Source of the DNA: Minisyncoccota bacterium
Lineage (GTDB): Bacteria; Patescibacteriota; Minisyncoccia; Phycocordibacterales; UBA9973
Reading direction: 5' to 3'
Assembly: GCA_035510575.1 (NCBI GenBank)
Contig: DATKGV010000004.1
Location: 88,419 to 152,418, forward strand
Length of the DNA: 64,000 bases
Shown here: positions 1 to 64,000 of the stretch, one piece after another
Numbering within the stretch: the stretch's first letter is position 1
Layout of the letters: the number at the start of each line of letters is the position of its first letter
Made by a program: the position numbers and the translations under genes
The notes under the pieces: generated by a model
The model's database searches: none
Told to the model about the DNA's origin: nothing
Seen by the model: the letters and a program-made list of their open reading frames with translations, nothing else

Positions 1-249
1 ATCATGATCATATACAACTACATTTCCTTCGGGTGGATATATTGATATAAGAATTTCTGTATGATTAGGTGCATCGCATTTTCTTTTAAATAACACTCGT
101 TCATTTCTCCAAGCTAAACGTCTTTGCATTCTGCATTCCGGGCAAAATGTCGGCGGAGGAACTTTTATTTTCTCATAAAAAGAAAAATCATCTGGCTCAA
201 TAATGAAGTCGTTTTTGCAGTTTTGGCAGGTTTTTGTTTGTGCTTCCAT
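1..249 (-). CDS. 5' part (83 codons, runs off window edge) of a Cys-rich zinc-ribbon protein, paralog of the 579-aa protein at 46082..47821
   Basis: Hand translation of the reverse complement gives MEAQTKTCQNCKNDFIIEPDDFSFYEKIKVPPPTFCPECRMQRRLAWRNERVLF..., about 70% identical over 50 aa to the N-terminus of the 46082..47821 protein. The DNA at 150..249 is about 85-90% identical to 47720..47821. The ATG is the reverse complement of 247..249 and the frame stays open to nt 1. The plus-strand ORFs in the track here are antisense shadows. Confidence 0.55.
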   Translation of the reverse strand, partial: MEAQTKTCQNCKNDFIIEPDDFSFYEKIKVPPPTFCPECRMQRRLAWRNERVLFKRKCDAPNHTEILISIYPPEGNVVVYDHD

Positions 250-313
250 ATCTATATACTACAACTATTCTTTTAAAAAACAATTGCAAAAATCCGCCTC
301 GGCTTTTTATTTA

Positions 314-3300
314 TTACGAATTATTAGCCAATTCTTCTTCAGTTTTTTCTTTTATTTTTCTTATTTTTTTGACGCCGAAGCCGGTACCTGCCGGAATCAG
401 ATTGCCAATAATGACATTTTCTTTGAGCCCGCGAAGATTATCAACTCCGCCGCGAATAGCGTTATTGATTAAGACACGATTAGTGTTTTGGAATGACGCA
501 GCAGAAAGCCATGACTTGGTTGTAAGCGAAACTTCAGTAATTCCAAGAACGATAGTTGAGGCCTCAGCTTTTTTGCCGTTTATAGCTTCCACGCGCTCAT
601 TCTCTTCAATAAGCTCTATCGCCTCGACTATTTCGCCGGGCGAGAATGTCGTATCTCCGGCATCTTTTATCTTTTTGCGCGAGAACATCTGGCGGATGAT
701 TATTTCAATATGCTTTCTGGAAATTGAGGCGCTTTGCAAATCATAAACTTTGTTTATTTCGCTCACGATATACTCTTCGGCTATTTCCTTGCCTCCATAT
801 TTGACAATATCATTGATATCGGCAGATCCGTCAGTAAGCAAGTCGCCTTTTTTAACCTTGCTTCCTTCTTTAACCAACGGCTGGCGCCTGAAGGCGACGA
901 CATATTCCATTTCGGATTTTTTAACGCCAGATTTTAACGTTGTTTGGGAAGACAAATCAGAAAGAACTTTTATAATTTTTTCCTTGCCATTATCCTTGAC
1001 TTCAATGACTTCGCCATCCGTAACAGAAATAACTGCCGGATTTTTAGGAACGCGCCTTTCAAATATTTCTTCAACGCGAGGAAGACCCGTGGTAATATCC
1101 ACAGTCGCCACGCCTCCGGCGTGGAATGTGCGGAGCGTCAGCTGAGTTCCCGGTTCGCCGATGGCTTGCGCGGCGATAATTCCGACGGCCTGCCCAAGCT
1201 CTATCATGCAGTTGCGTCCAAGATCAAGGCCGTAGCACATTCGGCAAATGCCATGGGTTGTTTCGCAAGAAAGCGGGGTTCTCACATGCGCTTCAGTAAT
1301 GCCCATCTTTTCAATCATTTTGGAATCTTCTTTCATAATTAGCGATCCCTTTTTAAATGCAACTTTGCCGCTCTTATCTTTGATATCGGCAAGCAAGACC
1401 CGCCCATGGACATACTTGGCTAATATTCCGCCAGTGGCGGTTATTTTTTTGCCATTTTTCGTGCCGCAATCTTCCTGCGTTATGACAACATCTTGAGCCA
1501 CATCCACCAAGCGTCGGGTAAGATATCCGGCCTTGGCGGTATTAAGAGCCGTGTCGGCAGCGCCTTTTCTGGAACCGTGAGTCGTAATGAAATATTCAAG
1601 AGGCGATAATCCTTCAATGTATGACGGAATAATCGGGAAATCAAGCGTTGCGCCGGAAGTATTGACAATCAAGCCCTTCATTCCGCACATTTGCACCAGA
1701 GAACCCATATTGCCGCGGGCGCCCGATGTGATAAGATCGTAAGTCGATCCTCTATTGTCCAATGTTTCAGGAATAATTTTTTCAATTTCCTTTTTCGCTT
1801 GCTCCCATATTTCGATCACTTTCTGATACTGTTCTTCCTCTGACAGAAGGCCTTCGCTGAATTGATCGCGGACAATTTCTTCTTCCTTGCGCGCCTTATT
1901 TACTATTGATGATTTGCCTTTCGGCACAGAAACATTATCAATGCCCCATGTCACTCCGGAATATGTGGCGTAATGATAGCCGAAGTCCTTTATTTTATCC
2001 AAGATTGAAGGCGTCGCATCGATGCTGTAGTGAACTATGAGCTCGTCAACAAGGAGCGACATGCGCTTGATGGTAATTTCTTCGTTTATAAATGGAAAAT
2101 CATCCGGGAAAATGCTGTTAAAGAACAATCGTCCGACAGTCGTCTCAAACGGCTTGCCTTCAAACTTTTTATATCTGGCTTTGTCGCTGCCAAGAACTTT
2201 TATCTTCGCTCTGAATGTTATTACTCCCAGATCAAACGCCGTTATAGCTTGATTTGGATTTGAAAATGCCATTCCCTCGCCTTTTTCTCCATCCATCAAT
2301 TTGGTCATCCAATAGCATCCAAGAACCATATCCATCTTAGGCATGACGATAGGAGTGCCGTCTTGGGGCTTGAGCAGATTTTTGTTTGATGCCATATAAT
2401 CATGAGCTTCTTTTTGAGCCATATCGGAAAGAGGCACATAGACAGCCATTTGGTCTCCGTCAAAGTCGGCATTGAAACCGGTGCATACTAGAGGATGAAC
2501 TTGAATAGCGTTGCCTTCGATAAGAATCGGATTGAAGGCCTGAATGCCCAAGCGGTGAAGCGTCGGAGCGCGATTGAGCAACACATATTTTCCTTTAATC
2601 ACTTCTTCAAGAATAGCCCAAACCTCCGGTATTCCTTCTTCAATCAGGCGATTGACGCCGCGAATATTGAAAGCCAGTTCTGTTTCAAGAACCTTGGCGA
2701 TGACGAACGGCCTGAAAAGTTCCAGCGCCATGTGCTTCGGCAGACCGCATTGATTGAGCTTGAGCTGAGGACCAACGACAATAACAGAACGGCCTGAATA
2801 ATCCACTCGCTTGCCGAGAAGATTCTGGCGGAACAGCCCTTGTTTTGATTTTAAATTATCTGAAAGGGATTTTAATGCGCGCTTCTGCGATGCGGATACG
2901 GCATGGGAATCATTCTGCTTGGCTATTGAATTGTCTATCAGCGCATCCACGGCTTCCTGCAAAATTCTTTTTTCATTGCGAAGAATAACGTCCGGCGCGC
3001 CTATTTCTTTCAATTTCTTCAAGCGATTATTTCGGTTGATGACTCGGCGATACAAATCATTCAGATCGGAAGTTGCGTGGCGTCCGCCGTCCAGCGCCAC
3101 CATCGGGCGGAGAGCCGGAGGAATGACCGGAATTACAGTCAAGAACATCCACTCGGGGCGGATGCCTGAAGCAATCATTGATCTTATTAAAGAAAGCCGT
3201 TTCTCGAGCTTCTCTTTTTCTAGGCTTGAGGCCTTCCCAAGCATGGCAAGGGTCTCGGTTCTTGTTTTCTCTAAATCGATATTCTTGAAAAGAGAATATA

Positions 3301-3952
3301 TCGCTTCAGCTCCTATATTCGCCTCGAAACAGCTTCCATATTTGAGTCCGAAATGATGATAAGCGATTTCATTAAGCACTTTTCCCAAGGTAATGTCGTT
3401 TATTTCCCTCTTGGTATTAGTCAAGAGTTCTTTTAATTTCTCTTTTTCTTCGTCATTGCTTGCGCTCTTTATTTTGGCTTTGAATTCGCTTTCAAGATTC
3501 TTGATTATTTTTTCTTTTTCCTCACTATAAACGTTTGTAATTATATATCCGGCAAAATATATGACCTTTTCAAGATCATTGACCGGTATATTCAAAAGGA
3601 CGGACATTCTGGAAGGAACCCCGCGCAAGAACCAAATATGGGCTACTGGGCTTGCCAATTCTATGTGGCCCATGCGATCGCGCCTGACTATCGAGCGAGT
3701 AACTTCAACTCCGCATTTTTCGCAGATGATGTCCTTGTAGCGTATGCGTCGGTATTTTCCGCAATAACATTCATAGTCCTTTTCAGGGCCGAATATGCGC
3801 TCATCAAAAAGCCCGTTGCGCTCGCTGCGGCCGGTTCGATAATTAATGGTCTCGGGCTTGGTAACCTCGCCATACGACCATTCGCGTATGCGTTCAGGGC
3901 TGGCCAGCTTGAGCGATATTGAATCAAAATTTGTTGTATCAATTGTTTTCAT
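314..3952 (-). CDS. rpoC: DNA-directed RNA polymerase subunit beta-prime
   Basis: The 1234-aa ORF carries rpoC hallmarks (ASPERIREWSYGEVTKPETINYRT, NADFDGDQMAV). The start was moved to the internal Met MKTIDTT (ATG rc of 3950..3952). The upstream 22 codons translate the rpoB-rpoC palindrome and overlap the rpoB stop. Confidence 0.95.
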   Translation of the reverse strand: MKTIDTTNFDSISLKLASPERIREWSYGEVTKPETINYRTGRSERNGLFDERIFGPEKDYECYCGKYRRIRYKDIICEKCGVEVTRSIVRRDRMGHIELASPVAHIWFLRGVPSRMSVLLNIPVNDLEKVIYFAGYIITNVYSEEKEKIIKNLESEFKAKIKSASNDEEKEKLKELLTNTKREINDITLGKVLNEIAYHHFGLKYGSCFEANIGAEAIYSLFKNIDLEKTRTETLAMLGKASSLEKEKLEKRLSLIRSMIASGIRPEWMFLTVIPVIPPALRPMVALDGGRHATSDLNDLYRRVINRNNRLKKLKEIGAPDVILRNEKRILQEAVDALIDNSIAKQNDSHAVSASQKRALKSLSDNLKSKQGLFRQNLLGKRVDYSGRSVIVVGPQLKLNQCGLPKHMALELFRPFVIAKVLETELAFNIRGVNRLIEEGIPEVWAILEEVIKGKYVLLNRAPTLHRLGIQAFNPILIEGNAIQVHPLVCTGFNADFDGDQMAVYVPLSDMAQKEAHDYMASNKNLLKPQDGTPIVMPKMDMVLGCYWMTKLMDGEKGEGMAFSNPNQAITAFDLGVITFRAKIKVLGSDKARYKKFEGKPFETTVGRLFFNSIFPDDFPFINEEITIKRMSLLVDELIVHYSIDATPSILDKIKDFGYHYATYSGVTWGIDNVSVPKGKSSIVNKARKEEEIVRDQFSEGLLSEEEQYQKVIEIWEQAKKEIEKIIPETLDNRGSTYDLITSGARGNMGSLVQMCGMKGLIVNTSGATLDFPIIPSYIEGLSPLEYFITTHGSRKGAADTALNTAKAGYLTRRLVDVAQDVVITQEDCGTKNGKKITATGGILAKYVHGRVLLADIKDKSGKVAFKKGSLIMKEDSKMIEKMGITEAHVRTPLSCETTHGICRMCYGLDLGRNCMIELGQAVGIIAAQAIGEPGTQLTLRTFHAGGVATVDITTGLPRVEEIFERRVPKNPAVISVTDGEVIEVKDNGKEKIIKVLSDLSSQTTLKSGVKKSEMEYVVAFRRQPLVKEGSKVKKGDLLTDGSADINDIVKYGGKEIAEEYIVSEINKVYDLQSASISRKHIEIIIRQMFSRKKIKDAGDTTFSPGEIVEAIELIEENERVEAINGKKAEASTIVLGITEVSLTTKSWLSAASFQNTNRVLINNAIRGGVDNLRGLKENVIIGNLIPAGTGFGVKKIRKIKEKTEEELANNS

Positions 3953-3965
3953 ATTGTTATTTGTT

Positions 3966-4007
3966 CCACATGTCGGACTTGTGGCTAGCCACAAGTCCGA
4001 CATGTGG
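3966..4007. repeat. 42-nt perfect palindrome CCACATGTCGGACTTGTGGCTAGCCACAAGTCCGACATGTGG in the rpoB-rpoC intergenic space
   Basis: The reverse complement, computed by hand, equals the sequence. It lies exactly between the rpoB stop (4018..4020) and the rpoC start (3952). Confidence 0.9.
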
Positions 4008-4017
4008 TCTTTTTCCA

Positions 4018-7000
4018 TTAATCATTCCGACTTCTTTTAAGATCAACATCGAGAGCCAGGCCTCGGAGATAATTCAGCAATACATTAAATGATGCCGGTA
4101 TATTCGGTTCTCCGATCGGCTGACCTTTAATAATGGCGTCAAAAGTCGCGGAGCGCCCCATGATATCGTCGGACTTGATAGTCAGCATTTCGCGAAGCGT
4201 ATAAGCGGCGCCGTGGCCTTCCAGAGCCCAGACCTCCATCTCGCCGAATCTTTGTCCGCCGCCTTGGGCCTTGCCGCCGAGCGGTTGCTGAGTAATAAGA
4301 GAGTAAGGGCCTATAGAACGCATATGCAGCTTGTCTTCAACCATGTGATGAAGCTTAAGCATGTACATATAGCCGATAGCGATATCTTGATTGAAAGCGT
4401 CTCCGGTGCGTCCGTCATACAGAGTCACTTTGCCGCTTTCGGGCAGCCCCGCTTTTACAAGTTCGGCTTTGATTTCCGGCACAGTCGCGGACGAGAAAGG
4501 AGGAATAATAGCTTGGTAGCCGAGAGTATGAGCGGCGTAGCCCAAATGCATTTCAAGAATCTGCCCCAAGTTCATGCGGGAAGGCACGCCGAGAGGCGTA
4601 AGAATTATGTCAATAGGAGTGCCATCCGCCATAAACGGCATTTCTTCTTCAGGCAGGATAATGGATATGACTCCTTTGTTTCCATGACGGCCGGCAAGCT
4701 TGTCGCCGACTGAAATATTTCTGACTTGGGCTATTTCAACAACTATCTTTTTGATAATGCCGGATTCAAGATTATGTCCTTGGTCGCGCGAGAAAATTTT
4801 CACTCCGACGACGCGTCCGCGCTTGCCATGCTCCAAGCGGAGCGATGTGTCTTTGACGTCGCGAGCTTTCTCGGTAAAAATAGATCGGAGCAAGCGCTCT
4901 TCCGGCGTAAGTTCGGTCTCGCCCTTAGGAGTAATTTTGCCGACAAGAATATCATTTTCTCCGACTTCGGCGCCGATAATCACTATTCCATCTTCGTCCA
5001 AATCCTTTAATTTATTCTCGCCGACATTCGGTATGTCGCGAGTGGTAATTTCAGGTCCGAGCTTCGTATCGCGAACGCTGCAGATGAATTCTGTAATATA
5101 AATGCTGGTAAATTTGCTTTGTTTAACTAACCTCTCGGATAATATGATGGCATCCTCATAGTTGGCGCCGCCCCACGACATGAATGCGACAAGAACATTC
5201 TGGCCGAGAGCTATCTGGCCGTTGCAGGTAGTGCTGGTATCGGCAAGAACCTCGCCTTTTTTGACGTGATCTTGGAGCGACACGCTCGGACGCTGATGAA
5301 AGATAGAAAAGTTGTTAGTGCGGGAGAAAGTGATAAGCGGATAAACGTGTTCTTTGCCTTTATCGTCTTTGACAATTATTTTTTTGGCATCGACATAAAT
5401 GACTGTTCCGCTTGTCTCTGAAATAATCAATCGTCCGGAATCGCGGCTGGCCGACTCTTCTATGCCGGTTGCAACCAGAGGAGCTTCGGGAATAACGCAT
5501 GGCAGCGCCTGCTTCTGCATGTTGCTTCCCATTAATGTTCTGTGAGCATCATCATGTTCTAGGAATGGAATCATCGAAGTAGCCACCGAAAAGGCCTGAT
5601 TGGTAGCTACGTCTATGTAGTCAATTTCACTGCGAGAAACCATTCCTGGATTGGTCTTGATGCGGGCTTCGACTCTGTCTTCTATAATATTGCCTTTTTC
5701 GTCATAATCAGTGCCGGCATGAGCAATATTGAATTTTTCTTCTTCAAGCGCATTCAAATAAACCACTTCATTGGTGATTTTTCCGTTCTTTACTTTTATA
5801 TACGGCGTTTCAATAATGCCAAATTCATTTATTTTGGCGTATGTTGAAAGGTGCAAGATAAGGCCGATATTCGGACCTTCAGGCGTATGAATAGGACATA
5901 CTCTGCCGTAGTGGGACGTGTGCACATCGCGAACTTCAAGTCCGGCGCGTTCGCGCGTCAATCCGCCTGGACCAAGCGCCGAGAGCGTTCGTAAGTGCTC
6001 AATTTCAGCCAGGACATTTTCCTGATTCATGAATTGCGAAAGTTGATTGGCGGTGAAAAATTCTTTTATGCGGGCTTGGAGCGGGCGCTGATTTATGATT
6101 TGAATTGGCATTGTCGTCCCAACATCAATAGTCGACATGCGGTCCTGAATATTTCGCTTTATCTGAGCCATGCCCATGCGTATTTTCTGCTGGAACATCT
6201 CGCCTATATAGCGCACTCGGCGCTGTCCTAAGTGATCGATATCATCGGCTTTGGCATTCAAAGTATTATTGAGCTCGACTATGTTTGAAATAATAGCTAC
6301 TATATCGTCAGCAGATATTGTGCGGCGTTCCATTTCCTTGTCATCCATGCTTTTGCCGAAACGCTTGTTAAAACGGAATCGGCCGACGGGAGAAAGATCA
6401 TAGCGCTCCCCTGAAAGCAAAGTATTTATGAATTCGCGGGCATTTTCGCCGGTCGCTAAATCGCCGTCCCTGAGGCGCTTGTATATCTCTATGAATGAAT
6501 CAGAAACAGTTTTGGCGGGGTCCTTTTCAATGCAGACCTTTATGACTTTTTCATCCAATTCGTTCCCGCCTGCTCCCGAACCTTCGTGAGGGCGGGCAGG
6601 TTTGCTGAATGCTTTCATTAGGCCTTCATTGGTCGCCAGTCCTAATACGCGAAGAAGGGACGCGATGGAAAATTTTCTTTTCTTGTCTATGCGGACATAG
6701 ATGCAGCCGTCCGGGTCGGATTCTATCTCGATCCAAACGCCTCGCGCCGGAATAATTTTCGCTCCGAAATAGCGCTTGCCTTTTATTTCTTGGTCGGTAA
6801 AAAATACGCCGAATGATCTGGTCAGCTGGGGAACAATAACGCGCTCTACCCCGTTGATTATGAAAGTGCCATGCTTGGTCATTAGCGGCACGTCAGCCAT
6901 GAATATTTCCTGCTCTTTGGAAATTCCCATGCTTTTATTAAGAAGCTTGACTCGCGCTTTGAGAGATCCTTCATAAGTCAGCTTGTTGATCTTTGAGTAT

Positions 7001-7227
7001 TCCTCGTCGAATTTCGGCTCGCCTAATGAGAATGAAGTGAAATCAAGCTGAAATTTCTTGTCGGAATAATCATTGATCGGGGAAAATTCTTTGAAAACTT
7101 CCGACAGGCCTTTTTCCACCAGCCAGTTGAAAGAAACCAGCTGATTTTCAATCAGATTAGGAAATGACACTAACGGCTTCTTATATCTGGCAAAATATTT
7201 CTTCTCTCGTTCAGCTGTTTTTTTCAT
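4018..7227 (-). CDS. rpoB: DNA-directed RNA polymerase subunit beta
   Basis: The 1081-aa ORF has conserved rpoB blocks (GPGGLTRERAGLEVRDVH, NMQKQALP, the GEMEVWALE region). The start was placed at MKKTAEREKK (ATG rc 7225..7227), which aligns with canonical rpoB N-termini. Confidence 0.95.
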   Translation of the reverse strand: MKKTAEREKKYFARYKKPLVSFPNLIENQLVSFNWLVEKGLSEVFKEFSPINDYSDKKFQLDFTSFSLGEPKFDEEYSKINKLTYEGSLKARVKLLNKSMGISKEQEIFMADVPLMTKHGTFIINGVERVIVPQLTRSFGVFFTDQEIKGKRYFGAKIIPARGVWIEIESDPDGCIYVRIDKKRKFSIASLLRVLGLATNEGLMKAFSKPARPHEGSGAGGNELDEKVIKVCIEKDPAKTVSDSFIEIYKRLRDGDLATGENAREFINTLLSGERYDLSPVGRFRFNKRFGKSMDDKEMERRTISADDIVAIISNIVELNNTLNAKADDIDHLGQRRVRYIGEMFQQKIRMGMAQIKRNIQDRMSTIDVGTTMPIQIINQRPLQARIKEFFTANQLSQFMNQENVLAEIEHLRTLSALGPGGLTRERAGLEVRDVHTSHYGRVCPIHTPEGPNIGLILHLSTYAKINEFGIIETPYIKVKNGKITNEVVYLNALEEEKFNIAHAGTDYDEKGNIIEDRVEARIKTNPGMVSRSEIDYIDVATNQAFSVATSMIPFLEHDDAHRTLMGSNMQKQALPCVIPEAPLVATGIEESASRDSGRLIISETSGTVIYVDAKKIIVKDDKGKEHVYPLITFSRTNNFSIFHQRPSVSLQDHVKKGEVLADTSTTCNGQIALGQNVLVAFMSWGGANYEDAIILSERLVKQSKFTSIYITEFICSVRDTKLGPEITTRDIPNVGENKLKDLDEDGIVIIGAEVGENDILVGKITPKGETELTPEERLLRSIFTEKARDVKDTSLRLEHGKRGRVVGVKIFSRDQGHNLESGIIKKIVVEIAQVRNISVGDKLAGRHGNKGVISIILPEEEMPFMADGTPIDIILTPLGVPSRMNLGQILEMHLGYAAHTLGYQAIIPPFSSATVPEIKAELVKAGLPESGKVTLYDGRTGDAFNQDIAIGYMYMLKLHHMVEDKLHMRSIGPYSLITQQPLGGKAQGGGQRFGEMEVWALEGHGAAYTLREMLTIKSDDIMGRSATFDAIIKGQPIGEPNIPASFNVLLNYLRGLALDVDLKRSRND

Positions 7228-7450
7228 ATAAAAAGAAAAACAAAAAAACACCAAGGCGACCAAACCTGTGCGTTATTATTTATTTATAATTGGCAGTGAT
7301 ATTGTTTTTAAGCACAAAAAATGCCTGCTACCCGCTTACAAAACTTATTAAATTAGTGCGATTGATGCCATAACTCAATCTAGTCAATCTGGGTCTGAGT
7401 ATACAGAAAAATAATTCTTTGTCAAGAAAGTTATCAACAGCATCATCGAA

Positions 7451-7540
7451 TTCCTCCTCCCCTGCGAAGGGGAGGATTAAGGAGGGGTGAATTAATTAAT
7501 GCACCCCCTCTGCCCTTTCGGGCATCTCCTTACAGGAGCA
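7451..7540 (-). promoter_or_regulatory. Cluster of four consecutive GC-rich hairpins in the rpoB 5' leader / RAYT 3' region (candidate structured RNA)
   Basis: Stems: CCTCCCC-TGCGAA-GGGGAGG, GGAGGGGTG-N11-CACCCCCTC, TGCCC-TTTC-GGGCA and CTCCT-TAC-AGGAG. On the minus strand the loops read GAAA and UUCGCA. A GGAGG segment is shared between alternative stems. The surrounding DNA is AT-rich. Confidence 0.3.
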
Positions 7541-7561
7541 GTACACCTTTTGGATACTTGG

Positions 7562-7588
7562 AGTAAGCTAGGACAGTCCTAGCTTACT
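7562..7588. repeat. REP-like palindrome AGTAAGCTAGGACAGTCCTAGCTTACT (core AAGCTAGGACAGTCCTAGCTT)
   Basis: Near-perfect palindrome with an unpaired centre base. It overlaps the last codons and the TAG stop of the RAYT gene. Confidence 0.85.
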
Positions 7589-8259
7589 GAAGTGAAATAA
7601 TTTTCAACAAATTTTTGGAATGACTGCTTTAATTGAAAATAATCTGGAAATGCTACTTTATTTAAAATATTACCTTCCACTCTATCGAGACCAAGATAAT
7701 CAAAATAACTTGAATAATTATATGATTCAAGAAAATCTTTCATTGCTTTATTGTCAACATTTTTATTCTTATCCTGTTTTTCCCAACCAGAAAACTTTAT
7801 ATCAAATACATTTAGATGGATATATGCAAAAAGTTGTCGCATATAATTATCATCTGTTTTTATACATTTTGATTTAAAAGGCCCACCGAATAAAGCACCT
7901 TGTCTTTGATATTTTATATTGAAGAACATTGAATATCCTGTACCTAATTTTTTCATAAATTTAGTAATACCACTATCTATTTCCTGTCTAACCAAAATAT
8001 GAAAATGGTTTGCCATAAGACACCATGCGCCAATTGAAACAAGCGGTTTACCCTTATCTAAAATCATAACTTCAAAAAAAGACTTTTTTTGTTGATTTAT
8101 AAGATTATTTAATTTAAATTCCTCCTGAGAATTTGAAATATAAATAAGCATAATAAATCTTTCAAAATCATATTTTGATTTGAAAATAATTCTTTTATCT
8201 ATACCACGATTGTACAAATGATAATATTCGCCAGTGATAAATGGATCTTTTCGCAACAT
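7579..8259 (-). CDS. HUH-family Y1 transposase (RAYT / IS200-like TnpA)
   Basis: Motifs: YHLYNRG N-terminal block, HUH motif NHFHILV, and the catalytic Tyr block YIHLN (compare YIYINP in E. coli RAYT). Confidence 0.75.
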   Translation of the reverse strand: MLRKDPFITGEYYHLYNRGIDKRIIFKSKYDFERFIMLIYISNSQEEFKLNNLINQQKKSFFEVMILDKGKPLVSIGAWCLMANHFHILVRQEIDSGITKFMKKLGTGYSMFFNIKYQRQGALFGGPFKSKCIKTDDNYMRQLFAYIHLNVFDIKFSGWEKQDKNKNVDNKAMKDFLESYNYSSYFDYLGLDRVEGNILNKVAFPDYFQLKQSFQKFVENYFTSVS

Positions 8260-8268
8260 GTCTTGTAT

Positions 8269-8309
8269 TATATACCATAAGCTAGGACAGTCCTAGCTTA
8301 TGGTATATA
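8269..8309. repeat. REP-like palindrome TATATACCATAAGCTAGGACAGTCCTAGCTTATGGTATATA
   Basis: 41-nt near-perfect palindrome 10 nt upstream of the RAYT start. It shares the 21-nt core with 7562..7588. Confidence 0.85.
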
Positions 8310-8343
8310 GAGTTAGAGAAAGATGAATTGATGAGAAATTAAA

Positions 8344-11300
8344 TTAATTTGCTGCATCACTTGGAGGAACTACAGGATCTGGAGCAGATGTAGAATCAGG
8401 CGCTGCAGGCGGAGTCACAACTTGATCGCTTGGGGGAACTGTTGTATCGTCTGCAGGCGGAGTTACTGATGAATCACTTGCAGGAGCTGTCGAATCTGAA
8501 GCTGGAACCGTTGAATCGGTGGTTGCGGGTTCGGTTGCAGATGGTGCTGATGAACCCGAATTGTCTGCGGTAGAGCTTACATGCGCATTATTTAAAATTT
8601 GAATCAATTGCGCTTCGTCAATGCAGGTATTATTGATGCAGATTTCATTGCTGCTATGAATTGTCTTGGCATACAGATCAGCGATGCCATTGGCTTGATC
8701 AGCTAAGAATTGCGTGATGAGCGAACCTAATGAAGTAGCCGAAGTCGTATCAAGAGACGAAAGATCTTTTATTTTGAGATCCATTTCTTGAATGGCTTTA
8801 ACCGCGTATGGCATCATGCCTAAGTAGTTGAGTGATAGAAGATTGGTATTTGGATCGGTAGAAACCAAATCAGGGAAGATTTGCTTTACATCTTGAGCAA
8901 TGAAGCCGGCATGCTTGGCATCGGTGTCTTGTTCAACTTTCCAATTATACGTTACTGGAACTAGAGCAAGTATTTTGTCCAGTGTTGTTATTGGAGTCGT
9001 GCCAAGTTCTGTTTCCGTCCATGCCATGCCATCTAGAGTGTTGACGTTCTTTTTTAAATTCATGTCTGAACTGCAAGCAAAACCGCTTGATATCGGCACA
9101 ACATCGCAAGTTCCTGCGGAAGTTTGAAATCTTCCTACAATTATATTAGCCGTAGTGGAAGCCGAGCCGACATGGAGAAGATAGCCGGGAGCAGTATTGG
9201 AAATTCCGACATCGCCGTTGCCTAATATTCTCATCGCTTCCGTCATTGTCTGCAATGTCGTGCCACTTCCAAGAGTTTTGCCCGTTGAGAAAATTATGTT
9301 CGAAGCTCCTGTGCCTGTGCCTAGACCAGAGTTTAGCAATAGATTTCCGCCAACCACGTTAGAAACAGAAGTTCCAGCGACAGTTGAACCTGATTGAATA
9401 GTCAGATTATTAGGCGCGACGTCAGTGGCGGAATTTTCAATCCACATGGTTCGATCAGCGCCGGCTCCGAATGATAAAATATTGGTCGGCGTACTTGTAC
9501 CAATACCCAAAGTCGTAATGCTGCTATTGCCTATCACCACCTGGTTGCTGGCGGTAGTGTAAGCGGCATTTCCCAGAGCCATTGAGTTGATAGCGCCTAC
9601 AAGCTGGCTGGCGTTACTTCCGGCGTTAGCTCCCAAAAATGTATTCTGATAGCCGACTGTTATAGACGAACCAGCCGAATTACCAATACCCGTATTAGAA
9701 CCATTATTTCCAGAACCATTCGTGAAAGAAGAAAGAGCGGAAACTCCGACAGCGACATTAGCGCCCGCGGCAGTAACGTTAGGCAGAGCGTTAGTTCCAA
9801 AAGCCGTATTGCCAGTAGTAGTTGTTTTTGCCAAAGCCCCATTGCCAACAGCCGTATTATTTCCTCCTGAAATATTTGCCGCCAGAGTGTTCCAACCAAT
9901 CGCTATATTTTGCGAGCCTGATGTCAATACATTCATAGCTCCTATGCCGATGCCGACATTCTTATCACCAGTCATTGCTGGCGGTCTGGCTCCAATAAGA
10001 ATTGAAAGAGGGTTAGCTGTGCCGATGCTCCCAGCGTTATAAACCGAGAATAGAGAACCGCCATTAGCGTCTGCCACGTTGAGAGTTGGAACATTTACTG
10101 TCGTGGTGATTGTCCAGGTAGCGCCTATGCCATGAGTAAGCTTTCCACCGAAAGTAACCGTCACGCCGTTAGATAATGCTTGAGCCGCAAGAGTAATCGC
10201 CGTATCAGCCGAACTAGCTCCGCCGTCCACATTCCAAGTGAACATATCATAACCCTGTAAAGCGGAAATATTGACTGTACAGCCCGTTCCAGTTCCGCCA
10301 GTTGTCGCTACTACTCCCGTTGAATATCCTGATCCGCCAGTCAAAAGTGTCATCGCATTACATCCCCCGCTTGATAAGCTCGTAACCTTTACGGTCGCCG
10401 CGCCATTGCCGCCAGTCAAAGTCAAAACATCATTCACTGTATAACCTGAACCGCCGACTGATTTGGCGACTGTCTTGACCGGATTTATCTCACTGATAGT
10501 AACGACATAAGACGAATTAGTATTGCCGACATAAGTTCCGCCCGCAGTAGCGTCGTTCGTTCCTGAACCTGAGAATACAACCGCTGACCGAGTCGCCAAA
10601 GATTTTACATCAAGAGTGGCGACGGGAGAAGTATTATTTATCCCTAGACGGATATTCGCCCCGTCATAAGCGGAACTAGCCCCGAAAAATATCTTGCCTT
10701 TCGTAGCGTTTGAAGTAGAATTTAAAGTTAGGTTTTCACCAGCGGCAGTACCGCCGTAAACAGTTTGCCCGCCGGCAATGCCGGTAGCCAGATTATCAGT
10801 AATGGTGTTTGTGGAACGAGTTAAGCCCGTGGAAAAAGTAAGAGGCACCTCGTAAGCGTTAGCGTTAGTGAACGCGGCTGAACCAAGAGTTCCCCCGCCA
10901 GTTGGAATAGTTAAAGTCGCTCCCGCCGCCGGCCAAGTTAAAGTTCCCGCCCCGCCGTTATTGGTGAATGTTGTAGTGAAAGTGGCGTTAGAAACGGCCA
11001 CTGCTGTTCCGCCCACTGCCAAAGCGCCAACGTCGGAATAAGTCAAATTCGTGCCATTGATTTTGTAATGAGAACCAGTCGCAATATTAACATCTCCATT
11101 AACATCTAATTTGTAGTTAGGCGCAGTTATTCCTATTCCCACTTTTTGAGCGCTATCTATTCTCATCGCTTCAGTCAAAACAGATGGCGAAGCGTCAGTC
11201 GCTGTAGAAAATGACAAATAAGTAGGAATACGAGTAGAAGCCACTGTACCGGAAACTCCGACATCTATGCTTCCCATTTCAAGATAACTTGCTCCGTCAT

Positions 11301-13923
11301 ATCCCCTGAATAGCAAACGGCCTAACATATCACCTGTGTTTACTGAAAGAAGCGCAGATGGAGTTCCGCGCGCTTTCCAAAATCCCAAGCGGGCAGAGTT
11401 TGTGCCGTTGTTTATTTGTGATGACACAATTCCTCGCGGATCAGAAGTATCAGTAGTAACGACTTGAAGTTTTGTAAGAGGAGCGGTAGTTCCGATTCCC
11501 AGACGATTATTTGTCTCATCATAAGCTGAAGCTCCCATGATTATTAAACCTTTTGTAGCGTTTGAAGTAGAAGTTAAAGTTAGATTTCCTGAAGCGGCAG
11601 TATCGCCGACTAAAGTCGTTCCGCCTGCTATGCCGACATTGTTTTGAAGATAGCCAGTGAGAGATGCAGAAGTCAAATAAGCAACATTGCTTCCCGATGT
11701 TACAAGCCCGCTTGTTCCTACTGTTACATTATTATAAGTTCCTGCAGATGTTCCTGCAGAAGTTAGGAATCCGCCGTAATTTCCCAGATCATTTGTGAAA
11801 GAAGAAAGAGCGGTCGGGAAAGTTGCCAGAGACAAATCACCTCTGAAATATTGAGATGTCGTGCCGGTGGTGATCGTGTTTTGTTTGGCATTGAGGGCAG
11901 TTTGAGTAGCAGTTGATATTGGTTTGTTAGCATCAGATGTATTATCAACATTACTTAGTCCAACTTGAGATTTGGTTAGGCCAGTTAAAGATGAACCATT
12001 GCCATTTGGAGCCAGGAAAACTGTGCCGGCATCAGTAGTGTAGACGCCGTTGGTGACTGTGCCTGCTGTTAATCCTGCGGCGGTACCAGTAATATTTGTG
12101 CCGACTAAAGCAGAAGGAGTTCCAAGGTTGGGAGTGGCAAGCGTCGGAGAGTTTCCAAATACAAGAGATCCGCTTCCCGTTTCATCCGAAATGACTCCTG
12201 CTAATTGAGCAGAAGTGGTAGCGGCAAATGCGGACAAATTATTAGTCGTCAAGGCCACGGTACCTGTAAGATCCGGGAAGGTATAAGTTTTGTCGGAAGA
12301 AGAAAGATGCGCTACATCAAAGATTCCAAATAGTGTCGGCGAAGGGCCATTTTCCAGCATTTTCAGTCCAGCGGAAGAATTATTGAGAACAATATTATAA
12401 GGTGCGGTTTGATTCCAATCCTGAGTCAAAGGACCTAAAGAAAGGACATTAGAAATATTTTGTAAACCATTGCCATAAGATAAGTTTACATTAGCGGATA
12501 GTTGTACCCATTTGGCGAGTGTTCCTGAATAAGTAAATGAAATACCGTAATAAAGAGAACTGGAGTTTTCCACAAAGCGAGCATCACCGCTTGTTGGAGC
12601 AATGCCTGTATAAGTAAAGGCCCCAGGCGTACCGCCTGTCACATTAAATATATAATCTTTAAAACCAGCAAATGTGCCAAAAGGCGCAGTTGAGGATACC
12701 AGCGCCACGCCAAATCGGTCGCCCAAAACCAAAGAATCCAGTTTTACCCACGCGCCATTTTTATATTCTACTATATCGCCCGGAGCAAAAGCGGACCAAA
12801 CACCGGTGTTTCCGCCTGTGTCAATGATATAACCGTCGCCTTCAACAGTGGTTCCGACCGGTGTAGCGGAATTGGCAATAACATTCACAGCTTGAAGCCC
12901 TGTTTTCCAATTCAATCCCATGGCATTATTATCAACGTATGTTTTTACCGCATTTTGCGTTGGATAGAGCGTGTTAGAGGTGCCAAGAGATGTGTTCGTA
13001 GATTTATTGGCAACATCTTCTGGTGTAAACCCTAAGGCAGTATTTACGTCACTCCCAGTAATTCCAGAAATGTATCCGGCAGGATTGGTGGCATTGTAAG
13101 GAGTATAGCCGATAAGTGATGCCACAGAAATATCGCCAGCCCCTAAAAGATTATTAGAATTGATTGTTTTGATATTTGTGCCGGAAACAAGAGTATCTTG
13201 TTTACCAGAAATATCAGTCGTTTGAGTAGCAGCATTTATTGTGAAATTCGGATAAGTGCCGGTAACCGAAGTGATATTAGTTCCCGCTGAAATAGCGACG
13301 GTTTGGTCGGGAGCAATAGATATATCTCCACTACCCAAAAGCGAACTAGAATTGATTGTTTTGATGTTTGTGCCGGCAGGCAAAGTTACCGTGCCGGTAA
13401 AAGTCGGCGAATTGAGAAGTGCGTATAAGCTTGAATCAATTCCTCCCAAGGTCTTGGCATTGATGGCAGCTCCGCTTGAAGTAATACGCCCTCGCGGACC
13501 GAGCGTTTCAAAAGTTATATTATTAGATGAGACCTCCACTTGAAGATAGACGGTATCATTATCTTGGAAATTATAAGTTAGAGCATCAGGATAGCCCGAT
13601 CCTGTATCTCCGATATTCACATCAAAAACACCGTTGGTAACAGAGAGAGTAGCTGTGCCGGGCGAACCTGATGGCCAAAGTTTCGCGCCAGAACCGACAG
13701 TCGGATTATCCCAAATAGAAAATTTAAAATAATAATTTGTGCCTGTTCCTCCCAAAAGAACTCCGTTTGAGTCCGTTAGCCGGCCTTGATAACTAATGAT
13801 ATTAGGAACGCCGGCGGCAGCGTGAGCAACAGAAAAAGAGAAAACGCCCAATATGAACACCGCTAAAATGGCATAGATGCTCTTTGACAAAAAATTATAT
13901 CTCCTTTCAAACATACTTTCCAA
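8344..13923 (-). CDS. Giant (1859 aa) secreted/anchored surface protein with tail-fibre-like repeats and a C-terminal intramolecular-chaperone (peptidase S74-like) domain
   Basis: N-terminal hydrophobic signal/anchor segment. Long G/T/S/N-rich repeat blocks (NTAIG..AL, GIGTTAPxxKLxV). Near the C-terminus, SSDMNLKKNVNTLDG...LALVPVTYNWK...HAGFIAQDVKQIFPDLV...LSLNYLGMMPYAVKAIQEM matches the phage tail-fibre / endosialidase chaperone domain. This is followed by a Pro/Ser/Thr-rich tail. DNA-level internal repeats are visible, for example around 13140..13400. Confidence 0.8.
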   Translation of the reverse strand: MESMFERRYNFLSKSIYAILAVFILGVFSFSVAHAAAGVPNIISYQGRLTDSNGVLLGGTGTNYYFKFSIWDNPTVGSGAKLWPSGSPGTATLSVTNGVFDVNIGDTGSGYPDALTYNFQDNDTVYLQVEVSSNNITFETLGPRGRITSSGAAINAKTLGGIDSSLYALLNSPTFTGTVTLPAGTNIKTINSSSLLGSGDISIAPDQTVAISAGTNITSVTGTYPNFTINAATQTTDISGKQDTLVSGTNIKTINSNNLLGAGDISVASLIGYTPYNATNPAGYISGITGSDVNTALGFTPEDVANKSTNTSLGTSNTLYPTQNAVKTYVDNNAMGLNWKTGLQAVNVIANSATPVGTTVEGDGYIIDTGGNTGVWSAFAPGDIVEYKNGAWVKLDSLVLGDRFGVALVSSTAPFGTFAGFKDYIFNVTGGTPGAFTYTGIAPTSGDARFVENSSSLYYGISFTYSGTLAKWVQLSANVNLSYGNGLQNISNVLSLGPLTQDWNQTAPYNIVLNNSSAGLKMLENGPSPTLFGIFDVAHLSSSDKTYTFPDLTGTVALTTNNLSAFAATTSAQLAGVISDETGSGSLVFGNSPTLATPNLGTPSALVGTNITGTAAGLTAGTVTNGVYTTDAGTVFLAPNGNGSSLTGLTKSQVGLSNVDNTSDANKPISTATQTALNAKQNTITTGTTSQYFRGDLSLATFPTALSSFTNDLGNYGGFLTSAGTSAGTYNNVTVGTSGLVTSGSNVAYLTSASLTGYLQNNVGIAGGTTLVGDTAASGNLTLTSTSNATKGLIIMGASAYDETNNRLGIGTTAPLTKLQVVTTDTSDPRGIVSSQINNGTNSARLGFWKARGTPSALLSVNTGDMLGRLLFRGYDGASYLEMGSIDVGVSGTVASTRIPTYLSFSTATDASPSVLTEAMRIDSAQKVGIGITAPNYKLDVNGDVNIATGSHYKINGTNLTYSDVGALAVGGTAVAVSNATFTTTFTNNGGAGTLTWPAAGATLTIPTGGGTLGSAAFTNANAYEVPLTFSTGLTRSTNTITDNLATGIAGGQTVYGGTAAGENLTLNSTSNATKGKIFFGASSAYDGANIRLGINNTSPVATLDVKSLATRSAVVFSGSGTNDATAGGTYVGNTNSSYVVTISEINPVKTVAKSVGGSGYTVNDVLTLTGGNGAATVKVTSLSSGGCNAMTLLTGGSGYSTGVVATTGGTGTGCTVNISALQGYDMFTWNVDGGASSADTAITLAAQALSNGVTVTFGGKLTHGIGATWTITTTVNVPTLNVADANGGSLFSVYNAGSIGTANPLSILIGARPPAMTGDKNVGIGIGAMNVLTSGSQNIAIGWNTLAANISGGNNTAVGNGALAKTTTTGNTAFGTNALPNVTAAGANVAVGVSALSSFTNGSGNNGSNTGIGNSAGSSITVGYQNTFLGANAGSNASQLVGAINSMALGNAAYTTASNQVVIGNSSITTLGIGTSTPTNILSFGAGADRTMWIENSATDVAPNNLTIQSGSTVAGTSVSNVVGGNLLLNSGLGTGTGASNIIFSTGKTLGSGTTLQTMTEAMRILGNGDVGISNTAPGYLLHVGSASTTANIIVGRFQTSAGTCDVVPISSGFACSSDMNLKKNVNTLDGMAWTETELGTTPITTLDKILALVPVTYNWKVEQDTDAKHAGFIAQDVKQIFPDLVSTDPNTNLLSLNYLGMMPYAVKAIQEMDLKIKDLSSLDTTSATSLGSLITQFLADQANGIADLYAKTIHSSNEICINNTCIDEAQLIQILNNAHVSSTADNSGSSAPSATEPATTDSTVPASDSTAPASDSSVTPPADDTTVPPSDQVVTPPAAPDSTSAPDPVVPPSDAAN

Positions 13924-13992
13924 TTATACAATGATACAAGATTTTTTACAAGATTAAAACAGATTTAGGCGTTAATTATTGGGATATATCGG

Positions 13993-14775
13993 CTACTGTC
14001 TTCTTCTATTTCTTTTAATTCGCGAATTGACGACGAGCAAGTATATGACCGCTGCCAAGAGCAATATTATTATGATGATGAGAATATAAAGGATATGAAT
14101 AAGGTCTTCAACTGTTATGGTAATGGTGGTCGTATAAACATTATCGGAAAGGTGCAATACCGATTGAGTGGGCTGTAATTCTATCGGCTGTTCTGGAACA
14201 TTAGTCGTGGTTGCATTAGGATTTAATTGATTTTGCTGTTCTTCCGGCAGAGGCGAAGGAATATTTTCATTTGCTTTTATTTCGGGCTCGGAAATTGATA
14301 TCGTGCTACCGGATGTGCCATTGAGCGCGTCGCCGGCATTGCCGTCATTTAATAAAACCTTGCCGCTGGCGATATTGATATTCGCATTGCCCACTTCGAT
14401 AGCCCTGAAAGTTATATTGCCTAAAGTGCCGGCTGATCCTTTGTATCCCGGCGATATTATGCCAGCCGAGAAGAAAACTTTGGTCTGGCTTTTATAAGGC
14501 GATCCGGGAGTTTGCATAGTAAAGGTCTGGCCGGGAGACACGCTTACCACCTCAAGTTTGTCAGAACTGAAATTAATTGTCGCTTCAGCGACATTGACTC
14601 TAGCGCCTTTGGTATCGGTCTTGATGGTAACGGTAAAAGTGGAACCGAGAGTTGTATTATAGCTTGCGGGAGTTATATAGAGCGTAGCGGCATCAGCGCG
14701 ATTCGCAAACAGCGCCAAAAAAATCGCTATTACGGCAAAACCAATAATAAATCTTTTTATATTTTCTTTATGCAT
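13993..14775 (-). CDS. Cohesin-like domain protein with signal peptide and C-terminal TM anchor
   Basis: Signal peptide ...ANRADA. Cohesin-like block TLYITPASYNTTLGSTFTVTIKTD...VNVAEATINFSSDKLEVVSVSPG. C-terminal hydrophobic helix plus RIKRNRRRQ. Confidence 0.6.
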   Translation of the reverse strand: MHKENIKRFIIGFAVIAIFLALFANRADAATLYITPASYNTTLGSTFTVTIKTDTKGARVNVAEATINFSSDKLEVVSVSPGQTFTMQTPGSPYKSQTKVFFSAGIISPGYKGSAGTLGNITFRAIEVGNANINIASGKVLLNDGNAGDALNGTSGSTISISEPEIKANENIPSPLPEEQQNQLNPNATTTNVPEQPIELQPTQSVLHLSDNVYTTTITITVEDLIHILYILIIIIILLLAAVIYLLVVNSRIKRNRRRQ

Positions 14776-15913
14776 GATGATTTATGCTATAGCGCCTGAT
14801 TAAAACAAAGCCACCGACAATAATAATAATTATTCCAAGTATAGCACAATATGAAGCGAATGTTGAAAGATATCCGCGATAGTAAACAGCCGCTACGCTT
14901 TCGTTGCCAGCCAAATCAGTGGCTTTTATTTTTACAAGATTTCCAAAAAGAGGCGGATCAAGCGGATATGGGCTCGCAGCTTCATGATAAAATCCGAACC
15001 AGCCGGTTTTCACTTTATAGTTTGCAATGCCGGATGCCTTATCGACAGCGAAAAAATTCAAGAATGATTTGCCGTTGAACATGGAATCATTTTTATCGAT
15101 AATATCCGACAAAAATGTCGGGGCGGTCTTGTCAATTTGCACTCGATAGACCCCGGCCTCTTCCAATATGCCATTAACGGGAATCGCAAGCTTGAAATAA
15201 TATATTCCATCAGGCAGATTATCGTATGTAATAGGGCCTGTGATCGGTTTCGGCTGCATGCTTGGAATAATTTCCGGATTGCTGCCGAAGCTATAGCTGT
15301 AAAGCTCGCCCGTTTTCGCGCCGACAAGAATGACTACGGTATTGTCGCGATACCATTTATTTTCATCCGGATGCGTCGGAGAAGTTATGCTATAAAGTTT
15401 GTTATTCCCAGATAAGACGGAGAAAGCAAGCGGCCGCATGGTGAGAGGAACGACAGTTCCCAATCCGTCATGAAGAAGGACTCGTGTGGGATTAATCGTC
15501 ATTATAACGGCATTGCCGGCCATTTTGGCCTTAAAAACTGTCCGCAGTAATGGGATATGAGAGCCATTTATGCCGCCCGGCGCGCCTCCGGTGAAAGTTA
15601 TAACGCCCGGAGCTATGACTTTCGGCTGATCAACCCAAAGAAGCAAGGCCGATGAGCCGATTGAAACCTCGGTGCTCTCGAGGATATCTGGCGAATAGTA
15701 AAGCTTCGCATCGACAATATTTATGGTTTTGCCTTCCGTGTCTAAAAACCAATCAGCTGAAAAAGTATCGCCGGCATAGACCGTCTGCTCGGCTACGCTG
15801 ACTGAAAGATTGGCGGCATTTGCGATATGGCGAACGCCGGTAAAAGCGCCTAACAGCATGATTAAGAAAATTAATAATTTGCAAGTTATTTTTTTATTAT
15901 CCTGTCCAATCAT
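14768..15913 (-). CDS. Second cohesin-like surface protein with C-terminal TM anchor
   Basis: Signal peptide. Block SVSVAEQTVYAGDTFSADWFLDTEGKTINIVDAKLYYSPDILEST resembles cohesin. C-terminal TM ILGIIIIIVGGFVLI. Confidence 0.55.
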   Translation of the reverse strand: MIGQDNKKITCKLLIFLIMLLGAFTGVRHIANAANLSVSVAEQTVYAGDTFSADWFLDTEGKTINIVDAKLYYSPDILESTEVSIGSSALLLWVDQPKVIAPGVITFTGGAPGGINGSHIPLLRTVFKAKMAGNAVIMTINPTRVLLHDGLGTVVPLTMRPLAFSVLSGNNKLYSITSPTHPDENKWYRDNTVVILVGAKTGELYSYSFGSNPEIIPSMQPKPITGPITYDNLPDGIYYFKLAIPVNGILEEAGVYRVQIDKTAPTFLSDIIDKNDSMFNGKSFLNFFAVDKASGIANYKVKTGWFGFYHEAASPYPLDPPLFGNLVKIKATDLAGNESVAAVYYRGYLSTFASYCAILGIIIIIVGGFVLIRRYSINHHA

Positions 15914-17237
15914 AAAGCATTATTGAAAGATCAATGACATCGACTATGCCATCCTTATTAATATCCGCCCTTGACGTTGCCGGCGGCTTCTTATGCCAGT
16001 AATACAGTAGCATGGAAAAATCAATTATGTTAACTTTACCATCCTTGTTCAAATCGCTGCGCTTATATGAAACAACAGACGGCTTGACTGAAGTGGTTCC
16101 GACGCTAAAAGCCACAATATTGCTTGGATCGGTAATGCGGTCATTTATGGCTGCTCTGGAAAAAGTGCTGTGATTCCCAATAGCCAGCACTGAGGTGTCA
16201 AACTGCTTGAACCAAATGCCGGCGGTTGATGAGATTATTTTCTTTATGAATTCTTGCGCCGAATGCACGTACATCGTAACCTCGGCTTTCGGAACGGTCA
16301 TGCCGAAAATATTAATCGGGTCGCCTTTCTTGACTTCCGTATTGCTTACTCCGATGGTCGGAGCCAAGAAAATATTATTAATATGAATAGTTATGGAATC
16401 GCTGATGCTGACCGGGAAGCTGTAAGTCGGCGATTTCAATCCGTTCGCATCCACGGCATAGACGCCGAAGTTATAATAAGCTGTCGGAAGATTCGCCACA
16501 GTTACGTTGAAAGCGGCGCCCGGATCGGCTGTAGTGACCGAAGCTATCGTGCCGTCTTTAAGAATAGTGACTTTCGTATTCGGATAGGCCATGCCGGAAA
16601 TTTCAACAGATCCGCCGTAAGTTTGCGGATTGCCATTTCCGCCGCCATTATTATTTGGAGGAGGAGTAATTGGATTAGCGCCATTTGGCACGACAGAAAT
16701 TTGAGTAGAAAAAGCGATTGGAAAATTGCCGGTTGTCTTTGCCTTGACGATGAAATAATAAGTTACTCCATTAACTAATCCTCCTTTGGTGAAAGAATTC
16801 ACATTGCCAACATCTTCAAACGTGTAGGAATATGGCGTAGTACTGACGCCGACATCATATCCGATAATTGGAGGATGGCCGATTATAACCGGAGTTGTCC
16901 AGACCAATACGACGCTGCCGGCAGTATTTGTCGAGCTGGTTCCAAGAAGAGTGAATGTGCTGCTGTTATAATATTGAAAGCCGCTCCATAATTGGAAATC
17001 CGAAGATGATGATTTGCCGATGACCATTTGTCCGAGCGATTGCCCTAACCCGAAATTGGCCGAGGAACTGCTGCCAAGGCCTTCCGTAATGACCGGATTT
17101 AATACGGTAAAATTGCTTGAGGATATGGTTGCGCCAAAGCCCGGCATCGGTCTTGAAAAACCGACGATAACGACAATAAGAATTAAAATAGGGAAAAAAT
17201 AGAAATATCTCTTACTCACAAGCATATTATACAACAA
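15897..17237 (-). CDS. Secreted protein with FN3-like region and C-terminal type-I dockerin
   Basis: The C-terminus has two canonical dockerin Ca-binding repeats: SDLNKDGKVNIIDFSMLLYYW and ADINKDGIVDVIDLSIMLYDW. There is an N-terminal signal/anchor segment. Confidence 0.75.
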   Translation of the reverse strand: MLYNMLVSKRYFYFFPILILIVVIVGFSRPMPGFGATISSSNFTVLNPVITEGLGSSSSANFGLGQSLGQMVIGKSSSSDFQLWSGFQYYNSSTFTLLGTSSTNTAGSVVLVWTTPVIIGHPPIIGYDVGVSTTPYSYTFEDVGNVNSFTKGGLVNGVTYYFIVKAKTTGNFPIAFSTQISVVPNGANPITPPPNNNGGGNGNPQTYGGSVEISGMAYPNTKVTILKDGTIASVTTADPGAAFNVTVANLPTAYYNFGVYAVDANGLKSPTYSFPVSISDSITIHINNIFLAPTIGVSNTEVKKGDPINIFGMTVPKAEVTMYVHSAQEFIKKIISSTAGIWFKQFDTSVLAIGNHSTFSRAAINDRITDPSNIVAFSVGTTSVKPSVVSYKRSDLNKDGKVNIIDFSMLLYYWHKKPPATSRADINKDGIVDVIDLSIMLYDWTG

Positions 17238-17279
17238 AATAAAAAATTAAACACTAAAAGAACCGACTAGGTCTTGGCT

Positions 17280-17310
17280 AATCAGCCATAAGTCCGACTT
17301 ATGGCTGATT
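17280..17310. repeat. 31-nt palindrome AATCAGCCATAAGTCCGACTTATGGCTGATT at the trmD 3' end, followed by a T-run on the plus strand
   Basis: The right arm encodes the last codons and the TAA stop of trmD. It shares the GTCGGACTT/AAGTCCGAC core with the rpoB-rpoC palindrome. Confidence 0.8.
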
Positions 17311-18090
17311 TTTATTATTTTTCCATTCTTCTATTTTTTTACGATCTCCTGACAGCAAGACCTTCGGAACTTTATATTTTTTATTGTTATATATTAATAT
17401 TTCTGGCTTGGTATAAATTTCGCTTGACGATATCCGCTCTTCTTCGCGGGAATCAAAATTGCCAAGCACTCCCTTTACTTGCCGAGAAATTGAATCAATC
17501 AAAACCATGGCTGGTATTTCCCCTCCGGTTAAGACATAATCTCCGATTGATATTCTTCTTGCCCCGCCAAGGCGGAGTGAATCTTTAAGAATCTTATCAA
17601 CACGCGCATCAATGCCTTCATAGCGGCCGCAAATCATTATGATGTCGGTATATTTTTTAGAAAAATTCTTGGCCAAAGCTGTCGTAAATTTTTCCGCTGA
17701 TGGAACAAAATTAATAACAAGAGTTTTTGGGCGAAGATTTTGAAAAGATTTTTGAAGTCTGGCCTCGCCTTTTTTAATTTTTCTAGTATTGGCGAGGAGA
17801 TCCGAGGACTTCAAAAATCTTTTCAAAATTGAAGCCCGGACTGATTCAACAGCATTTATAATAGGTTCTGCCATCATCACCATGCCCGGACCGCCGGCAT
17901 AAGGCCGATCATCAATACGTAAAGACATATTGCCGTCAGGCCAGATCTTTTTATATTTGCCGGTGGCAAATTTGCGGGGATTAATGAAGGATACAGAAAT
18001 TTTTTTTAACTTTATCGCCCGCCCCAAAATGGACTCCTTAAGATACGAGTCAAACATTTCCGGAAACAAAGTAATAATATGGAAATTCAT
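17299..18090 (-). CDS. trmD: tRNA (guanine37-N1)-methyltransferase
   Basis: MNFHIITLFPEMFDSYL and further TrmD blocks. Sits in the rpsP-KH-trmD context. Confidence 0.9.
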   Translation of the reverse strand: MNFHIITLFPEMFDSYLKESILGRAIKLKKISVSFINPRKFATGKYKKIWPDGNMSLRIDDRPYAGGPGMVMMAEPIINAVESVRASILKRFLKSSDLLANTRKIKKGEARLQKSFQNLRPKTLVINFVPSAEKFTTALAKNFSKKYTDIIMICGRYEGIDARVDKILKDSLRLGGARRISIGDYVLTGGEIPAMVLIDSISRQVKGVLGNFDSREEERISSSEIYTKPEILIYNNKKYKVPKVLLSGDRKKIEEWKNNKNQP

Positions 18091-18411
18091 TTATATCCCC
18101 TTCAAATCGTCTAACACATTATCAACTGATTTTGACGGACCGGGAGCTGCAGGCATCTTGCTGCCGCCTTCGGGCTCATTAATTTTAAGATTAACGCGAG
18201 CATTATTCTTCATGCCGATAACGCGCAACAGCGTCCTAATAGCTTTCGCAGTATTGCCTTGGCGGCCTATAATTTTCCCCATATCGGCGCTATTAACAGT
18301 CATAGTAATGAGCACGCCCATTTCATCAACCGTTCGGTCGATTTTCACATCGTCCGGATAATCAACCAATGCTTTCACGACATATTCAAGAAACGCTTTA
18401 TCATCTGCCAT
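18091..18411 (-). CDS. KH-domain RNA-binding protein (YlqC/UPF0109-like)
   Basis: Motif GKIIGRQGNTAKAIRTLL. Located between rpsP and trmD. Confidence 0.8.
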   Translation of the reverse strand: MADDKAFLEYVVKALVDYPDDVKIDRTVDEMGVLITMTVNSADMGKIIGRQGNTAKAIRTLLRVIGMKNNARVNLKINEPEGGSKMPAAPGPSKSVDNVLDDLKGI

Positions 18412-18515
18412 ATTTTTATAGTTCTTATAGTATTATTCGTAAATCTATGCAGTGTACCGACTACAAACTGCGTTGCCTACATTGTAACACAATGAGCTTT
18501 TTCGTTGCAATAAGT

Positions 18516-18821
18516 TTAGGACTTCTTAAGTTCTTTGCGGGCTTTTGTCGGAGATTTTTTTGAAAGGATATTTTTCTTTTTGCCTTCGATTAATTTCTTA
18601 TGCACTAGAAAATTATGGATCGTATCGGAAACTTGAGCGCCATTTTTCATCCAATGCGAAATACGGTCGATTTTGAATAATATTTCTCCAGTTTTAACGT
18701 TGTATGAACCGAGAATTTCTTTAAATTTTCCGCTTTTTGTTGAATTTTTTGAATCAGTCAAAACAACCCGGAAAGCCGGATCATTCTTGCGGCCTATTCG
18801 CTGCAGTCGTATCATTAACAT
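18516..18821 (-). CDS. rpsP: 30S ribosomal protein S16
   Basis: MLMIRLQRIGRKNDPAFRVVLTDSKN... matches bS16. Confidence 0.9.
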   Translation of the reverse strand: MLMIRLQRIGRKNDPAFRVVLTDSKNSTKSGKFKEILGSYNVKTGEILFKIDRISHWMKNGAQVSDTIHNFLVHKKLIEGKKKNILSKKSPTKARKELKKS

Positions 18822-18937
18822 AGCGCCATCCTAACATAAAGCCATAAATCAATCAAGTTTTATGCTATACTCTCTATGTGAAGAATCACAAAAAACATAT
18901 AAATTTTAGGCATGATGCAAAGCAAAACAGCCGATAT

Positions 18938-20833
18938 ATGGAAGGCATAATTGGCATATCCAATAAGGGATTTGGAACCGTCAGAATTAAAAACAGCGAT
19001 GAAACAATAGAAATTGATCATAGTTTTCTGCGCACTGCCTGCCATGGCGACACGGTGAAAATACTTCTTCACCCAAAAAAACAAAATAACGGCGAAACCG
19101 GCGAAGTTTCTGAAATAATCAGAAGATCAAAAAAAGGATATTCAGGAATTATTGGCAATAAGAACGGCATATATTTTCTAATGCCCAGCGATTTGAAAAT
19201 GTATTCGGATATTATCATTCCAGAGAACAAATTAAATGGCGCCAAAATTGGACAGAAGGTCTTCGCGTCTATTACTGACTGGGCTGATGCAAAAGTTGCG
19301 CCGATTGGAGAAGTAATAAAAATTCTCGGCAGACCGATGGATAATAATGTGGAAATGGAAGCCATCGCCCTTGAGAAAGGTTTTGATTCAATCTTCCCTA
19401 TTCAAGTTTTGAAAGAAGCTCAAAAAATATCTGAAGATGGAATAAAAGGTAAAGATATGGAAAATCGCCGTGATATGAGAGGAGTGGCGACATTCACTAT
19501 TGATCCAGAAGATGCTAAAGATTTTGACGATGCTTTATCGTTTAAAAAGCTTCCAAACAGCCGTTATGAGATTGGTATTCATATTGCTGATGTTTCATAT
19601 TATGTAAAATTAAATACTGTCTTGGATCAAGAAGCTCGACTTCGGGGCACGTCTGTTTATCTAGTGGATCGCACAATTTCAATGCTGCCCGAAGAGCTTT
19701 CAAATGATCTCTGCAGTTTAAAGCCCAATGCTGATCGGCTGACATTTTCAGCCATTTTTGAGATTGACGAGTATGGGAAAGTTTGGAGCGGTTGGTTCGG
19801 CAGAACAATTATCAGATCCGATAAGCGCTTCACCTATGAAGGCGCCCAGAAAATTCTTGACGATAAAAAGGGCGAATTCTTCGAAGAACTTAATATACTA
19901 AACAGCATCGCAAAGAAACTTTTAAAAAAGCGCTTTGATGAAGGAGCCATATCGCTTGAGCAGGATGAAGTCAAATTCAAACTGGACGAAAAGGGCGTTC
20001 CTATTTCCGTTTATGTAAAGGTGCGCGGCGATACACATAAGCTGATTGAAGAATTCATGCTATTGGCCAATCGCAAGGTTGCGGAGGCATTGTCTCATGA
20101 AGATAAAAATAAGCAGAATATATCTCTTTATAGAATACATGATCTGCCTAATAAAGAAAAAATGAGGGACTTGGCGAATTTTTTCAAAAAATTGGGATAT
20201 AACGTAAAGCTTGCGAATGGCATTATTCCATCGGAAGAAATAAATGCGCTCGTTGCAAAATTTGAAAATAGCCCTATGCGCGATACTATCAGCACCGCTA
20301 TCGTTAGAACTATGGCCAAGGCGGCTTATTCGACAAAAAATATCGGGCATTATGGATTGGGTTTTGAGTTTTATACCCATTTCACTTCGCCAATTCGCAG
20401 ATATCCGGATATAATCGTTCATCGAATGCTTGCAGATTTCCTCAAGGGAAAAATAATACCCAAAGAGCATTGGGCGCTATACGAAGAGATGGCGTTGGAA
20501 GCGTCAAATCGCGAGAAGGAAGCTGCCGAAGCCGAGCGCGCGTCCATTAAATATAAGCAAGTGGAATATATGGGGAGCCGCATTGGAGAAAAATATGACG
20601 GTATGATTACAGGCGTCACCGAATGGGGGCTTTATATTGAAGATAACAAAACAAAATGCGAGGGCATGGTTAAAGTGCGCGATTTGAAAGATGATTATTA
20701 TGTTTTTGATAAAAAGAATATGAGCATAACCGGCAAGAAGACGCATAAAAGATATACATTAGGAAATAAAGTCAGATTTGAAGTTATAGGCGCCGATATG
20801 AATAAAAAGACGATAGATTATGCTTTGGTATGA
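18938..20833 (+). CDS. rnr: Ribonuclease R (RNB-family 3'-5' exoribonuclease)
   Basis: RNB motif TIDPEDAKDFDDALS. C-terminal S1-like block EKYDGMITGVTEWGLYIE. The track ORF starts at 18878, only 56 nt from the divergent rpsP start. The Met at 18938 (MEGIIGISNKGFGTV) is the more likely start. Confidence 0.88.
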   Translation: MEGIIGISNKGFGTVRIKNSDETIEIDHSFLRTACHGDTVKILLHPKKQNNGETGEVSEIIRRSKKGYSGIIGNKNGIYFLMPSDLKMYSDIIIPENKLNGAKIGQKVFASITDWADAKVAPIGEVIKILGRPMDNNVEMEAIALEKGFDSIFPIQVLKEAQKISEDGIKGKDMENRRDMRGVATFTIDPEDAKDFDDALSFKKLPNSRYEIGIHIADVSYYVKLNTVLDQEARLRGTSVYLVDRTISMLPEELSNDLCSLKPNADRLTFSAIFEIDEYGKVWSGWFGRTIIRSDKRFTYEGAQKILDDKKGEFFEELNILNSIAKKLLKKRFDEGAISLEQDEVKFKLDEKGVPISVYVKVRGDTHKLIEEFMLLANRKVAEALSHEDKNKQNISLYRIHDLPNKEKMRDLANFFKKLGYNVKLANGIIPSEEINALVAKFENSPMRDTISTAIVRTMAKAAYSTKNIGHYGLGFEFYTHFTSPIRRYPDIIVHRMLADFLKGKIIPKEHWALYEEMALEASNREKEAAEAERASIKYKQVEYMGSRIGEKYDGMITGVTEWGLYIEDNKTKCEGMVKVRDLKDDYYVFDKKNMSITGKKTHKRYTLGNKVRFEVIGADMNKKTIDYALV

Positions 20834-22491
20834 ATAAGAAATATATATTTATATGCCTGATAATTATAGCTTCCATAGCGGGATCGCTGACAGGCCTTGC
20901 AGTTGCTAAAAAATTAATAAATATAAAAGAAAATAATTTAACGGCGCAAGTTTTAGAAAATACAAATATTACACCGGTACAACAAATACCGGACACTACC
21001 CTATTTTTTGTCGGAGACATGATGCTTGATCGGAGCGTAAAATCATCCGTTATTAAAAATTTCAATGGAGATTACAGCAAGCTTTTTACAAATCTTGAAG
21101 ATTTAAAATCCGCCGACATACTATTTGCCAATCTTGAAGGCGATGTATCAGATGTTGGCAATAATGTGGGGAGCATTTATTCATTCCGCATGGATCCAAA
21201 AGTTTTGCCTGCAATTAAAGATGCCGGTTTTGATATTGTCTCATTTGCCAATAATCATGCCGGTGATTGGAATATAAAAGCATTTAAAGATACCTTATTG
21301 CGACTGCAAGATATAGGCATATTAGAAACCGGAGCAGGCATGACAGAAGCCGAAGCGGAAGCGCCGGCTATTATAGAAAAAAATGGTGTAAAATTCGGCT
21401 TTATCGGATTCTCCGATGTCGGACCAGATTGGCTTGCTGCGAAAGATAATGCTCCTGGTATATTGCTTGCAAGCGATCCAAACTTGCCTGACATAATTAA
21501 AAATGCAAAAGCGAACTGCGATGTGCTTATTGTATCATTCCACTGGGGCATAGAATATAAGACAATTCATAATAAACGGCAAGAAACTTTGGCTCATACT
21601 GCTATAGATAACGGCGCGGATATGGTAATAGGCAGCCATCCTCATGTCATGGAAGATATAGAGACCTATAATAATCGTCCGATAGTGTATTCGCTGGGCA
21701 ATTTTATTTTTGATCAATCTTTCTCAAAAGATACTATGCACGGCATGCTTTTTGAAGCTGTTTTTTCTGGTAATAAATTAAAAAGTACAACACAAAAGAT
21801 AATAGAATTAAATGAATTCTACCAGCCGGAAGGCATATTTGACTGGCAAGATCAAATTACAAACAAACCAGAAACACAGAAAATTTTTTCATGCCCGAAA
21901 CCGACAAAAGAATATGAAGATGAAACTTATTTAAATATAGATCAAACAGTCAACCTTCCCGATGCTTCATATATTCCGTCTGATTTGGAAAAATTGCCTA
22001 AAAATATTTCAACTTCAAATATATGCCTTATAAAGGAAGCCAAAGACGCGCTTGAAGATATGCTTGAAGCTGCAAGCGAAGCCGGTTACACAATAGTGGC
22101 TTCTTCAGGATTCCGCGATTATGATACGCAAAAAGGCATATTTGATAATGATTTAAAAACAAAAAATATAGATGTTTCTAATTCAGTCGCCAAACCGGGG
22201 TTTTCCGAACACCAGCTGGGTGTGGCAGTAGATCTGACAAGCAAATCGATAGCATATGCATCGGCGAGCGGTAAGTTTGAAAATACAAATGAGGCGAAAT
22301 GGCTGGAAGCTAACGCATATCTGTATGGATTTATTCAAAGCTATCCAAAAGGCAAGGAAGATATTACCGGCTATATGTATGAACCGTGGCACTATCGCTA
22401 TGTCGGCGTAGAAAATGCTTTGGAGATAATAAAAACCGGAGAAACTGTAAATCAGTTTTTGAAAGACAAAATAGATCAGGAAACTCTTTAA
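20830..22491 (+). CDS. Membrane-anchored fusion: CapA/PGA-capsule-synthesis-like metallophosphatase plus VanY-type D-Ala-D-Ala carboxypeptidase (M15B)
   Basis: N-terminal TM. CapA-like blocks (FFVGDMMLDRSV, FANLEGDVSD, HWGIEY). C-terminal LAS/VanY motifs (SGFRDYDTQ, SEHQLGVAVDL, EPWHYRYVG). Confidence 0.7.
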   Translation: MNKKYIFICLIIIASIAGSLTGLAVAKKLINIKENNLTAQVLENTNITPVQQIPDTTLFFVGDMMLDRSVKSSVIKNFNGDYSKLFTNLEDLKSADILFANLEGDVSDVGNNVGSIYSFRMDPKVLPAIKDAGFDIVSFANNHAGDWNIKAFKDTLLRLQDIGILETGAGMTEAEAEAPAIIEKNGVKFGFIGFSDVGPDWLAAKDNAPGILLASDPNLPDIIKNAKANCDVLIVSFHWGIEYKTIHNKRQETLAHTAIDNGADMVIGSHPHVMEDIETYNNRPIVYSLGNFIFDQSFSKDTMHGMLFEAVFSGNKLKSTTQKIIELNEFYQPEGIFDWQDQITNKPETQKIFSCPKPTKEYEDETYLNIDQTVNLPDASYIPSDLEKLPKNISTSNICLIKEAKDALEDMLEAASEAGYTIVASSGFRDYDTQKGIFDNDLKTKNIDVSNSVAKPGFSEHQLGVAVDLTSKSIAYASASGKFENTNEAKWLEANAYLYGFIQSYPKGKEDITGYMYEPWHYRYVGVENALEIIKTGETVNQFLKDKIDQETL

Positions 22492-22503
22492 ATATTAAGT
22501 TTT

Positions 22504-23568
22504 TTATTTCTTATATATGGCCGAACTATTAGTTGGATAGTTATACAAGTAGGTTTTATTATTCCCAGTCATAACCTTGCCGGTGCTATCTGACCAGCTA
22601 AAATTGGAACTGTCTCCCAAGGATGCGGCTAGCGAAGCGGCGCCTGTTTTATTTATTGAAGCGATGCTGATATAAACTTTAAATGTCTGAGATTTTCCGG
22701 CTGTCAATGCATACCCTTTAGAAAAACTAATTACTGGATTTCCTGAAGTGACAGAGGTGTTGGTTGTAGCAACAACACTGTTACTGCTATCTTTTACAAT
22801 AATGGAAGAATTGCTTAAAGTAGCACCGATGACAGAGAGTTTTATAGGCAAAGAATTAAGTTTAATACTTCCGTGCGTATCAGCAGTAACAGTCGCATCA
22901 ATAACTTCATTGGAACCGACTGCCAAAACGGAGTTGCCGGATTGAGATACAGTGATAGCCGGTTTTGAATTAACCAGCATCATCATCGGCGCGGAGATAG
23001 AAGGAGTGATTGCAGTTATAATATTGCTGCCAGCATAATTATTGCCAGATTTAGCAGTAGCCCAGTACTTGACATAAGTTAGGGCAATTTGAGAAGTCGA
23101 ATTTGAAGCAACGCCACCTGAGCCGACTGCAGGATAAGAAACGTAAACGTCGACATTTAAATTAGAACTGCCAGCAGGAACAGTCAAACTAAGACCGGCA
23201 AGATAGGCCACGCCGCTGATAACAGGAGCGGATATGCCGCCTACTTTGACGCTTGTCGCATTAGTTGCGGAGAATTTAAGCTCTTTAATGCCGGCAATTG
23301 TGCAGCCATTATTGCCGAAAGTGAATTTATAAGTAAATTTTGCCGCATCGGCAATCCCAGTACTGCCAGCAGCTATATATTGCCCGGCTGTTGTTGATGA
23401 TGCAACAAGCACAGGAGTATTAAGATTGCTGCAAGTAACAGTCGTCGCTGAAGCGCCAAGATTCGACGGCTCCACAACTGAACTGCGACTATTAAATATG
23501 CTGCGGAAAGTTTGATACGAAAGCAATATTACAATAACAATAAGAACAGGAATAATATATTTTTTCAT
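22504..23568 (-). CDS. Secreted Ser/Thr-rich protein of unknown function
   Basis: N-terminal signal/anchor MKKYIIPVLIVIVILLS. Low-complexity S/T/N-rich body. No recognisable catalytic motif. Confidence 0.5.
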   Translation of the reverse strand: MKKYIIPVLIVIVILLSYQTFRSIFNSRSSVVEPSNLGASATTVTCSNLNTPVLVASSTTAGQYIAAGSTGIADAAKFTYKFTFGNNGCTIAGIKELKFSATNATSVKVGGISAPVISGVAYLAGLSLTVPAGSSNLNVDVYVSYPAVGSGGVASNSTSQIALTYVKYWATAKSGNNYAGSNIITAITPSISAPMMMLVNSKPAITVSQSGNSVLAVGSNEVIDATVTADTHGSIKLNSLPIKLSVIGATLSNSSIIVKDSSNSVVATTNTSVTSGNPVISFSKGYALTAGKSQTFKVYISIASINKTGAASLAASLGDSSNFSWSDSTGKVMTGNNKTYLYNYPTNSSAIYKK

Positions 23569-23632
23569 AATTTTTTAGTTAAATTTTTAATAATTGTAAT
23601 TATACCTCTCATTGCGTTATATGGCAAGCCAT

Positions 23633-25927
23633 TTACTTAGCGTACGCGCTTGCATCTTCAAGGTGAATTGAGAAAAGCTTGGAAGCGCCTTCGGCGCCCA
23701 TCGTTACGCCGTAAAGCACATTGGCTCGCGACATGGTCTCGCGATTATGAGTTACAACTATGAGTTGTGAAAATTTCGACAAATTCAGGAGCATATCCCC
23801 ATACTTGCGGGAATTCGATTCATCAAGCGCGGCATCCGTCTCATCAAGCACTAAAAATGGCGGCGGATTAACTTGGGAAATGGCAAAAAGAAGCGCAATT
23901 GACGTGAGCGATCGCTCGCCGCCGGAGAGCATATGCAGATCTTTTACTTTTTTCTTCGGCAAAGTCACATTAATCTCAATTCCCCTCTCAAATTCCAATT
24001 CCGTCTCTTCTTGTCCCAGTTCATCTGCGTCATTTGATTCGCCATCTTCTGAAATAGATTCATCTCTGTCAGATAGCATATTTCTCGGACGCTTATGTTC
24101 CATAGTAATCGAGATAAATGCCGAACCGCCGCCGAACATAAGAGAGAATAAATTCTGAAATTGCTTGTTAATTTTAGCCACTCCGTCCTTAAATTCCGCG
24201 TCCAGCTTTTCTTTTAATTCCTGTATGAGCAATTTGAGAGAGTCAATGCTTTTATTCAAATCGTCAATTTCTTTAGCAAGAAATTTATCACGCTCTTCCG
24301 CATCTTCATATTCCTTCATCACATCGGAGCCGCTGCCGCTGCCTGCATCTTCAAGCTTGATTTTTATGCGCTCAATTTTGCGCCGAAGCTCATCCATAAA
24401 TGAGCGCGATATTTCATTGCCCGCTTCAAGACGCGCATACGATGCAACTTCGCGGCCTACAAATCCTGCCGCTTCGGATAATTCTATTTCAAAAGAATTT
24501 TTAATTAGCGCCAAATTTTCCTCTTCAAAATGGAGCCCTTTCATATCAGCATCTACTTTATTCTTTTCATTAAGGAGCTCATAAAACAGCCGCTCGTTAT
24601 TACGCAGAGCTGATTGAGATTCCTGCTCTTTTTGCTTAAGATTCCCTATTATTTTTACAATATCAAGTTCTTCTTCTTTTATTTTTTTTAAATCAGATGT
24701 TATGCCATTTTTCGCATTCTGCATTTCCATATATTCTTTATTTTCATTCAGGGAAAGTTTTTTATTGTCAATCATCTCGGATTTCGGCAAAAATTCCGAG
24801 AGTTTGGATTTCATATTTCTAAGAATCCTCCCTATATTCGGCAAATCCGTCGATGCGATGGCCTCGTCAATGCGCGATTCAAGATCTTTCATGAATGATT
24901 TCCATTCAGATTCAGATATTACACGCTCTTTTTTTAGGGATATATTTGCAAATTGCCGTTCTAATCCCTCTATAATTCCCTCAATACGGCCAAGAGAGCG
25001 CGCCAAATCGTCTTTCTTTTCGCGGATTAAAGATAAATCATTATCATAGCTCTTTATTTGTTTTTCATGCTCGCTTTCAATTGCATTTTCATTTTTCTTC
25101 CTCTGCAACGATGAAATTTTCTCATCAAGCGAAAGTCCCTGTTCTAGAAGCGCGCTGCGCAAGCCGGCCAGGCGCTTAGTTTCATTATTTATATATGTCG
25201 ATTCATTTGAAAAATATGTCTTATAAAGATCCTTAAGTTCTTCCCGCATTAAGCGCGATTTTTCTATGACTTGGACTTGTTTTTTTAGAAATGCCAAATG
25301 CGGGGCGATTTCTCGGCGCTGCATCTGCGCTTCTTTCATATTTAGAAGGGTTTTATCAATCTTGCGTTCAGATTCGCGAATCCTATATTGGTAAATTTTC
25401 AACCCGAGAGCATCCTCAATCATGGCGCGCCTGTCTTTATTGGAAGCGTTGAGAACGTGGTCGGATTCGCCCTGCGAGATGATATGGTGGCCTGAGCTCC
25501 CGATATTCACCGATGCAAGCAGGTCGACAATATCTTTTAACCGCACTTCAGTGCCATTGATACTGTAGCGATTTATCCCATCGGAAAAAACTTCGCGGCC
25601 TATGACTATTTCATCATAATCAAGAGGTATGCCGAGCCCGCTATTCGTAAATGAAAAAATTTTCCGGCTATTGTCAAAGGTAATCGACACCAGAGCGCGA
25701 TTGGCGGAAGGCAAAGTTTTCGATCCCTTGAAGATAAGATCAACTCCGCCTTTGCCGCGAAGTGATTTCATGGATTGCTCGCCAAGGACAAAACGAATAG
25801 CCTCGACAATATTGGATTTGCCGGATCCGTTTGGCCCGACAATGGCGGTGATGGGCGCCGCAAACATGACGGAACTTTTCCGGCCGAACGATTTAAACGA
25901 CGCAAGCTCGATATTTTTCAAAGTCAT
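23633..25927 (-). CDS. smc: Short SMC-family chromosome partition ATPase
   Basis: Walker A GPNGSGKSN. C-terminal signature LSGGERSLTSIALLFA plus Walker B LVLDETDAALD. Coiled-coil middle. Sits in the rnc-smc synteny. Only 764 aa. Confidence 0.75.
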   Translation of the reverse strand: MTLKNIELASFKSFGRKSSVMFAAPITAIVGPNGSGKSNIVEAIRFVLGEQSMKSLRGKGGVDLIFKGSKTLPSANRALVSITFDNSRKIFSFTNSGLGIPLDYDEIVIGREVFSDGINRYSINGTEVRLKDIVDLLASVNIGSSGHHIISQGESDHVLNASNKDRRAMIEDALGLKIYQYRIRESERKIDKTLLNMKEAQMQRREIAPHLAFLKKQVQVIEKSRLMREELKDLYKTYFSNESTYINNETKRLAGLRSALLEQGLSLDEKISSLQRKKNENAIESEHEKQIKSYDNDLSLIREKKDDLARSLGRIEGIIEGLERQFANISLKKERVISESEWKSFMKDLESRIDEAIASTDLPNIGRILRNMKSKLSEFLPKSEMIDNKKLSLNENKEYMEMQNAKNGITSDLKKIKEEELDIVKIIGNLKQKEQESQSALRNNERLFYELLNEKNKVDADMKGLHFEEENLALIKNSFEIELSEAAGFVGREVASYARLEAGNEISRSFMDELRRKIERIKIKLEDAGSGSGSDVMKEYEDAEERDKFLAKEIDDLNKSIDSLKLLIQELKEKLDAEFKDGVAKINKQFQNLFSLMFGGGSAFISITMEHKRPRNMLSDRDESISEDGESNDADELGQEETELEFERGIEINVTLPKKKVKDLHMLSGGERSLTSIALLFAISQVNPPPFLVLDETDAALDESNSRKYGDMLLNLSKFSQLIVVTHNRETMSRANVLYGVTMGAEGASKLFSIHLEDASAYAK

Positions 25928-25928
25928 A

Positions 25929-26627
25929 TTATTTTTCCAGCCAATCTTTAACTTCTAATGCAAGCTTGGCCGCTTCCTGCTCGGCTTCCTGCTTGCTGTG
26001 GCCTTTGCCCTCCGCAATGCGATCATCGCCGAAGAATATGCCGACGGTAAAATGCTTATCATGATCAGGGCCGGACTCGTTTAAAACTTTGTATGAAGGA
26101 GTTATATTCAAATATTCCTGGGATTTTTCCTGAATCAAGCTCTTGGCATCGCGCCACAGCTTCTTGGAAACAATAGTATCGACTTTGACAAGCAATGTGC
26201 GCGATATGAATTGCAAGGCCTTTTCATATCCTTGATCCAAATATACCGCTCCGACATAGGATTCGTAAGTATTGGCCAAGATATAGCTGCGAGCTTTGCC
26301 GATATCTTTGGCTTCGCCTTTTGAAAGAAGCAGGTAATCGTTCATTCCGAGAGATAAAGCTACTTCGCCGATAATAACGGCATTAACAAGAGCTGACCTA
26401 TAAGCGGTCAAGTCGCCTTCGTCGCGATCAGGATATTTTTTATACAGATAATCGGTGACGATGAGTTCAAGCACTGCGTCGCCTAAGAATTCCAAACGTT
26501 CATTGTGCGACAGCTTTGAATCGTTATTTTCATTTATATAGGAACGATGAATAAACGCCTGTTCGAGCAGTTTTTTGTTTTTAAAAAAAATATTTGTCTT
26601 GTTTTCGAATTCAGAAAAATCAATCAT
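25929..26627 (-). CDS. rnc: Ribonuclease III
   Basis: Signature ERLEFLGDAVLEL. C-terminal dsRBD-like region. Confidence 0.9.
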   Translation of the reverse strand: MIDFSEFENKTNIFFKNKKLLEQAFIHRSYINENNDSKLSHNERLEFLGDAVLELIVTDYLYKKYPDRDEGDLTAYRSALVNAVIIGEVALSLGMNDYLLLSKGEAKDIGKARSYILANTYESYVGAVYLDQGYEKALQFISRTLLVKVDTIVSKKLWRDAKSLIQEKSQEYLNITPSYKVLNESGPDHDKHFTVGIFFGDDRIAEGKGHSKQEAEQEAAKLALEVKDWLEK

Positions 26628-26633
26628 AAAAAA

Positions 26634-27593
26634 TTAATTCGCTTTTTTTGTAAGAATCTCTATCGCTTTAGTTAAAAGAGGTACCATGTTGTCATACATT
26701 TTAAGATTCGGAATTTCTTCAAGCGCAAACCATCTTGCGTCATCCAATCCTCCAGTGCCTTTTTCAAGGACAATATTTGCATACGGAGATTCGCCGAGAA
26801 AGAATACGACTTGCTTGCGAATTTTCCCTTTTTCCGGATGCGAGGCTATATATTCATTGCGTCCAAGCAATTCTTTTATTTTAATATCAAGGCCCATTTC
26901 TTCCTTTATCTCGCGAATGGCGCCTTGTTCTTCATTTTCATTTTCTTCAATGCTTCCTTTAGAAAGAGTCCAGTAGCCAAACACGTCATGAACGAAGGCG
27001 AAATAAATTTGGCTGTTTTCTATCGCATAAACGACGGCGCCGGCTTTTTTCTCTATCGGGAATTTAGCGGGATCAGTTTCAAAATGCTTGTTCTTCCTGC
27101 TGACATCATTCTTGCCTGGCTCGCCTATTTCCTTATAGACCCCGCCCAGAACTCCGTTTATGAATTTGCTGGAGTTTTCCCCGCCGAAACTCTTGGCAAG
27201 CTCGATTGATTCGTTGATTGCCACTTTGGGCGGCACTTCCTTATGATCGCCGAACAATAATTCATATAATCCTATACGCAGAATATTGCGGTCCACTATT
27301 GATATCTTATCAATCGGCCAATCCGGAGCGGCTTTCTCGATGATTTCATCGATAATCGGCTTTTTCTTTATAATGCCGAGAAAAAGCTCCTGCATAAATT
27401 GCGAGTCGTCAAGCCCCGGTCCGAATTCTAGAATGTTGCGATTAAGCATCTCTTTTGGATTCATTTCATTATTCAATGAAAAATCCCACTCAAAGAGCGT
27501 CTGAAGAACAATTGAACGTGAAAGGTGCCTGTTTGCCATAAAAAATCTAGAAAATAAAATCTTGAAATGTTTCTTGTATAAGAAACATTTCAA
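26634..27593 (-). CDS. nusB: NusB-like antitermination domain fused to a NUDIX hydrolase
   Basis: N-terminal NusB blocks (RHLSRSIVLQTLFEWDF...ILRIGLYELLF...FINGVLGGV). C-terminal Nudix box GSIEENENEEQGAIREIKEEMGL. Confidence 0.75.
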   Translation of the reverse strand: MKCFLYKKHFKILFSRFFMANRHLSRSIVLQTLFEWDFSLNNEMNPKEMLNRNILEFGPGLDDSQFMQELFLGIIKKKPIIDEIIEKAAPDWPIDKISIVDRNILRIGLYELLFGDHKEVPPKVAINESIELAKSFGGENSSKFINGVLGGVYKEIGEPGKNDVSRKNKHFETDPAKFPIEKKAGAVVYAIENSQIYFAFVHDVFGYWTLSKGSIEENENEEQGAIREIKEEMGLDIKIKELLGRNEYIASHPEKGKIRKQVVFFLGESPYANIVLEKGTGGLDDARWFALEEIPNLKMYDNMVPLLTKAIEILTKKAN

Positions 27594-27597
27594 GATT

Positions 27598-27807
27598 TTA
27601 TTTTTTCTTTTTAGCTTGCTTCTTCTCTACTTTCTTTACCACATCTATAACCTTGCGCCCGTTGTAAAAACCGCAATTTTTGCAAATTATATGAGTTTCC
27701 TTTGCTCCCTTGCAATTTGAACACGTGGCAAAAACCTTGGCTTTCAAGGCATGATGTGATCGGCGGTTCCCCGTATGAGCTCGCGTATGTCGCATTCGTA
27801 CTACCAT
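27598..27807 (-). CDS. rpmF: 50S ribosomal protein L32
   Basis: RMRHTRAHTGNRRSHHAL N-terminal block plus a CxxC...CxxC zinc ribbon. Confidence 0.7.
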   Translation of the reverse strand: MVVRMRHTRAHTGNRRSHHALKAKVFATCSNCKGAKETHIICKNCGFYNGRKVIDVVKKVEKKQAKKKK

Positions 27808-27846
27808 AATTATCAGTATACTAATTTTTATATAAAATGCAAATAA

Positions 27847-27884
27847 AAAGACACCTTACTATTGTTTAAGTAGTAGGTGTCTTT
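27847..27884 (-). terminator. Rho-independent terminator after the hypothetical gene
   Basis: Stem of about 14 bp, AAAGACACCT(T)ACTA...TAGTAGGTGTCTTT. On the minus strand it is followed by a U-rich tract (27821..27846). Confidence 0.55.
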
Positions 27885-27889
27885 AAATT

Positions 27890-28624
27890 TTATTTGTTAG
27901 CAGTTAAAAACTTATTTAACTTGAAAGCATTCGGATGAAATCCTAATCTAATAGTTTGGGCTAATCCTTCCTGGAATTTTGATTGATGACCATTAAACAA
28001 ACTACTTGCTGTATGTTCATCAATATACTCCCAAAATGACTCCAAAACTTTTGGATCAGTTAAACTTTTGTAATAAATTGGAGCTTCTACTTCCACTGAA
28101 GTAAATCCAATTTTATGATGACCCTTACTGTCCGAAGGAGCTGAGGAGATATAAAAGTTACCCATTTTAGATGCATCTGTTTCTTCTCGAAGTTCATGCT
28201 TAACTGTATTTAAGTGGGTATTCTTTAAAATTTCCTTAAACTCTTCTGTCTTTAATGATTTACAATTTTGTAATTTTTTATGTAATTCAGCTGTAAATTC
28301 ATTAAAATACCTATTACGCAAATCCTGATCTTGAGTTGATTTATCAAGGAATTCATATCCTTTATTAAGATTCTCAGCTTCATAAGTAAGAAATACTAAA
28401 TCTCTGTGATCATCATTTTGTTCTAAAAATGAATTAATAGCAAGTAATAAATCTGCAACTCTGAATTTTCCTGCAGGTAATCTTTTTGATGGTTTTTCAA
28501 ATTCATTCTGGTATTTAACAAGAAGAATCTTTGGGTCCTCATTCAAATTAAAAGCTGCAATAGATACAGCATAATTGAGGGTATTTGGATCCTCAACTAA
28601 CGGAATAAAATCTTTGCTTTCCAT
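27890..28624 (-). CDS. Hypothetical protein (compositionally distinct, AT3-rich codons)
   Basis: 244-aa ORF with no confident motif; there is a weak, degenerate Nudix-like segment GKFRVADLLLAINSFLEQ. Its codon usage (tta, aga, third-position A/T) differs from the neighbouring core genes. Confidence 0.5.
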   Translation of the reverse strand: MESKDFIPLVEDPNTLNYAVSIAAFNLNEDPKILLVKYQNEFEKPSKRLPAGKFRVADLLLAINSFLEQNDDHRDLVFLTYEAENLNKGYEFLDKSTQDQDLRNRYFNEFTAELHKKLQNCKSLKTEEFKEILKNTHLNTVKHELREETDASKMGNFYISSAPSDSKGHHKIGFTSVEVEAPIYYKSLTDPKVLESFWEYIDEHTASSLFNGHQSKFQEGLAQTIRLGFHPNAFKLNKFLTANK

Positions 28625-28730
28625 ATTATTTATATTTTAAAATTATTTGGTAAAATAGTAACATATTTAATATAATAAGTCAATAAGCCAAAAACCTAAC
28701 AAATATAAGCTTTTATGCTATTATAGAGAA

Positions 28731-30461
28731 ATGGAAAATAACGAACATTTAGCGCATATTCGCCACTCTTTAGCTCACCTCTTGGGCGCATCCGTGCTTG
28801 AGCTATATCCTGGGTCTAAACTTACCCTCGGTCCTGCCATAGATAACGGCTTTTATTACGATATTGATGTTGCAGGAAAAATAACTGATGCTGATTTGGG
28901 AAAAATTGAAAAAAAGATGCATGAACTGCTGAAAAAATGGACAACTTTTGAAAAGCAAATAATTAACGAAAAGGAAGCAAAAAAAATATTTAAAGGCAAT
29001 GAATATAAAGAAGAACTTATAAATGGCATAGAAGAAAAAGGCGAAGAAATAACCTTATACACTTCCGGAGAATTTACTGATCTCTGCCGCGGCGGGCATG
29101 TGGAGAATATGAAAGAAATAAAACTGGATTCATTCAAGCTTGATCGAGTGGCTGGAGCATATTGGCGCGGAGACGAGAAAAATAAAATGTTGACTCGCAT
29201 TTACGGGCTAGCTTTCGAGACAAAAGAAGAGCTTGAAAATTATTTAAAAATGCGCGAGGAAGCGGAAAAAAGAGATCATAAAAGACTTGGGAAAGAATTA
29301 GGATTATTAATGTTCCATGAGACAGCTCCCGGCATGCCCTACTGGTTGCCAAAAGGCCTGATTATTTATAAAGAACTTGAAAATTATTGGAGAATTGAAC
29401 ATAGTAAGCTTGGATATCAAGAAATTTCTAGTCCCCTTGTAAACAAGGCCGATCTTTGGAAAATTTCCGGCCATTGGGATCATTACAAAGATGATATGTT
29501 TATCGCCGATATGGGAGAAGGTGAAGTTTATGGAATTAAACCGATGAATTGTCCTAATGCAATGATTGTTTTTAAATCAATGCAAATTAGTTATAAGGAC
29601 TTACCTCTTCGTCTTTCGGATACTGACCGTTTGCATAGATACGAACGTTCTGGAACTTTAAACGGACTTTTGCGTTGCAGATCTTTCCAGCAAGATGATT
29701 CGCATAATTATATTTCTGAAGAAATGATTGAATCCGAATACTCTTCTATTATGTCTATATGTAAGAATTTTTACGGAATTTTCGGGCTTGAATATAAGTT
29801 TCGTCTTGGCACACGCCCAGAAAATTTTATGGGTGATATTGAAACGTGGAATAAAGCGGAGGAGGCATTAAAAAGAGTTCTGAATTCCTCAAAGAAAGAA
29901 TATTCTGTAGCAGAAAAAGATGGAGCATTTTATGGACCTAAGATTGATATTATTATGAAAGATGCTCTCGGTCGCGATTGGCAAATGGGAACTATGCAGT
30001 TAGATTTTCAACAACCTAGACGTTTTGAATTGGAATATACGGATAAAGACGGCAAGAAAAAAACTCCAGTCGTTGTTCATAGGGTTATATATGGGTCGCT
30101 TGAGCGTTTTATAGGAATTTTGATAGAGCATTTTGCTGGCGCTTTCCCTGTCTGGCTATCTCCTGTTCAGGTTGCAATTTTGCCGATATCAGAACATCAG
30201 AAAGAGTATGCCGATACTATCTATAAAAAATTAAAAGATTCAGATATAAGAGTAGAATTAGACGATACGAATGAGTCTTTAGGCAAGCGCATTCGCAGCG
30301 CCAAAATGCAAAAAATTCCTTATATCGTAGTCGTTGGAGACAAGGAAAAAGATGCAGAGACAATAACAGTTGAAGGGCGAGTGGAAAAACTGGAAGGAAT
30401 TACTGTAGAAAAATTCTTGGAAAGAATTCAAAAAGAAATAAAAGAAAGAACTTTAAACTAA
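28731..30461 (+). CDS. thrS: Threonine--tRNA ligase (short form)
   Basis: Class II aaRS motifs: RDHKRLGKELGLLMFHETAPGMPYWLPKG and an anticodon-binding C-terminus. Confidence 0.9.
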   Translation: MENNEHLAHIRHSLAHLLGASVLELYPGSKLTLGPAIDNGFYYDIDVAGKITDADLGKIEKKMHELLKKWTTFEKQIINEKEAKKIFKGNEYKEELINGIEEKGEEITLYTSGEFTDLCRGGHVENMKEIKLDSFKLDRVAGAYWRGDEKNKMLTRIYGLAFETKEELENYLKMREEAEKRDHKRLGKELGLLMFHETAPGMPYWLPKGLIIYKELENYWRIEHSKLGYQEISSPLVNKADLWKISGHWDHYKDDMFIADMGEGEVYGIKPMNCPNAMIVFKSMQISYKDLPLRLSDTDRLHRYERSGTLNGLLRCRSFQQDDSHNYISEEMIESEYSSIMSICKNFYGIFGLEYKFRLGTRPENFMGDIETWNKAEEALKRVLNSSKKEYSVAEKDGAFYGPKIDIIMKDALGRDWQMGTMQLDFQQPRRFELEYTDKDGKKKTPVVVHRVIYGSLERFIGILIEHFAGAFPVWLSPVQVAILPISEHQKEYADTIYKKLKDSDIRVELDDTNESLGKRIRSAKMQKIPYIVVVGDKEKDAETITVEGRVEKLEGITVEKFLERIQKEIKERTLN

Positions 30462-30464
30462 ATT

Positions 30465-30487
30465 TCCCATAGGTCTGACCTATGGGA
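30465..30487. repeat. REP-like palindrome TCCCATAGGTCTGACCTATGGGA
   Basis: Palindrome with arms of about 11 bp and an unpaired centre base. Lies 3 nt after the thrS stop and contains the TAG stop of RAYT2. Confidence 0.85.
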
Positions 30488-31205
30488 TTTGGTCATGGTC
30501 TAAATTAATCCAATTAAAAAGATCATTTATATGAGAATTCTTTAGATATTCAGGTAAAAATTTTTTATTAATAATTTTAATTTCTTTTCTATTTTCTAAA
30601 AAATAATCATAAAAACTGGAGTAGTAGTATTTTTTTAAATATTCTTTCGCTTTATTTTTATCTTTAATTCCCTTTTGTTTCCAGTCTGATTGAATTAATT
30701 TTATAGGGTTTAGATGTATATATGAAAATAAATAATTAAAATAGTTCTCTTCTTTTACAATTTTAGATTTAAATTTTCCTTCAAATAATGATCCAGTACG
30801 ACTATATTTTTTATTAAAGTACATTGCATAAGCAGTAGATAGTTTCCTCATGAATTCAGTAATTGGATTATATTCTTCTTCCCATAGGTCAGACCTATGG
30901 GAAATAACAAATAAATGAAAATGGTTAGGCATTAACACCCAAGCTAGTATAGATACAATAGGTGTTCCTATTTCAAAATCAAAAGCTTCAATTTTGGGAT
31001 TAACTATATTTTCACGAAAAACAAGCTTTCTTTTGGAATTACAGACATAAAGCAATTTAATAAAATGATCATAATCTTCTTTGTCTAAGAAAATATCATT
31101 TTTACCATTTCCACGATTATATAAATGGTAATATTCTTTACAAACTAAATTTTCTACTCTTAATCCCATAGTTATATTATATAATAATAGATACAAATCT
31201 CCCAT
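30480..31205 (-). CDS. HUH-family Y1 transposase (RAYT / IS200-like), second copy type, with an in-frame internal palindrome
   Basis: Motifs YHLYNRG, NHFHLFV and YIHLNP. The likely true start is MGLRVENL (ATG rc 31167..31169). The annotated ATG at 31203..31205 is itself created by the upstream palindrome. Residues SHRSDLWEE are encoded by the internal palindrome at 30879..30903. Confidence 0.7.
   Translation of the reverse strand: MGDLYLLLYNITMGLRVENLVCKEYYHLYNRGNGKNDIFLDKEDYDHFIKLLYVCNSKRKLVFRENIVNPKIEAFDFEIGTPIVSILAWVLMPNHFHLFVISHRSDLWEEEYNPITEFMRKLSTAYAMYFNKKYSRTGSLFEGKFKSKIVKEENYFNYLFSYIHLNPIKLIQSDWKQKGIKDKNKAKEYLKKYYYSSFYDYFLENRKEIKIINKKFLPEYLKNSHINDLFNWINLDHDQIP
30879..30903. repeat. 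Internal copy of the RAYT2 palindrome (TTCCCATAGGTCAGACCTATGGGAA) inside the RAYT2 coding sequence
   Basis: Same arms as the flanking copies, but the centre base is inverted (GGTCAGACC versus GGTCTGACC). It is in-frame and corresponds to an extra segment relative to RAYT1, placed right after the HUH motif. Confidence 0.85.
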
Positions 31206-31225
31206 AGGTCTGACCTATGGGAGAT
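31197..31225. repeat. REP-like palindrome ATCTCCCATAGGTCTGACCTATGGGAGAT upstream of RAYT2
   Basis: Palindrome with 14-bp arms and the same core as 30465..30487. Confidence 0.85.
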
Positions 31226-31263
31226 TTAGTTAACTTATAAACCAAGAAAAATCTTAAATTAAT

Positions 31264-31584
31264 TTAAGGATTAAAAATTAATATATAACAAAGTATTATC
31301 GGAACAATAAAACTGATAATAAATGCAATTAAATCATACCTCTTACCTTTTTGTCTTGTTTTCAAAAACAAATAAAGAGAAAATATAGGTGAAACTATAA
31401 CAATAATATGGATTATTTTTATAATTTCTATAGCTTTATTAGATGATGAATCCCACTGACCCATCATAACCAAAACTGAAAATATGATTAATAAAATTTG
31501 CAAGAATGGCATACCAACTTCCCAACTACTTGATTGTCGTTTTATACTTTCAACATTTATATTTTTATTATTTTCTTGCTCCAT
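31264..31584 (-). CDS. Small 3-TM membrane protein, hypothetical
   Basis: Three hydrophobic helices. AT-rich with no recognisable motifs. Confidence 0.4.
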   Translation of the reverse strand: MEQENNKNINVESIKRQSSSWEVGMPFLQILLIIFSVLVMMGQWDSSSNKAIEIIKIIHIIVIVSPIFSLYLFLKTRQKGKRYDLIAFIISFIVPIILCYILIFNP

Positions 31585-31606
31585 AAATATTTATATAGTA
31601 ACTAAT

Positions 31607-33733
31607 TTATATATCCAATTTTGCCATCTTGGCGTGAGATTGAATGAATGCTTTGCGAGGTGGTACTTCTGACCCCATAAGCATATCAAATATCTTACTG
31701 GCCTCTTCAGCATCGTTTATGGCAACCTGCTTTAGAATGCGCTTACTTGGATCCATAGTCGTTTCCCAGAGCTCTTCGGCATTCATTTCTCCGAGACCTT
31801 TGTATCGTTGGACGTGAATTTTAACAGTTTTCTTTCCTTTCTCCTCTCCTGTTTGGGCAGGAAGGTTTTCTTCAACTTCAACTTCCGCAACTTGCTCGCT
31901 ATCATTAGCCGACTCTTGAAGCAATTGCTCGATTGAAGGCGCATCCTTGCCAAGCAGTCGGTCACGCTCTTCATCGCTATACGCATACATAATCTCTTTG
32001 CCTTTTTTAATTTTGAAAAGTGGCGGCTGGGCAATATAAATATATCCAGCATCAAGCAGCGGCCTGAAATAACGATACATGAGAGTAAGAATTAAAGTCG
32101 TAATATGCGCGCCGTCCACGTCGGCATCGGTCGCGATAATTATTTTGTGATAGCGCATTTTTTCAAGATCAAAAGTATCGCCTATGGATGTGCCCATGGC
32201 AATAACCAAATTTTTTATTTGTTCTGACGAAAGCATCCGATCAAGACGAGCCCGTTCAACATTCAGAATTTTCCCGCGAAGCGGAAGTATGGCTTGGGTT
32301 TTCCTATCGCGGCCCATTTTGGCCGTGCCGCCTGCCGAGTCCCCTTCCACGATAAATAATTCTGCGCTTGCCGCATCTTTGACTTGACAATCGGCAAGCT
32401 TGCCGGGCAGCGTCATGCCTTCAAGAGCGCCTTTGCGCAAAACTGAGTCCTTGGCAGCTTTGGCGGCTTTGCGGGCGCGAAGAGCCAGTATGGATTTATT
32501 TATGATTGCCTTGGCCTCATCAGGATTTTCTTCAAGGAATAAAGCAAATGCGTCTCCAAAAACCGTAGCCACGGCGCCTTGAGCTTCAGTGGAGCCGAGC
32601 TTGCCTTTTGTCTGTCCCTCAAACTGAATTTCGCGAAGTTTGACTGACACGACAGCCATCAGGCCTTCCAAAACATCATCTCCCGTAAATCCTCCATCGG
32701 CTTCTTTGACCATATTATTCTTTTTGGCGTATGTATTTAAAATTCTGGTAAGAGCCGTCTTAAAGCCGGTAACATGAGTGCCTCCTTCCTGGTTATAAAT
32801 ATTATTGGCAAACGGCACGATAGTCGCGCTTATGTCATCCACATATTGGAGAGCAACTTCCACTCCCACTCCGTCCTGCTCGCGTTCAACATAAAATACG
32901 CTCTTGTGTATCGGCTTCTGCAATTTATTGTAAAATTTGACTAAAGAAACCAATCCTCCTTCAAAATAAAAAGTTGTTGATGGAACTTCAAGCTCAAGTT
33001 CCCTAAACCAAAATATGTCATTGAAATTTTTCTTCTCTTTGCTGCCTGTAAGCGGATCCCACTCGCGGGCGTCAATTATGTCTATGCGAAGACCTTTCAC
33101 AAGATACGCCTGCTGGCGCAGATGATTGATTATCGTATTCCAATCAAATCTTATCTGCTTGAAAATCTCCTGGTCGGGTTCAAAAGAAATAATAGTGCCA
33201 TGCTCTTTGGAAGAACCGACTTTTTTAACTGCGGCTTTTCTTTTGCCTTGGGAATATTCCTGAACATATTTCCCTCCATTGAGATGAACTTCGGCCTTAG
33301 TGTAAATGGAAAGAGCATTGACTACGGACGCTCCTACGCCGTGCAAGCCGCCGGAAATTTTATAGCCGCTTTTCTCTCCACCAAATTTGCCTCCGGCATG
33401 CAAAGTCGTCATGACTGTTTCAAGAGCTGAGACCTTGGTTTTGGAATGTATGTCAACCGGTATGCCGCGCCCATTATCAGCTACTCTGACAGAATTGCCA
33501 GGCAATAATACAACTTCAATGCGATCACAAAACCCTCCCATGGCTTCATCGCGTGAGTTGTCAAAAATTTCCCAAACTAAGTGATGCAAGCCCTCAATGC
33601 CGGTTGAACCAATGTACATTCCCGGGCGGCGACGAACTGGCTCAAGGCCCTCAAGAACTAAAATTTCATCAGCTCCATATTTGACTGTTTTTTTTCCGCC
33701 GGCTAGCTGATTTTTTTCTTCTTTGTTTACCAT
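31607..33733 (-). CDS. gyrB: DNA gyrase subunit B
   Basis: Motifs GLEPVRRRPGMYIGST, the GHKL ATPase block and the TOPRIM block. Confidence 0.9.
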   Translation of the reverse strand: MVNKEEKNQLAGGKKTVKYGADEILVLEGLEPVRRRPGMYIGSTGIEGLHHLVWEIFDNSRDEAMGGFCDRIEVVLLPGNSVRVADNGRGIPVDIHSKTKVSALETVMTTLHAGGKFGGEKSGYKISGGLHGVGASVVNALSIYTKAEVHLNGGKYVQEYSQGKRKAAVKKVGSSKEHGTIISFEPDQEIFKQIRFDWNTIINHLRQQAYLVKGLRIDIIDAREWDPLTGSKEKKNFNDIFWFRELELEVPSTTFYFEGGLVSLVKFYNKLQKPIHKSVFYVEREQDGVGVEVALQYVDDISATIVPFANNIYNQEGGTHVTGFKTALTRILNTYAKKNNMVKEADGGFTGDDVLEGLMAVVSVKLREIQFEGQTKGKLGSTEAQGAVATVFGDAFALFLEENPDEAKAIINKSILALRARKAAKAAKDSVLRKGALEGMTLPGKLADCQVKDAASAELFIVEGDSAGGTAKMGRDRKTQAILPLRGKILNVERARLDRMLSSEQIKNLVIAMGTSIGDTFDLEKMRYHKIIIATDADVDGAHITTLILTLMYRYFRPLLDAGYIYIAQPPLFKIKKGKEIMYAYSDEERDRLLGKDAPSIEQLLQESANDSEQVAEVEVEENLPAQTGEEKGKKTVKIHVQRYKGLGEMNAEELWETTMDPSKRILKQVAINDAEEASKIFDMLMGSEVPPRKAFIQSHAKMAKLDI

Positions 33734-33826
33734 AAAATAATAGAAATGCCTTCTTAATAAGGCCTTTTTCTATGTGTATTATACCAAAATTAACTATAAA
33801 ATGCCAGCATATTTATAAACAATCAC

Positions 33827-35719
33827 TCATCTTATCTGCCAGCCGAGAGACTCTATTTTTTCGCTTATATTTGCCATTATGGCATTAACTTCATTATCAG
33901 TCAGAGTTCGATCAAAGGACTGAAAAACAAGATGAAATGCGTATGATGTTTTGCCTCCTTTGGTGAACTGGTCAAAAAGTTTTGGTTCATTAGCAAGCAA
34001 ATCCGTGCCAAATTCATGATAAATACTTTTTAATTTGTCAGAATTAATTCCTTCCGGCACCCAGACAGCTATGTCGCGGGCAATGAATGGATACAAACTC
34101 CATGGTTTGAAAATTTTAACTTCATCAGAATTTAAATTTTCAGGTCCTCGGATCTCCTCACTGATACTTTGTTTTTTAAAAGAATCAGCTCGGCCAGACC
34201 GTGAAAATTCAAATTCTGATTTCGTTTTTGATGAAGTAAATTTATCCAATGTCATTTCTTTAATTTCTTTTTTGTCAGCATAGGCAACATGAATTTCTTC
34301 CCCGCCCGCATCGCCTTGCGAAGCATGGCGGGCAGGCCTATTTTTAGCAAATATTGTTCCAATTTCAAAAATTTTTATTTCAGAAAGTCCAAGAAGGGGC
34401 ATATTCAATTTATTGAATTCATAGGATTTTTTTATTCCATCAGAAAGATTTGTACGTAGGAATTTCTTATCGCTTGCGCTCGCCAGCACTTCTATGTCGC
34501 CCTTATCGGCAAACGCGTAAGTCATGACCTCTCTATATCCTAAAGAAACAAGGTTTCTTTTAATATGAGATATTTTGATATATGTTTCATTTTCTTTTGG
34601 AATAAAATCAATTTTAGGAATTGATGGCTTAATCTTATCGTATCCAACAATACGTCCGATTTCTTCTACCATGTCTTCAGGAATATTTAAATCTAAGCGA
34701 AGCGAAGGTACTTTTATTTCCCACATATCAGACATGCGGGAAAAATCATAAGAATAATTTTTTAATATTGTTTCTATCTCTCCATTTTTTATATTGCTTC
34801 CAAGTTTTTTATTTATTATCTCTGTTTTAAAAGATAGCTTTTTTTCTATTTGTTTGTGCGGATACATATCTACAATATCTTCAAATTGCGCATCTGGCAA
34901 AAATTCCAAAAGCAGCGCTGAAAGTTCAAGCATGGCAAGATCGCCAAGTGTTGGAGACAGATCGTTCTCAAATCGCTTGGCTGAATCGCTTAAAAGTTCA
35001 AGCCGGCGAGCGGTCTTTCTGACTGCTGCCGGATCAAAGTTGGCAACTTCAAGAACAATTTCTGTCGTGGTATCGCTAATACCGGAATCAGCACCGCCTT
35101 TTACTCCGGCAAGCGCAAGCGATTTCACGCCATCACTAATAACAACATCTGTATCTATAAGCTTAGCTACAATACTATCTCGGCCGACAACAGGCAATTT
35201 TTCGCCATTTTTAGCTTTTGTAATAACGATTTTTTCACCAGAGAGTTTCTTCAAGTCAAAAGCATGGCACGGCTGGCCGCAATCATACATGACAATATTC
35301 GTAGCATCAACTACATTATTAATGCTCCTCTGGCCTATTGATTCCAAATAATTAACTACCCATTCCGGAGAAGGGCCAATTTTAATATTGCGAATGATTC
35401 TTCCCATATAACGGCGGCATTTGTCTGACTGAATGTCTATTTTTAAATTAGTTTCTTTAGATACCTGGGCTTTATACATTGGTTTTGGATCCTTAAATGG
35501 AATTCCAAGCAACCCTGATAACTCAATAGATATGCCTTGGTGGGAAAGCAGGTCATGGGTGCGGTTTGGCAGAATGCCAAGATCAAATATGAAATCGCCG
35601 CCAGGCAGCTTCTCAAAATTTTCAACTTCACAAAGGTGATATGTAAAAATATCCGCCAAACGATGCGGTTCCGGAATATCTGGTATATATGATTTGAGCC
35701 ATTTGTAAGATACTTTCAT
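33827..35719 (-). CDS. pheT: Phenylalanine--tRNA ligase beta subunit (short)
   Basis: B3/4 and B5 domain blocks (MKVSYKWLKSYIPD...). Immediately downstream of pheS. Confidence 0.85.
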   Translation of the reverse strand: MKVSYKWLKSYIPDIPEPHRLADIFTYHLCEVENFEKLPGGDFIFDLGILPNRTHDLLSHQGISIELSGLLGIPFKDPKPMYKAQVSKETNLKIDIQSDKCRRYMGRIIRNIKIGPSPEWVVNYLESIGQRSINNVVDATNIVMYDCGQPCHAFDLKKLSGEKIVITKAKNGEKLPVVGRDSIVAKLIDTDVVISDGVKSLALAGVKGGADSGISDTTTEIVLEVANFDPAAVRKTARRLELLSDSAKRFENDLSPTLGDLAMLELSALLLEFLPDAQFEDIVDMYPHKQIEKKLSFKTEIINKKLGSNIKNGEIETILKNYSYDFSRMSDMWEIKVPSLRLDLNIPEDMVEEIGRIVGYDKIKPSIPKIDFIPKENETYIKISHIKRNLVSLGYREVMTYAFADKGDIEVLASASDKKFLRTNLSDGIKKSYEFNKLNMPLLGLSEIKIFEIGTIFAKNRPARHASQGDAGGEEIHVAYADKKEIKEMTLDKFTSSKTKSEFEFSRSGRADSFKKQSISEEIRGPENLNSDEVKIFKPWSLYPFIARDIAVWVPEGINSDKLKSIYHEFGTDLLANEPKLFDQFTKGGKTSYAFHLVFQSFDRTLTDNEVNAIMANISEKIESLGWQIR

Positions 35720-35724
35720 AATTA

Positions 35725-36498
35725 TTAAAATTGATTCAAACGAAGATCTCCTTGATAAAAAATTCTGACATCGGGAATATTCCAGCGAATCATCGCTATG
35801 CGGTCAAGGCCTCCGCCAAAAGCGAAACCTTGAACTTTTCCCGGATCAAGACCCGCATTGCGAAGAACATTCGGATGAATCATTCCTCCTCCCATCATTT
35901 CAAGCCATCTGCCATTAAATTTGGCATGAACTTCAACGGACGGTTCGGTAAACGGGAAAAAGCTCGGTCTGAATTCTATTTCCACATCTTCTCCGAGAAC
36001 TTTTTTATAAAATTCAATAAGTATGCCTTTTAAGTTGGCAAGATTAATATCTTTTCCAATCATTACGCCGTCAACTTGATAGAACTGCATTTCATGGGTA
36101 ATATCGGTCGCTTCATTGCGGAATACTTTTCCGACAGAAATAAAAGCTCCTGTATCTTTGCCTTCCTTTGCCAATCTTTCAAGCATGCGTATAGAAACGC
36201 TTGTGGTGTGAGTGCGAAGCACCAAATTAGAAGCAGAAAAAGAAGTTTTTTCGCGGTCTGGTGAACCAACCCGAGGACCCGAAAAAACTTCTTTTTCTGC
36301 TGGAGATTTAATCCAAAAAGTATCCTGCATATCGCGGGCAGGATGATCTTTGGACACATTTAAAGCATCAAAGTTATACCATTCTGTTTCAAGCTCAGGA
36401 CCCATGGCAATTTCAAATCCAAGTTTTGAGAATACAGAATATGTTTCTTCTTGAAGCAAAGTTAACGGATGCAAACTTCCCTTTGGTATATCTTCCAT
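35725..36498 (-). CDS. pheS: Phenylalanine--tRNA ligase alpha subunit (short, lacks N-terminal extension)
   Basis: Class II motifs FRPSFFPFTEPSVEV and GFAFGGGLDRIAM. Confidence 0.9.
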   Translation of the reverse strand: MEDIPKGSLHPLTLLQEETYSVFSKLGFEIAMGPELETEWYNFDALNVSKDHPARDMQDTFWIKSPAEKEVFSGPRVGSPDREKTSFSASNLVLRTHTTSVSIRMLERLAKEGKDTGAFISVGKVFRNEATDITHEMQFYQVDGVMIGKDINLANLKGILIEFYKKVLGEDVEIEFRPSFFPFTEPSVEVHAKFNGRWLEMMGGGMIHPNVLRNAGLDPGKVQGFAFGGGLDRIAMIRWNIPDVRIFYQGDLRLNQF

Positions 36499-36529
36499 AA
36501 TTAAAATAATAGCATTTTAAGGCCTTTTT

Positions 36530-39500
36530 TCAATATAATATTAATTCGGCAATCATATCCCTTAAATGACAAAATTCGCACTCCTTGTCATCGCAGCGCT
36601 TATCCCAGAATGAAAGCGAGAGTATTTCATCGGCCACGCGATATATGACCAGCTTCAATTCTTCGACATCCTTATCATTTATTTCAAAAACTTCTTTATG
36701 GTATTTGCCGTTATCTCCCGGTTCAATGAAATCTATCGTTCCGGATTTCATATCATACTTGCCATCGCCGTAATTGTTCAGAAGCAATCTGTAAAAAACA
36801 AGCTGGCGATGATAATCGCCGTTCGCATTCTTGGTTTTGCCCAGAAGTTCATTGCGAGTTTTCGGTTTTCCGGTCTTATAATCGACGACATTGACGGCAT
36901 TGCCGCCGATAAATTCAACCTTATCCAATACGCCGGTTAAGCGGATTTCCGGCGATAATATTACGCCATTGATGCGGAATTCGCTTTCCGTATTTCTCTC
37001 CCATAAGCCATTGTAAGCGTCATACCAGCCGGAAAGAGAATGACTGCCCTTTTCCAAAAGTTCTTTATATTCGGTTTCAGCTATCGGCTGCCTGCCAAGA
37101 GCCATAATAAAGTTTTTAATTAAAAATTCTTTGCCTATATCCTCTTCTTTCCACATGCTGAAGAATTCTTGCAGCGCCGCATGAATGGCAGTTCCATAGG
37201 ACAAATATTTTTCCGGAGCGGTCGGGATGCGGATTAAATTGCGATAAAAATATTTCCATGGGCAAGACAGATAATTATTCAGCGCCGAGACCGAAAGGCC
37301 GTTTTTTAAGAATAAATCACGGACAAAATCTTTATCTTTCAAATTATGAGCTTCATGCATTTCAGGCATAAATAATATTTCTTTTTTTAGAAGAGCTTCC
37401 GATTCATAAGGAGCGGTGTCTATTTCAGCCACTAAATTATTATCAATTTCCAAGATAAACGGGCTTGGCAACTGTTCACGCCCGTCATCGCTTTCTTTGG
37501 CATAGGAAATGCCGACCCACTTTTTAGCTCGAGTAATCGCAACATATAAAAGACGGCGATCATCGTCCTCGCTTGAACCAGCCGCATCAGGCAGTCCAGA
37601 ACCCAGATCATAAACGCGCTCTAACATAGGCAAGCGATCAATGTCGCGGCGACCGCCAAGATGGCCGGAATAGCAATTGACTACATAAACATATTCAAAT
37701 TCCAGCCCTTTTGACTTGTGAATCGTCATCAAGCGTATTCTGCCGGACGGTATGCGAGAACGGTTCTTTTTGATAAATAAATTATGCTTGGCTATGGTAT
37801 CAAGATAAGAGAAAAAATCTTCAAGTTCGGCTTTCGGATTCGACTCAATCAATAATTTAATTTCGTCGATAATGCTATTGATAGCGTCAAGGCGGTCCTC
37901 CCTGCCAGACGAGGACAGTATATCCTCCAGCATTCCAGTATCGCGCAAAACTTCAGGTATGAATGCGAGCAGTTCCATATTATGGCTTTTGCTGACAAGA
38001 TTGGAAAATAATTCGCAGAAATTTAAGAATTGCTTAACTGATTTGACACCGGCATCATTGAGCAATTTCTTGTCAGATATTATTTCCCACAAGCCGATGC
38101 GCTTGTCGCTGCCATGAGCATGCATATTATCCGCTTTGCGTATAACTCTATAGACATCAAGCGGCGGAAGCTTGAATATATTCAAATGCAATACATAGGC
38201 AAGCGCTGCGCCGCGCTCATGCTCGCGAAGCGAACGGAGAATGAGAAGCAGTTTTTTTACGTCAGGATCCGAGAACAAATCAAGGTCGGATTCAATAACG
38301 TAAGGCACGCCGAACTTTTCCGCCAAAGATGCGAATAAAAATGCGTCCTTATTATTGCGGTATAATATGGCGATTTCGCTCGGTTTTACGCCATTATCTA
38401 TGCGTTCCTTGATATTCTTAATCACAAAATAAGTTTCGGCAAAAGCGGTTTGAAACGGATATAAATGCACAAGCGAGGAATCTTTATTTTTATCTGAAAC
38501 GGAAAAAAGCTTGGCGCCGCCCGAATTTATAAGGCCGCCTGAAGCATCAAGAATATTCTGAGTCGATCTGTAATTATCGGTCAAAGTAATAAGCTTGGCA
38601 TCGGGATAAAGCGCGCGGAAATAATAAAAGTTTTCAAGCGATGCGCCTTGAAATCGGAATATGGCCTGCTTGTCATCGCCGACGATGAAAAGATTCGGAT
38701 TAGGCGCATGATATTTGGCCAAGAGCTCTAATATCTTATTTTGAGCATTATTCGTATCCTGATGCTCATCAACAAGAAAATACTGATATCTTTCCTGAAG
38801 AATAAGAAGCAGAGATTCATCGGATTTTAAAGCTTTCAATACTTCCATTATCATATCGGAGTAATCATAAATCTTATTATTTGAAAGCTTATCCTGATAG
38901 GACTTATACAGTATGGACAGCTCGCGATTTTTCTTTATTTTCTTTTCAATTTTCTGATAATCGCCTTTCATCTTGCCGCTATACGGCCCTTTGACATGGA
39001 ATTTATCCGGCAATATTTCAAAAGCTGCTTGTTCTCTGTTGACAAGATCAATGAATGAATTTTCGTCCACGCCCTCGCGCTTAAGCTCATTAATGGATGA
39101 CAAGATATCGCGGACATAAAAATATCTGTCACCGAAAGGCGACAATAAGGATAATGAGCTGTTTGCCATATGTTCGTCGATTAATTTTTCAATTAGAGCT
39201 ATTTGATCAACTTCAGTCGACGGCTTTGAACCTATAATCCTCGGAAAGTGCTCGGGATTTTCACTGATAATATTTTGGCAAAAGGAATGGAATGTGGCGA
39301 TGCTAACCTGATAGGCGCGCGAACCGATAAGCTCTGATAATCTTTTGCGCATGGCCTGCACGCCGGCATCGGTAAAAGTGAGGGCTAAAATATTTTCCGG
39401 GCTCGCATCCGTTTTTTTTAAGATATTCCCTATGCGAAGCGTAAGTATCTGGGTTTTGCCAGTACCCGGCCCCGCCACCACCATCACTGGGCCTTCTATC

Positions 39501-39568
39501 GCATCTACGGCTTCTTTCTGCGCTTTATTCAATTTTTTGTAGGCCTCGCCAAAAATAAGATTGCTCAT
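36530..39568 (-). CDS. UvrD/PcrA-type helicase fused to a C-terminal PD-(D/E)XK (RecB/Cas4-like) Fe-S nuclease
   Basis: Walker A AGPGTGKTQ and UvrD blocks. C-terminal nuclease motifs GVLDKVE and VVDYKTG plus a Cys cluster C...C-x4-C-x2-C. Confidence 0.8.
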   Translation of the reverse strand: MSNLIFGEAYKKLNKAQKEAVDAIEGPVMVVAGPGTGKTQILTLRIGNILKKTDASPENILALTFTDAGVQAMRKRLSELIGSRAYQVSIATFHSFCQNIISENPEHFPRIIGSKPSTEVDQIALIEKLIDEHMANSSLSLLSPFGDRYFYVRDILSSINELKREGVDENSFIDLVNREQAAFEILPDKFHVKGPYSGKMKGDYQKIEKKIKKNRELSILYKSYQDKLSNNKIYDYSDMIMEVLKALKSDESLLLILQERYQYFLVDEHQDTNNAQNKILELLAKYHAPNPNLFIVGDDKQAIFRFQGASLENFYYFRALYPDAKLITLTDNYRSTQNILDASGGLINSGGAKLFSVSDKNKDSSLVHLYPFQTAFAETYFVIKNIKERIDNGVKPSEIAILYRNNKDAFLFASLAEKFGVPYVIESDLDLFSDPDVKKLLLILRSLREHERGAALAYVLHLNIFKLPPLDVYRVIRKADNMHAHGSDKRIGLWEIISDKKLLNDAGVKSVKQFLNFCELFSNLVSKSHNMELLAFIPEVLRDTGMLEDILSSSGREDRLDAINSIIDEIKLLIESNPKAELEDFFSYLDTIAKHNLFIKKNRSRIPSGRIRLMTIHKSKGLEFEYVYVVNCYSGHLGGRRDIDRLPMLERVYDLGSGLPDAAGSSEDDDRRLLYVAITRAKKWVGISYAKESDDGREQLPSPFILEIDNNLVAEIDTAPYESEALLKKEILFMPEMHEAHNLKDKDFVRDLFLKNGLSVSALNNYLSCPWKYFYRNLIRIPTAPEKYLSYGTAIHAALQEFFSMWKEEDIGKEFLIKNFIMALGRQPIAETEYKELLEKGSHSLSGWYDAYNGLWERNTESEFRINGVILSPEIRLTGVLDKVEFIGGNAVNVVDYKTGKPKTRNELLGKTKNANGDYHRQLVFYRLLLNNYGDGKYDMKSGTIDFIEPGDNGKYHKEVFEINDKDVEELKLVIYRVADEILSLSFWDKRCDDKECEFCHLRDMIAELILY

Positions 39569-39621
39569 AAATTCATTATACCGCCAGTGGCCAATAAAAA
39601 GAAAATTCCTGATAATATAAG

Positions 39622-40398
39622 CTATAGATCCACTTTTTTCGCAAGAATTTCATTTCCAAACCATCTTCGAACAAATTCTTTAAACGTCTCAGTTTCTTTA
39701 GTTACTAGTATAGATAAGCTACCATTATGTGAAAAGAATTTTTCTCTTTCGGGAAATTCTTTAAAATAATCTTCCAGATATTTGGGAATTAAATCTTCCT
39801 GATAAATCCACTCTTTAATAGAAGGAAAAGCTTTTTTGAAATCATTGCGCACAATTCCATAATGAGTGCAAAGCAATGCTCCTCTTGTGATATCATTTGG
39901 CACTTTATCTTTAAAAGAAGAAATATATGAATATGTATCTCCCCCATTTTCTATAAGATAGGCAAGTTCGGGCATTGGAATTTTTATATAATTTTTAATA
40001 TGCGAATTTAAGAACTTCTCATATACTTCCGATTCGCATGTGCGAGGCGTGGCAAAAATCACAACAGTATTGTCGTTACCTAAAGATTCCACTGTCGGGC
40101 GAACTATGCCGAAAAGAATTTTTCCAGGATATTTAATGTCTTTCCAATCTTTCAATCTGTCATAAATAGTAGAGCTGATAGTATTGCAAGCAAGCACAAT
40201 TCCAGAGCAATTCTTCTTTCCATATAGAAAATCGAGCGCTTTAGTAGCAAGCAGAAAGAGTTCGTCTGGAGTTTTATTACCATAAGATACATTTAACTGA
40301 TCACCCAGAAATATATAATCATATTCCGGCAGAGCTTCCTTTAAATGCTTCAATATCCATAATCCGCCAAGTCCTGAATCAAAAACGCCTATATTCAT
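39622..40398 (-). CDS. murI: Glutamate racemase
   Basis: IGVFDSGLGGL and VLACNTIS motifs. Confidence 0.8.
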   Translation of the reverse strand: MNIGVFDSGLGGLWILKHLKEALPEYDYIFLGDQLNVSYGNKTPDELFLLATKALDFLYGKKNCSGIVLACNTISSTIYDRLKDWKDIKYPGKILFGIVRPTVESLGNDNTVVIFATPRTCESEVYEKFLNSHIKNYIKIPMPELAYLIENGGDTYSYISSFKDKVPNDITRGALLCTHYGIVRNDFKKAFPSIKEWIYQEDLIPKYLEDYFKEFPEREKFFSHNGSLSILVTKETETFKEFVRRWFGNEILAKKVDL

Positions 40399-40423
40399 GA
40401 AGCTATTCTAACATATTTTTTAA

Positions 40424-41803
40424 TCAATCCGACTTTAATATAGTTACCAGCTTTGAAGCAAGGCCGGTATATGACAAAGGCGTCAATTTTTTAAGTTCTG
40501 ATTTTAATTGCGGAGAAACTTTCAAACTGTCTATGAATTTCGCAAAATCATTCATAGATACTTTCTTGCCGCGAGTAAGTTCTTTGAGGGCCTCATAAGG
40601 TATCGGATAACCTTCTCGCCGCAAGATCGTCTGGATCGCTTCGGCTATGATTTCCGGATGCGATAGCAAATCATCTTTAATCTTCTCTTCATTGGCGCTG
40701 ATTTTGCTTAAACCCTTTTCAAGTGCAAGATAAGCCACATGCGAGTGCCCGAATGCCGTACCAAATGTTCGCTTAACAGTTGAATCAGACAAGTCGCGCT
40801 GAAGCCGGGAAATCGGCAATTTCTGCGAGAAAAATGAAAACAGCGCGTTTGCTATGCCAAGGTTGCCTTCGCTGTTTTCAAAATCAATTGGATTGATTTT
40901 ATGCGGCATAGTCGATGATCCTACTTCGCCTGCTTTCGGCTTTTGAATTATGTATCCGTCGCTGATATATCGCCAGATATCTTGATTAAAATCCAAAAGA
41001 ATAGCATTGGCGCGCCTGATAATATCGAAAAGTTCCGCGTACGTGTCATGAGGTTCGATCTGGGTCGTAATTAAATTGGCTTCAAAAGAAACATGCGCTA
41101 TTTTGCCGATGTGATCTGCAAAATCTTTGGAAAATTTTATCCAATTTGCCTTTGGATAGGCGGAGACGAAAGCATTATAGTTGCCAGTCGCGCCGTTTAA
41201 TTTTATTAAAATTTTATTGGAAGAAAGCTGATCAATCTGGCGATTCAATCTGGCGATATACACCGCGAATTCTTTGCCAAGAGTCGTTGGGCTGGCTGGC
41301 TGGCCGTGAGTGCGGGCAAGCATGGGCAAAGATTTGTATAATTTTGAAAATGATTGCAGTTTGTTTTTTATATCAATAAGCTCTGGAATAATGGCATCTT
41401 TGCAAGCGAGTGAAAGTATTAATCCATAAGCGCAATTATCCGTATCTTCAGATGTCAGCCCGAAATGCACCCATTCAATAATATCTTTCAAGCTGGTGCT
41501 CTGTAAATTTTCCTTTATGAAATATTCAACCGCTTTGACATCATGATTTATCGCCGCTTCAAAATCCTTGATTTTTTTATACGATTTATCGTCAAACTTT
41601 TCATACAGCAAGCGCAATATTTTTATTTCATTAGAAGTAAATTTCCTGAGCCCTGTTATATTCGCGCTAGATAAGCGAATTAAAAATTCGCATTCCACCA
41701 TAACGCGATATTTCATTAATGCCTGCTCGGAAAAATACGGCGAAAGCGACCTGGTTTTCTCGTAATATCTGCCGTCCAAAGATGATATATTTTCGCCTTT
41801 CAT
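40424..41803 (-). CDS. purB: Adenylosuccinate lyase
   Basis: Fumarate-lyase signature GSSTMPHKINP. TSEDTDN block. Confidence 0.9.
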   Translation of the reverse strand: MKGENISSLDGRYYEKTRSLSPYFSEQALMKYRVMVECEFLIRLSSANITGLRKFTSNEIKILRLLYEKFDDKSYKKIKDFEAAINHDVKAVEYFIKENLQSTSLKDIIEWVHFGLTSEDTDNCAYGLILSLACKDAIIPELIDIKNKLQSFSKLYKSLPMLARTHGQPASPTTLGKEFAVYIARLNRQIDQLSSNKILIKLNGATGNYNAFVSAYPKANWIKFSKDFADHIGKIAHVSFEANLITTQIEPHDTYAELFDIIRRANAILLDFNQDIWRYISDGYIIQKPKAGEVGSSTMPHKINPIDFENSEGNLGIANALFSFFSQKLPISRLQRDLSDSTVKRTFGTAFGHSHVAYLALEKGLSKISANEEKIKDDLLSHPEIIAEAIQTILRREGYPIPYEALKELTRGKKVSMNDFAKFIDSLKVSPQLKSELKKLTPLSYTGLASKLVTILKSD

Positions 41804-41812
41804 AAAATATGT

Positions 41813-42775
41813 TTACTTTATTTTGCTTAAATTGTTTTTAATGCGCTCCATTATCGGCCGTGAAAAATCATGCAGAAACGGCTTGCCTGTAATCGTTTCG
41901 TATATCTCAATATAACGCCTGGAAAGCTCGGCGACAAGTTCAATCGGTGCTTCAGGCAGCACTTTGTCATTATACGGATCGCAGTGTTCTTTAAACCATA
42001 AGCGTAGAAATTCTTTGTCAAAATATTCAGGTTCAAGCCCCGCATTGAAGCGTTCATTATAGCTGTTGGCCTTCCAATAACGCGATGAATCAGGCGTATG
42101 TATTTCATCAATCAGAGTCAACTTGCCGTCTTCATCAATGCCGAATTCATATTTAGTATCGACAAGAATCAACCCGCGAGACAATGCTATTTCTTGTCCT
42201 CGGATAAATAATTCTTTGGCTATGCGTTCAACTTCGTCGGCCATTTCTTTAGCAAGCAATCCTTCGGAAACAATTTCGGCAGGAGTAATCGGGCGATCAT
42301 GCTCGTCTGATTTTGTCGTCGGAGTAAAAAGCGGTTCTGGAAGCTTTTGATTTTTCTTCAGTCCTTCAGGCAATATAAAGTTACCGAAATCGCGCTTGCC
42401 GTCCTTGTAATGAGTCCAAAGCGACGTGCCAGTTACTCCGGTAATATATCCGCGGACAACAGCTTCAATAGGAAGCGGCTTGCATTTCTTGGCTACAAGC
42501 ACATTCGGGTCAGGCACGCTTAAAACATGATTCTGTATGATATCTTTGGTATTTTCAAACCAAAAAGCGCTGATCTGATTCAGAACTTCCCCTTTGAAAG
42601 GTACATGTGCAATAATTCTATCGAATGAAGAATGGCGGTCGGTTGAAATAAGTATTATTTTATCCGGATTAATATACACATCACGCACTTTGCCGACTTT
42701 TTTTTGTCCAATACCAGCAAAATTCGTTTCTGTTATGACATCGCCTATATGCTGTTTTATTTTTTCTATATCCAT
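41813..42775 (-). CDS. purC: SAICAR synthetase
   Basis: GKVRDVY and LISTDRHSSFDRI blocks. Confidence 0.9.
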   Translation of the reverse strand: MDIEKIKQHIGDVITETNFAGIGQKKVGKVRDVYINPDKIILISTDRHSSFDRIIAHVPFKGEVLNQISAFWFENTKDIIQNHVLSVPDPNVLVAKKCKPLPIEAVVRGYITGVTGTSLWTHYKDGKRDFGNFILPEGLKKNQKLPEPLFTPTTKSDEHDRPITPAEIVSEGLLAKEMADEVERIAKELFIRGQEIALSRGLILVDTKYEFGIDEDGKLTLIDEIHTPDSSRYWKANSYNERFNAGLEPEYFDKEFLRLWFKEHCDPYNDKVLPEAPIELVAELSRRYIEIYETITGKPFLHDFSRPIMERIKNNLSKIK

Positions 42776-42780
42776 ATATA

Positions 42781-43935
42781 TTAATAAATAATTTTTTTAT
42801 TGGCAGTTAATTTTGAAATTATGGAAACCTGAGGTTTATTTTCTTTGGTTATTCTTCCGGCAACTTTGGCTTGTATATTAAACTCTTGAGCTCTTTTTAT
42901 GCAGTAATCGGCATCTTTCTCGTCTATGACAAGCAGCATTCCTTGCCCGCCATGCCATACTTCATAAAATTCTTCATCAGTCAATTTGCGCCATTCCGCG
43001 CAATCTCTCATAATCTGCGGAGGATCCCATAAATCGGTAAGCAGGGCGGAAAGCCCTCGCTGGAAAAGAATATCTTTGGCAAACTTTTCTTTTAAAGCTC
43101 CGCCAGAAAGATGAACAATTAAGTGGATTTTAATTTCCGGCTTGAAATCCTCAGCAAACCATCCGTGCAGAGTATTGATAAACATATCATAAAGAACAGA
43201 AGGAGTTGCCGCCAGTTTTATGCTTTCTTTCGCATCTTTATTTGCCCACCATTTTTCGCCGAATTTTTCTTTCAGAGCTTTTCTCAATGAACTTATTCCA
43301 TTACAGCGAAAACCGTTTTCTTTTAAGGCGATAATCGTCTGCCCCGGCGCCAAAGTATCGCCTGTAATCATTTTGTCTTTATGGTAGGCGCCGATCATCG
43401 TGCCGGACCAATTCAATTTGGTTTTGGAGTCGGATATTTCAGAGCCGATAGCATCTCCCATTTGGGCGGTTTCGCCTTTCAAGACCACGATTTTGCTTTG
43501 TTTTGCCACTTCGCCTAATCCCAAAATGGCGCTTTTGTATGTCTCACTCACTTCATCCCCTTCATTTCCGATAGAACTTGTATCAAAAACATTTATAAAA
43601 ACAAGCGGGATTCCGCCGAAACGGGTAATGTCGCTTGAAGTCATCGCGATAATGTCGTATGCCGCCAGATGATGAGTTTTGGCTGCATCAATAATGATGC
43701 CTTTCGTGCCAATGCCATCGGTAGACGCTTCAATGGAAAATCCAGCTGGCAGGTTTTTAAAATTAAAAGGCCGAGGTCCGCGGAAGTTACCGCCAGAGAG
43801 ATCATGCACTTCTATATATGGAGAATTATTATAACTTGCTTTACAAATTGATCCGGCGAAACTGCTAAAAGAAGATTCTTCTTCAACATCAACTCCGTCT
43901 TGCGAATAGATTTTCTTCTTTGTTAGTTCGCTCAT
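42781..43935 (-). CDS. purM: AIR synthetase (phosphoribosylformylglycinamidine cyclo-ligase)
   Basis: YSQDGVDVE, ASTDGIGTK and HLSGGAL blocks. Confidence 0.9.
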   Translation of the reverse strand: MSELTKKKIYSQDGVDVEEESSFSSFAGSICKASYNNSPYIEVHDLSGGNFRGPRPFNFKNLPAGFSIEASTDGIGTKGIIIDAAKTHHLAAYDIIAMTSSDITRFGGIPLVFINVFDTSSIGNEGDEVSETYKSAILGLGEVAKQSKIVVLKGETAQMGDAIGSEISDSKTKLNWSGTMIGAYHKDKMITGDTLAPGQTIIALKENGFRCNGISSLRKALKEKFGEKWWANKDAKESIKLAATPSVLYDMFINTLHGWFAEDFKPEIKIHLIVHLSGGALKEKFAKDILFQRGLSALLTDLWDPPQIMRDCAEWRKLTDEEFYEVWHGGQGMLLVIDEKDADYCIKRAQEFNIQAKVAGRITKENKPQVSIISKLTANKKIIY

Positions 43936-44459
43936 TTTTTATTTTCTTCCAGATAATTTTTAACTCCAATTTCAGAAAGTTTATCACCTTTAGTTTTAAC
44001 TTCATCATTCATCTTTTTCTTGTAGTTTATCATTTTATCTAAAAGATCCTTATCAGAAAGCGCCAATATTTGAATAGCAAGCAGAGCGGCGTTCTTAGCG
44101 CTATCGATGCCTACTGTCGCCACAGGCACGCCGGGTGGCATCTGGACAGTTGATAGAAGCGAATCAAAGCCATCTAAGGTTTTCGCTTTAACAGGAAGAC
44201 CGATAACTGGAAGCGGTGTCAATGATGCAATTACGCCTGCCAAATGAGCTGCTCCGCCTGCACAGGCAATAATAACTTTTAATCCATTAGACAATGCAGA
44301 AGTCGCATAGGCATGAACTAATTCAGGGGCTCTGTGAGCTGATGCAACTGTTATATCGTATGACACTCCAAATTCTTCTAATAAAATTGAAGCCCCAGAA
44401 GCAACTGAAAGGTCAGAATCTGACCCCATAACTATTCCCACTTTTGCATCTTTTTTCAT
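43932..44459 (-). CDS. purE: N5-CAIR mutase
   Basis: VGIVMGSDSDL, SAHRAP and ACAGGAAHLAGV blocks. Confidence 0.9.
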   Translation of the reverse strand: MKKDAKVGIVMGSDSDLSVASGASILLEEFGVSYDITVASAHRAPELVHAYATSALSNGLKVIIACAGGAAHLAGVIASLTPLPVIGLPVKAKTLDGFDSLLSTVQMPPGVPVATVGIDSAKNAALLAIQILALSDKDLLDKMINYKKKMNDEVKTKGDKLSEIGVKNYLEENKK

Positions 44460-44723
44460 AATGTGATTTTATCATTTCAAGAGAAATGTAACAAGCGCAA
44501 AAAAAAGACCTTTTTAAGAAGATCTTTTTTTATTTTTGACTATGTTCATAAGTGCTGTCATAATCATTGCCATTATCAATCTTCTCAGGATTATGATCAG
44601 AAGATTTTAATATTTTTGCACTTTCACTTCCTTGAAGATCAAATACTTGATTCTCTACATGCATACAATTATGAATTTAATTTATTTTCCTGAATCATAA
44701 CAAATGTCCGCCTTGGTGTCAAA

Positions 44724-46016
44724 TTATTTCTTCAAATATTTTAGCGCTTTTTGCCCTATATCGCGCCGGTATTGCATGCCATCAAATGAAATTTTTGATA
44801 CGGCTTCATAGGCACTTTTGAGCGCTTCTTTTAAAGTATTACCTATTGCGCTTACTCCAAACACACGTCCGCCATTTGTCACAAAATTTCCATTTTCATC
44901 AAGCTTCGTTCCAGCATGAAAAACAAAAATATTTGAATTATTTTCTGCTTCTTTTATTCCAGAAATAATTTTGCCTTTTTCATAATTCCCCGGATATCCG
45001 CCTGAAGCAAGCACTATTGTGCAAGCAAAAAGCGGTTTCCATTTTATATTAATAGTGGAAAGTGTGCCATTTATGCAAGCTTCAAATATATCCAGAATAT
45101 CGGTTTCCAAAAGCCGCATGTAACTTTGCGTTTCGGGGTCGCCGAAGCGGGCATTGTATTCAAGTATTTTGGGACCATCTTTTGTAAGCATCAATCCCGG
45201 ATAAAGTACGCCGACAAACGGCATTCTTTGCGCATTCATGGAAGATAATGTCAGTTTGATAATACTGCTTTCTACATCCGCCATAATATCATCCGTTACA
45301 AACGGCAACGGCGCAATCGTTCCCATACCGCCGGTGTTTAATCCCATATCTCCTTCGCCGATTCTTTTATGATCTTGCGATGGCGGGAAAATTGAATATG
45401 ATTTGCCGTCAGAAAACGCATGCGTTGATATTTCAATGCCTTCCAAAAATTCTTCAATCACGACTTCATTGCCTGATTCGCCGAATATTTTTTTTACCAA
45501 AATATCAGAAAGGGCCTCTTTGGCTTCTTCGTAATTGGCGCAAATAAATACTCCTTTGCCTAGAGCCAGTCCGCTTGCTTTAATTACAATAGGCAATTTT
45601 TGATTATCTAAATATTTAATGGCCTCATCAAAATCAGTAAAAGTTTTAAAGCTGGCAGTTGGTAAGTTATAGGTCTCCATAAAATGCTTGGCAAATGCTT
45701 TTGATGATTCAAGTTGAGCCGCTGCTTTGGTAGGTCCGAAAATTTTCAAGCCATTTGCCGTAAATATATCAACTATTCCAAGGGCAAGCGGGTCATCCGG
45801 AAGCGCCAATGTCATATCTATATTTTCTTTTTTGGCAAAATCAAGCAACGCATTAATATCAGTCGCTTTTATATCCACATTCTTTCCCAAACTAGCTGTA
45901 CCTCCATTCCCCGGCGCAAAAAATAACTCTTCTGCGCGCGGCGACTGCGCAACTTTCCATCCTATCGCATGCTCCCGTCCCCCGCTTCCAATGATTAAAA
46001 TTTTTAGTTTGTTCAT
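44724..46016 (-). CDS. purD: Phosphoribosylamine--glycine ligase
   Basis: KILIIGSGGREHAIGWK plus an ATP-grasp body. Confidence 0.9.
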   Translation of the reverse strand: MNKLKILIIGSGGREHAIGWKVAQSPRAEELFFAPGNGGTASLGKNVDIKATDINALLDFAKKENIDMTLALPDDPLALGIVDIFTANGLKIFGPTKAAAQLESSKAFAKHFMETYNLPTASFKTFTDFDEAIKYLDNQKLPIVIKASGLALGKGVFICANYEEAKEALSDILVKKIFGESGNEVVIEEFLEGIEISTHAFSDGKSYSIFPPSQDHKRIGEGDMGLNTGGMGTIAPLPFVTDDIMADVESSIIKLTLSSMNAQRMPFVGVLYPGLMLTKDGPKILEYNARFGDPETQSYMRLLETDILDIFEACINGTLSTINIKWKPLFACTIVLASGGYPGNYEKGKIISGIKEAENNSNIFVFHAGTKLDENGNFVTNGGRVFGVSAIGNTLKEALKSAYEAVSKISFDGMQYRRDIGQKALKYLKK

Positions 46017-46037
46017 AAATAATTTAATTTCTCTTAG

Positions 46038-46071
46038 TGCTACAAACTCTGCACGTGCAGAGTTTGTAGCA
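46038..46071. repeat. 34-nt perfect palindrome TGCTACAAACTCTGCACGTGCAGAGTTTGTAGCA (copy 1)
   Basis: The reverse complement, computed by hand, equals the sequence. Lies between the purD start and the stop of the Cys-rich gene. Confidence 0.9.
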
Positions 46072-46081
46072 TTTTGTTATT

Positions 46082-47821
46082 TTAATACACCTCTTGTTGA
46101 TAACACTTTTCACAATAAATAATTTCTGGCCTCTCAGGTGCATAACTTGTCTCAAATTCCACTTGGCATTTTCCTTGATGAATATGAGTGGTTTTATCGC
46201 ACATGCATGATCTATGCCAGAGTTTCATGGGGTTTCTTTGAGCTAGTCGCTCATAGTGCCGACAGTTAGGACAGAGATGAGGTAATGGCAAGTTCATTCT
46301 CTTGTAGAATTGAAGCTCTTCAGGGATGATCTTGAAGGCCTCGGTGCATTGTTGGTTACAGGTTCCTTTATGATTACATTCTATGACTTTACCTATGATG
46401 TCGTCTGTTATGTCTTTTATGTTATCGGGAATGTCTTTATTGTATATATCTATCTCATAGTTTCTTTCTTCTTTGTCTTTCCATTTGTAACCTTGATTTA
46501 AAGCTTGTTCTTTAGTTAATGGGAAGTACTCTTGAGCTATTGTTTCGTTGTAGCAGAATGGTGATAGTTCGCTTGGGAAGAATTCTCCATATTTATATAT
46601 TCTACCTTTACTATCTATGTAGGGCATATCGTTCATGTGCTTGATGATTTTGGGGACTAATTCTTCATATTCTTCTTTGGTGTATTGACGGTTTAGGATG
46701 CAGAATTGATTACTCTTTAAACTAGTACACCCAAACAAATCAGAAGAAGACGCACAAAAATCTGAATAAAAAACATTTCTTAGATTTTTTAATCCATTAT
46801 TTGCAAATAATAAATTATAGCTATTATTTGCTCCCCCTCCGGAAAATTCATAAATTAATTCGCAATCCGCTATATTATTACCTTCATAACAATCTTTGGA
46901 TCCATAACACCTAAATATATTTTTTGTATTTTCGATATTATATGCATCAAAAGACATTTTTGCATTTTTTGCATTAGATAATTCATCGCCTGTACTACTT
47001 GTAGATTTTATTATTTGAGCGTATTTACGAGGAAATTTTTTCATAATATTTTCAAATTCTTCTTTTGTTTTTTGGATATTTCTAAAACTACCAAAATCAA
47101 AAGTTTTAATTTTCTCTTTATACTCTTTCTCATTAAGTTGTATGTTGTTAAAAACATATTTTTTATTTCTTAACCCTACTGAACAAAAACAATTCTGACA
47201 ATCAATACAATCAAAAAGAAAAGATGAATCAATGCAATTTCGGCAAAGTATCAAAAAAGACGAATTATAGTTATTTTCTCCTCGAATATTTTCATAGCAT
47301 AAATTAGAGTTAATAAGACTCAAGCTATCAAAAACATCTTTGGATCTATCAATGCTTTTGCAAAAAAATATATTTTCCGAATTATTTACCGAAAATGATA
47401 AGTAAAGATTTTTACTTTCGCCAATTATATTGGAATATTCGCTATTTAAACAATTTCTGTTGAATAAGTTAGGTCTTGGAACTTTTTGATTTAATTCTTT
47501 CAATTGTTCAAAGAATGATTTAGAAAAATCATATTTTAAACCAAACGACAAAGGGTCCCAATTGTCGGAATACCAACAATTTATGCAATATATGGGAAAA
47601 GAAGAATTCTGATGGTACATAGTTATGCCTTTTTTACCACAAATACCGCAAGTAAAATGATAAAGTGATCTTTCGTTACGAAATTGAATACGGCGCATTG
47701 TTCTACATTCAAAACAAAAAGTCGGCAGAGGAACTTTTATTTTTTCATAAAAAGAAAAGTCGTCTAGCTCAATAATAAAGTTGTTTTTGCAATTTTGGCA
47801 GATTTTAGTTTCTGAATTCAT
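46082..47821 (-). CDS. Cys-rich multi-zinc-ribbon protein (579 aa) with N/S-rich low-complexity centre; unknown function
   Basis: N-terminal CQNC...CFEC and C-x2-C...C-x2-C pairs. The C-terminal ribbon repeats the N-terminal motif (FY.K...PLP..C..CR...R...RN occurs at both ends). More than 40 Cys in total. No RuvC, HNH or radical-SAM motif was recognised. AT3-biased codons. A paralog lies at 1..249. Confidence 0.7.
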   Translation of the reverse strand: MNSETKICQNCKNNFIIELDDFSFYEKIKVPLPTFCFECRTMRRIQFRNERSLYHFTCGICGKKGITMYHQNSSFPIYCINCWYSDNWDPLSFGLKYDFSKSFFEQLKELNQKVPRPNLFNRNCLNSEYSNIIGESKNLYLSFSVNNSENIFFCKSIDRSKDVFDSLSLINSNLCYENIRGENNYNSSFLILCRNCIDSSFLFDCIDCQNCFCSVGLRNKKYVFNNIQLNEKEYKEKIKTFDFGSFRNIQKTKEEFENIMKKFPRKYAQIIKSTSSTGDELSNAKNAKMSFDAYNIENTKNIFRCYGSKDCYEGNNIADCELIYEFSGGGANNSYNLLFANNGLKNLRNVFYSDFCASSSDLFGCTSLKSNQFCILNRQYTKEEYEELVPKIIKHMNDMPYIDSKGRIYKYGEFFPSELSPFCYNETIAQEYFPLTKEQALNQGYKWKDKEERNYEIDIYNKDIPDNIKDITDDIIGKVIECNHKGTCNQQCTEAFKIIPEELQFYKRMNLPLPHLCPNCRHYERLAQRNPMKLWHRSCMCDKTTHIHQGKCQVEFETSYAPERPEIIYCEKCYQQEVY

Positions 47822-47857
47822 GCGTAAATTATAACCCCAAAAACCCTCTTCTACAAG

Positions 47858-47891
47858 TGCTACAAACTCTGCACGTGCAGAATTTGTAGCA
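47858..47891. repeat. 34-nt palindrome copy 2 (1 mismatch) centred in the divergent promoter region; candidate operator
   Basis: TGCTACAAACTCTGCACGTGCAGAATTTGTAGCA. Each arm contains a TTGTAG hexamer roughly 16-17 nt upstream of a TATAAT-like element, one for each divergent gene. Confidence 0.85.
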
Positions 47892-47915
47892 TATTATTTT
47901 TGATTAATATATAAT

Positions 47916-48398
47916 ATGAACATGTCTATTGTTATGGAAATTTTAGAAGAACTTTGGAACACTGAGCTTAATTATAAAGGAATTAAAGTAAATATTTTTG
48001 GTATTCCTCGTTTTAAACAATATTCATCTAAAAGCGTTAGGGCAACTATTGATCGCCTAAAAAGAAAGGGCGTCATAGAAAAAGAATTAACTGGAATAGT
48101 ACTCTCAAAATATGGCAAAGAATATGTCAGAAGAAAAATTGATTCATTAAAACAATTTGATAGACCAGAAAATATATCTAAAGATAAAAATCTTCTAGTA
48201 ATGTTTGATATACCTGTTGAGAAAAAAGGGGAACGCGAATGGTTCCGATGGCATCTCAAAAAATTTGGTTATATTATGATTCAACATAGTGTATGGGTTG
48301 GACCATCTCCCCTACCCAAAGAATTTCTTGATTATGTTAAAAGTATAAAACTTGATAAATGTATTAAAACTTTTAAACTTGAAAAACCTTATAAATAA
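47916..48398 (+). CDS. Minimal PaaX-like regulator: winged-HTH plus Cas2-like domain
   Basis: The N-terminal wHTH (VRATIDRLKRKGVIEKE...LSKYGKEYVRRK) parallels PaaX (VRTALFRLNKEGWL...LSDKGLRLTRR). The block LLVMFDIPVEKKGEREWFRWHLKKFGYIMIQHSVWV fits the Cas2 / PaaX-central-domain pattern (beta-strand with Asp, basic helix, G...Q.SVF/W). Confidence 0.65.
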   Translation: MNMSIVMEILEELWNTELNYKGIKVNIFGIPRFKQYSSKSVRATIDRLKRKGVIEKELTGIVLSKYGKEYVRRKIDSLKQFDRPENISKDKNLLVMFDIPVEKKGEREWFRWHLKKFGYIMIQHSVWVGPSPLPKEFLDYVKSIKLDKCIKTFKLEKPYK

Positions 48399-48401
48399 GA
48401 A

Positions 48402-48435
48402 TGCTACAAACTCTGCAGGTGCAGAGTTTGTAGCA
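48402..48435. repeat. 34-nt palindrome copy 3 (centre CAGGTG instead of CACGTG)
   Basis: TGCTACAAACTCTGCAGGTGCAGAGTTTGTAGCA. Starts 4 nt after the stop of the PaaX-like gene. Confidence 0.85.
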
Positions 48436-48459
48436 TTCTTGGAAAACGATTACATGAGA

Positions 48460-49179
48460 TTATCCTTTCGGATACATCTTAATTGCAAGCTGTTTGCATT
48501 CTTCTAAAATTTTCTCTTCACTTGGTAATACAAGAGGTGTTTCGCGAATAAATTCTGAAACATTTCCATTGGCAAAATCGCGGAGAGTTTCAATCTGCAC
48601 TTCATGCTCAATCGGAAGCACTCGCGCTTGGAGTATTTCTGCAGTATCGTTTTGAAATATTGGCACTTGCTTTCTTTTCACAATTTTTCCTTCATCAAAA
48701 TCAACTGTAACTCTATGGGCTGTAGCTTCTGTCCAAAAATCTTTGTTCGTCCTGCGGACAAATTCCAGTCGCGCTTGGTGAACGCGCATTCCATACATTC
48801 CAACTCCGCCAAAGTCAGGTCGCCCTGTGTCCAATGGTCCTGGATGCTGATTGATAATCATATTTTTGTAGGCCTCTATGACATTGCTTGGCGTTTTAAC
48901 TAGCCAGCCATATTGGCCGATAAAATCAACATTTCTCTTCTTGCATTCGGCAAGAATAGCTTCTCCATATAAGCTGTTATCAGCAAATGCTTTTGGATTT
49001 AAAACTAGAATATCTTTTTCTTTAATGCCGAGATCGAGCGCTTTTTGTATTCCTCCAATTCCCTCTTTGCTGGCAATAACAAGAGCAGGAACAACGCCTT
49101 GCAAAGCATTATCTTTGCAGGCCTTTATAATTGCCTGCATAGTAGTTCCGCCGCCAGATATGAGCAAAGCGATTTTCAT
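48460..49179 (-). CDS. purN: Phosphoribosylglycinamide formyltransferase
   Basis: MKIALLISGGGTTMQAII plus a formyltransferase core (INQHPGPL). Confidence 0.85.
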   Translation of the reverse strand: MKIALLISGGGTTMQAIIKACKDNALQGVVPALVIASKEGIGGIQKALDLGIKEKDILVLNPKAFADNSLYGEAILAECKKRNVDFIGQYGWLVKTPSNVIEAYKNMIINQHPGPLDTGRPDFGGVGMYGMRVHQARLEFVRRTNKDFWTEATAHRVTVDFDEGKIVKRKQVPIFQNDTAEILQARVLPIEHEVQIETLRDFANGNVSEFIRETPLVLPSEEKILEECKQLAIKMYPKG

Positions 49180-49184
49180 AAAAA

Positions 49185-50582
49185 TTATTCGTAATGGATA
49201 TTATAATTGACTTCTTCTTTTCTTTCTAAAATATCAATCGGATAAACGCCGGTAAAAGCCGATAATGAAAAATTTTCTTTCGGGAGCCCTGTGGCCTTGA
49301 CCATGCCGTCAATTGACAGGAATGACAAAGAAGTCGCTCCCAAATATTCTCTTGTCTCTTCTATTGTTCTTTGCGAGGAAATCAAATTAACTTGCTTGGG
49401 AGTATCAATGCCGTAAAAATCAGGAAATCGGACAGGCGCCGAACTGACCATAAAATGCACTTCTTTGGCGCCGGCATCAAAAAGCATTTTGACTATCTGC
49501 TGGCTGGTCGTGCCCCGCACGATAGAATCATCAACGACTGCTACTCGCTTTCCTCGTATTGTTTCTTCAAGCGGAGTCAGTTTCATTTTGACCTTCTGCT
49601 CGCGATTTGCCTGTGTCGGTTCGATGAATGTGCGATGTATGTAGCGATTTTTGACTAAAGCCATTTCAAACGGTATGCCTAATTCCTGCGAATATCCGAT
49701 TGCCGCCGGAATTGCGGTTTCCGGCACGGGTATTACGATGTCAACTTCTTTCTTGTGTTCCTGCGCTAATATTTTGCCGAAATTCTTGCGGACTTCATAG
49801 ACCGATTTGCCCATTATGACGCTGTCATAGCGAGCAAAATAAACGAATTCGAAAATATCAAACTTCGGTTCAGCTTTTTTGAGAATTTTGCTTTCTATCC
49901 CATTTTTCGTGATAATCACCATCTCGCCGGGACTGACATCTCGCAAGAATTTTGCGCCGACAGTACGAAAGGCGCAAGTTTCAGAAGCCACGACTATTTC
50001 ATTTTTATCCGATTTGCCGATGACAAGCGGACGAACGCCGCAGTAATCGCGAAATGCCACCAGGCAGTCGCATGATAAAGCCACGCATGAAAATGCTCCG
50101 GTAAAAAGCGGATAGGCCTTTTCTACGGCAATCGGCAAAGAAAATCCGTCATCCATGTAAGCTCCGATGGCTTTAGACATTAATTTAGAATCAGAACAAT
50201 CTGAAATATCTTCGCCTCTGTCGCTTAAGAATTGAATAAGGGCTTTGGCGCTGGGAAGATTGCCATTATGGGCGAATGCCATTTTGCCTTTATACATTAT
50301 GGGCTGCGCATGCTGTATGCCTAAACCGCGCGAAGTCGAGTAGCGATTATGCCCTATCGCCGCAAATCCTGGAAGCTCTTTAAGAATTTCTTCCGTATAA
50401 ATCTGGCTGACAAGCCCTGTTTTCTTGTATAAAAATATATTCGAGCCGTCGGTCGTTGCAATGCCAGAATGCTCTTGGCCCCTATGCTGAAGAGCGAACA
50501 ATCCGAAATAGGCCTGGCGAGCCGCATCGCTTCCATCCCAGATTCCGAAAACCGCGCATTTTTCATTTAGTTTATTATTCAT
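49185..50582 (-). CDS. purF: Amidophosphoribosyltransferase
   Basis: N-terminal nucleophile Cys (CAVFGIW), LQHRGQEHSGI, and a PRTase motif. Confidence 0.9.
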   Translation of the reverse strand: MNNKLNEKCAVFGIWDGSDAARQAYFGLFALQHRGQEHSGIATTDGSNIFLYKKTGLVSQIYTEEILKELPGFAAIGHNRYSTSRGLGIQHAQPIMYKGKMAFAHNGNLPSAKALIQFLSDRGEDISDCSDSKLMSKAIGAYMDDGFSLPIAVEKAYPLFTGAFSCVALSCDCLVAFRDYCGVRPLVIGKSDKNEIVVASETCAFRTVGAKFLRDVSPGEMVIITKNGIESKILKKAEPKFDIFEFVYFARYDSVIMGKSVYEVRKNFGKILAQEHKKEVDIVIPVPETAIPAAIGYSQELGIPFEMALVKNRYIHRTFIEPTQANREQKVKMKLTPLEETIRGKRVAVVDDSIVRGTTSQQIVKMLFDAGAKEVHFMVSSAPVRFPDFYGIDTPKQVNLISSQRTIEETREYLGATSLSFLSIDGMVKATGLPKENFSLSAFTGVYPIDILERKEEVNYNIHYE

Positions 50583-51376
50583 TATTTTTTAAAATAATTA
50601 ACGGCATTCTTGAACAAAGTAAGGCCGGGCCCGTCTGCGGGAATATTTTTTTTCTTTCTTAATAAAATTTCTTTCTTTATCTGCCAATTCGGCATTTGCT
50701 GGAAGAACATGGCGCGCTCTGGATGAGGCATCAGCCCTAATACTCTCCCATTATACCCCAGTACTCCGGCAATATCTCGCATAGCGCCGTTTGGATTGGC
50801 TTTTAAATTCTGATACTTGCACATTTCGCCTTTTGTATAAATAAAAGCGATCTGTCTGCCTTTTCGCATTTCTTTATATTCTTTTTCTGAGATGACATAT
50901 CGTCCTTCGCCGTGCGCTATAGGCAACGATATTTTCTTAAGATTGCCAAGCCACGGGCTCCTGCCAAGAACTTTAAGATCTACCCATCTATCTATATATT
51001 GTCCGCTTTCATTATGCGCGAGTCCGCCCGGAAGCAAACCGAGATTAGTGATTATTTGAAAGCCGTTGCATATGCCTATGGTCAAAGTGTCGCGATTGAC
51101 AAACCCTTCCAATTCTTTCTTTAAATGATTTTTAATCTTATTGGCATAGGCCTTGCCGCTGCCGGTATCATCGCCATAAGAAAATCCGCCCGGAAATACG
51201 AGAATTTGGTATTTCAAAAACATTGCAGGATTTTTAATTAAATCATTTATATGCACAATATCTGCTTCCCCTCCCGCTTTCTCAAAAGCAAATTTTGTCT
51301 CTTCTTCACAATTAAGCCCATATCCGGACATTATGAGTGCTTTTGGCTTTTTAAAATTTTTTTTGTCTTTTTTCAT
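50582..51376 (-). CDS. purQ: FGAM synthase glutaminase subunit
   Basis: Class-I GATase with a GICNGFQI nucleophile elbow. Confidence 0.9.
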   Translation of the reverse strand: MKKDKKNFKKPKALIMSGYGLNCEEETKFAFEKAGGEADIVHINDLIKNPAMFLKYQILVFPGGFSYGDDTGSGKAYANKIKNHLKKELEGFVNRDTLTIGICNGFQIITNLGLLPGGLAHNESGQYIDRWVDLKVLGRSPWLGNLKKISLPIAHGEGRYVISEKEYKEMRKGRQIAFIYTKGEMCKYQNLKANPNGAMRDIAGVLGYNGRVLGLMPHPERAMFFQQMPNWQIKKEILLRKKKNIPADGPGLTLFKNAVNYFKK

Positions 51377-51377
51377 A

Positions 51378-54300
51378 TTATTCCATCTTATTTGAAAAAT
51401 AGTTATACGATCCTGATAGTTTTTTAAGGTTTGTATCTATGACATTATTACCTTTTTCATCTTTGACAATCAGCTTCTTGTTGTTAGAAACAATCCCAAT
51501 CTTTGCAAATGGAATATTTTTCATCAATTTTTCGAACGAAGCCACATTTTTCTTCCCAACTGTCACAACAATTCTTCCTTGGCTTTCAGAAAAAAGTTTT
51601 GAATCAATAGTTGTGGCTTTTCCTTTCATATTCTTTATTGAAATATTGGCGCCAAGCATGCCACCTATGCTTCCTTTCGCAAGCGCGCACGCAAACCCGC
51701 CAGAAGCAATGGAAATGGAAGATGCTATCAATTTTTTATATATCGCCTTCTCTAAAGCTCTATATATTTTTGTATTTTTCTTGAAATCTACTTTAGGCAC
51801 ATTATTGCCAATCTTTGAGGTATTATTCCCGGAAAGTAATTTAAAATATTCCGACGCGCCAAGCTCGTCGTGCGTTTCGCCGATTAGATATATGATATCT
51901 CCCGCCATTTTGAAATCGGGCGTAACGCATTTATTAATATCAGGAATAACGCCGATAGCCGAAATAAGAAGCGTAGGAGGTATGGAAATCGCAACGGGAT
52001 TGCCTTTATCATCATAGCCCTTAAAATCATTGAACATGCTGTCTTTGCCTGAAATAAATGGCGTGCCATAACCGACAGCATAATCATAACAAGCGCGAAC
52101 GGCTTTTATGAGTTCTGCCAGCCGATTTTTGTCATAAGAAGAGCACCAGCAGAAGTTATCAAGAATTGCCAGATTATCAAGCGATGCTCCGCAAGCGACT
52201 GCGTTCCTGATGGCCGTATCTATAGCGCAAGCAGCCATGTGATAAGCATTTATATCGGAATATGAAGGATATAAGCTGGATGAAAGCGCAACTCCTTTCA
52301 TTGATGGCAATACCGGGCGGATGATTTGAGCGTCCGTATTGATGCGGCCGGCGCCGAATAACGGCTTGATAACCGATCCGGCCTGCACTTCATGATCGTA
52401 CTGCTCGGATATCCATTTGAAGCTTCCGATATTGCCGGTCTTTAAAAGTTCCAGCAAATATTTCGTTCGTGAATTGCCTTTCGGCAAATCAGGTTCGGCA
52501 TAATTTTTCGGCATAGCAAGCGATTCCAAGTGGCGATGAGGCAAGCCGTTATGCAAGAATTCCATTTCAATATCCATAATAATTTTGCCATTATGCCTGA
52601 CAACGCAATGCGAAGAATCAGTGAATTCTCCTATTCGGCAAGCTAGCACCCCGCGGGACTCCATTAAATCATTGAATGCCTTCCATTTATCTTTTGGCAC
52701 AGAAAGAGTCATGCGTTCCTGCGATTCAGAAATCCAAATCTGCCACGGCATAAGTCCGGGGTATTTAAGAGGCACTTTTTCAATATCAACAATTGCTCCG
52801 CCATATTTGCTGTTAGAAGAAAAAATTTCTTTAGCCATCTCGGCAACTGAACACGATAAACCGCCGGCGCCGTTATCGGTAATGCTGGTGTATAGCCCCA
52901 AGTTTCTCGCCTCTTTGACTATGGCATCGCTTAATTTCTTTTGAGTGATCGGATCGCCTATCTGGACAGCTGTCGCCGGACTTGATGAATCCATTGCCAC
53001 AGACGAGAACGTCGCTCCATGAATGCCGTCAGCTCCGACTTTTCCTCCGATAATGACTATGTAATCGCCTTTTTGCGCGCATTTTTCATGAGACGGCTTG
53101 CCGTTGATAATTCTCGGCAAAAGACCGATAGTGCCGACAAAAACCAGTGGCTTTGCGCGAAATCTGTCATCATATCTGGCAAATCCAGAGACAGTAGGAA
53201 TTCCAGAACAGTTGCCGCCGACATTTACGCCTCTGATAACTCCGTCAATAATGCGCTTCGGCGGAAGCATTTTTTGCGTGAGATTTTTGTCGCGAAATAG
53301 CGGCCTTTTGTCGTCGGGATTGCCAAAACAAAATCCGTACATATTTGCCACCGGCTTTGCTCCCATGCCAAAACCGATAGTGTCGCGATTGACACCGACA
53401 ATGCCAGTAATAGCCCCGCCGAATGGATCAAGCGCCGATGGGCTGTTATGCGTCTCCACTTTGTGAGTAACCATAAAATCCTTGTCAAAAACAATTCCTC
53501 CGGAATTATCCGAAAATACTGAAATGCAAAAATCGTTCTTTCCTTTCTGCTTGCGAATAAGATTTGTCGCGCCCTTTATGTACGTCTTATATAATCCATC
53601 TTTTATATCATCAATCGAATTTGCAAATATCGTGTGCTTGCAGTGCTCGCTCCAGGTCTGCGCCAATGATTCCAATTCAATATCGGTCGGGTCACGCTGT
53701 AAATCTCTAAAATGTTTCTGAATTATTTTCATTGATGACAAGTCAAGAGCCAGCGGTCCGCGGCGCGAGCCTGCTTGCGCAGATAGGCCATCTCTATCTT
53801 GTATTCCTTCTTTTCCTATTTTTATAAGTTCATCGTCAGATACATTAAGAGGCACATTAATGACGGGAATTTTTTTAGGCAAGATAACTTGAGGCACTAT
53901 AAGAGGCAAAGAATTATTTTTCTTAACAATGCCAGCTTCCGTAATTCCAAACCTTTCTATAAGCGGATTATGAAGAGACAAGGCGATTTTTTTCATATCA
54001 GATTCCGTGACATTGCCTGAAACGAAAAAAAGCCGCGAGGTATAGACAGCTTCATTCGCGCCAAGCGCGCGTCCTATGCAGTCGGAAATTTCTTCTTTGG
54101 CGGTTTGTCCGACATTATCCGTAACTCCCGGCAAAAAGCCGATTTCGCAGACAAAAGAAAAATCGCCTATTCCAGGCAATGTATTTATGCTATGCGTTTC
54201 AATGACGGGATTAGTTAAAGTAATGGCTGATTTTGCAAGTTCATCACTTGAAAGTTTGGCATCTATGGTATATGAATCAACCAAAGAAACATGCGCCACC

Positions 54301-54392
54301 TTGCCGTTAATATCAAGCTTATTGAATGATTTTTGATGCAATATCCCGCGACTATCTTTACCTTTTGGTGCAATATATATGCGCGAAATCAT
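51378..54392 (-). CDS. purL: FGAM synthase PurS-PurL fusion
   Basis: An N-terminal PurS-like domain of about 80 aa, followed by PurL AIRS-type domains. 1004 aa. Confidence 0.9.
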   Translation of the reverse strand: MISRIYIAPKGKDSRGILHQKSFNKLDINGKVAHVSLVDSYTIDAKLSSDELAKSAITLTNPVIETHSINTLPGIGDFSFVCEIGFLPGVTDNVGQTAKEEISDCIGRALGANEAVYTSRLFFVSGNVTESDMKKIALSLHNPLIERFGITEAGIVKKNNSLPLIVPQVILPKKIPVINVPLNVSDDELIKIGKEGIQDRDGLSAQAGSRRGPLALDLSSMKIIQKHFRDLQRDPTDIELESLAQTWSEHCKHTIFANSIDDIKDGLYKTYIKGATNLIRKQKGKNDFCISVFSDNSGGIVFDKDFMVTHKVETHNSPSALDPFGGAITGIVGVNRDTIGFGMGAKPVANMYGFCFGNPDDKRPLFRDKNLTQKMLPPKRIIDGVIRGVNVGGNCSGIPTVSGFARYDDRFRAKPLVFVGTIGLLPRIINGKPSHEKCAQKGDYIVIIGGKVGADGIHGATFSSVAMDSSSPATAVQIGDPITQKKLSDAIVKEARNLGLYTSITDNGAGGLSCSVAEMAKEIFSSNSKYGGAIVDIEKVPLKYPGLMPWQIWISESQERMTLSVPKDKWKAFNDLMESRGVLACRIGEFTDSSHCVVRHNGKIIMDIEMEFLHNGLPHRHLESLAMPKNYAEPDLPKGNSRTKYLLELLKTGNIGSFKWISEQYDHEVQAGSVIKPLFGAGRINTDAQIIRPVLPSMKGVALSSSLYPSYSDINAYHMAACAIDTAIRNAVACGASLDNLAILDNFCWCSSYDKNRLAELIKAVRACYDYAVGYGTPFISGKDSMFNDFKGYDDKGNPVAISIPPTLLISAIGVIPDINKCVTPDFKMAGDIIYLIGETHDELGASEYFKLLSGNNTSKIGNNVPKVDFKKNTKIYRALEKAIYKKLIASSISIASGGFACALAKGSIGGMLGANISIKNMKGKATTIDSKLFSESQGRIVVTVGKKNVASFEKLMKNIPFAKIGIVSNNKKLIVKDEKGNNVIDTNLKKLSGSYNYFSNKME

Positions 54393-54461
54393 AATAGTAG
54401 TATTCTATTACATATTTTGATTTGCCACAACTATATTAGAATGTGTGATATGATATAAATT

Positions 54462-54944
54462 ATGGAAAAGATAAATATCTACATAGATGGTAACAATTTA
54501 TACCGATCGGCTAAAGAATTAGGATTTGAAATTGATTACAAAAAATTTAGAGGATGGCTTAGGCAGAAATATAATGCAAGCAATATCTATTTATTCATTG
54601 GTCTTGTGCCCGAAAGAGTAAAATTCTATGAACACCTGCAAAGTTGTGGCTATATTTTAGTTTTTAAACAAACAGTTTCTATTGGAGAAAAAATAAAAGG
54701 AAATTGTGATGCGGAACTTGTATTAAAAACCGTATCTGACTTTTACATTAAATCTTTTTCAAAATGCATTTTGATCACTGGTGATGGAGATTTTGGATGT
54801 TTAGTAGAATTTTTAAAAGAAAATAAAGTTATAAATATAGTAATAGCTCCCGATGAAAATAAATGCTCCATTTTATTAAGAAATAAAAATATAGAAATTA
54901 CCTTTTTAAACGAGCTTTATCATAAATTTTCAAATAAGATATAA
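54462..54944 (+). CDS. NYN/LabA-like domain protein (putative RNase)
   Basis: INIYIDGNNLYRSAK start and an ILITGDGDF block typical of NYN. Confidence 0.7.
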   Translation: MEKINIYIDGNNLYRSAKELGFEIDYKKFRGWLRQKYNASNIYLFIGLVPERVKFYEHLQSCGYILVFKQTVSIGEKIKGNCDAELVLKTVSDFYIKSFSKCILITGDGDFGCLVEFLKENKVINIVIAPDENKCSILLRNKNIEITFLNELYHKFSNKI

Positions 54945-54954
54945 AAAGAAAAAG

Positions 54955-54990
54955 CCCCCAATGCAGACGAATCTGCATAAGGGTCTTTTT
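54955..54990 (+). terminator. Rho-independent terminator downstream of the NYN gene
   Basis: CCC-A-ATGCAGA-CGAA-TCTGCAT-AA-GGG hairpin followed by TCTTTTT. Confidence 0.5.
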
Positions 54991-55060
54991 CATAGTGATG
55001 CGGATATTATATCACAATGTCTGATGTATGCAAGTAGTTAGAGAGATATTTTTAATATAT

Positions 55061-55930
55061 TTACGCAAGCGGTATTGAATCAGACACTTCTATTTGTCCA
55101 TCGTAATCATTACGACCATGCTCAATATCTTCATTATCCATTACTAATTCTGCTGCTTTAATATTTTCAGTAATAAAATCAAGTTTTGATCCACCAAACA
55201 ATGCAACCACATTTTTCTGTGAGATCAACCAACTTATTGCAAGCTCGGCATGGGTATATCCTACATATTTATCAGCAAAATCAAGCATCACAGAATTACC
55301 AGTATTAGCAAGTTTGCCAAGTTCAACAGCACGATATGCCACCAACATAATGTCATTATCTTGGCAATATTTTAATAAGCCGTCTCGCTCTGGACCTCTA
55401 AAAATAAGATTATAATGCACCTGATTTGCAACTATAGGATATTTACAATAACTCTGAGCTTCTCTTAATGTTTCTGTTTTAAAATTACTAACGCCAATAT
55501 TTTTTATTAATCCTTCTTCATATAATTCTTCAAGTGCTTCCATTTGTATTTTTAATGGAACTTCTTTATTACGCCAATGTAAATAATATAAATCAAAATA
55601 ATTGGTATTAACTCGCTTTAAACTTTCCCTACAAGCATTTTTTATCCCTTCCTTTGTTAACAAACTATCAAGACTTGCCTTTGAAGCAATAATCAAATTT
55701 TTTCTATCGTATCCTTCAATTGCTTTACCTAATATAATTTCGGAATAACCACGAGCATATAACTCAGCTGTGTCGATATGAGTAACACCATTATCAATAG
55801 CAAATCGTAATGCCTTTATATCTCTTTCATCATCATTATTTTTATCGTGTTTCCTATATCCGCCCATTGGCCAAGTACCTATGCCAATCACAGGCAATGA
55901 AAAGCCGTTTTTTAATGTCTTTATTTTCAT
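55061..55930 (-). CDS. Aldo/keto reductase
   Basis: LPVIGIGTW N-terminus and the AKR fold. Confidence 0.85.
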   Translation of the reverse strand: MKIKTLKNGFSLPVIGIGTWPMGGYRKHDKNNDDERDIKALRFAIDNGVTHIDTAELYARGYSEIILGKAIEGYDRKNLIIASKASLDSLLTKEGIKNACRESLKRVNTNYFDLYYLHWRNKEVPLKIQMEALEELYEEGLIKNIGVSNFKTETLREAQSYCKYPIVANQVHYNLIFRGPERDGLLKYCQDNDIMLVAYRAVELGKLANTGNSVMLDFADKYVGYTHAELAISWLISQKNVVALFGGSKLDFITENIKAAELVMDNEDIEHGRNDYDGQIEVSDSIPLA

Positions 55931-55970
55931 AAATTTATTATATCAAAATAATAAATGTTAAAAAACCTAT

Positions 55971-56588
55971 TTAAATCTCTTTATCGGCAAATACCACAAG
56001 GCGGTCGGAGTGGCTTTTCAGAATTTTATTCCAAAATCCTGTGCAAGTTATCAGATTAAGGTGCGCTTTGCCGTCGTTTGAACCAAACACATCGGAATCA
56101 TCTTCATTCGGACTGTATGTCTTAAAATCACGAGCTATGAAAGTTATGGTATCTCCTTTTTCATCTTCAACATATATTTTGTCTCCTTTTTGCAGCTTGT
56201 ATAAATCGTCAAATACGGCCGGTATCCCATTTTTCCAGCCGGAATGTCCGGCAATAACAGAACTGCCCGGTTCTCCAGGACGAGGGCCTAAATAAAACCA
56301 GGCCGTATCAGCAGGGCCTTTTGGCACATCCATTGCTCCATCAGGCGAAACGCCTACATATTCAATAACAGAATCAATGTTTAGTTTTGGAATTTTAAGG
56401 CGCACTGGCAATGAAATGCTTGCTTTTTCATTATTCAAAATAGGAATGATATTTGAATTAAGCAATAAAGAATCATTTTTAAAATTTTTAAAAATAGAAT
56501 GATAAATAAAAACCAAAGAAAAAACGCAACAAATCGATACAGCGATAATCGCTATTTTTCTTTTTAATAAAAATTTTGATAAATTCAT
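55971..56588 (-). CDS. Sortase-family transpeptidase
   Basis: N-terminal TM, His block VIAGHSG, and the catalytic TLxTC motif (LNLITCTG). Confidence 0.8.
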   Translation of the reverse strand: MNLSKFLLKRKIAIIAVSICCVFSLVFIYHSIFKNFKNDSLLLNSNIIPILNNEKASISLPVRLKIPKLNIDSVIEYVGVSPDGAMDVPKGPADTAWFYLGPRPGEPGSSVIAGHSGWKNGIPAVFDDLYKLQKGDKIYVEDEKGDTITFIARDFKTYSPNEDDSDVFGSNDGKAHLNLITCTGFWNKILKSHSDRLVVFADKEI

Positions 56589-56601
56589 ACTGACATTAAA
56601 T

Positions 56602-58860
56602 TCAAATCTTATATTTTCTCAAAATCAAAACAATTGAGAGCGCAACTATAGAAAGACCGGAGAGCATGATTATATTTTCAGCAGTATTTTCATCATAAGG
56701 TGGAAATCCCGTGTTCGGCAATTTCGGAGCAACATTGGCCACCACGACGGTAACAATGGCGAAGTCTTTCGCCGAGAGGCCATTAGCATCGCCTTCCGCT
56801 GTGATAGTATTTGTGGTTGTTTTGGCGAGATTCATGCTGCATGTGTACGTCCATGTTTCAGCAGGATCAAGCTTGGCGTCGCCATTCATATCGCCGGAGA
56901 TATATTTTACTGAATTACATTTATCATCAGCAAGGCGTATATTGCTTAAAGCAACAGTTCCCGGATTAGTGACTGTGTTAGTGTATGTAACCATTCCCCC
57001 AAGGGTGGCCAACAAGATCGGGCTTGGAATTTTCGTCACATGAATTAAAGGCGGTACCACTGATACCCCGACAACAACAGTGGCGCTTGCAATATCAATT
57101 GCAGAGATGCCATTGGCCCATCCGGTCGCGACAACGGTGTTTGTTTGAGTTTTTGAGAGCACCGCCGTGCAGTGATAAATCCATGTTTCATTCACATCAA
57201 GTTTGGCATTTGCATTAGCGTCTCCGGAAGATAGAATTATCGGACTGCACGCATCTCCAGTCATCGTTATGTTGGCTACTGGAACTGTTCCAATATTGCG
57301 AAGCGTGTAAGTGTATGTTACCGGGCCGGGACCGGCCGGCAAAGATAGAGGACTTGGTACTTTGACTAAATCAATAAGAGGCGGCATAGGCAAGACGATA
57401 CCTCCGCTTCCCGATATGGGTGGAGCCGATGGCGCAACATAGGTATTAGTGATAGTGCAGGTTTTTGGGGTGCCTAGAGTAAGAGTCACGATGCCATTGG
57501 GACAAAAGCCGGAGAATGTCGTCAGATAATTCGGGTTGGAGGTTTCAGTTACAGTATACGCCGCGGGCGCGTTAAAACTATTAGTGTCTCCGGAAGCAAC
57601 CGGCGAACCATTAACAAACAGCGGAAAGTCGGCAATACCTTTAGTTCCGCCGACTATCACATTGATAACAGTAATTGTCTCGGTTGTGGGAGTAATAATA
57701 TAAGTGTTAGCGATAGTGCAAGTCGCGTTGTCGCCATTGGCAAGAGCTATTGAATTGCTTATAACTGCTCCCCCGCCGTTTTTTATGCAGGAATAAGCGC
57801 TTGCAGTGTAGCCAGAAGGCCCGCCGTTCTCAGCAAGAGTGTAAGTATCGGCTTTAAATGCAGCATTGCTGTCAACAGGCGTAGTGCCTGTCAAGTTGGT
57901 TGGTGATCCTAAAATGCCAGTTGCAGTAAGAGTCCAAGCAGTGTTCGATGCCGTGCCGCCGCCAGTATTATCTACTGTCTTTCTAAGATGAAGGAACGGG
58001 GCGATATCGTTGTCAGTAATTGTGCATGTGTAAGTCGCGCCTGAAACTGCATTACCAATCGTGCAATCGGTGCTTGAACTGGCGCTATATCCGCTTGGAC
58101 CGCCGCTCTCGGCAACGCTATATGCTTTGCCGGCTTGCAATGCGTATGTAGAACCCAATTCAGTGCCTGATGCACTGCCGCCAGTCCCGCCATTCGACGA
58201 GGTAACTGCCAGCGTCCAAGCGTTCGCAACCGCCGCGCCGCCATTGTCATTAATAACATGCTTAATAACATTAAGAGTGATAGGGGCATCCGCAACAGTT
58301 ATCGTAGGCGGATTGCTAATGGGTGTAACTGCGCCGGCGCCAATATCAACAGCAGTGCCTATAGCAAGAGCTGTCGGCCCCATTGCTGCAGGAGATTGCC
58401 CTTGATATGTAAGAGTGATTGAATCGGGAGGCGTAAATCCAGTTGCGCAAGTTGTTGTGACATCGACTGTAATTACTTGGCCGGAAGCAATGGTTAAACC
58501 AGCATCGGGAGTATTAACTGTACAAGTGCCGCCGTTGCTGCTGCCAGTCGCTGTGACGGACCATTTGCCGTCAGCATCTACAAGTCCTGCGTTTGCGACA
58601 GGATTAGTGTTTGGCGCAGTAAAGCCAGCCGGAATAGTAAAGGTCGGATTTTGAGCGTTGGCAGTTATTCCAGACACGCCAATCGTTAAAACTATGGTAA
58701 ATTTATGCGAGGTTGCCGTCGTGACAGTCACATTTCCGCCAGGCGCGCTGCCATCTATCGTTGCCGTACCTTGGCCGCCTACAGCTTGCCCAATATTGGG
58801 GAAAATAAAACTAAGCGTTAGAAGAAGAATGAGTACAATTTTTGAATGATTATATTCCAT
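56602..58860 (-). CDS. LPXTG-anchored surface protein with DUF11-type repeats
   Basis: Signal peptide (cleavage near GQA). Repeated VTYTYT..N.GT..L.N....D..C blocks. C-terminal LPNTG plus a TM plus RKYKI. Confidence 0.75.
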   Translation of the reverse strand: MEYNHSKIVLILLLTLSFIFPNIGQAVGGQGTATIDGSAPGGNVTVTTATSHKFTIVLTIGVSGITANAQNPTFTIPAGFTAPNTNPVANAGLVDADGKWSVTATGSSNGGTCTVNTPDAGLTIASGQVITVDVTTTCATGFTPPDSITLTYQGQSPAAMGPTALAIGTAVDIGAGAVTPISNPPTITVADAPITLNVIKHVINDNGGAAVANAWTLAVTSSNGGTGGSASGTELGSTYALQAGKAYSVAESGGPSGYSASSSTDCTIGNAVSGATYTCTITDNDIAPFLHLRKTVDNTGGGTASNTAWTLTATGILGSPTNLTGTTPVDSNAAFKADTYTLAENGGPSGYTASAYSCIKNGGGAVISNSIALANGDNATCTIANTYIITPTTETITVINVIVGGTKGIADFPLFVNGSPVASGDTNSFNAPAAYTVTETSNPNYLTTFSGFCPNGIVTLTLGTPKTCTITNTYVAPSAPPISGSGGIVLPMPPLIDLVKVPSPLSLPAGPGPVTYTYTLRNIGTVPVANITMTGDACSPIILSSGDANANAKLDVNETWIYHCTAVLSKTQTNTVVATGWANGISAIDIASATVVVGVSVVPPLIHVTKIPSPILLATLGGMVTYTNTVTNPGTVALSNIRLADDKCNSVKYISGDMNGDAKLDPAETWTYTCSMNLAKTTTNTITAEGDANGLSAKDFAIVTVVVANVAPKLPNTGFPPYDENTAENIIMLSGLSIVALSIVLILRKYKI

Positions 58861-60311
58861 ATGGTACTTTCTTCTTTAGGAGGAAAACCTGTTTTAGGCA
58901 ATTTCGGCGGAGTTACCGCGACCGTAGCAAGTGAGAAGTCGGTGGCTATCAAACCATTAGCGGTTCCATAAGCTACTCCAGTATTTGTCGTTGTCTGTGT
59001 AAGATTTGTTTGGCAGGTGAAAGACCATGATTCATTGCTTTCAAGAAGATCATTTTTATTAAGATCTCCGGGATGTCCTACGACACGGCCTGGCAATCCA
59101 GTACATTTGTCATCAGTAATAGTAACATTGCTTAATGGCGCAGTACCGGGATTTGTTACTGTATATGTGTAAGTAACTGCTCCACCGCCGGCTGGAAGAA
59201 GGAAAACGCTGGGCTTTTTTACTACATGAATCAATGGAGGTATTATCGGCACGCCGACGACAACCATTGCATTTGCAGTGTCAATCGCGGTGAATCCATT
59301 GGCTTGACCCGTTGCGGTAGCAGTATTTGCAGTTGTCTGCAAGACAGTCGCCGTACAGCGATACTTCCATGTCTCATTAACATTAAGTTTTGAATCATTA
59401 TTAATGTCGCCCGAAATAAAATTTACTGGAGCGCATTTATCATCAGTAACAGTGACATTGCTCATAGCCACTGTTCCAGTATTTGAAACTGTATAATCAT
59501 ACGCCACTACTCCGCCTCCGGCAGATAATGACAATAAAGTAGGTATTTTTACAATGTTAATAAGCGGCGGAACTTGCGCGACAAGAGGCAGACCGCCTGA
59601 AACTGCCGGCGTTACTGGCGCAGTCGTGCAAAGAGAACTAATAGTATCCGTATCAGTCGTGACTGTATGACCAAATGTTAAAGCTCGTCCAAGCCATGAT
59701 ACCAGATGTCCTACATAAATATCCTGAGCTACAGGAATATCCGTTCCTATGAATGTACTATTTGCACCGAGAGTTGTATCACCATTCGGAGTCCAAAATA
59801 CATCGCAAGATGACGCGCCATTAGCAAGCGCAATAATTGAGTTGGCTCCAGTGGTGATCGCCCCGCCTGATCTGAAAATGTAAGTTCCGGCGCCGCTTAG
59901 AGTTACTGTCGTTCCTAAAGTTATATCCATAGTTCCACTGCTTGAATAACAACCAGGGGTATATGTTCCAGCCAGAAGAACGTTAGTGCCAAGAGAGGTA
60001 CATGACTGGCCATTAAGATTAGCCAAGGCCGTGCCTTGATCTGTTCCCGCTTGTCCAGGAGGAGTAACAACGGTCAAACCAGTAACCGTATCTGTTCCTG
60101 ATCCGCTTAATGTCGTATATCCAAGATCTCCGGTAATAGCCGTTAACCCTACATTACGAGTAAAAGTACTGGAAAGAATACCATAAGGAGCAGCTGTTCC
60201 AAGCGATGGAGTTGTTGCCGCAAGCACAGAACTTGGACTAGTAAAACCAAACATAAACATGAAAGAAACAATTAATGCGATTACTATTGAATTTTTCTTA
60301 AACTTTTTCAT
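58818..60311 (-). CDS. Secreted DUF3494 (ice-binding-like) plus DUF11-repeat protein ending in LPKTG
   Basis: Signal peptide. The LGTAAPYGILS...ITGDLG block is typical of DUF3494. LPKTG lies near the C-terminus but is not followed by a clear TM. The gene overlaps the next one by 43 nt. Confidence 0.7.
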   Translation of the reverse strand: MKKFKKNSIVIALIVSFMFMFGFTSPSSVLAATTPSLGTAAPYGILSSTFTRNVGLTAITGDLGYTTLSGSGTDTVTGLTVVTPPGQAGTDQGTALANLNGQSCTSLGTNVLLAGTYTPGCYSSSGTMDITLGTTVTLSGAGTYIFRSGGAITTGANSIIALANGASSCDVFWTPNGDTTLGANSTFIGTDIPVAQDIYVGHLVSWLGRALTFGHTVTTDTDTISSLCTTAPVTPAVSGGLPLVAQVPPLINIVKIPTLLSLSAGGGVVAYDYTVSNTGTVAMSNVTVTDDKCAPVNFISGDINNDSKLNVNETWKYRCTATVLQTTANTATATGQANGFTAIDTANAMVVVGVPIIPPLIHVVKKPSVFLLPAGGGAVTYTYTVTNPGTAPLSNVTITDDKCTGLPGRVVGHPGDLNKNDLLESNESWSFTCQTNLTQTTTNTGVAYGTANGLIATDFSLATVAVTPPKLPKTGFPPKEESTIWNIIIQKLYSFFF

Positions 60312-60347
60312 ATATTTTTTATTATTATTTATTAATATCGATCATGA

Positions 60348-61430
60348 CTAATTATTTTTTGCTTCAGCATTCATCTTTGCTTTTGTTTTCGCGCCGATAA
60401 GGCCATCAGCGGCTAGACCATGATCCTTTTGCCATTTCTTGATAACAGCAATTGTTTTTGGACCTAGTTTGCCATCAAGCTTTAGATTCATCTTCAAAAC
60501 TTGATTTAAGAATTTTTGAAGTTCCATAACTGCCTGACCTCTACTGCCATTCTTAAGAGTGGCAGATCCAAAGTTATACACAGTTGTAACCCCATTAGTA
60601 GTTGCAGAGACCGAAACATTGTAAACCGTTCCATTATTAGCCGGCGCTGGAGTTACCGCTTGAATGGGAACTACATAAGTTGGCATAGTAACAATGTTTG
60701 AATCCAAAGTGACTGCTGACTGCGCCAATGCCCGACCATTGAGTGTTGCGCCAGTATTCAGCACAATCGTTGTTTGATCTAATATATTCCCATTGAACAC
60801 TGATGTCGTCCCAAGAGTCGTTTGACCTCCTACAATCCAAAAAATATTATTGGCTTGAGCCCCGCCGCTAAGTACAACTTTTGTCGCGGAACTGATATCA
60901 AGATTCTGAGCTATTTGAAAAATCCAGACATCGTTTGCGCTACCAGACAAAGTGACATCTGTTGGTATTGTCACGCCAGTGCTCCATTTATAAATCCCTG
61001 GAGTAATTGTCATCCCGCCGATATTTCCAGCACCCAATTCCGTTGCAGTCGGATTTGTTCTTCCCATACCATCAATGTATGCCGTTTCCATATTACTAAC
61101 TGCAGTAGTTATATTTGCAGGTGTTGGATCGGCATATCCGGGCGCATAAATCTTCCCAGTAACTTGTGCTGAAGTAGAAAATGCGCCGTATGCAGGAAGA
61201 TTTAAACTAAATCCAGTTATATAACTAGCTTCCGCCGGACTAATTCCAACGTCTCCAGTAATTGATGTTGTTCCAGTAGTTGAGACCCCTGTTTTTGCCA
61301 GAATTGCAAAATTACCCGCTGTTCCAAGATTTACCGCTTCTGGGCCGGCCGCAAATGCAATCTTTCCAGACAAATCGAACATAAACATAATAGCCAATGC
61401 AATTATTGAAATCTTACTAAACTTTTTCAT
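60348..61430 (-). CDS. Secreted DUF3494 (ice-binding-like) protein with C-terminal peptidoglycan-binding domain
   Basis: LGTAGNFAILAKTG...ITGDVGISP block. C-terminal PG_binding_1-like segment GQAVMELQKFLN...DGKLGPKT...DGLIGAKT. Confidence 0.7.
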   Translation of the reverse strand: MKKFSKISIIALAIMFMFDLSGKIAFAAGPEAVNLGTAGNFAILAKTGVSTTGTTSITGDVGISPAEASYITGFSLNLPAYGAFSTSAQVTGKIYAPGYADPTPANITTAVSNMETAYIDGMGRTNPTATELGAGNIGGMTITPGIYKWSTGVTIPTDVTLSGSANDVWIFQIAQNLDISSATKVVLSGGAQANNIFWIVGGQTTLGTTSVFNGNILDQTTIVLNTGATLNGRALAQSAVTLDSNIVTMPTYVVPIQAVTPAPANNGTVYNVSVSATTNGVTTVYNFGSATLKNGSRGQAVMELQKFLNQVLKMNLKLDGKLGPKTIAVIKKWQKDHGLAADGLIGAKTKAKMNAEAKNN

Positions 61431-61554
61431 ACATTTTATTTATTATTTAATTAATAATGAGCGACCAAAAAGTGAATATAGAGGGAATTCTCTTTGTCGG
61501 CTTAATTATAACATTTTCCTTTGTATAACCATGGGGATAACTTTCTTATTTTTA

Positions 61555-62241
61555 TCAGTTTTTTATGGGTCTTTGAATAACAAGCTCTTTTTCTGGATTT
61601 TCTAATTTAAGATTATTAACAACCTTTTGGGCTACATATTCTGGATCCATAAAACTATCCCAATCATCGGGCTTAGAATCGCCAAAAATGTTCGTTTTCA
61701 TTCCTCCTGGATATACGGATAAAACTGATATATTATCATTTTCTTCTCGTATTGATTTTGTAAAACCATTGACTGCCCATTTGCTTGCGCAATAAGTTGA
61801 TAATGTTGGTCTTCCTGCCAAAGCGCTAGTTGAAATTATGTTAACAATTGTACCAATTCCTTTTTCTTTCATATACCGCAAAGCAACTCGAGTGCCGTTT
61901 ATTGTTCCAATAACATTTACATCAAACATAGTTCTAACTTTATCCATATCAAAATTTTCTGCAAAATCATTTCCCATCCAAAGCCCGGCATTATTAACCC
62001 AAATATCAATTTGACCGAATTTTTTAATCGTTTCATTCGCAAGAGACGTCAAATCTTCTTCTTTTGTCACATCAGCGCAAATACCAAATGCATCTATTTC
62101 ATTTGCAGTATTTTGTATTTCTTTCTCGTTACTGGAACTTATAACAACCTTTGATCCCTCATTCAAAAAAGCTTGGGCTAGTGCTTTGCCTAATCCTCTT
62201 GATCCGCCCGTTATTATTATGATTTTATCTTTGAGATTCAT
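61555..62241 (-). CDS. SDR-family oxidoreductase
   Basis: TGGSRGLGKA and YCASKWAV (YxxxK) motifs. Confidence 0.85.
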   Translation of the reverse strand: MNLKDKIIIITGGSRGLGKALAQAFLNEGSKVVISSSNEKEIQNTANEIDAFGICADVTKEEDLTSLANETIKKFGQIDIWVNNAGLWMGNDFAENFDMDKVRTMFDVNVIGTINGTRVALRYMKEKGIGTIVNIISTSALAGRPTLSTYCASKWAVNGFTKSIREENDNISVLSVYPGGMKTNIFGDSKPDDWDSFMDPEYVAQKVVNNLKLENPEKELVIQRPIKN

Positions 62242-62289
62242 GACTGCATTATTCTCCCGCCAAAACTTTTAACATAAAATCTAGAATTA

Positions 62290-62694
62290 TTAAATCACTT
62301 TTTGCACTGCATCAAGAATCTTTTTTACTCGTTCAACAAATTCTTCATTAGTTACGCCTTTATGGATATAGTCCGTTACTCCAAAGTCCTTCATCCATTT
62401 GAGCATTTCAATAGGAAGATCTGCGTTTGTAAGAAATACAATTGGAATATCCGCCGCCGGAGAATTCGGCTCATTTTTGATGGAATTGGCTGTTTTGTAG
62501 CCATCCGGTCCAGATGACATGTTGATATCGAGCAAAATAAGATCGGGATGGAGTCGGCGCGCTACCTCTCGCCCTTCGTCACCATCTTTAGCATAAATAA
62601 CTTCATAGCCAGCCCTGCCTAGCAAGCTGCCAAAAAGCCTGCGGCTTACCATATCATCATCAATTATTAAAATGTGCTTAGGCAATGAATCCAT
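62290..62694 (-). CDS. Stand-alone response-regulator receiver domain
   Basis: ILIIDDD...DLILLDINM with the conserved Asp and Lys positions. Confidence 0.8.
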   Translation of the reverse strand: MDSLPKHILIIDDDMVSRRLFGSLLGRAGYEVIYAKDGDEGREVARRLHPDLILLDINMSSGPDGYKTANSIKNEPNSPAADIPIVFLTNADLPIEMLKWMKDFGVTDYIHKGVTNEEFVERVKKILDAVQKVI

Positions 62695-62710
62695 AATTTT
62701 CTTTCGAGTT

Positions 62711-63172
62711 CTATAATTTTATCAAGGGCTTATTAATAGCTAGCCAATAGAGACCCGCCTCACTTAACGCTTTTACAAAATTTGCGGCATCAATCGGCTT
62801 TACAATATAACTATTAACCCCGAGTTTATATGCTTCTTTCAGGTCTCTATCTTCTTGAGATGAGGTTACAATTACGACAGGAATTGTCTTTGTATGTTCA
62901 TTTGCTTTGATTTTAGCTGCCACCTCAAGACCGTTCACTTTTGGCAATTTTAAATCAAGCAAAATAACTTTTAGAGGATTAATAGCGGCATTGCGAATCG
63001 AATATCTCCCAGTACAGAAAATAAACTCAAGAGCTTCTTCGCCGTCCTTTACCCAGTAAATTTTATTGGCAATATTAATTTTGGATAAAGCGCGAGAAAT
63101 AAGCTCAGCATCATTGGGACTATCTTCAACCATCAATACGTCAACTTCATTAATATTCGTTTGATTTTCCAT
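62711..63172 (-). CDS. Stand-alone response-regulator receiver domain
   Basis: [10 protein letters not shown]...[13 protein letters not shown]. Confidence 0.8.
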
Positions 63173-63206
63173 AATGTGTATTTGATATGCGCTCTTAAAT
63201 TATAAT

Positions 63207-64000
63207 TTATATTTTTGGCAAAGTAAAATAAAAGGTTGCTCCCTCCCCAACCTTTCCTTCCGCCCAGACCTTGCCGCCGTGCCGTTCGATAACGCGCTTG
63301 ACGTTGGCAAGACCCACGCCGGTTCCTTCAAATTCATCGCTGGAATGCAAGCGCTGAAAAACACCAAAAAGTTTAGCAATATATTTCATATCAAAACCAG
63401 CGCCATTGTCTTTCACGAAATATGTAGTGGTAGTATTATCACTACTACTACCAACCTCGATTTTTGGTTTCTCATTTTTACTTGTAAATTTGATGGCATT
63501 TGAAAGGAGATTCGTCCAAACCACACGCATCATATTTATATCCGCTTTGGTATCAGGTATTTTACTTATAATAAATTCTATATCTTTCTCTGGAGTAGCT
63601 TTTTTTAATTCCTTATACACATCGTCAGCAAGAGTATACATAGCAACAGAATTCTTATTCACTTCTTGGCGTCCTAAACGCGAGAAAGATAAAAGGTCAT
63701 CAATGAGTTTTCCCATTTGCACAGTACTTGTTCTAATAACTGAAGCGACTCTTTTACCTTCGTCGTCTAATTTTTCACCGTAATCTTCAACAAGTATTTG
63801 CGTAAATCCATCAATCGCGCGAAGCGGAGCCCGAAGATCATGAGATACTGAGTAACTGAAAGCTTCCATTTCTTTATTTGCTTTCAATGCTTCATCTAAC
63901 GCCAATTTTTCTCTGGCTAGAAGCGGCTTTTCCACAAGATTTCCCATGACAAATATATTTATAAGATAATTCACTAACAGATAAAATAATAGTCCGATAA
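63207..64000 (-). CDS. Sensor histidine kinase (C-terminal part; N-terminus likely beyond the window)
   Basis: H-box SHDLRAPL. HATPase G-box GTGVGLANVKRVIERHGG. Confidence 0.8.
   Translation of the reverse strand, partial: IGLLFYLLVNYLINIFVMGNLVEKPLLAREKLALDEALKANKEMEAFSYSVSHDLRAPLRAIDGFTQILVEDYGEKLDDEGKRVASVIRTSTVQMGKLIDDLLSFSRLGRQEVNKNSVAMYTLADDVYKELKKATPEKDIEFIISKIPDTKADINMMRVVWTNLLSNAIKFTSKNEKPKIEVGSSSDNTTTTYFVKDNGAGFDMKYIAKLFGVFQRLHSSDEFEGTGVGLANVKRVIERHGGKVWAEGKVGEGATFYFTLPKI

Follow-up and report, generated by a model that had tools for sequence, protein, structure and literature searches.

The first 249 nucleotides of the 64-kb stretch of DNA that was analysed (the window) are the 5' end of an intact gene of 583 codons that lies between rpoC and dnaG. 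By sequence comparison, the product of this gene (the edge paralog) and the Cys-rich protein encoded farther along the window (copy 2, Table 1) are ancient paralogs. Both belong to a large, uniform, and uncurated protein family that is restricted to the Paceibacteria (Patescibacteria/CPR) and whose members fall into old, stably kept paralog lineages. We lean slightly toward the combined reading of an intact ancient paralog of this family, with selection and probable gene conversion acting on a short 5' tract and with a partnership between the family and a type of ATPase. The paralog itself is ordinary; the family is previously undescribed, and its architecture as a multigene zinc-finger/beta-solenoid family and its genomic association are new. 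No papers on the Cys-rich family were found in the literature searched.

The start codon of the edge paralog (ATG, 249..247) is preceded by an in-frame TAG, and the open frame runs past the edge of the window. The remainder of the gene was recovered from a metagenomic contig of 7,195 nt (JGI Ga0182021_10024130, designated locus L001), which was retrieved through a look-up of the rpoC product and agrees with the window at all 4,100 overlapping nucleotides. On this contig the full open reading frame occupies L001:3947-5698 and is followed by a palindrome and then by dnaG; the gene order is rpoB-rpoC-CYS-dnaG, where CYS denotes a gene of the Cys-rich family. The edge paralog retains 45 of the 45 family-invariant columns, and 13 of the 13 residues that are invariant at positions 8-50 of the family are found within the 83 residues encoded in the window. 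Its orthologs in other samples (P0001-P0007) are 72-77% identical. The product contains 36 Cys residues and is soluble, with neither a signal peptide nor a membrane segment. Neither a terminator-like site nor a convincing promoter-like site was found in the spacer between rpoC and the edge paralog, and no Rfam match was found anywhere in the window. The placement of rpoC and rpoB in an earlier note on this DNA is correct, and the true start of rpoC is probably an internal ATG near 3952. The features are collected in Table 1.

Table 1. Positions of the features in the window
Feature	Position	Strand	Remarks
Edge paralog, 5' part (first 83 of 583 codons)	1..249	minus	translation
High-identity DNA tract, CDS nt +11..+107	143..239	minus	86/97 identical to 47715-47811
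Spacer, 64 nt, rpoC stop to edge-paralog ATG	250..313	minus	
rpoC	314..4018	minus	Pfam RNA_pol_Rpb1_1-5
rpoB	4018..7263		
Palindrome, 34-36 nt, 8 nt past the copy 2 stop	46038..46073	unstranded	outer stems GTGCTACAA/TTGTAGCAC-like
Copy 2, full-length paralog, 579 aa	46082..47821	minus	45% identical to and collinear with the edge paralog
Zn module at the copy 2 C-terminus, aa 487-579	46085..46363	minus	shares homology with the N-terminal module of each paralog
Copy 2 segment matching the high-identity tract	47715..47811	minus	
Palindrome, second copy, between copy 2 and the PaaX-like gene (divergent pair)	47858..47893	unstranded	
PaaX-like small protein, Cas2-like central domain	47916..48398	plus	Pfam PF20803, E 3e-12
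Palindrome, third copy, arms of 21 nt, between the PaaX-like gene and purN (convergent pair)	48397..48440	unstranded	

The 83 residues encoded in the window were aligned by BLASTP to the N-terminus of copy 2 with 40 identities in 58 positions (69%, E 3e-26), which agrees with the identity of about 70% from which the earlier note had recognized a second paralog of the Cys-rich protein in a multi-copy family. A further match of the same 83 residues was found on the C-terminal module of copy 2, with identity at 25 of 61 positions (41%, E 4e-12). A six-frame tblastn search of the 64-kb window returned no family copies besides these two. The full-length edge paralog and copy 2 are collinear throughout, with 261 identities in 585 positions (E 2e-170). 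The fractional identities for the N-terminal Zn module, linker, solenoid 1, helices, solenoid 2, alpha/beta region, and C-terminal Zn module were determined to be 0.67, 0.40, 0.34, 0.23, 0.32, 0.48, and 0.65, respectively. The strong divergence after about residue 55 that had been described earlier is thus an artefact, which arises from the window edge together with a changed second metal site. Copy 2 has a CxxC...CxxC (Cys4) ribbon at this site, and the edge copy has a C-x4-H variant; the two types are found in 59 and 29 of 150 family members, respectively.

The two genes share a tract of high DNA identity at their 5' ends, where 86 of the first 100 nucleotides of the coding sequence are the same and the best ungapped segment reaches 88.7%. 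Past approximately nucleotide 105 the identity drops to 43-48%. The earlier note had reported about 100 nt of 85-90% identity around the start codon; the level of identity holds, but the tract lies inside the coding sequence, because identity between the two copies is just 28% across the 81 nt that precede the ATG. Among the 25 identical residues at positions 8-35, the same codon is used for 19, relative to 12.7 expected from the codon usage of the window itself (P 0.006). At positions 36-58 there are 5 identical codons versus 5.3 expected, which corresponds to saturation. The edge copy and copy 2 are reciprocal best nucleotide matches in this block among 165 genes, and a block identity of 0.893 is reached by just 0.06% of 13,392 cross-genome pairs. 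Relative to a codon identity baseline of 0.57, taken from AT-rich genes of other genomes, the excess for the window pair is marginal (P 0.04, fraction 0.044) for a tract that was picked post hoc.

Paralogs from the same locus in other genomes of the family (L077, L070, L081, and L020) are 87-98% identical at the nucleotide level over the same 5' block and then 30-57% identical, and the shared block in L070 extends 60 nt upstream. In-genome pairs are enriched relative to cross-genome pairs in this block (Fisher P 1e-7). Because these tandem paralogs share the block while their proteins are at most 53% identical, short-tract gene conversion at the 5' module is, on comparative grounds, a recurrent property of the family. 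For the two copies in the window, the gene conversion raised by the earlier note remains suggestive (P 0.006-0.04, reciprocal best matches), as it is clear only in the other genomes of the family, and it is plausible as an older or partial event. The tract of about 97 nt may represent a short stretch of gene conversion or the module of the gene that is under the strongest constraint. Purifying selection under AT-biased codon usage would keep the tract alike, and occasional short-tract conversion between paralogs of the same genome probably adds to the likeness.

Three other histories for this gene were considered. The earlier note had held that the paralog would be only a relic if stops interrupted its frame beyond the window, and just 83 codons are visible within the window; since the frame is complete on the contig of 100% identity, collinear with the family, intact at every invariant column, and matched by orthologs in other samples, a pseudogene relic has almost no probability. 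A recent duplication of the gene at 46082..47821 or of its cassette, also advanced earlier, would account for the 86-89% nucleotide identity across about 100 nt at the 5' end. It is rejected, with hardly any probability left to it, because the full-length identity is just 45% and because about 90-100 family members from other species, in samples of 183-184, resemble either copy more closely than its in-genome paralog does. When placed among the family ORFs of other species, that paralog stands at 92/184 and 101/183 for the two proteins. Outside the 5' tract the synonymous sites are saturated, as determined over the conserved C-terminal 100 residues (28 identical codons versus 30.4 expected), and the DNA upstream of the ATG is unrelated. 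Throughout the sampled family, the best paralog from the same genome has a median identity of 43.7% and a maximum of 53%, whereas the best relative from another species has a median identity of 57% and is the closer of the two for 97% of the proteins. The duplication is therefore ancient by this comparison, and the family is a set of stable paralog lineages and not the fast-varying family that had been supposed.

The remaining history concerns the tract alone and dispenses with recombination, such that extreme purifying selection acting on the treble-clef module would suffice, together with AT-biased codon usage and perhaps constraints on the 5' end of the mRNA. No part of the family is more conserved than this module, unrelated species have genes that match the edge copy at 80-86% of the nucleotides in this block, and the codon identity between genomes is already high in AT-rich genes. 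However, the codon excess is significant relative to the codon usage of the genome itself, each copy is the best match of the other, and equally conserved residues at the C-terminus have no codon excess. Tracts of 95-100% identity that include upstream DNA are also clear at the same place in L070, L077, and L081. Selection without recombination is a serious contender, to which we give somewhat less than an even chance, and we continue to favor selection with some contribution from conversion.

The 34-nt palindrome is present in the window at 46039, 47859, and 48403 only, and it is thus absent from the spacer between rpoC and the edge paralog, as had been observed previously. A related palindrome does follow the stop codon of the edge paralog just outside the window; it is 36 nt long, begins nine nucleotides past the stop (L001:5708-5743), and reads GTGCTACAATCTCAGCCATGGCTGAGATTGTAGCAC. 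The palindromes of the edge paralog and copy 2 have 9-nt outer stems in common, and the four differences in the arms are all compensated on the opposite arm, and therefore both paralogs carry the same kind of 3' hairpin element. This palindrome family was absent from all of the 83 other loci. An origin from a REP/RAYT element was considered and rejected, as the Y1_Tnp gene in the window (7579-8259) is flanked by a different palindrome with the core AAGCTAGGAC|GTCCTAGCTT. The window palindromes carry CTAC...GTAG, and a GTAG/CTAC head that also flanks the Y1 transposase was not found.

Copy 2 and the PaaX-like gene are inserted between purN and purD and are bracketed by the palindromes. In three related loci (L059, L037, and L066), purN and purD are adjacent and a gene similar to copy 2 is located between purL and purQ. 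Two other loci, whose rpoC genes are both 86% identical to that of the window, have the orders rpoC-CYS-dnaG-rpoD (L069) and rpoC-dnaG-rpoD-CYS (L016). The gene that occupies the slot of the edge copy in L069 is 56.8% identical to copy 2 and just 44.8% identical to the edge copy, and the ortholog nearest to the edge copy (L005, 77%) sits in an unrelated context. In this organism and its close relatives, the family genes are found inside housekeeping clusters (rpoBC-dnaG-rpoD and the pur operon); the differing arrangements indicate that the same neighborhoods are kept but that the slot and the paralog lineage change. Family-wide synteny with rpoC was examined and discarded, since P0031, P0033, and L005 are in unrelated contexts and the linkage is limited to the close relatives L069 and L016.

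The family proteins begin with a predicted Zn treble-clef module and a second metal site, continue through two beta-solenoid-like domains rich in Cys and then an alpha/beta region, and end with a C-terminal Zn module. The putative treble-clef ligands at the N-terminus of the edge paralog are C8, C11, C36, and C39, and the start of its degenerate second metal site (C58, H63) falls within the 83 codons of the window. These 83 residues match the pattern of the N-terminal module, C-x2-C-x3-F-x-I-x3-D-x2-FY-x-K-x3-P-x-P-x2-C-x2-CR-x2-RR-x3-RNE. The comparison of profiles with hhalign supports the homology of the two Zn modules with one another (probability 99.1%, E 1e-18) and that of solenoids S1 and S2 (probability 99.6%, E 3e-24). 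The AF2 model of the 83-residue fragment has a pLDDT of 91; the model of P0001, which is 77% identical to the edge paralog, has a pTM of 0.85, with pLDDT values of about 90 at the termini and about 60 in the solenoids. The two paralogs contain 34-36 Cys residues, have pI values of 6-7, and lack a hydrophobic segment, from which we infer that the proteins of this family are cytoplasmic and bind metal, probably Zn.

Neither paralog has an above-threshold match in Pfam, NCBIfam, PADLOC, or PHROGs, and no match was found in the PDB either by sequence profile or by Foldseek. Residues 5-44 match PF13451 (zf_Tbcl) with 21.7 bits (E 1.9e-4), which is under the gathering cut-off of 24 bits, and no match to this domain was found in the full-length proteins. 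The N-terminal module of the family resembles zf_Tbcl, a probable treble-clef zinc domain, as well as PF23477 (zf_Tbcl_2) and TIGR04272 (CxxC-x17-CxxC), in its CxxC...CPxC spacing. The predicted topology, which may be shared with zf_Tbcl, consists of a beta-hairpin knuckle and a knuckle at the start of a helix. The family module differs in being longer (about 80 residues, with the second metal site), in being duplicated at the C-terminus, and in being fused to a core of 400 residues for which there is no curated family. For the solenoids, no Pfam repeat match was found to the pentapeptide, hexapeptide, bactofilin, or curlin families. The sequence identity to known beta-solenoids, namely the ryegrass ice-binding protein (3ULT), curli CsgA (8C50), and the left-handed beta-helix acyltransferases, is 4-9%, and the family protein differs from these in being cytoplasmic by prediction, Cys-rich, and flanked by Zn modules, with a model confidence of about 60 in this region.

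The family is large. Homologues at E<=1e-3, drawn from 8,000 scored candidates, form at least 7,794 clusters when grouped at 90% identity. Every cluster is from CPR and is named "hypothetical", and none carries a precomputed Pfam domain. The named homologues are all from Patescibacteria (Paceibacterota, Staskawicz-, Lipton-, and Nomurabacteria, and others). An exhaustive profile search yielded at least 2,114 representatives at 50% identity (E<=1e-30), nearly all of which are 545-625 residues long and collinear over their full length, and the presence of 560 family loci was confirmed among GTDB species genomes. A genome of this group typically maintains 2-7 paralog lineages, which are often arranged in tandem. 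Same-strand arrays of two or more family ORFs are present in 54 of 85 sources, with as many as seven in 12 kb (L014).

The most common neighbor of the family genes is a soluble P-loop ATPase of about 500 residues that resembles the type IV coupling proteins (T4CPs) and whose gene shares their strand in 30 of 84 loci. The gap between the ATPase gene and the array is often just a few bases, and the interleaved order ATP-CYS-CYS-ATP is often seen. The ATPase scores above the Pfam cut-offs for T4SS-DNA_transf, TrwB_AAD_bind, and DUF87 and has a distant resemblance to TraD, VirD4, and CedD; its long form carries a CxxC-x17-CxxC finger of the zf_Tbcl_2 type. In six loci the order is a sigma70_r4/HARE-HTH gene, a DUF8128 membrane protein, the ATPase, and then one to five family genes. 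The ATPase lies within 5 kb in 36% of loci, relative to a few percent expected by chance from about two T4CP homologues per genome, for loci that are not phylogenetically independent. No homologue of the T4CP-like ATPase was found in the 64-kb window, on the 7-kb contig L001, in L085, or in the 5.8 kb past the far end of the window, and these 5.8 kb contain no more copies of the family. The association with the ATPase is thus guilt by association at the level of the family and not of this particular gene.

From the adjacency to the ATPase we infer, with low confidence, that the family proteins may function as an adaptor or cargo of orphan VirD4/TraD-like coupling ATPases and a DUF8128 membrane partner. 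In this model, docking to the ATPase or to nucleic acid would fall to the constant Zn modules at the two ends, and the lineage-specific solenoid core would provide each paralog with its own specificity. A broader proposal, which is more speculative still, is that the Cys-rich proteins are the missing partners of the orphan VirD4/TraD-like ATPases and that, together with DUF8128 and a sigma70_r4/HARE-HTH regulator, they would constitute an undescribed, CPR-specific, ATPase-driven system in which the solenoid core determines the specificity of each paralog and the end modules are kept uniform by recurrent 5' conversion.

Other functions were weighed against a partnership with the ATPase. The order of the genes here and in L069 and L016, the spacer without a terminator-like site, and the sigma70_r4/HARE-HTH gene at the head of the ATPase clusters would fit a zinc protein associated with transcription or replication (a partner of RNA polymerase, primase, or sigma factor), and not of the ATPase. 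However, the adjacency to rpoC is limited to one narrow clade, the closest ortholog and P0031/P0033 are in unrelated contexts, and the gene in the same slot of L069 is of the other paralog lineage, which makes this role improbable. Diverged paralogs arrayed in tandem next to an ATPase of the translocase type, weak PADLOC matches of the ATPase to mad8 and HerA (E 1e-10 to 1e-16), and genomic positions that shift between relatives could instead point to exported effectors or toxins, or to sensors of an anti-phage defense built on a HerA/FtsK-type ATPase. Against this, the Cys-rich protein matches no PADLOC or PHROG family, and no toxin or nuclease domain was found in the domain scans. The lineages are old and conserved across species (median of 57% to orthologs), unlike the pattern of an arms race, and 34-36 Cys residues that resemble metal ligands make an unfolded secretion substrate unlikely; we regard effectors or defense as a minor possibility. 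The C-x2-C-x2-C-x2-C sequence in S1 (C207, C210, C213, and C216) and the CPxC rubredoxin-like knuckles could suggest an iron-sulfur or redox protein instead of a structural zinc protein. This too appears unlikely, as Fer4 and other Fe-S matches in Pfam are absent even at E<=1, no Fer4-type CxxCxxCxxxCP motif is recognized by Pfam, and the solenoid residues C132, C141, C183, C216, C289, and C292 are missing from copy 2.

The tentative assignment as an adaptor or cargo has two useful points of comparison. The PE/PPE proteins of mycobacteria are rich in paralogs, combine a conserved N-terminal module with a divergent body, undergo gene conversion, and are genomically linked to EccC of the ESX systems. 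The analogy with the present family lies in these same features and in the link to an ATPase of the FtsK/TraD superfamily. There is no homology between them, and the Cys-rich family differs in being conserved at both termini, in having lineages that are old and orthologous across species, and in being composed of predicted metal-binding proteins with no sign of export. DotN is a zinc-binding adaptor subunit of the DotL coupling-protein complex of Legionella, and the likeness would be that of a soluble zinc-binding protein that works with a VirD4-type ATPase. The proteins of the Cys-rich family are far larger, are multi-copy, and in the window are not found beside an ATPase. The T4CP homologues of Patescibacteria are mostly not near virB4 (PMC12102498).

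It is of interest that this is among the bigger uncharacterized protein families of the Paceibacteria and that 2-7 old paralogs are kept in small genomes (about 1 Mb). Little that is dispensable is retained at this size, and this investment therefore implies an important role for the family. The recurrent homogenization of the 5' end provides a clean natural example of short-tract conversion that is limited to one conserved module. A survey from 2025 identified 5,713 VirD4-like T4CPs in 2,918 genomes of Patescibacteria, of which just 148 were near virB4, and exaptation was suggested by the authors (PMC12102498). The adjacency of the Cys-rich family to such ATPases addresses the question raised by that survey, of why the Patescibacteria have thousands of VirD4 homologues away from a type IV secretion system, and turns the problem of the orphan T4CPs into a testable pairing.

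In L070, L077, L081, and L020, loci from other contigs or genomes, the first ~90-150 nt of tandem paralogs of the Cys-rich family (putative zinc proteins of ~580 aa from Paceibacteria) were found to be 87-98% identical at the nucleotide level. This high identity also reaches 60 nt upstream in the case of L070. The protein identity between these same paralogs is no higher than 53%. The 5' module tracts are clear products of short-tract gene conversion.

In the palindromes near the two paralogs of the window, the outer stems, GTGCTACAA/TTGTAGCAC, are conserved, and the inner stem varies through compensated substitutions. They flank copy 2 (the full-length paralog at window 46082-47821) and the divergent PaaX-like gene (47916-48398) within the pur operon, and one is located 3' of the edge paralog on L001, the contig that overlaps the window edge. 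This palindrome family was not found in any of the 83 other loci.

Copy 2 and the PaaX-like gene split the pur operon between purN and purD. These two pur genes are adjacent in the relatives L059, L037, and L066, where a family gene is found between purL and purQ instead. Weak homologues of the PaaX-like protein (E about 1e-8) are encoded in two other genomes (L068:4233-4391 and L051:9311-9679), where they adjoin family arrays. In the close relatives L069:1343-9855 and L016:1-6710 (rpoC 86% identical), the rpoC-dnaG-rpoD cluster likewise includes a member of the Cys-rich family. The slot is different in L016 and the gene is of the other paralog lineage in L069, which suggests that paralogs are locally shuffled or replaced.

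Coordinates of the features in the window and in other loci
Feature	Position	Strand	Remarks
Perfect 42-nt palindrome	window 3966-4007		21+21, no loop; rpoB/rpoC junction
IS200-like Y1 transposase gene	window 7579-8259	minus	directly upstream of rpoB; with flanks 7562-8309
1,859-aa protein	window 8344-13923		C-terminal Peptidase_S74 (endosialidase chaperone) domain
Perfect hairpin	window 27551-27604		25-nt AT-rich arms, 4-nt loop
Purine operon	window 42781-54392		purL, purQ, purF, purN, purD, purE, purM
Palindrome family copies	window 46038-46073, 47858-47893, 48397-48440; L001:5708-5743
Tandem paralogs, near-identical 5' tract	L070:4252/6035/7755; L077:5015/6722; L081:5015/6774; L020:3125/5012
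Sigma70_r4/HARE-HTH–DUF8128–ATPase–Cys-rich order	L003, L027, L032, L050, L070, L082		example L070:123-10948
T4CP-like ATPase, long form	L010:1018-3120		CxxC-x17-CxxC treble-clef finger (PF23477 / TIGR04272), aa 452-485

As annotated, rpoC carries an unusual N-terminal extension of 22 aa. Translation probably begins at the ATG near 3952 instead, in which case the 42-nt palindrome would fall in the rpoB-rpoC spacer. The Y1 transposase gene has palindromes of its own on either side, at 7562-7588 and 8269-8309, with the common core AAGCTAGGAC|GTCCTAGCTT; they are unlike the 34-nt palindrome beside copy 2. Peptidase_S74 domains are characteristic of large surface proteins or of proteins resembling phage tail fibres. 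Directly past the far window end, L085 encodes a protein similar to the 1,859-aa product, together with cohesin/dockerin-like and Ice_binding proteins. The AT-rich hairpin lies at the 5' end of ORF 26634-27593 (minus strand), covering the first codons and reaching slightly upstream.

The long-form T4CP-like (VirD4/TraD-like coupling) ATPase carries a long low-complexity tail. A recurrent gene order was found in which sigma70_r4/HARE-HTH is followed by a DUF8128 membrane protein, a soluble VirD4/TraD-like ATPase, and 1-5 tandem Cys-rich genes. This arrangement looks like an undescribed cluster that is specific to the CPR.

Follow-up and report, generated by a model that had tools for sequence, protein, structure and literature searches.

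A perfect 42-nt palindrome between rpoB and rpoC is probably a REPIN-like doublet of a hairpin repeat family found across Patescibacteria

In the 64,000-nt stretch of Minisyncoccota DNA analysed here (the window), the RNA polymerase genes rpoB and rpoC are separated by 65 nt, most of which belong to one palindrome. This raises the question of whether the palindrome is a conserved control site of the rpoBC operon or a sequence that entered the operon from elsewhere. An earlier note, made from the sequence alone, had described a perfect dyad that fills the spacer. The dyad is indeed perfect, i.e., its two 21-nt arms are 100% complementary with 0 nt between them and fold into 19 bp closed by a 4-nt CUAG loop. 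It lies within the spacer but covers only 42 of the 65 nt: the sense strand reads UGGAAAAAGA (10 nt), the 42-mer, AACAAAUAACAAU (13 nt) and the AUG of rpoC, such that 23 nt are left when the 42-mer is removed. For the RNA of the sense (minus) strand, the predicted fold of the 42-mer has an energy of -37.8 kcal/mol (z -7.8), compared to -23.1 kcal/mol for the 42-mer as ssDNA. The predicted hairpin is self-contained and leaves both the rpoC leader and the start codon single-stranded. The coordinates of all features are collected in Table 1.

A chance origin of the palindrome is excluded, since the 21-nt arm (up to 3 mismatches allowed) has 3 matches in the window vs. 0 in 100 shuffles and since the window contains 35 seeds of perfect, near-loopless 11-bp hairpins vs. 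0.34 in simulated sequence. Nor is the 42-mer an assembly artefact, since the identical spacer including the 42-mer is present in two independent JGI assemblies of the same species (L120, L123), the window being the third; the respective protein of L120 is identical to the window's rpoB product. When the whole window was compared with Rfam, no family was found at threshold, and the sub-threshold matches at the palindrome are generic hairpins. A further occurrence of the short core GTCGGACTT inside rpoB (4168-4176) comes without a partner arm and was treated as a chance or decayed match.

Table 1. Features of the rpoB-rpoC junction, of the other repeat and transposase loci in the window, and of related doublets in other genomes (window positions count from its first nucleotide)
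Feature	Position or site	Strand	Remarks
42-nt perfect palindrome (doublet)	3966..4007		two inverted 19-nt family-A cores plus CTAG joint
Left arm CCACATGTCGGACTTGTGGCT	3966..3986		own imperfect hairpin with one T.T / A.A mismatch; 1 base off the singlet consensus
Right arm AGCCACAAGTCCGACATGTGG	3987..4007
rpoC	314..3952	-	1212 aa; conserved MKTIDTTN start at ATG 3952; Pfam and NCBIfam
3' sense flank AACAAAUAACAAU	3953..3965	-	A-rich rpoC leader without SD; begins AACAAAUA
5' sense flank UGGAAAAAGA	4008..4017	-	rpoB stop to hairpin; terminal GA precedes 7/8 doublets
Alternative in-frame ATG	4016..4018	-	overlaps the rpoB stop (UAAUG); ORF 314..4018
rpoB	4018..7227	-	1069 aa from ATG 7227; stop TAA 4020-4018; Pfam and NCBIfam
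Family-B palindrome AGTAAGCTAGGAC-N-GTCCTAGCTTACT	7562..7588		overlaps the stop of Y1 gene no. 1
RAYT-like Y1 HUH transposase gene no. 1	7579..8259	-	226 aa; just upstream of rpoB
Family-B palindrome, 41 nt	8269..8309		10 nt upstream of Y1 gene no. 1
Family-A singlet hairpin AATCAGCCATAAGTCCGACTTATGGCTGATT	17280..17310		overlaps the trmD stop codon (17299-17301); ssDNA fold -13.3 kcal/mol
rnc (RNase III)	25929..26627	-	stop 1 nt from the smc-like start; empty site
Family-C palindrome	30465..30487		at the stop codons of Y1 gene no. 2 and thrS
RAYT-like Y1 HUH transposase gene no. 2 (P0001)	30480..31169	-	229 aa
Family-C palindrome	30879..30903		in-frame copy within Y1 gene no. 2, immediately following the HUH motif
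Family-C palindrome	31195..31227		upstream of Y1 gene no. 2
Exact 42-mer	rplN-rplX junction, L004 (JBBUEH01)
Exact 42-mer	rplN-rplX junction, L027 (CALRDL01)
Exact 42-mer	rplW-rplB junction, L024 (JBBUAS01)
Exact 42-mer	pilT-pilC junction, L026 (JBBUAS01)
Close 42-mer variant	tuf-rpsJ junction, L008
Close 42-mer variant	rnc-smc junction, L034 (RAAC4_OD1_1)
Doublet of two perfect singlets	inside a Jag/KhpB-like gene, L025

With regard to its composition, the 42-mer is made of two near copies (21 nt each) of a 23-nt hairpin repeat, AGCCAYAAGTCSGACTTRTGGCT, which we call family A and whose unit is a perfect palindrome of 23-25 nt (YAGCCAYAAGTCSGACTTRTGGCTR). The other family-A locus of the window is the singlet at the end of trmD, for which a common GTCGGACTT core had been noticed before; the likeness goes further than that, since it spans the whole arm with 18/21 matching positions. 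On the trmD strand, no T-run follows this hairpin. The one base that separates the doublet arm from the singlet weakens the small hairpins and leaves the long one perfect. That is, a single arm folds weakly (-3.8 kcal/mol vs. -10 for a true singlet), and one long hairpin is strongly preferred to two small hairpins, such that two inverted REPs form one longer hairpin as in a REPIN. The sizes of the singlet (23 nt) and the doublet (42 nt) correspond to those of REPs, i.e., repeats of ~20-40 nt that are able to form a stem-loop. Among the singlets, the variable stem pair is C-G in 22 copies, T-A in 18 and a mismatch in 1, which, judged from these counts, is covariation within a hairpin. The GT[AG]G foot of canonical REPs is absent: family-A units are flanked by YAG...CTR, and GTGG occurs only within the stem of CCAC-type copies, the CCAT-type copies having ATGG. 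REP subclasses with atypical structures and without GT[AG]G have been described (Quentin 2018 PMC6006769). A nested insertion of one unit into the apex of another was dropped as a model for the doublet, because the insertions within coding sequences define the unit from foot to foot.

We scanned GTDB with one genome per species for the 21-nt degenerate pattern CCAYAWGTCGGACTTRTGGCT, for which ~2 chance matches are expected. This resulted in 36 loci from 20 genomes, 18 of which belong to named Patescibacteria lineages (Nomurabacteria, Paceibacterota, Parcubacteria and two Saccharibacteria) and 2 of which are labelled only 'MAG: bacterium'. Several genomes have 4-8 family-A copies in the 8-kb stretches examined (partial data), while two near-complete genomes of ~0.7 Mb show one exact pattern match each. 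The idea that further copies would mark the palindrome as a dispersed repeat is thus borne out across related genomes, with two family loci visible within the window's own 64 kb; no extra copy is present in the ~3.3 kb to its left (L123) and the ~5.8 kb to its right (L125). A collection of viral contigs contained no match to the pattern, which leaves carriage by phages unsupported.

The complete doublet is found at further sites as well. Copies identical in 42/42 positions occur in three other species, within tight operon spacers that are not homologous to rpoB-rpoC. All intercistronic doublets show the same arrangement, i.e., stop codon, 0-10 nt, hairpin, 9-14 nt, ATG. Their flanks are asymmetric and have the same orientation relative to the genes in 8/8 cases (sense ..WGA[42]A(A/G)CAAA..), and the AACAAAUA start of the 3' flank is common to doublets at non-homologous sites. 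None of the 8 sites has a target-site duplication, the flanks (..GA / AAC..) not being duplicated; this and the uniform flank orientation are as expected from single-strand HUH transposition. A MITE derived from a DDE transposon was considered and rejected, given that the whole element is one inverted repeat without target-site duplication. Four of the six distinct doublet sites are housed by translation/transcription operons.

Two of these copies can be compared at an orthologous site. At rplN-rplX of L004 and L027, the genes on either side agree in only 45% and 55% of their third-codon positions and the short flanks are not the same, whereas the 42-mer is identical in 42/42 positions. On the basis of this comparison, such identity at a saturated site would not be expected for a neutral selfish relic. 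It is possibly explained by strong constraint (function or the specificity of a trans-factor), by recent independent acquisition at a preferred target, or by homogenisation.

Next to the distribution of the repeat, the history of the rpoB-rpoC junction itself is informative. Searching metagenomes with the N-terminal part of rpoC yielded 80 related loci (59-88% identity), of which 76 allowed both gene ends to be located. The spacer is mostly 0-33 nt long (at most 33 nt in 62/76 of these junctions), and whole genes lie between rpoB and rpoC in 4/76. Neither the 42-mer nor any other family-A element is present in any of the 76 spacers (0/76). For the closest relatives, including L121 and L122 (89% identity), both gene ends align and the gap falls exactly at the 42-mer. 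The 23 nt that are left without it are a typical spacer length for the related group. These alignments show that the 42-mer was inserted, within this species' lineage, into what would formerly have been a spacer of ~23 nt. Judged from the same junctions, it is not a conserved control site of the rpoBC operon; the operon does not need it, since it is absent from this position in all 76 relatives.

Presence/absence differences between related genomes are observed for two further sites. The rnc-smc junction of RAAC4_OD1_1 has a 66-nt spacer with a doublet variant, where the respective site of the window is empty (the two rnc genes are 81% identical). Furthermore, PheT of L035 contains a clean singlet insertion of 24 nt (8 aa) that is absent in the window's PheT.

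Candidates for an enzyme that moves such repeats are encoded in the window itself. Its two RAYT-like Y1 HUH transposase genes carry palindromes of their own, which we refer to as families B and C, while no family-A Y1 gene was found within the 64 kb. The product of gene no. 1 matches Pfam Y1_Tnp with 27.1 bits (cutoff 23); its best NCBIfam match is the REP-associated tyrosine transposase with 26.4 bits vs. a cutoff of 80, and the protein is therefore no RAYT equivalog. Gene no. 2 is 43% identical to no. 1 and falls into a clade with an SH(K/R)SDLW insert. Running tblastn against the family-A loci gave nine more Y1 homologues. Family-A hairpins flank the Y1 gene on both sides in L019, L021, L029, L010 and L031, and the Y1 genes of L036, L008, L009 and L017 are flanked by four further distinct palindromes. 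That is, each repeat family flanks a Y1 gene of its own, and one palindrome family per gene is a hallmark of the REP/RAYT 'REPtrons' (Quentin 2018 PMC6006769).

The HUH residues (N84 H85 F86 H87) and the catalytic Tyr (Y146) are invariant, and Pfam Y1_Tnp is matched by each of the 9 members examined. Among PDB sequences, 4ER8 is the best match (E 0.063) to a family profile. The same structure, i.e., E. coli TnpA-REP with a REP hairpin, is the top Foldseek match (E 5.9e-6) of the AlphaFold model of Y1 no. 2 (pLDDT 80, pTM 0.82), followed by IS200/IS605 transposases. The HUH motif, the catalytic Tyr and the predicted TnpA-REP fold are those of a transposase, and as far as the model goes, RAYT is what this Y1 HUH protein resembles most. 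Clustered at 90%, the family comprises more than 5,000 members; every match with a name is from Patescibacteria, and JGI labels a few of them RayT. A REP-like family inserted into an essential operon had been one of the readings offered by the earlier note, and it is the one that the data support, given the element's absence in 76/76 relatives, the arms found in 20 genomes and the position of the family next to Y1 genes.

Taken together, we consider it probable that the 42-mer is a REPIN-like doublet of family A and that it is part of a system of REP/RAYT type that is widespread among the Patescibacteria (Paceibacterota / Nomurabacteria). The cognate Y1 HUH tyrosine transposase would recognise family-A repeats in the form of folded single-stranded DNA and would move them strand-specifically and without target-site duplication. 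We infer this mobilisation by the family-A Y1 enzyme from the association of gene and repeat as well as from the fold. Within the rpoBC mRNA, the doublet would be co-transcribed as a 19-bp hairpin, with 10 nt between it and the rpoB stop and 13 nt between it and the rpoC start. RNA polymerase would read through this hairpin, such that the insertion would be tolerated in an essential operon. The 42-mer would thus be a tolerated passenger of the rpoBC transcript, and if it influenced rpoB/rpoC expression, e.g., as a 3'-exonuclease barrier or as a brake on termination and re-initiation, this would be secondary. In E. coli, REPs shield upstream mRNA from 3' exonucleases and, when located within ~15 nt of a stop codon, interfere with termination. 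Several observations count against the REPIN-like reading. Copy number is low, i.e., at most 8 per related genome by exact pattern, while classical REPs reach hundreds of copies. Furthermore, the arm mismatch weakens the small hairpin that a RAYT would be expected to recognise. The lack of a family-A Y1 gene in the window, the missing GT[AG]G foot, the 42/42 identity at rplN-rplX and the low NCBIfam RAYT score of the Y1 proteins point in the same direction.

How do these observations compare with roles at the RNA level? A processing or attenuation site had also been suggested. As something ancestral to the operon it finds no support, given the missing conservation, the lack of a sense U-tract and a terminator call that is restricted to the antisense strand. 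The suggestion had drawn on an RNase III-processed hairpin in the E. coli rpoB-rpoC spacer. PMC13001810, which cites Barry et al. 1980, instead documents a cut in the rplL-rpoB region, i.e., between rplL and rpoB, since it separates rplJL from rpoBC. The rpoB-rpoC spacer of E. coli folds into a hairpin as well; this one is rich in GC and unrelated to the 42-mer in sequence. The rplJL-rpoBC control region of E. coli (attenuator and RNase III site) is similar in that it places structured RNA in the same conserved operon; it differs from the element studied here, which lies between rpoB and rpoC and is not conserved even in close relatives. A secondary, acquired RNA role of the hairpin is possible and would be compatible with a mobile origin. 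Here, the 19-bp helix would have been kept as a processing or stability element (RNase III target, 3'-exonuclease barrier) through which the upstream and downstream cistrons of highly expressed operons would have separate fates. Such a function stays in consideration because the 42-mer is 42/42 identical at rplN-rplX where synonymous positions are saturated, and because 4/6 distinct sites belong to translation/transcription operons. It is also in accordance with the identity of the 42-mer at non-homologous sites of four species, with an arm mismatch that favours the long helix over two small hairpins, and with the regular spacing between stop codon, hairpin and ATG. In addition, rnc is present in the window, as had been pointed out, and the variant of RAAC4_OD1_1 directly follows rnc. 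Correia/NEMIS elements of Neisseria, which undergo RNase III cleavage within mRNAs, provide a precedent. On the other hand, an RNase III site would be expected to be conserved at the orthologous rpoB-rpoC position, where all 76 relatives are without the element, and the identity would fit recent spread to a preferred target, or homogenised copies, equally well. The perfect 19-bp helix with its 4-nt loop also has to be compared with a requirement of about two helical turns, and 19 bp are near the lower end of known RNase III substrate lengths. We therefore rate an acquired RNA function as rather unlikely, although well worth keeping in view. A more specific version is unlikely, too. It takes the 42-mer together with its short asymmetric flanks as a mobile intercistronic RNA module (hairpin plus A-rich leader) that would have been adopted in highly expressed Patescibacteria operons (rpoBC, S10/spc ribosomal protein, tuf), e.g., for RNase III-type processing or mRNA stabilisation. 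The sequence would therefore be invariant, and the module would have spread via a RAYT-like enzyme whose gene has an in-frame copy of the same hairpin.

Further alternatives place the function in transcription, in DNA binding or in the encoded protein. While a hairpin as stable as this one (-37.8 kcal/mol) could pause RNA polymerase, a transcription attenuator or terminator between rpoB and rpoC is very unlikely: the sense-strand tail AACAAAUAACAAU lacks the U-tract of an intrinsic terminator, the scan calls a terminator on the plus (antisense) strand only, the essential rpoC has no promoter-like site of its own in the spacer, and the relatives do without the hairpin. The antisense call at 3966-4007 could mean that the hairpin and the plus-strand T-run TCTTTTTCC stop transcription that enters rpoB in antisense direction. 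The T-run of the trmD singlet is likewise antisense and other doublets have T-rich antisense flanks, but T-rich tracts are to be expected opposite the A-rich sense spacers, which are a general trait of this genome. Given also that tract quality differs by site (TCTTACT, TCATATT) and that the antisense promoter is only presumed, we regard this as improbable. The perfect dyad symmetry would further suit a double-stranded DNA operator bound by a dimeric regulator of rpoC. This is extremely unlikely, since the same sequence occurs in coding regions, beside transposase genes and at unrelated operons of other species, the scan detects no promoter in the spacer, and compensatory stem variation is typical of hairpins. 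Finally, the palindrome may be coding. Translation from the ATG within UAAUG would provide beta' with a 22-aa N-terminal extension, MEKDHMSDLWLATSPTCGTNNN, encoded by the palindrome. The frame from ATG 4018 is open and in phase with rpoC, and both JGI gene calls (L120, L123) begin rpoC there. Moreover, family members are tolerated in frame elsewhere (PheT, CysS, LigA, Fmt, RecJ, Y1 genes), and one doublet lies within the gene of a Jag/KhpB-like protein. However, the doublets of L004 and L008 are out of frame or run into a stop before the downstream ATG, and a database search found the extension in no protein from other taxa. Since a hairpin of -38 kcal/mol located 11 nt downstream of the alternative ATG should block initiation in an organism without SD sequences, and since the conserved MKTIDTTN N-terminus is preceded by a typical A/U-rich leader, we judge translation of the palindrome to be improbable as well.

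The rpoC start at 3952 is thus more likely than the one at 4018. Alignments with rpoC homologues begin at residue 1 of the MKTIDTTN form. SD-like sequences precede only 4/41 genes of the window, and leaders are A/U-rich, which shows that this host hardly uses Shine-Dalgarno sequences. A word-indexed protein search with the palindrome-encoded peptide returned no candidates, although the gene calls of L120 and L123 contain the peptide, and HMMER with the 30-aa N-terminus of the long form matched only unrelated repeat proteins among 1.84 billion representatives. An exact look-up of the short form of rpoC gave no record, because gene callers take the long form.

Among known systems, we find the closest similarities for the REP/REPIN-RAYT systems of Enterobacteria and Pseudomonas. 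These also comprise short hairpin repeats that are mostly located just past stop codons (Nunvar 2010 PMC2817692; Bertels & Rainey 2011 PMC3116915; Messing 2012 PMC3479197; Quentin 2018 PMC6006769), doublets of inverted units that fold as one long hairpin, and several families per genome, each flanking its single Y1 HUH gene. Compensatory stem variation, the lack of target-site duplications and 4ER8 as the enzyme's best structure are further common traits. In contrast, the doublet studied here is spacerless and only 42 nt long, has no GT[AG]G foot and is of low copy number, and the units also occur in frame within protein-coding genes including the transposase gene. The enzyme, with 226-243 aa, has a C-terminal helical extension and scores below the NCBIfam RAYT cutoff, and the hosts are Patescibacteria. 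IS200/IS605 elements and their miniature derivatives (PATEs) share the Y1 HUH enzyme and its fold, the recognition of subterminal DNA hairpins as well as single-strand, orientation-specific transposition without target duplication. Here, however, the hairpins are scattered apart from the gene, the gene is single-copy in the data examined and comes without tnpB, and perfect palindromes take the place of distinct left and right ends.

Palindromic repeats that occur in frame in housekeeping genes as well as in intergenic DNA were reportedly described for Rickettsia by Ogata and colleagues in 2000 (Rickettsia palindromic elements, RPEs), and the elements studied here resemble them in both locations. 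RPEs are 100-150 bp long, and we know of no transposase for them, whereas there is a candidate transposase for the units here, which measure 24 nt (8 codons) or 42 nt. Correia/NEMIS elements of Neisseria and ERIC elements of enterobacteria are said, by De Gregorio and colleagues, to be small palindromic mobile elements within operon mRNAs, i.e., they are co-transcribed as hairpins like the doublet in rpoBC. Their long hairpins are possible targets of RNase III or RNase E and thereby alter mRNA stability. They differ from the 42-mer by their length of 100-150 bp, their terminal inverted repeats and their TA duplications; for the 42-mer, processing is only hypothetical.

REP/RAYT systems are well known in Proteobacteria and some other phyla. 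In the literature searched, we found no report of them for Patescibacteria/CPR, and the large survey of Y1 enzymes leaves Patescibacteria lineages unmentioned (Quentin 2018 PMC6006769). The zero-spacer doublet of 42 nt, its invariance across species, the in-frame insertions into coding sequences and the copy within a transposase gene are departures from classical REP/RAYT. Within its 64 kb, the window contains at least four families of near-perfect hairpin repeats in addition to the two RAYT-like genes. Patescibacteria genomes are nevertheless among the smallest and most streamlined of bacteria. With regard to annotation, gene callers run rpoC and other genes through palindromes, which results in false N-terminal extensions. 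Such elements can insert into the narrowest gaps between genes of essential operons, and into coding sequences as well, and leave them intact. Since the 42-mer is invariant across species, it becomes testable whether a selfish hairpin has come to serve as a signal for RNA processing or stability. With this finding, REP/RAYT biology would reach into the large uncultured radiation of the Patescibacteria.

Besides intergenic positions, family-A hairpin units (repeats of about 23 nt; a singlet is one unit, a doublet two inverted ones) occupy in-frame sites within protein-coding housekeeping genes in other members of the Patescibacteria, and in this the family resembles the palindromic elements of Rickettsia. 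Respective positions are listed in the table. A family-A singlet contains no stop in any of the three frames of either strand, and when PheT of L035 (a locus from another genome) is compared with its orthologue in the window, the unit appears as a clean insertion of 24 nt. PheT also holds ACATGT-type units (degenerate or variant), which encode MSDMW and sit at different positions in the window organism and in L035. One position of LigA differs between two species, i.e., it carries a family-A hairpin in L013, whereas L026 shows a different palindrome there (TTTCAGCAAG..CTTGCTGAAA). In the LigA of L013, two AAGGTCWGACCTT palindromes additionally make up an insert of 21 aa, such that KRSDLK is encoded twice.

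In-frame palindromes are also observed in Y1/RAYT-like (Y1 HUH transposase) genes. In one clade, every gene contains its own flanking palindrome also internally and in frame, as an 8-codon insert immediately past the HUH motif that encodes the peptide SH(K/R)SDLW. The peptide is conserved to at least 90% among 35 homologues, and flanking and internal copies covary (CCCATAGG, CCAT and CCAC types). Within the Y1 gene of L009, the internal copy sits elsewhere than in this clade.

Positions of palindromes, repeats and neighbouring features in the window and in loci of other genomes (L123, same species; L124, E. coli K-12)
Feature	Locus	Position
In-frame family-A unit, LigA	L013	1044-1062
same, CysS	L020	2997-3015
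same, Fmt	L036	4856-4874
same, PheT	L035	4049-4067
same, RecJ	L022	338-356
same, Xth	L015	
same, RecO-like	L005	
same, DapF	L009	
same, PAP2	L030	
In-frame family-A doublet, Jag/KhpB-like gene	L025	7541-7582
LigA with the different palindrome	L026	309-2345
ACATGT-type unit, PheT	window	34721-34739
same	L035	3024-3042
In-frame internal copy, Y1 gene	window	30879-30903
same	L021	4617-4635
same	L019	7319-7337
same	L029	3231-3249
same	L010	310-328
same	L031	2995-3013
~50-nt repeat	L012	46, 856
same	L039	4464, 5274, 6174
same	L014, L016, L018	
Fourth-family palindromes	window	46036-46073; 47858-47891; 48397-48440
579-aa ORF	window	46082-47821
Fourth-family relative	L123	5708-5743
54-nt palindrome	window	27551-27604
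rpoB-rpoC spacer	L040	1434-1500
rpoB-rpoC spacer	L124	4675-4750
rpoB leader with promoter-like site	window	7398-7510 (minus strand)
Region upstream of Y1 gene	window	8344-17237
Starts with TATAAT-like box (examples)	window	39568, 47821, 55930, 31169, 8259

In three MAGs, a repeat of about 50 nt with a family-A singlet at its end (CCTAGGGCTGRTAGTGCTGGACTAATTCAG-CCACAAGTCGGACTTGTGGCT) recurs every 810-900 nt. Small toxin/antitoxin-like ORFs alternate with these repeats, a layout that resembles a cassette array.

A fourth palindrome family (TGCTACAAACTCTGCAC / GTGCAGAGTTTGTAGCA) lies on both sides of a 579-aa ORF without match in Pfam or NCBIfam. This stretch has a GC content of 30%, and the adjacent protein of 160 aa contains a Cas2-like / PaaX_M domain; a related palindrome is located downstream of rpoC in L123. 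The window also holds an AT-rich, near-perfect palindrome of 54 nt (26-bp arms, one mismatch) that is unrelated to the other families.

At the rpoB-rpoC junction, four relatives (L056, L081, L093, L100) show insertions of 660-1160 nt that contain whole ORFs. The 67-nt spacer of L040 carries a different imperfect palindrome (GTCGCGC..GCGCGAC). For the 76-nt spacer of E. coli K-12, a GC-rich hairpin with a 10-bp stem is predicted (101-nt segment: -36.5 kcal/mol, z -4.1), but its sequence is unrelated to the 42-mer of the window. The rpoB leader of the window features a strong promoter-like site (TTGACA-16-TATACT, 11/12 positions), and the stretch that separates rpoB from the Y1 gene contains two more hairpins, GGGGTGCATTAATTAATTCACCCC and TCCTCCCCTTCGCAGGGGAGGA. 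The region upstream of that Y1 gene encodes a protein of 1859 aa that has a Peptidase_S74 domain; cohesin, dockerin, fn3 and Big_6 domains occur in other proteins encoded there.

Concerning translation starts, an SD-like motif precedes only 4/41 window genes (about 41 upstream regions). Since TATAAT-like boxes are placed 6-12 nt 5' of the ATG at several starts, SD-independent and perhaps leaderless initiation is suggested.

Follow-up and report, generated by a model that had tools for sequence, protein, structure and literature searches.

The 748-bp segment at positions 7562-8309 of the window (the 64-kb stretch that we analyzed, out of a 176.7-kb contig) is likely a compact module of the REPtron/TIRtron type with the layout hairpin-gene-hairpin, one of a family that is widespread in the Paceibacteria/Nomurabacteria (CPR). 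It is a low-copy relative of known REP/IS200 systems rather than a genome-wide repeat system. The limits of the segment, which we call unit A, coincide with the outer ends of two extended palindromes. The gene between them lies on the minus strand (7579..8259) and codes for a RAYT-like HUH-Y1 protein of 226 aa that starts MLRKDPFITGEYYHLYNRG and carries HUH, Tyr and tail motifs. The palindrome 5' of the gene (8269..8309) consists of perfect 20-nt arms on either side of a single central base; the family core occupies 8279-8299, and the gene-proximal arm reaches a -10-like box. The downstream palindrome (7562..7588) has 13-nt arms and a core at 7565-7585. Its overlap with the end of the gene, claimed in the original prediction, is borne out by the TAA stop codon (7579-7581) that it contains.

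The same prediction held that a common 21-nt core brackets the gene, and this is what we found. AAGCTAGGACAGTCCTAGCTT occurs at exactly two sites in the window, 7565-7585 and 8279-8299, where zero are expected. No further site in the window appeared when up to three mismatches were allowed, and 100 shuffles of the window contained none. Folded as single-stranded DNA, 8269-8309 forms a hairpin of -17.5 kcal/mol (z = -8.5) and 7562-7588 one of -12.3 kcal/mol (z = -7.1). The consensus of the cognate palindrome is GC[AT]AG[GA]AC-N-GT[CT]CT[AT]GC. The hairpin feet vary by lineage (TAAG/CTTA, CTAG, CTCG, GGCG or TATG), and none shows the GT[AG]G of canonical REPs. An Rfam scan of the window returned nothing at gathering score. 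Searching the window with a degenerate pattern and two mismatches gave no A-type hairpin beyond the two flanks; thus, this 64-kb census offers no direct sign of activity in the source genome.

The gene product is a divergent Y1 HUH enzyme that is remote from characterized members. Proteins of the Y1 HUH superfamily typically have their single catalytic Tyr some 60 residues past the HUH motif, on a helix. The HUH motif of the window protein (N84-H85-F86-H87) lies on a predicted central strand (E85-92), and Y146 of its Tyr motif (Y146-IHLNV) lies on a predicted helix (H137-154). An 80-aa tail, helical in the structural model, contains the motif YSSYFDY (S183, S184). Across 44 sequences, six residues show no variation (H85, H87, Y146, N150, S183 and S184). 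Most orthologs and a paralog in the window read YIHLNP (Y...NP) where the window protein reads YIHLNV, and the P-to-V change recurs in P0010. Family proteins are 222-235 aa long, with NHFH and YIHLN[PV].

Identification of the gene as a RAYT-like HUH-Y1, as originally predicted and here of class 2 (Y...NP type), is supported by both sequence and fold. The Pfam model Y1_Tnp (PF01797) matches residues 55-148 at 27.1 bits, above its cut-off of 23, and also matches 42 of the 44 family members. In Foldseek, the best PDB match of the AlphaFold2 model (pLDDT 85.7) was 4ER8 (E 8e-6, prob 1.0), a complex of E. coli TnpA_REP with a REP hairpin. TnpA structures of IS608 and ISDra2 followed, with 2VIC and 2A6O ranked below 4ER8 at prob 1.0 each. 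A PDB sequence search with the family profile gave no match at E<=1, so the link to TnpA_REP is by fold comparison only. The NCBIfam model REP_Tyr_transpos (NF047646) scored 26.4 bits, below its 80-bit cut-off. No Pfam match to a C-terminal HTH domain (Bac_DnaA_C-, HTH_23- or HTH_28-like) was found in the 44 members at E<=0.01. PADLOC and PHROGs gave no match for the family, and viral contigs contained one relative only, at 25% identity, which indicates that the family is not phage-borne. It is also not a known defence family.

Upstream of the gene, a TATAAT hexamer resembling a -10 box (8267..8272, minus strand; read from the sequence) lies 7 nt before the ATG. This distance leaves out Shine-Dalgarno spacing, so the transcript is probably leaderless. 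A TATAAT, TATACT or TAAAAT box is found 7-9 nt before the ATG in 8/9 aligned ortholog loci and 6 nt before it in L040. A consensus promoter scan called no promoter for the gene, and a terminator scan called none at either hairpin.

Orthologs with 67-78% identity are present in 11 other genomes from the Paceibacteria/Nomurabacteria, and all 11 keep the order hairpin-promoter-gene-hairpin. Palindromes of the same family stand on both sides of the gene in 12/12 genomes examined. In these genomes, the ATG lies 36-48 nt past the start of the proximal upstream core; at the other end, the downstream hairpin overlaps the stop codon or is no more than about 35 nt away. When 33 hairpins were compared, 94% of cells paired and six of the 12 pairs changed on both sides. 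The covariation score for these hairpins was 0.44 versus 0.14 in shuffles, and 0/500 shuffles reached 0.44. A dimeric binding protein on a two-fold symmetric dsDNA site would yield identical covariation. Hairpin variants follow the similarity of the proteins: GCTAGGAC accompanies orthologs of 77-78% identity, and GCAAGAAC or GCAAGGAC accompanies those of 67-74%. The pairing of protein and hairpin is conserved and co-varies across relatives.

The unit proteins are conserved within the housekeeping range. Between the window and the related locus L044, unit A is 67% and unit B, the paralogous unit described below, 72% identical, compared with 80% for GyrB, 73% for PheS, 61% for PheT, 48% for ThrRS and 31% for a UvrD-like protein; a second genome pair gave a similar picture. 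The window locus was also recovered independently on a long-read metagenome contig (L039). We considered whether L039 is a decaying pseudogene and rejected this reading. Its alignment to the window shows only four mismatches and 52 indels, most of which fall in homopolymer runs, a pattern that points to sequencing error.

Comparison of related loci showed that the hairpin-bounded unit behaves as a discrete movable module. The two units of L048 show 100% identity over their full span, with the outermost bases of the upstream and downstream hairpins as the limits; their upstream flanks are unrelated, and their downstream flanks are similar and visibly diverged. Between ruvA and rpsT, L040 has a hairpin-ORF-hairpin-gene-hairpin arrangement. 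L041 has about 45 nt between the same two genes and its own copy of the unit at another place. A uvrD-pheS-pheT-gyrB-thrS block is common to the window and L044, with units A and B in different gaps in each genome. In L044, the unit and a gene for a 1199-aa beta-helix protein occupy a gap that is empty in the syntenic block of the window. Solo hairpins occur in L007, L040, L049, L023, L030, L037 and L038, and in L004 and L042 the gene lies amid arrays of 4-7 hairpins. In L044 and L049, in-frame hairpin copies inside the A gene fall in a loop past the Tyr helix; the A gene of the window has no internal hairpin. We saw no conserved flank sequence or direct repeat at the unit ends, and no filled/empty pair was close enough for a target reading.

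Copy numbers outside the window were low. The context of P0070 was identical on 24/24 contigs read. A scan of species-representative genomes, which required an exact match to the 21-mer and would miss diverged copies, hit two related CPR MAGs only: a Nomurabacteria representative genome, with the two flanks and zero solo copies, and MAG CAZQAW01, with the flanks plus two solo copies. A scan of JGI metagenomes found the 23-mer on three contigs only, namely the L039 locus and two solo sites. The 21-mer also matched archaeal sequences, which we examined as a cross-domain link and rejected. These matches are set back some 25 nt from the end of a multi-copy element that is unrelated and has its own long conserved sequence, and the loci contain no RAYT homolog. 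We treated them as convergence of short palindromes.

The window holds one A gene and one B gene. The paralogous unit B (30483-31172, minus strand) codes for a protein 43% identical to that of unit A and has a different palindrome, TCCCATAGGTCTGACCTATGGGA; thus, two distinct protein/hairpin pairs coexist. This agrees with the claim that each RAYT has a private palindrome (AAGCTAGGACAGTCCTAGCTT for A, TCCCATAGGTCTGACCTATGGGA for B) and that two systems coexist, here 22 kb apart. Low copy number and low identity between co-resident genes are expected of class 2 TnpA_Y1 and were found for A and B, with L048 as the exception. Family B carries an in-frame copy of its hairpin just past the HUH motif, where it encodes the conserved SHRSDLW. 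We considered the resulting 7-aa insert as a recent REP insertion and rejected this, since SHRSDL(W) is kept in nearly all aligned B orthologs; the insertion is thus ancient and fixed. The family is very large, with over 1,700 matches for A and over 7,800 for B in a protein collection.

Unit A was predicted to sit between rpoB and a surface-protein island, and its neighbors are as described: rpoB is directly downstream, and a gene for an 1859-aa surface protein with a Peptidase_S74 domain is directly upstream. No rplJ or rplL homolog was found anywhere in the window.

We weighed the module against other explanations for its hairpins. An ordinary, autonomous IS200/IS605 insertion sequence, in which the palindromes are the left- and right-end subterminal hairpins used for peel-and-paste transposition, is unlikely. 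It would fit the compact 748-bp unit with a hairpin at either end, the differing genomic sites across related genomes, the hairpin-to-hairpin identity of the L048 copies and the ruvA-rpsT indel bounded by hairpins (L040/L041). However, the class-2 Y...NP motif differs from the Y...Q of IS200 transposases, the protein, at 226 aa and with an SS tail domain, exceeds the roughly 150 aa of those enzymes (PMC6006769 Table 1), and there is no tnpB. The perfect palindromes stand at the very ends and lack conserved offset cleavage sequences. One copy per family in the window and the uniform P0070 context also speak against an insertion sequence, and ortholog conservation in the housekeeping range fits long vertical residence. 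The original prediction offered several identical ~750-bp copies as a sign of an IS200 element. The window contains no such set, but L048 provides one instance, which places the element between REPtron and IS200. A classical REPtron, with a domesticated RAYT, cognate REP/REPINs in tens to hundreds of copies and flanks that are merely local members of that population, is quite unlikely. Cognate palindromes do flank the gene, E. coli TnpA_REP is the nearest structural match, hairpins form arrays around the gene in L004 and L042, and relatives have a few solo copies. The RAYTs of Bertels et al. 2017 (PMC5581495) are likewise reported as single-copy and conserved in the housekeeping range. The dispersed population is what is missing: the degenerate search of the 64 kb found zero extra A-type hairpins, and exact copies were few in the two related MAGs and the JGI metagenomes. 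In the strict sense, a REPtron has the same REP dispersed in many intergenic copies. The REPtron label of the original prediction is therefore not supported in that sense, given flanks alone in the window and 0 and 2 solo exact copies in the related MAGs; the absent GT[AG]G foot and a REP_Tyr_transpos score of 26 bits against an equivalog cut-off of 80 also count against it.

It is very unlikely that the palindromes are purely cis-regulatory, serving as a promoter operator or insulator and as an mRNA 3'-end stabilizer or terminator while the HUH protein acts elsewhere. The fixed distance between upstream hairpin and ATG and the position of the downstream hairpin at the stop codon are in keeping with such roles, as is a 3' arm TTGC[ATG][AT] placed 17 nt from the TATAAT-like box in 5/9 aligned loci (L004, L007, L040, L041 and L042). 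But the window and L001 depart from this promoter spacing by 10 nt, and neither hairpin is followed by a T-run or called as a terminator. The same hairpins also occur solo kilobases away, in arrays and in frame within coding sequence, and they are the exact limits of a duplicated unit. Chance or an assembly artefact is extremely improbable. Short perfect palindromes do recur by chance across huge databases, and the 21-mer is found in the end of an unrelated multi-copy IS in Nitrososphaera/Nitrosopumilales MAGs and once in a Peptoniphilaceae MAG. Against this, the window shuffles yielded no copy, the locus was recovered independently on L039, and the architecture recurs in the 11 other genomes examined.

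We compared the module to known systems. TIRtrons and their TIRYT proteins (Di Nocera et al. 2013, PMC3733652) correspond to TnpA_Y1 subclass 2.1 (Quentin et al. 2018, PMC6006769) and Bertels group 1. Our assignment to subclass 2.1 is by motif comparison with Table 1 of PMC6006769 rather than by tree placement: the family shares NH[YF]H, Y[IV]HLNP, the SS tail motif and a length near the subclass median of 238 aa. In both cases non-GTAG repeats stand at fixed distances on either side of a RAYT-like gene, and copy number is low, with dispersed copies often few or absent. Some TIRtron repeats have been described as fully self-complementary, and overlap with the gene's 3' end has been described for some as well. 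In contrast, Quentin et al. reported no REP-like structures beside 2.1 genes, whereas every ortholog here has hairpins. The GGGGWSAS of most described TIRs is absent from the hairpins of the unit, the protein lacks a Pfam-detected HTH/DnaA_C-like C-terminal domain, and the CPR host falls outside those surveys.

The E. coli REPtron (TnpA_REP, YafM, 4ER8; subclass 2.2) provides the best structural match. It also has a class-2 Y...NP enzyme, flanking cognate palindromes, a single gene copy and a private palindrome per paralog. It differs in its high-copy dispersed REPs, which have no A-type counterpart in the window, in their 5' GTAG foot and in bulged stems, where those of the unit are perfect, 10-20 bp long and closed by a 3-nt loop. 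The protein of the unit is 60 aa longer and gives no sequence-level match. IS200/IS605 elements (IS200, IS608, ISDra2; subclass 1.1) resemble the unit in the HUH-Y1 fold, a single-gene unit of ~0.7 kb with a hairpin near each end, varied sites in related genomes and hairpins that delimit a mobile unit (L048, with its two identical copies, and L040/L041). Their Y...Q motif and core-only protein of ~150 aa are absent here, and unit A differs in being conserved in the housekeeping range, in not being multi-copy and in having identical perfect palindromes at its very ends. TnpA_REPs of subclass 2.4 (Quentin et al. 2018) share an in-frame cognate hairpin inside the gene with family B and with L044 and L049, but have the Tyr motif YIxNNP, a median of 194 aa and REPs with GT[AG]G "double feet", and the A gene of the window has no such hairpin. 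The original statement that REPtrons are mainly proteobacterial holds in part only, since REP-associated subclasses are on record for other phyla too, among them Cyanobacteria and Bacteroidetes (PMC6006769). A literature search found no CPR-specific description of such systems.

For the hairpin-gene-hairpin module, we propose the following mechanism. The gene product would be a class-2 Y1 HUH single-strand-DNA endonuclease/ligase. By homology, H85 and H87 would hold a metal ion and Y146 would form a 5'-phosphotyrosine link. We infer that the substrate is the cognate palindrome, extruded as a hairpin in single-stranded DNA. Cutting and rejoining at the hairpin feet could, very rarely, copy or move a lone hairpin, the entire hairpin-bounded gene or an adjacent hairpin-bounded segment. 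At a very low rate, such a reaction would account for varied sites within synteny, one copy in the window and housekeeping-range conservation. Protein bound to the upstream hairpin may also autoregulate its expression, because this hairpin abuts or overlaps the promoter of the gene at a fixed distance.

We also considered a role at surface-gene islands, which we regard as decidedly speculative. Paceibacteria might keep 2-3 domesticated RAYT-like HUH enzymes that serve the host, each with a private, nearly copy-less hairpin. The module might mark or process the borders of hypervariable surface-protein islands through ssDNA breaks and joins, enabling gain, loss and swap of large surface genes beside housekeeping operons. 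Unit A directly adjoins a surface-type gene (377-1859 aa) in at least 6 of 12 contexts (the window, L001, L007, L041, L044 and L048). These adjoining genes, the L044 gap and housekeeping-range conservation are hints toward this reading.

The finding reveals no new mechanism. Public records say only "transposase" for these genes, so recognizing the hairpin partner improves their annotation, and the hairpins can be flagged in CPR MAGs, where they are a likely source of contig breaks and local rearrangements. The host role of domesticated HUH enzymes of the RAYT/TIRYT type is a standing question, clouded in Proteobacteria by hundreds of REPs with secondary roles. The CPR family may be a stripped-down case of this problem, with tiny genomes, 2-3 paralogs with private hairpins, a handful of copies per hairpin and boundaries that are visible at nucleotide resolution.

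The RAYT-like ORF A (7579-8259, minus strand, 226 aa) lies between a downstream palindrome at 7562-7588 with 13-nt arms and an upstream palindrome at 8269-8309 with 20-nt arms. The unit limits of the original prediction, 7562-8309, proved to be the exact outer ends of these full palindromes. Allowing up to three mismatches, we found the 21-mer AAGCTAGGACAGTCCTAGCTT at only two sites in the 64-kb window (7565-7585 and 8279-8299); it occurred in none of 100 shuffled windows. Folded as single-stranded DNA, both palindromes form hairpins with a 3-nt loop (downstream, -12.3 kcal/mol, z = -7.1; upstream, -17.5 kcal/mol, z = -8.5). The TAA stop of gene A is inside the downstream palindrome, and a TATAAT box 7 nt 5' of the ATG is partly made by the gene-proximal arm of the upstream one. 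Downstream of the unit are rpoB and then rpoC. Upstream are genes for a 1859-aa Peptidase_S74-domain protein and then cohesin- and dockerin-domain proteins. The window has a G+C content of 40% and contains no rplJ or rplL homologs. The stretch from unit A to a strong promoter-like rpoB site (TTGACA-16-TATACT, minus strand) contains two G+C-rich hairpins, TCCTCCCCTGCGAAGGGGAGGA (7455-7507) and GGGGTGAATTAATTAATGCACCCC (7398-7425), each single in the window.

We characterized protein A by profile, motif, and structure comparisons. Its sequence is 100% identical to that of a database entry from a 176.7-kb contig, labelled 'Candidatus Paceibacterota bacterium'. It passed the Pfam Y1_Tnp cut-off (27.1 bits, cut-off 23), as did 42 of 44 family members, and scored far under the NCBIfam RAYT equivalog cut-off (26 vs 80). 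Residues N84, H85, F86, H87, Y146, H148, N150, S183, and S184 are invariant in the 44-sequence alignment. The family profile matched no PDB sequence at E<=1. The structure closest to our AlphaFold2 model (pLDDT 85.7) is E. coli TnpA_REP with its REP hairpin (4ER8, E 8e-6, probability 1.0), followed by the IS608 and ISDra2 transposases. On motif inspection, NHFH, YIHLN[P/V], and YSSY and the length of ~226 aa fit the class 2, subclass 2.1 signature. Subclass 2.1 of Quentin et al. 2018 equals Bertels group 1, the 'TIRYT' proteins (PMC6006769). IS200 transposases have a Y...Q signature (PMC6006769), which is not matched by the protein A motifs. Databases label these CPR genes 'transposase' or 'RayT'.

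The A-type hairpins belong to gene A. We compared ortholog loci from eleven other genomes (Paceibacteria/Nomurabacteria, 67-78% identity), and the same palindrome family was present on both sides of the gene in 11/11. The consensus is GC[AT]AG[GA]AC-N-GT[CT]CT[AT]GC, with a freely variable central base, which can differ even from one flank of a gene to the other, and lineage-specific outer stems (TAAGC, CTAGC, CTCGC, GGCGC, TATGC). The hairpin variant follows protein similarity; the GCTAGGAC form of the window is common to the 77-78% orthologs at loci L001/L032, L019, and L050 (L-numbers denote DNA loci or contigs from other genomes or metagenomes). Across 33 A-type hairpins, 94% of cells pair, two-sided changes occur in 6 of 12 pairs, and the covariation score is 0.44 against 0.14 when shuffled, a value reached in 0/500 shuffles; covariation by itself cannot tell a hairpin apart from a symmetric duplex binding site. 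The downstream copy either overlaps the stop or lies within ~35 nt after it.

Among the loci scanned, the upstream proximal core begins 48 nt 5' of the ATG in six, and 36-38 nt 5' of it in the window, L001, L048, and L050. A TATAAT-like box lies 7-9 nt 5' of the ATG in eight of nine aligned loci (6 nt in L040), and in five of the nine the 3' arm of the upstream hairpin, TTGC[ATG][AT], is 17 nt from this box; in the window and L001 the arm-to-box spacing is shorter by 10 nt. A consensus scan called no gene A promoter. From these arm-box and box-ATG spacings, the upstream hairpin probably overlaps the promoter and could mediate autoregulation.

Some hairpins carry arm extensions, specific to the copy, that reach 4-9 bp past the family core (window 8269-8309; L044 9937-9969; L042 10732-10766; L023 7581-7609). 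The extension in the window mirrors the -10 region of gene A itself, so palindrome growth seems to have duplicated the proximal flank on the distal side. In other loci, a 13-14-nt unit consisting of the 3' arm plus 2-4 nt is tandemly repeated once or more right after the hairpin, starting at the first base past the apex (L004 3070-3111; L007 5688-5725; L037 704-745; L041 10688-10730; L048 10677-10740). These repeats may have been left by a process that acts repeatedly at the hairpin. In L038 (1460-1590), a 47-nt sequence is present as two tandem copies with a solo A-type hairpin placed exactly between them, and the left arm of this hairpin is partly duplicated.

The proposal that two protein/hairpin pairs, each private, coexist was borne out by unit B (30465-31222). 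Its gene (30483-31172, minus strand) encodes a protein 43% identical to A and is flanked by TCCCATAGGTCTGACCTATGGGA. The B palindrome, CCCATAGGTC-N-GACCTATGGG, differs from that of A and is kept in a 72% ortholog (L046); therefore, two private pairs coexist. A third, inverted B hairpin copy lies inside the gene (30880-30902), directly after the HUH motif. Its translation, SHRSDLW, is kept in nearly all aligned B orthologs, so the coding sequence contains a fixed hairpin. With >7,800 hits in the protein collection, family B is larger than family A. Within the rpoBC operon, after the rpoB stop and before what is probably the true start of rpoC, a perfect 42-nt palindrome (3966-4007) consists of two inverted B-like units (CCACATGTCGGACTTGTGG / CCACAAGTCCGACATGTGG), a REPIN-like doublet. 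Another B-like palindrome (17280-17310), with arms of 15 nt and core CCATAAGTCCGACTTATGG, compensated relative to B, stands alone in the gap between the dockerin-protein gene and trmD. A third RAYT-like family is represented in L050 (15296-15955; 219 aa; NHFH, YIHKNP, WSSYQDY), 5 kb from unit A of that genome; its identity to A and B is 33-35%.

We weighed whether unit A is an IS200 element, for which several identical ~750-bp copies would be the sign. The window has a single copy of gene A, and one of the 12 genomes, L048 (GCA_943350875.1), is the only multi-copy case seen. Its two units lie 2.26 kb apart (9960-10701 and 12222-12963), and their 100% identity starts at base one of the upstream hairpin and stops at the final base of the downstream hairpin; their upstream flanks are unrelated, and their downstream flanks are similar and visibly diverged. 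Position also varies among relatives. The ruvA-rpsT interval reads hairpin-ORF-hairpin-gene-hairpin in L040 and is ~45 nt in L041, which has its own unit A copy elsewhere. Within a uvrD-pheS-pheT-gyrB-thrS block common to the window and the L044 genome, unit A and a gene for a 1199-aa beta-helix protein occupy the pheT-gyrB gap of L044, which is empty in the window; conversely, the gyrB-thrS gap contains unit B in the window and is empty in L044. In these comparisons, unit A behaves as a discrete module. For P0070, a protein-collection entry of the A family, the context was identical on 24/24 contigs read. Between the window and L044, A is 67% and B 72% identical, compared with 80% for GyrB, 73% for PheS, 61% for PheT, 48% for ThrRS, and 31% for the UvrD-like protein; between L040 and L041, A is 67% and six neighbouring genes are 33-77% identical. 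By these values, unit conservation lies within the housekeeping range. Motif class, protein size, single copy, and this degree of conservation do not fit an insertion sequence. Such a low-copy, housekeeping-like pattern has been described for RAYTs, not insertion sequences (Bertels et al. 2017, PMC5581495).

A REPtron would combine such a gene with dispersed cognate repeats. The layout predicted for one is present, as gene A is flanked by cognate hairpins; the dispersed population is not, since a degenerate pattern with two mismatches found no further A-type hairpin in the window. When 185,579 species-representative genomes were scanned, exact copies of the 21-mer turned up in only two CPR MAGs, a count that overlooks diverged hairpins. 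JAPLXU01 has it at the two flanks only, and CAZQAW01 at the flanks and two solo sites. A JGI metagenome scan returned three contigs, one with the locus of the window itself, from a long-read assembly rich in indels, and two with solo sites. Arrays of 4-7 hairpins surround gene A in L004 and L042, and L007, L040, and L049 have single solo hairpins at distances of 1-9 kb. Judging from these arrays and solo copies, A-type hairpins can spread, yet they number a handful rather than tens or hundreds. They lack the canonical GT[AG]G foot.

The identical 21-mer also occurs in archaeal MAGs of Nitrososphaera, Nitrosopumilales, and Thermoproteota (L017, L018, L021, L022, L024-L029, L031, L033-L035), where it is set ~25 nt in from the end of a multi-copy element that has >400 nt of conserved sequence, and often falls at contig ends. 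No RAYT homolog was found in these loci, and the match is probably convergence of short palindromes. In the window, an unrelated 34-nt family (TGCTACAAACTCTGCAC/GTGCAGAGTTTGTAGCA) occupies three consecutive intergenic gaps within 2.4 kb (46038-46071, 47858-47891, 48402-48435) with no HUH gene nearby; its distribution there is more REP-like than that of the A hairpin. Further long perfect inverted repeats, unrelated to A or B, lie at 27551-27604 and 36232-36301 (one with 25-nt arms and a 4-nt spacer, the other with 22-nt arms and a 26-nt spacer).

A large surface-type protein gene directly adjoins unit A in at least six of 12 genomes (window 8344-13923; L001 5772-8273; L007 2736-4943; L041 10755-11888; L044 10817-14416; L048 4366-9821), with Peptidase_S74, Gly_rich_2, Laminin_G_3, Beta_helix, or PG_binding_1 domains. 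In three relatives (L042, L048, and L049), rplJ-rplL is located 2-7 kb downstream of unit A, and the next gene is that of a mechanosensitive channel, not rpoB; in the window, unit A is directly upstream of rpoB.

By analogy with homologous enzymes, the HUH/Tyr enzyme would recognize its own hairpin in single-stranded DNA, cutting and rejoining the strand at the feet of the hairpin. In this way a hairpin by itself, the complete gene with its bounding hairpins, or a neighbouring segment bounded by hairpins would very occasionally be moved or copied. Among described categories, the TIRtron/TIRYT (Di Nocera et al. 2013) comes closest. Its RAYT-like genes have non-GTAG repeats on both sides at fixed distances; some of these repeats are self-complementary, some overlap the gene 3' end, and a dispersed family is often absent (PMC3733652). 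This category corresponds to Quentin's subclass 2.1. Unlike it, unit A has no GGGGWSAS motif and no detectable HTH tail, and its host is CPR. Quentin et al. saw no REP-like structures adjoining subclass 2.1 genes (PMC6006769), whereas unit A has hairpins. In-frame intragenic hairpins are described for subclass 2.4 and likewise occur in family B, where they are fixed, and in the A orthologs of L044 and L049. Our literature searches found no published description of these CPR units.
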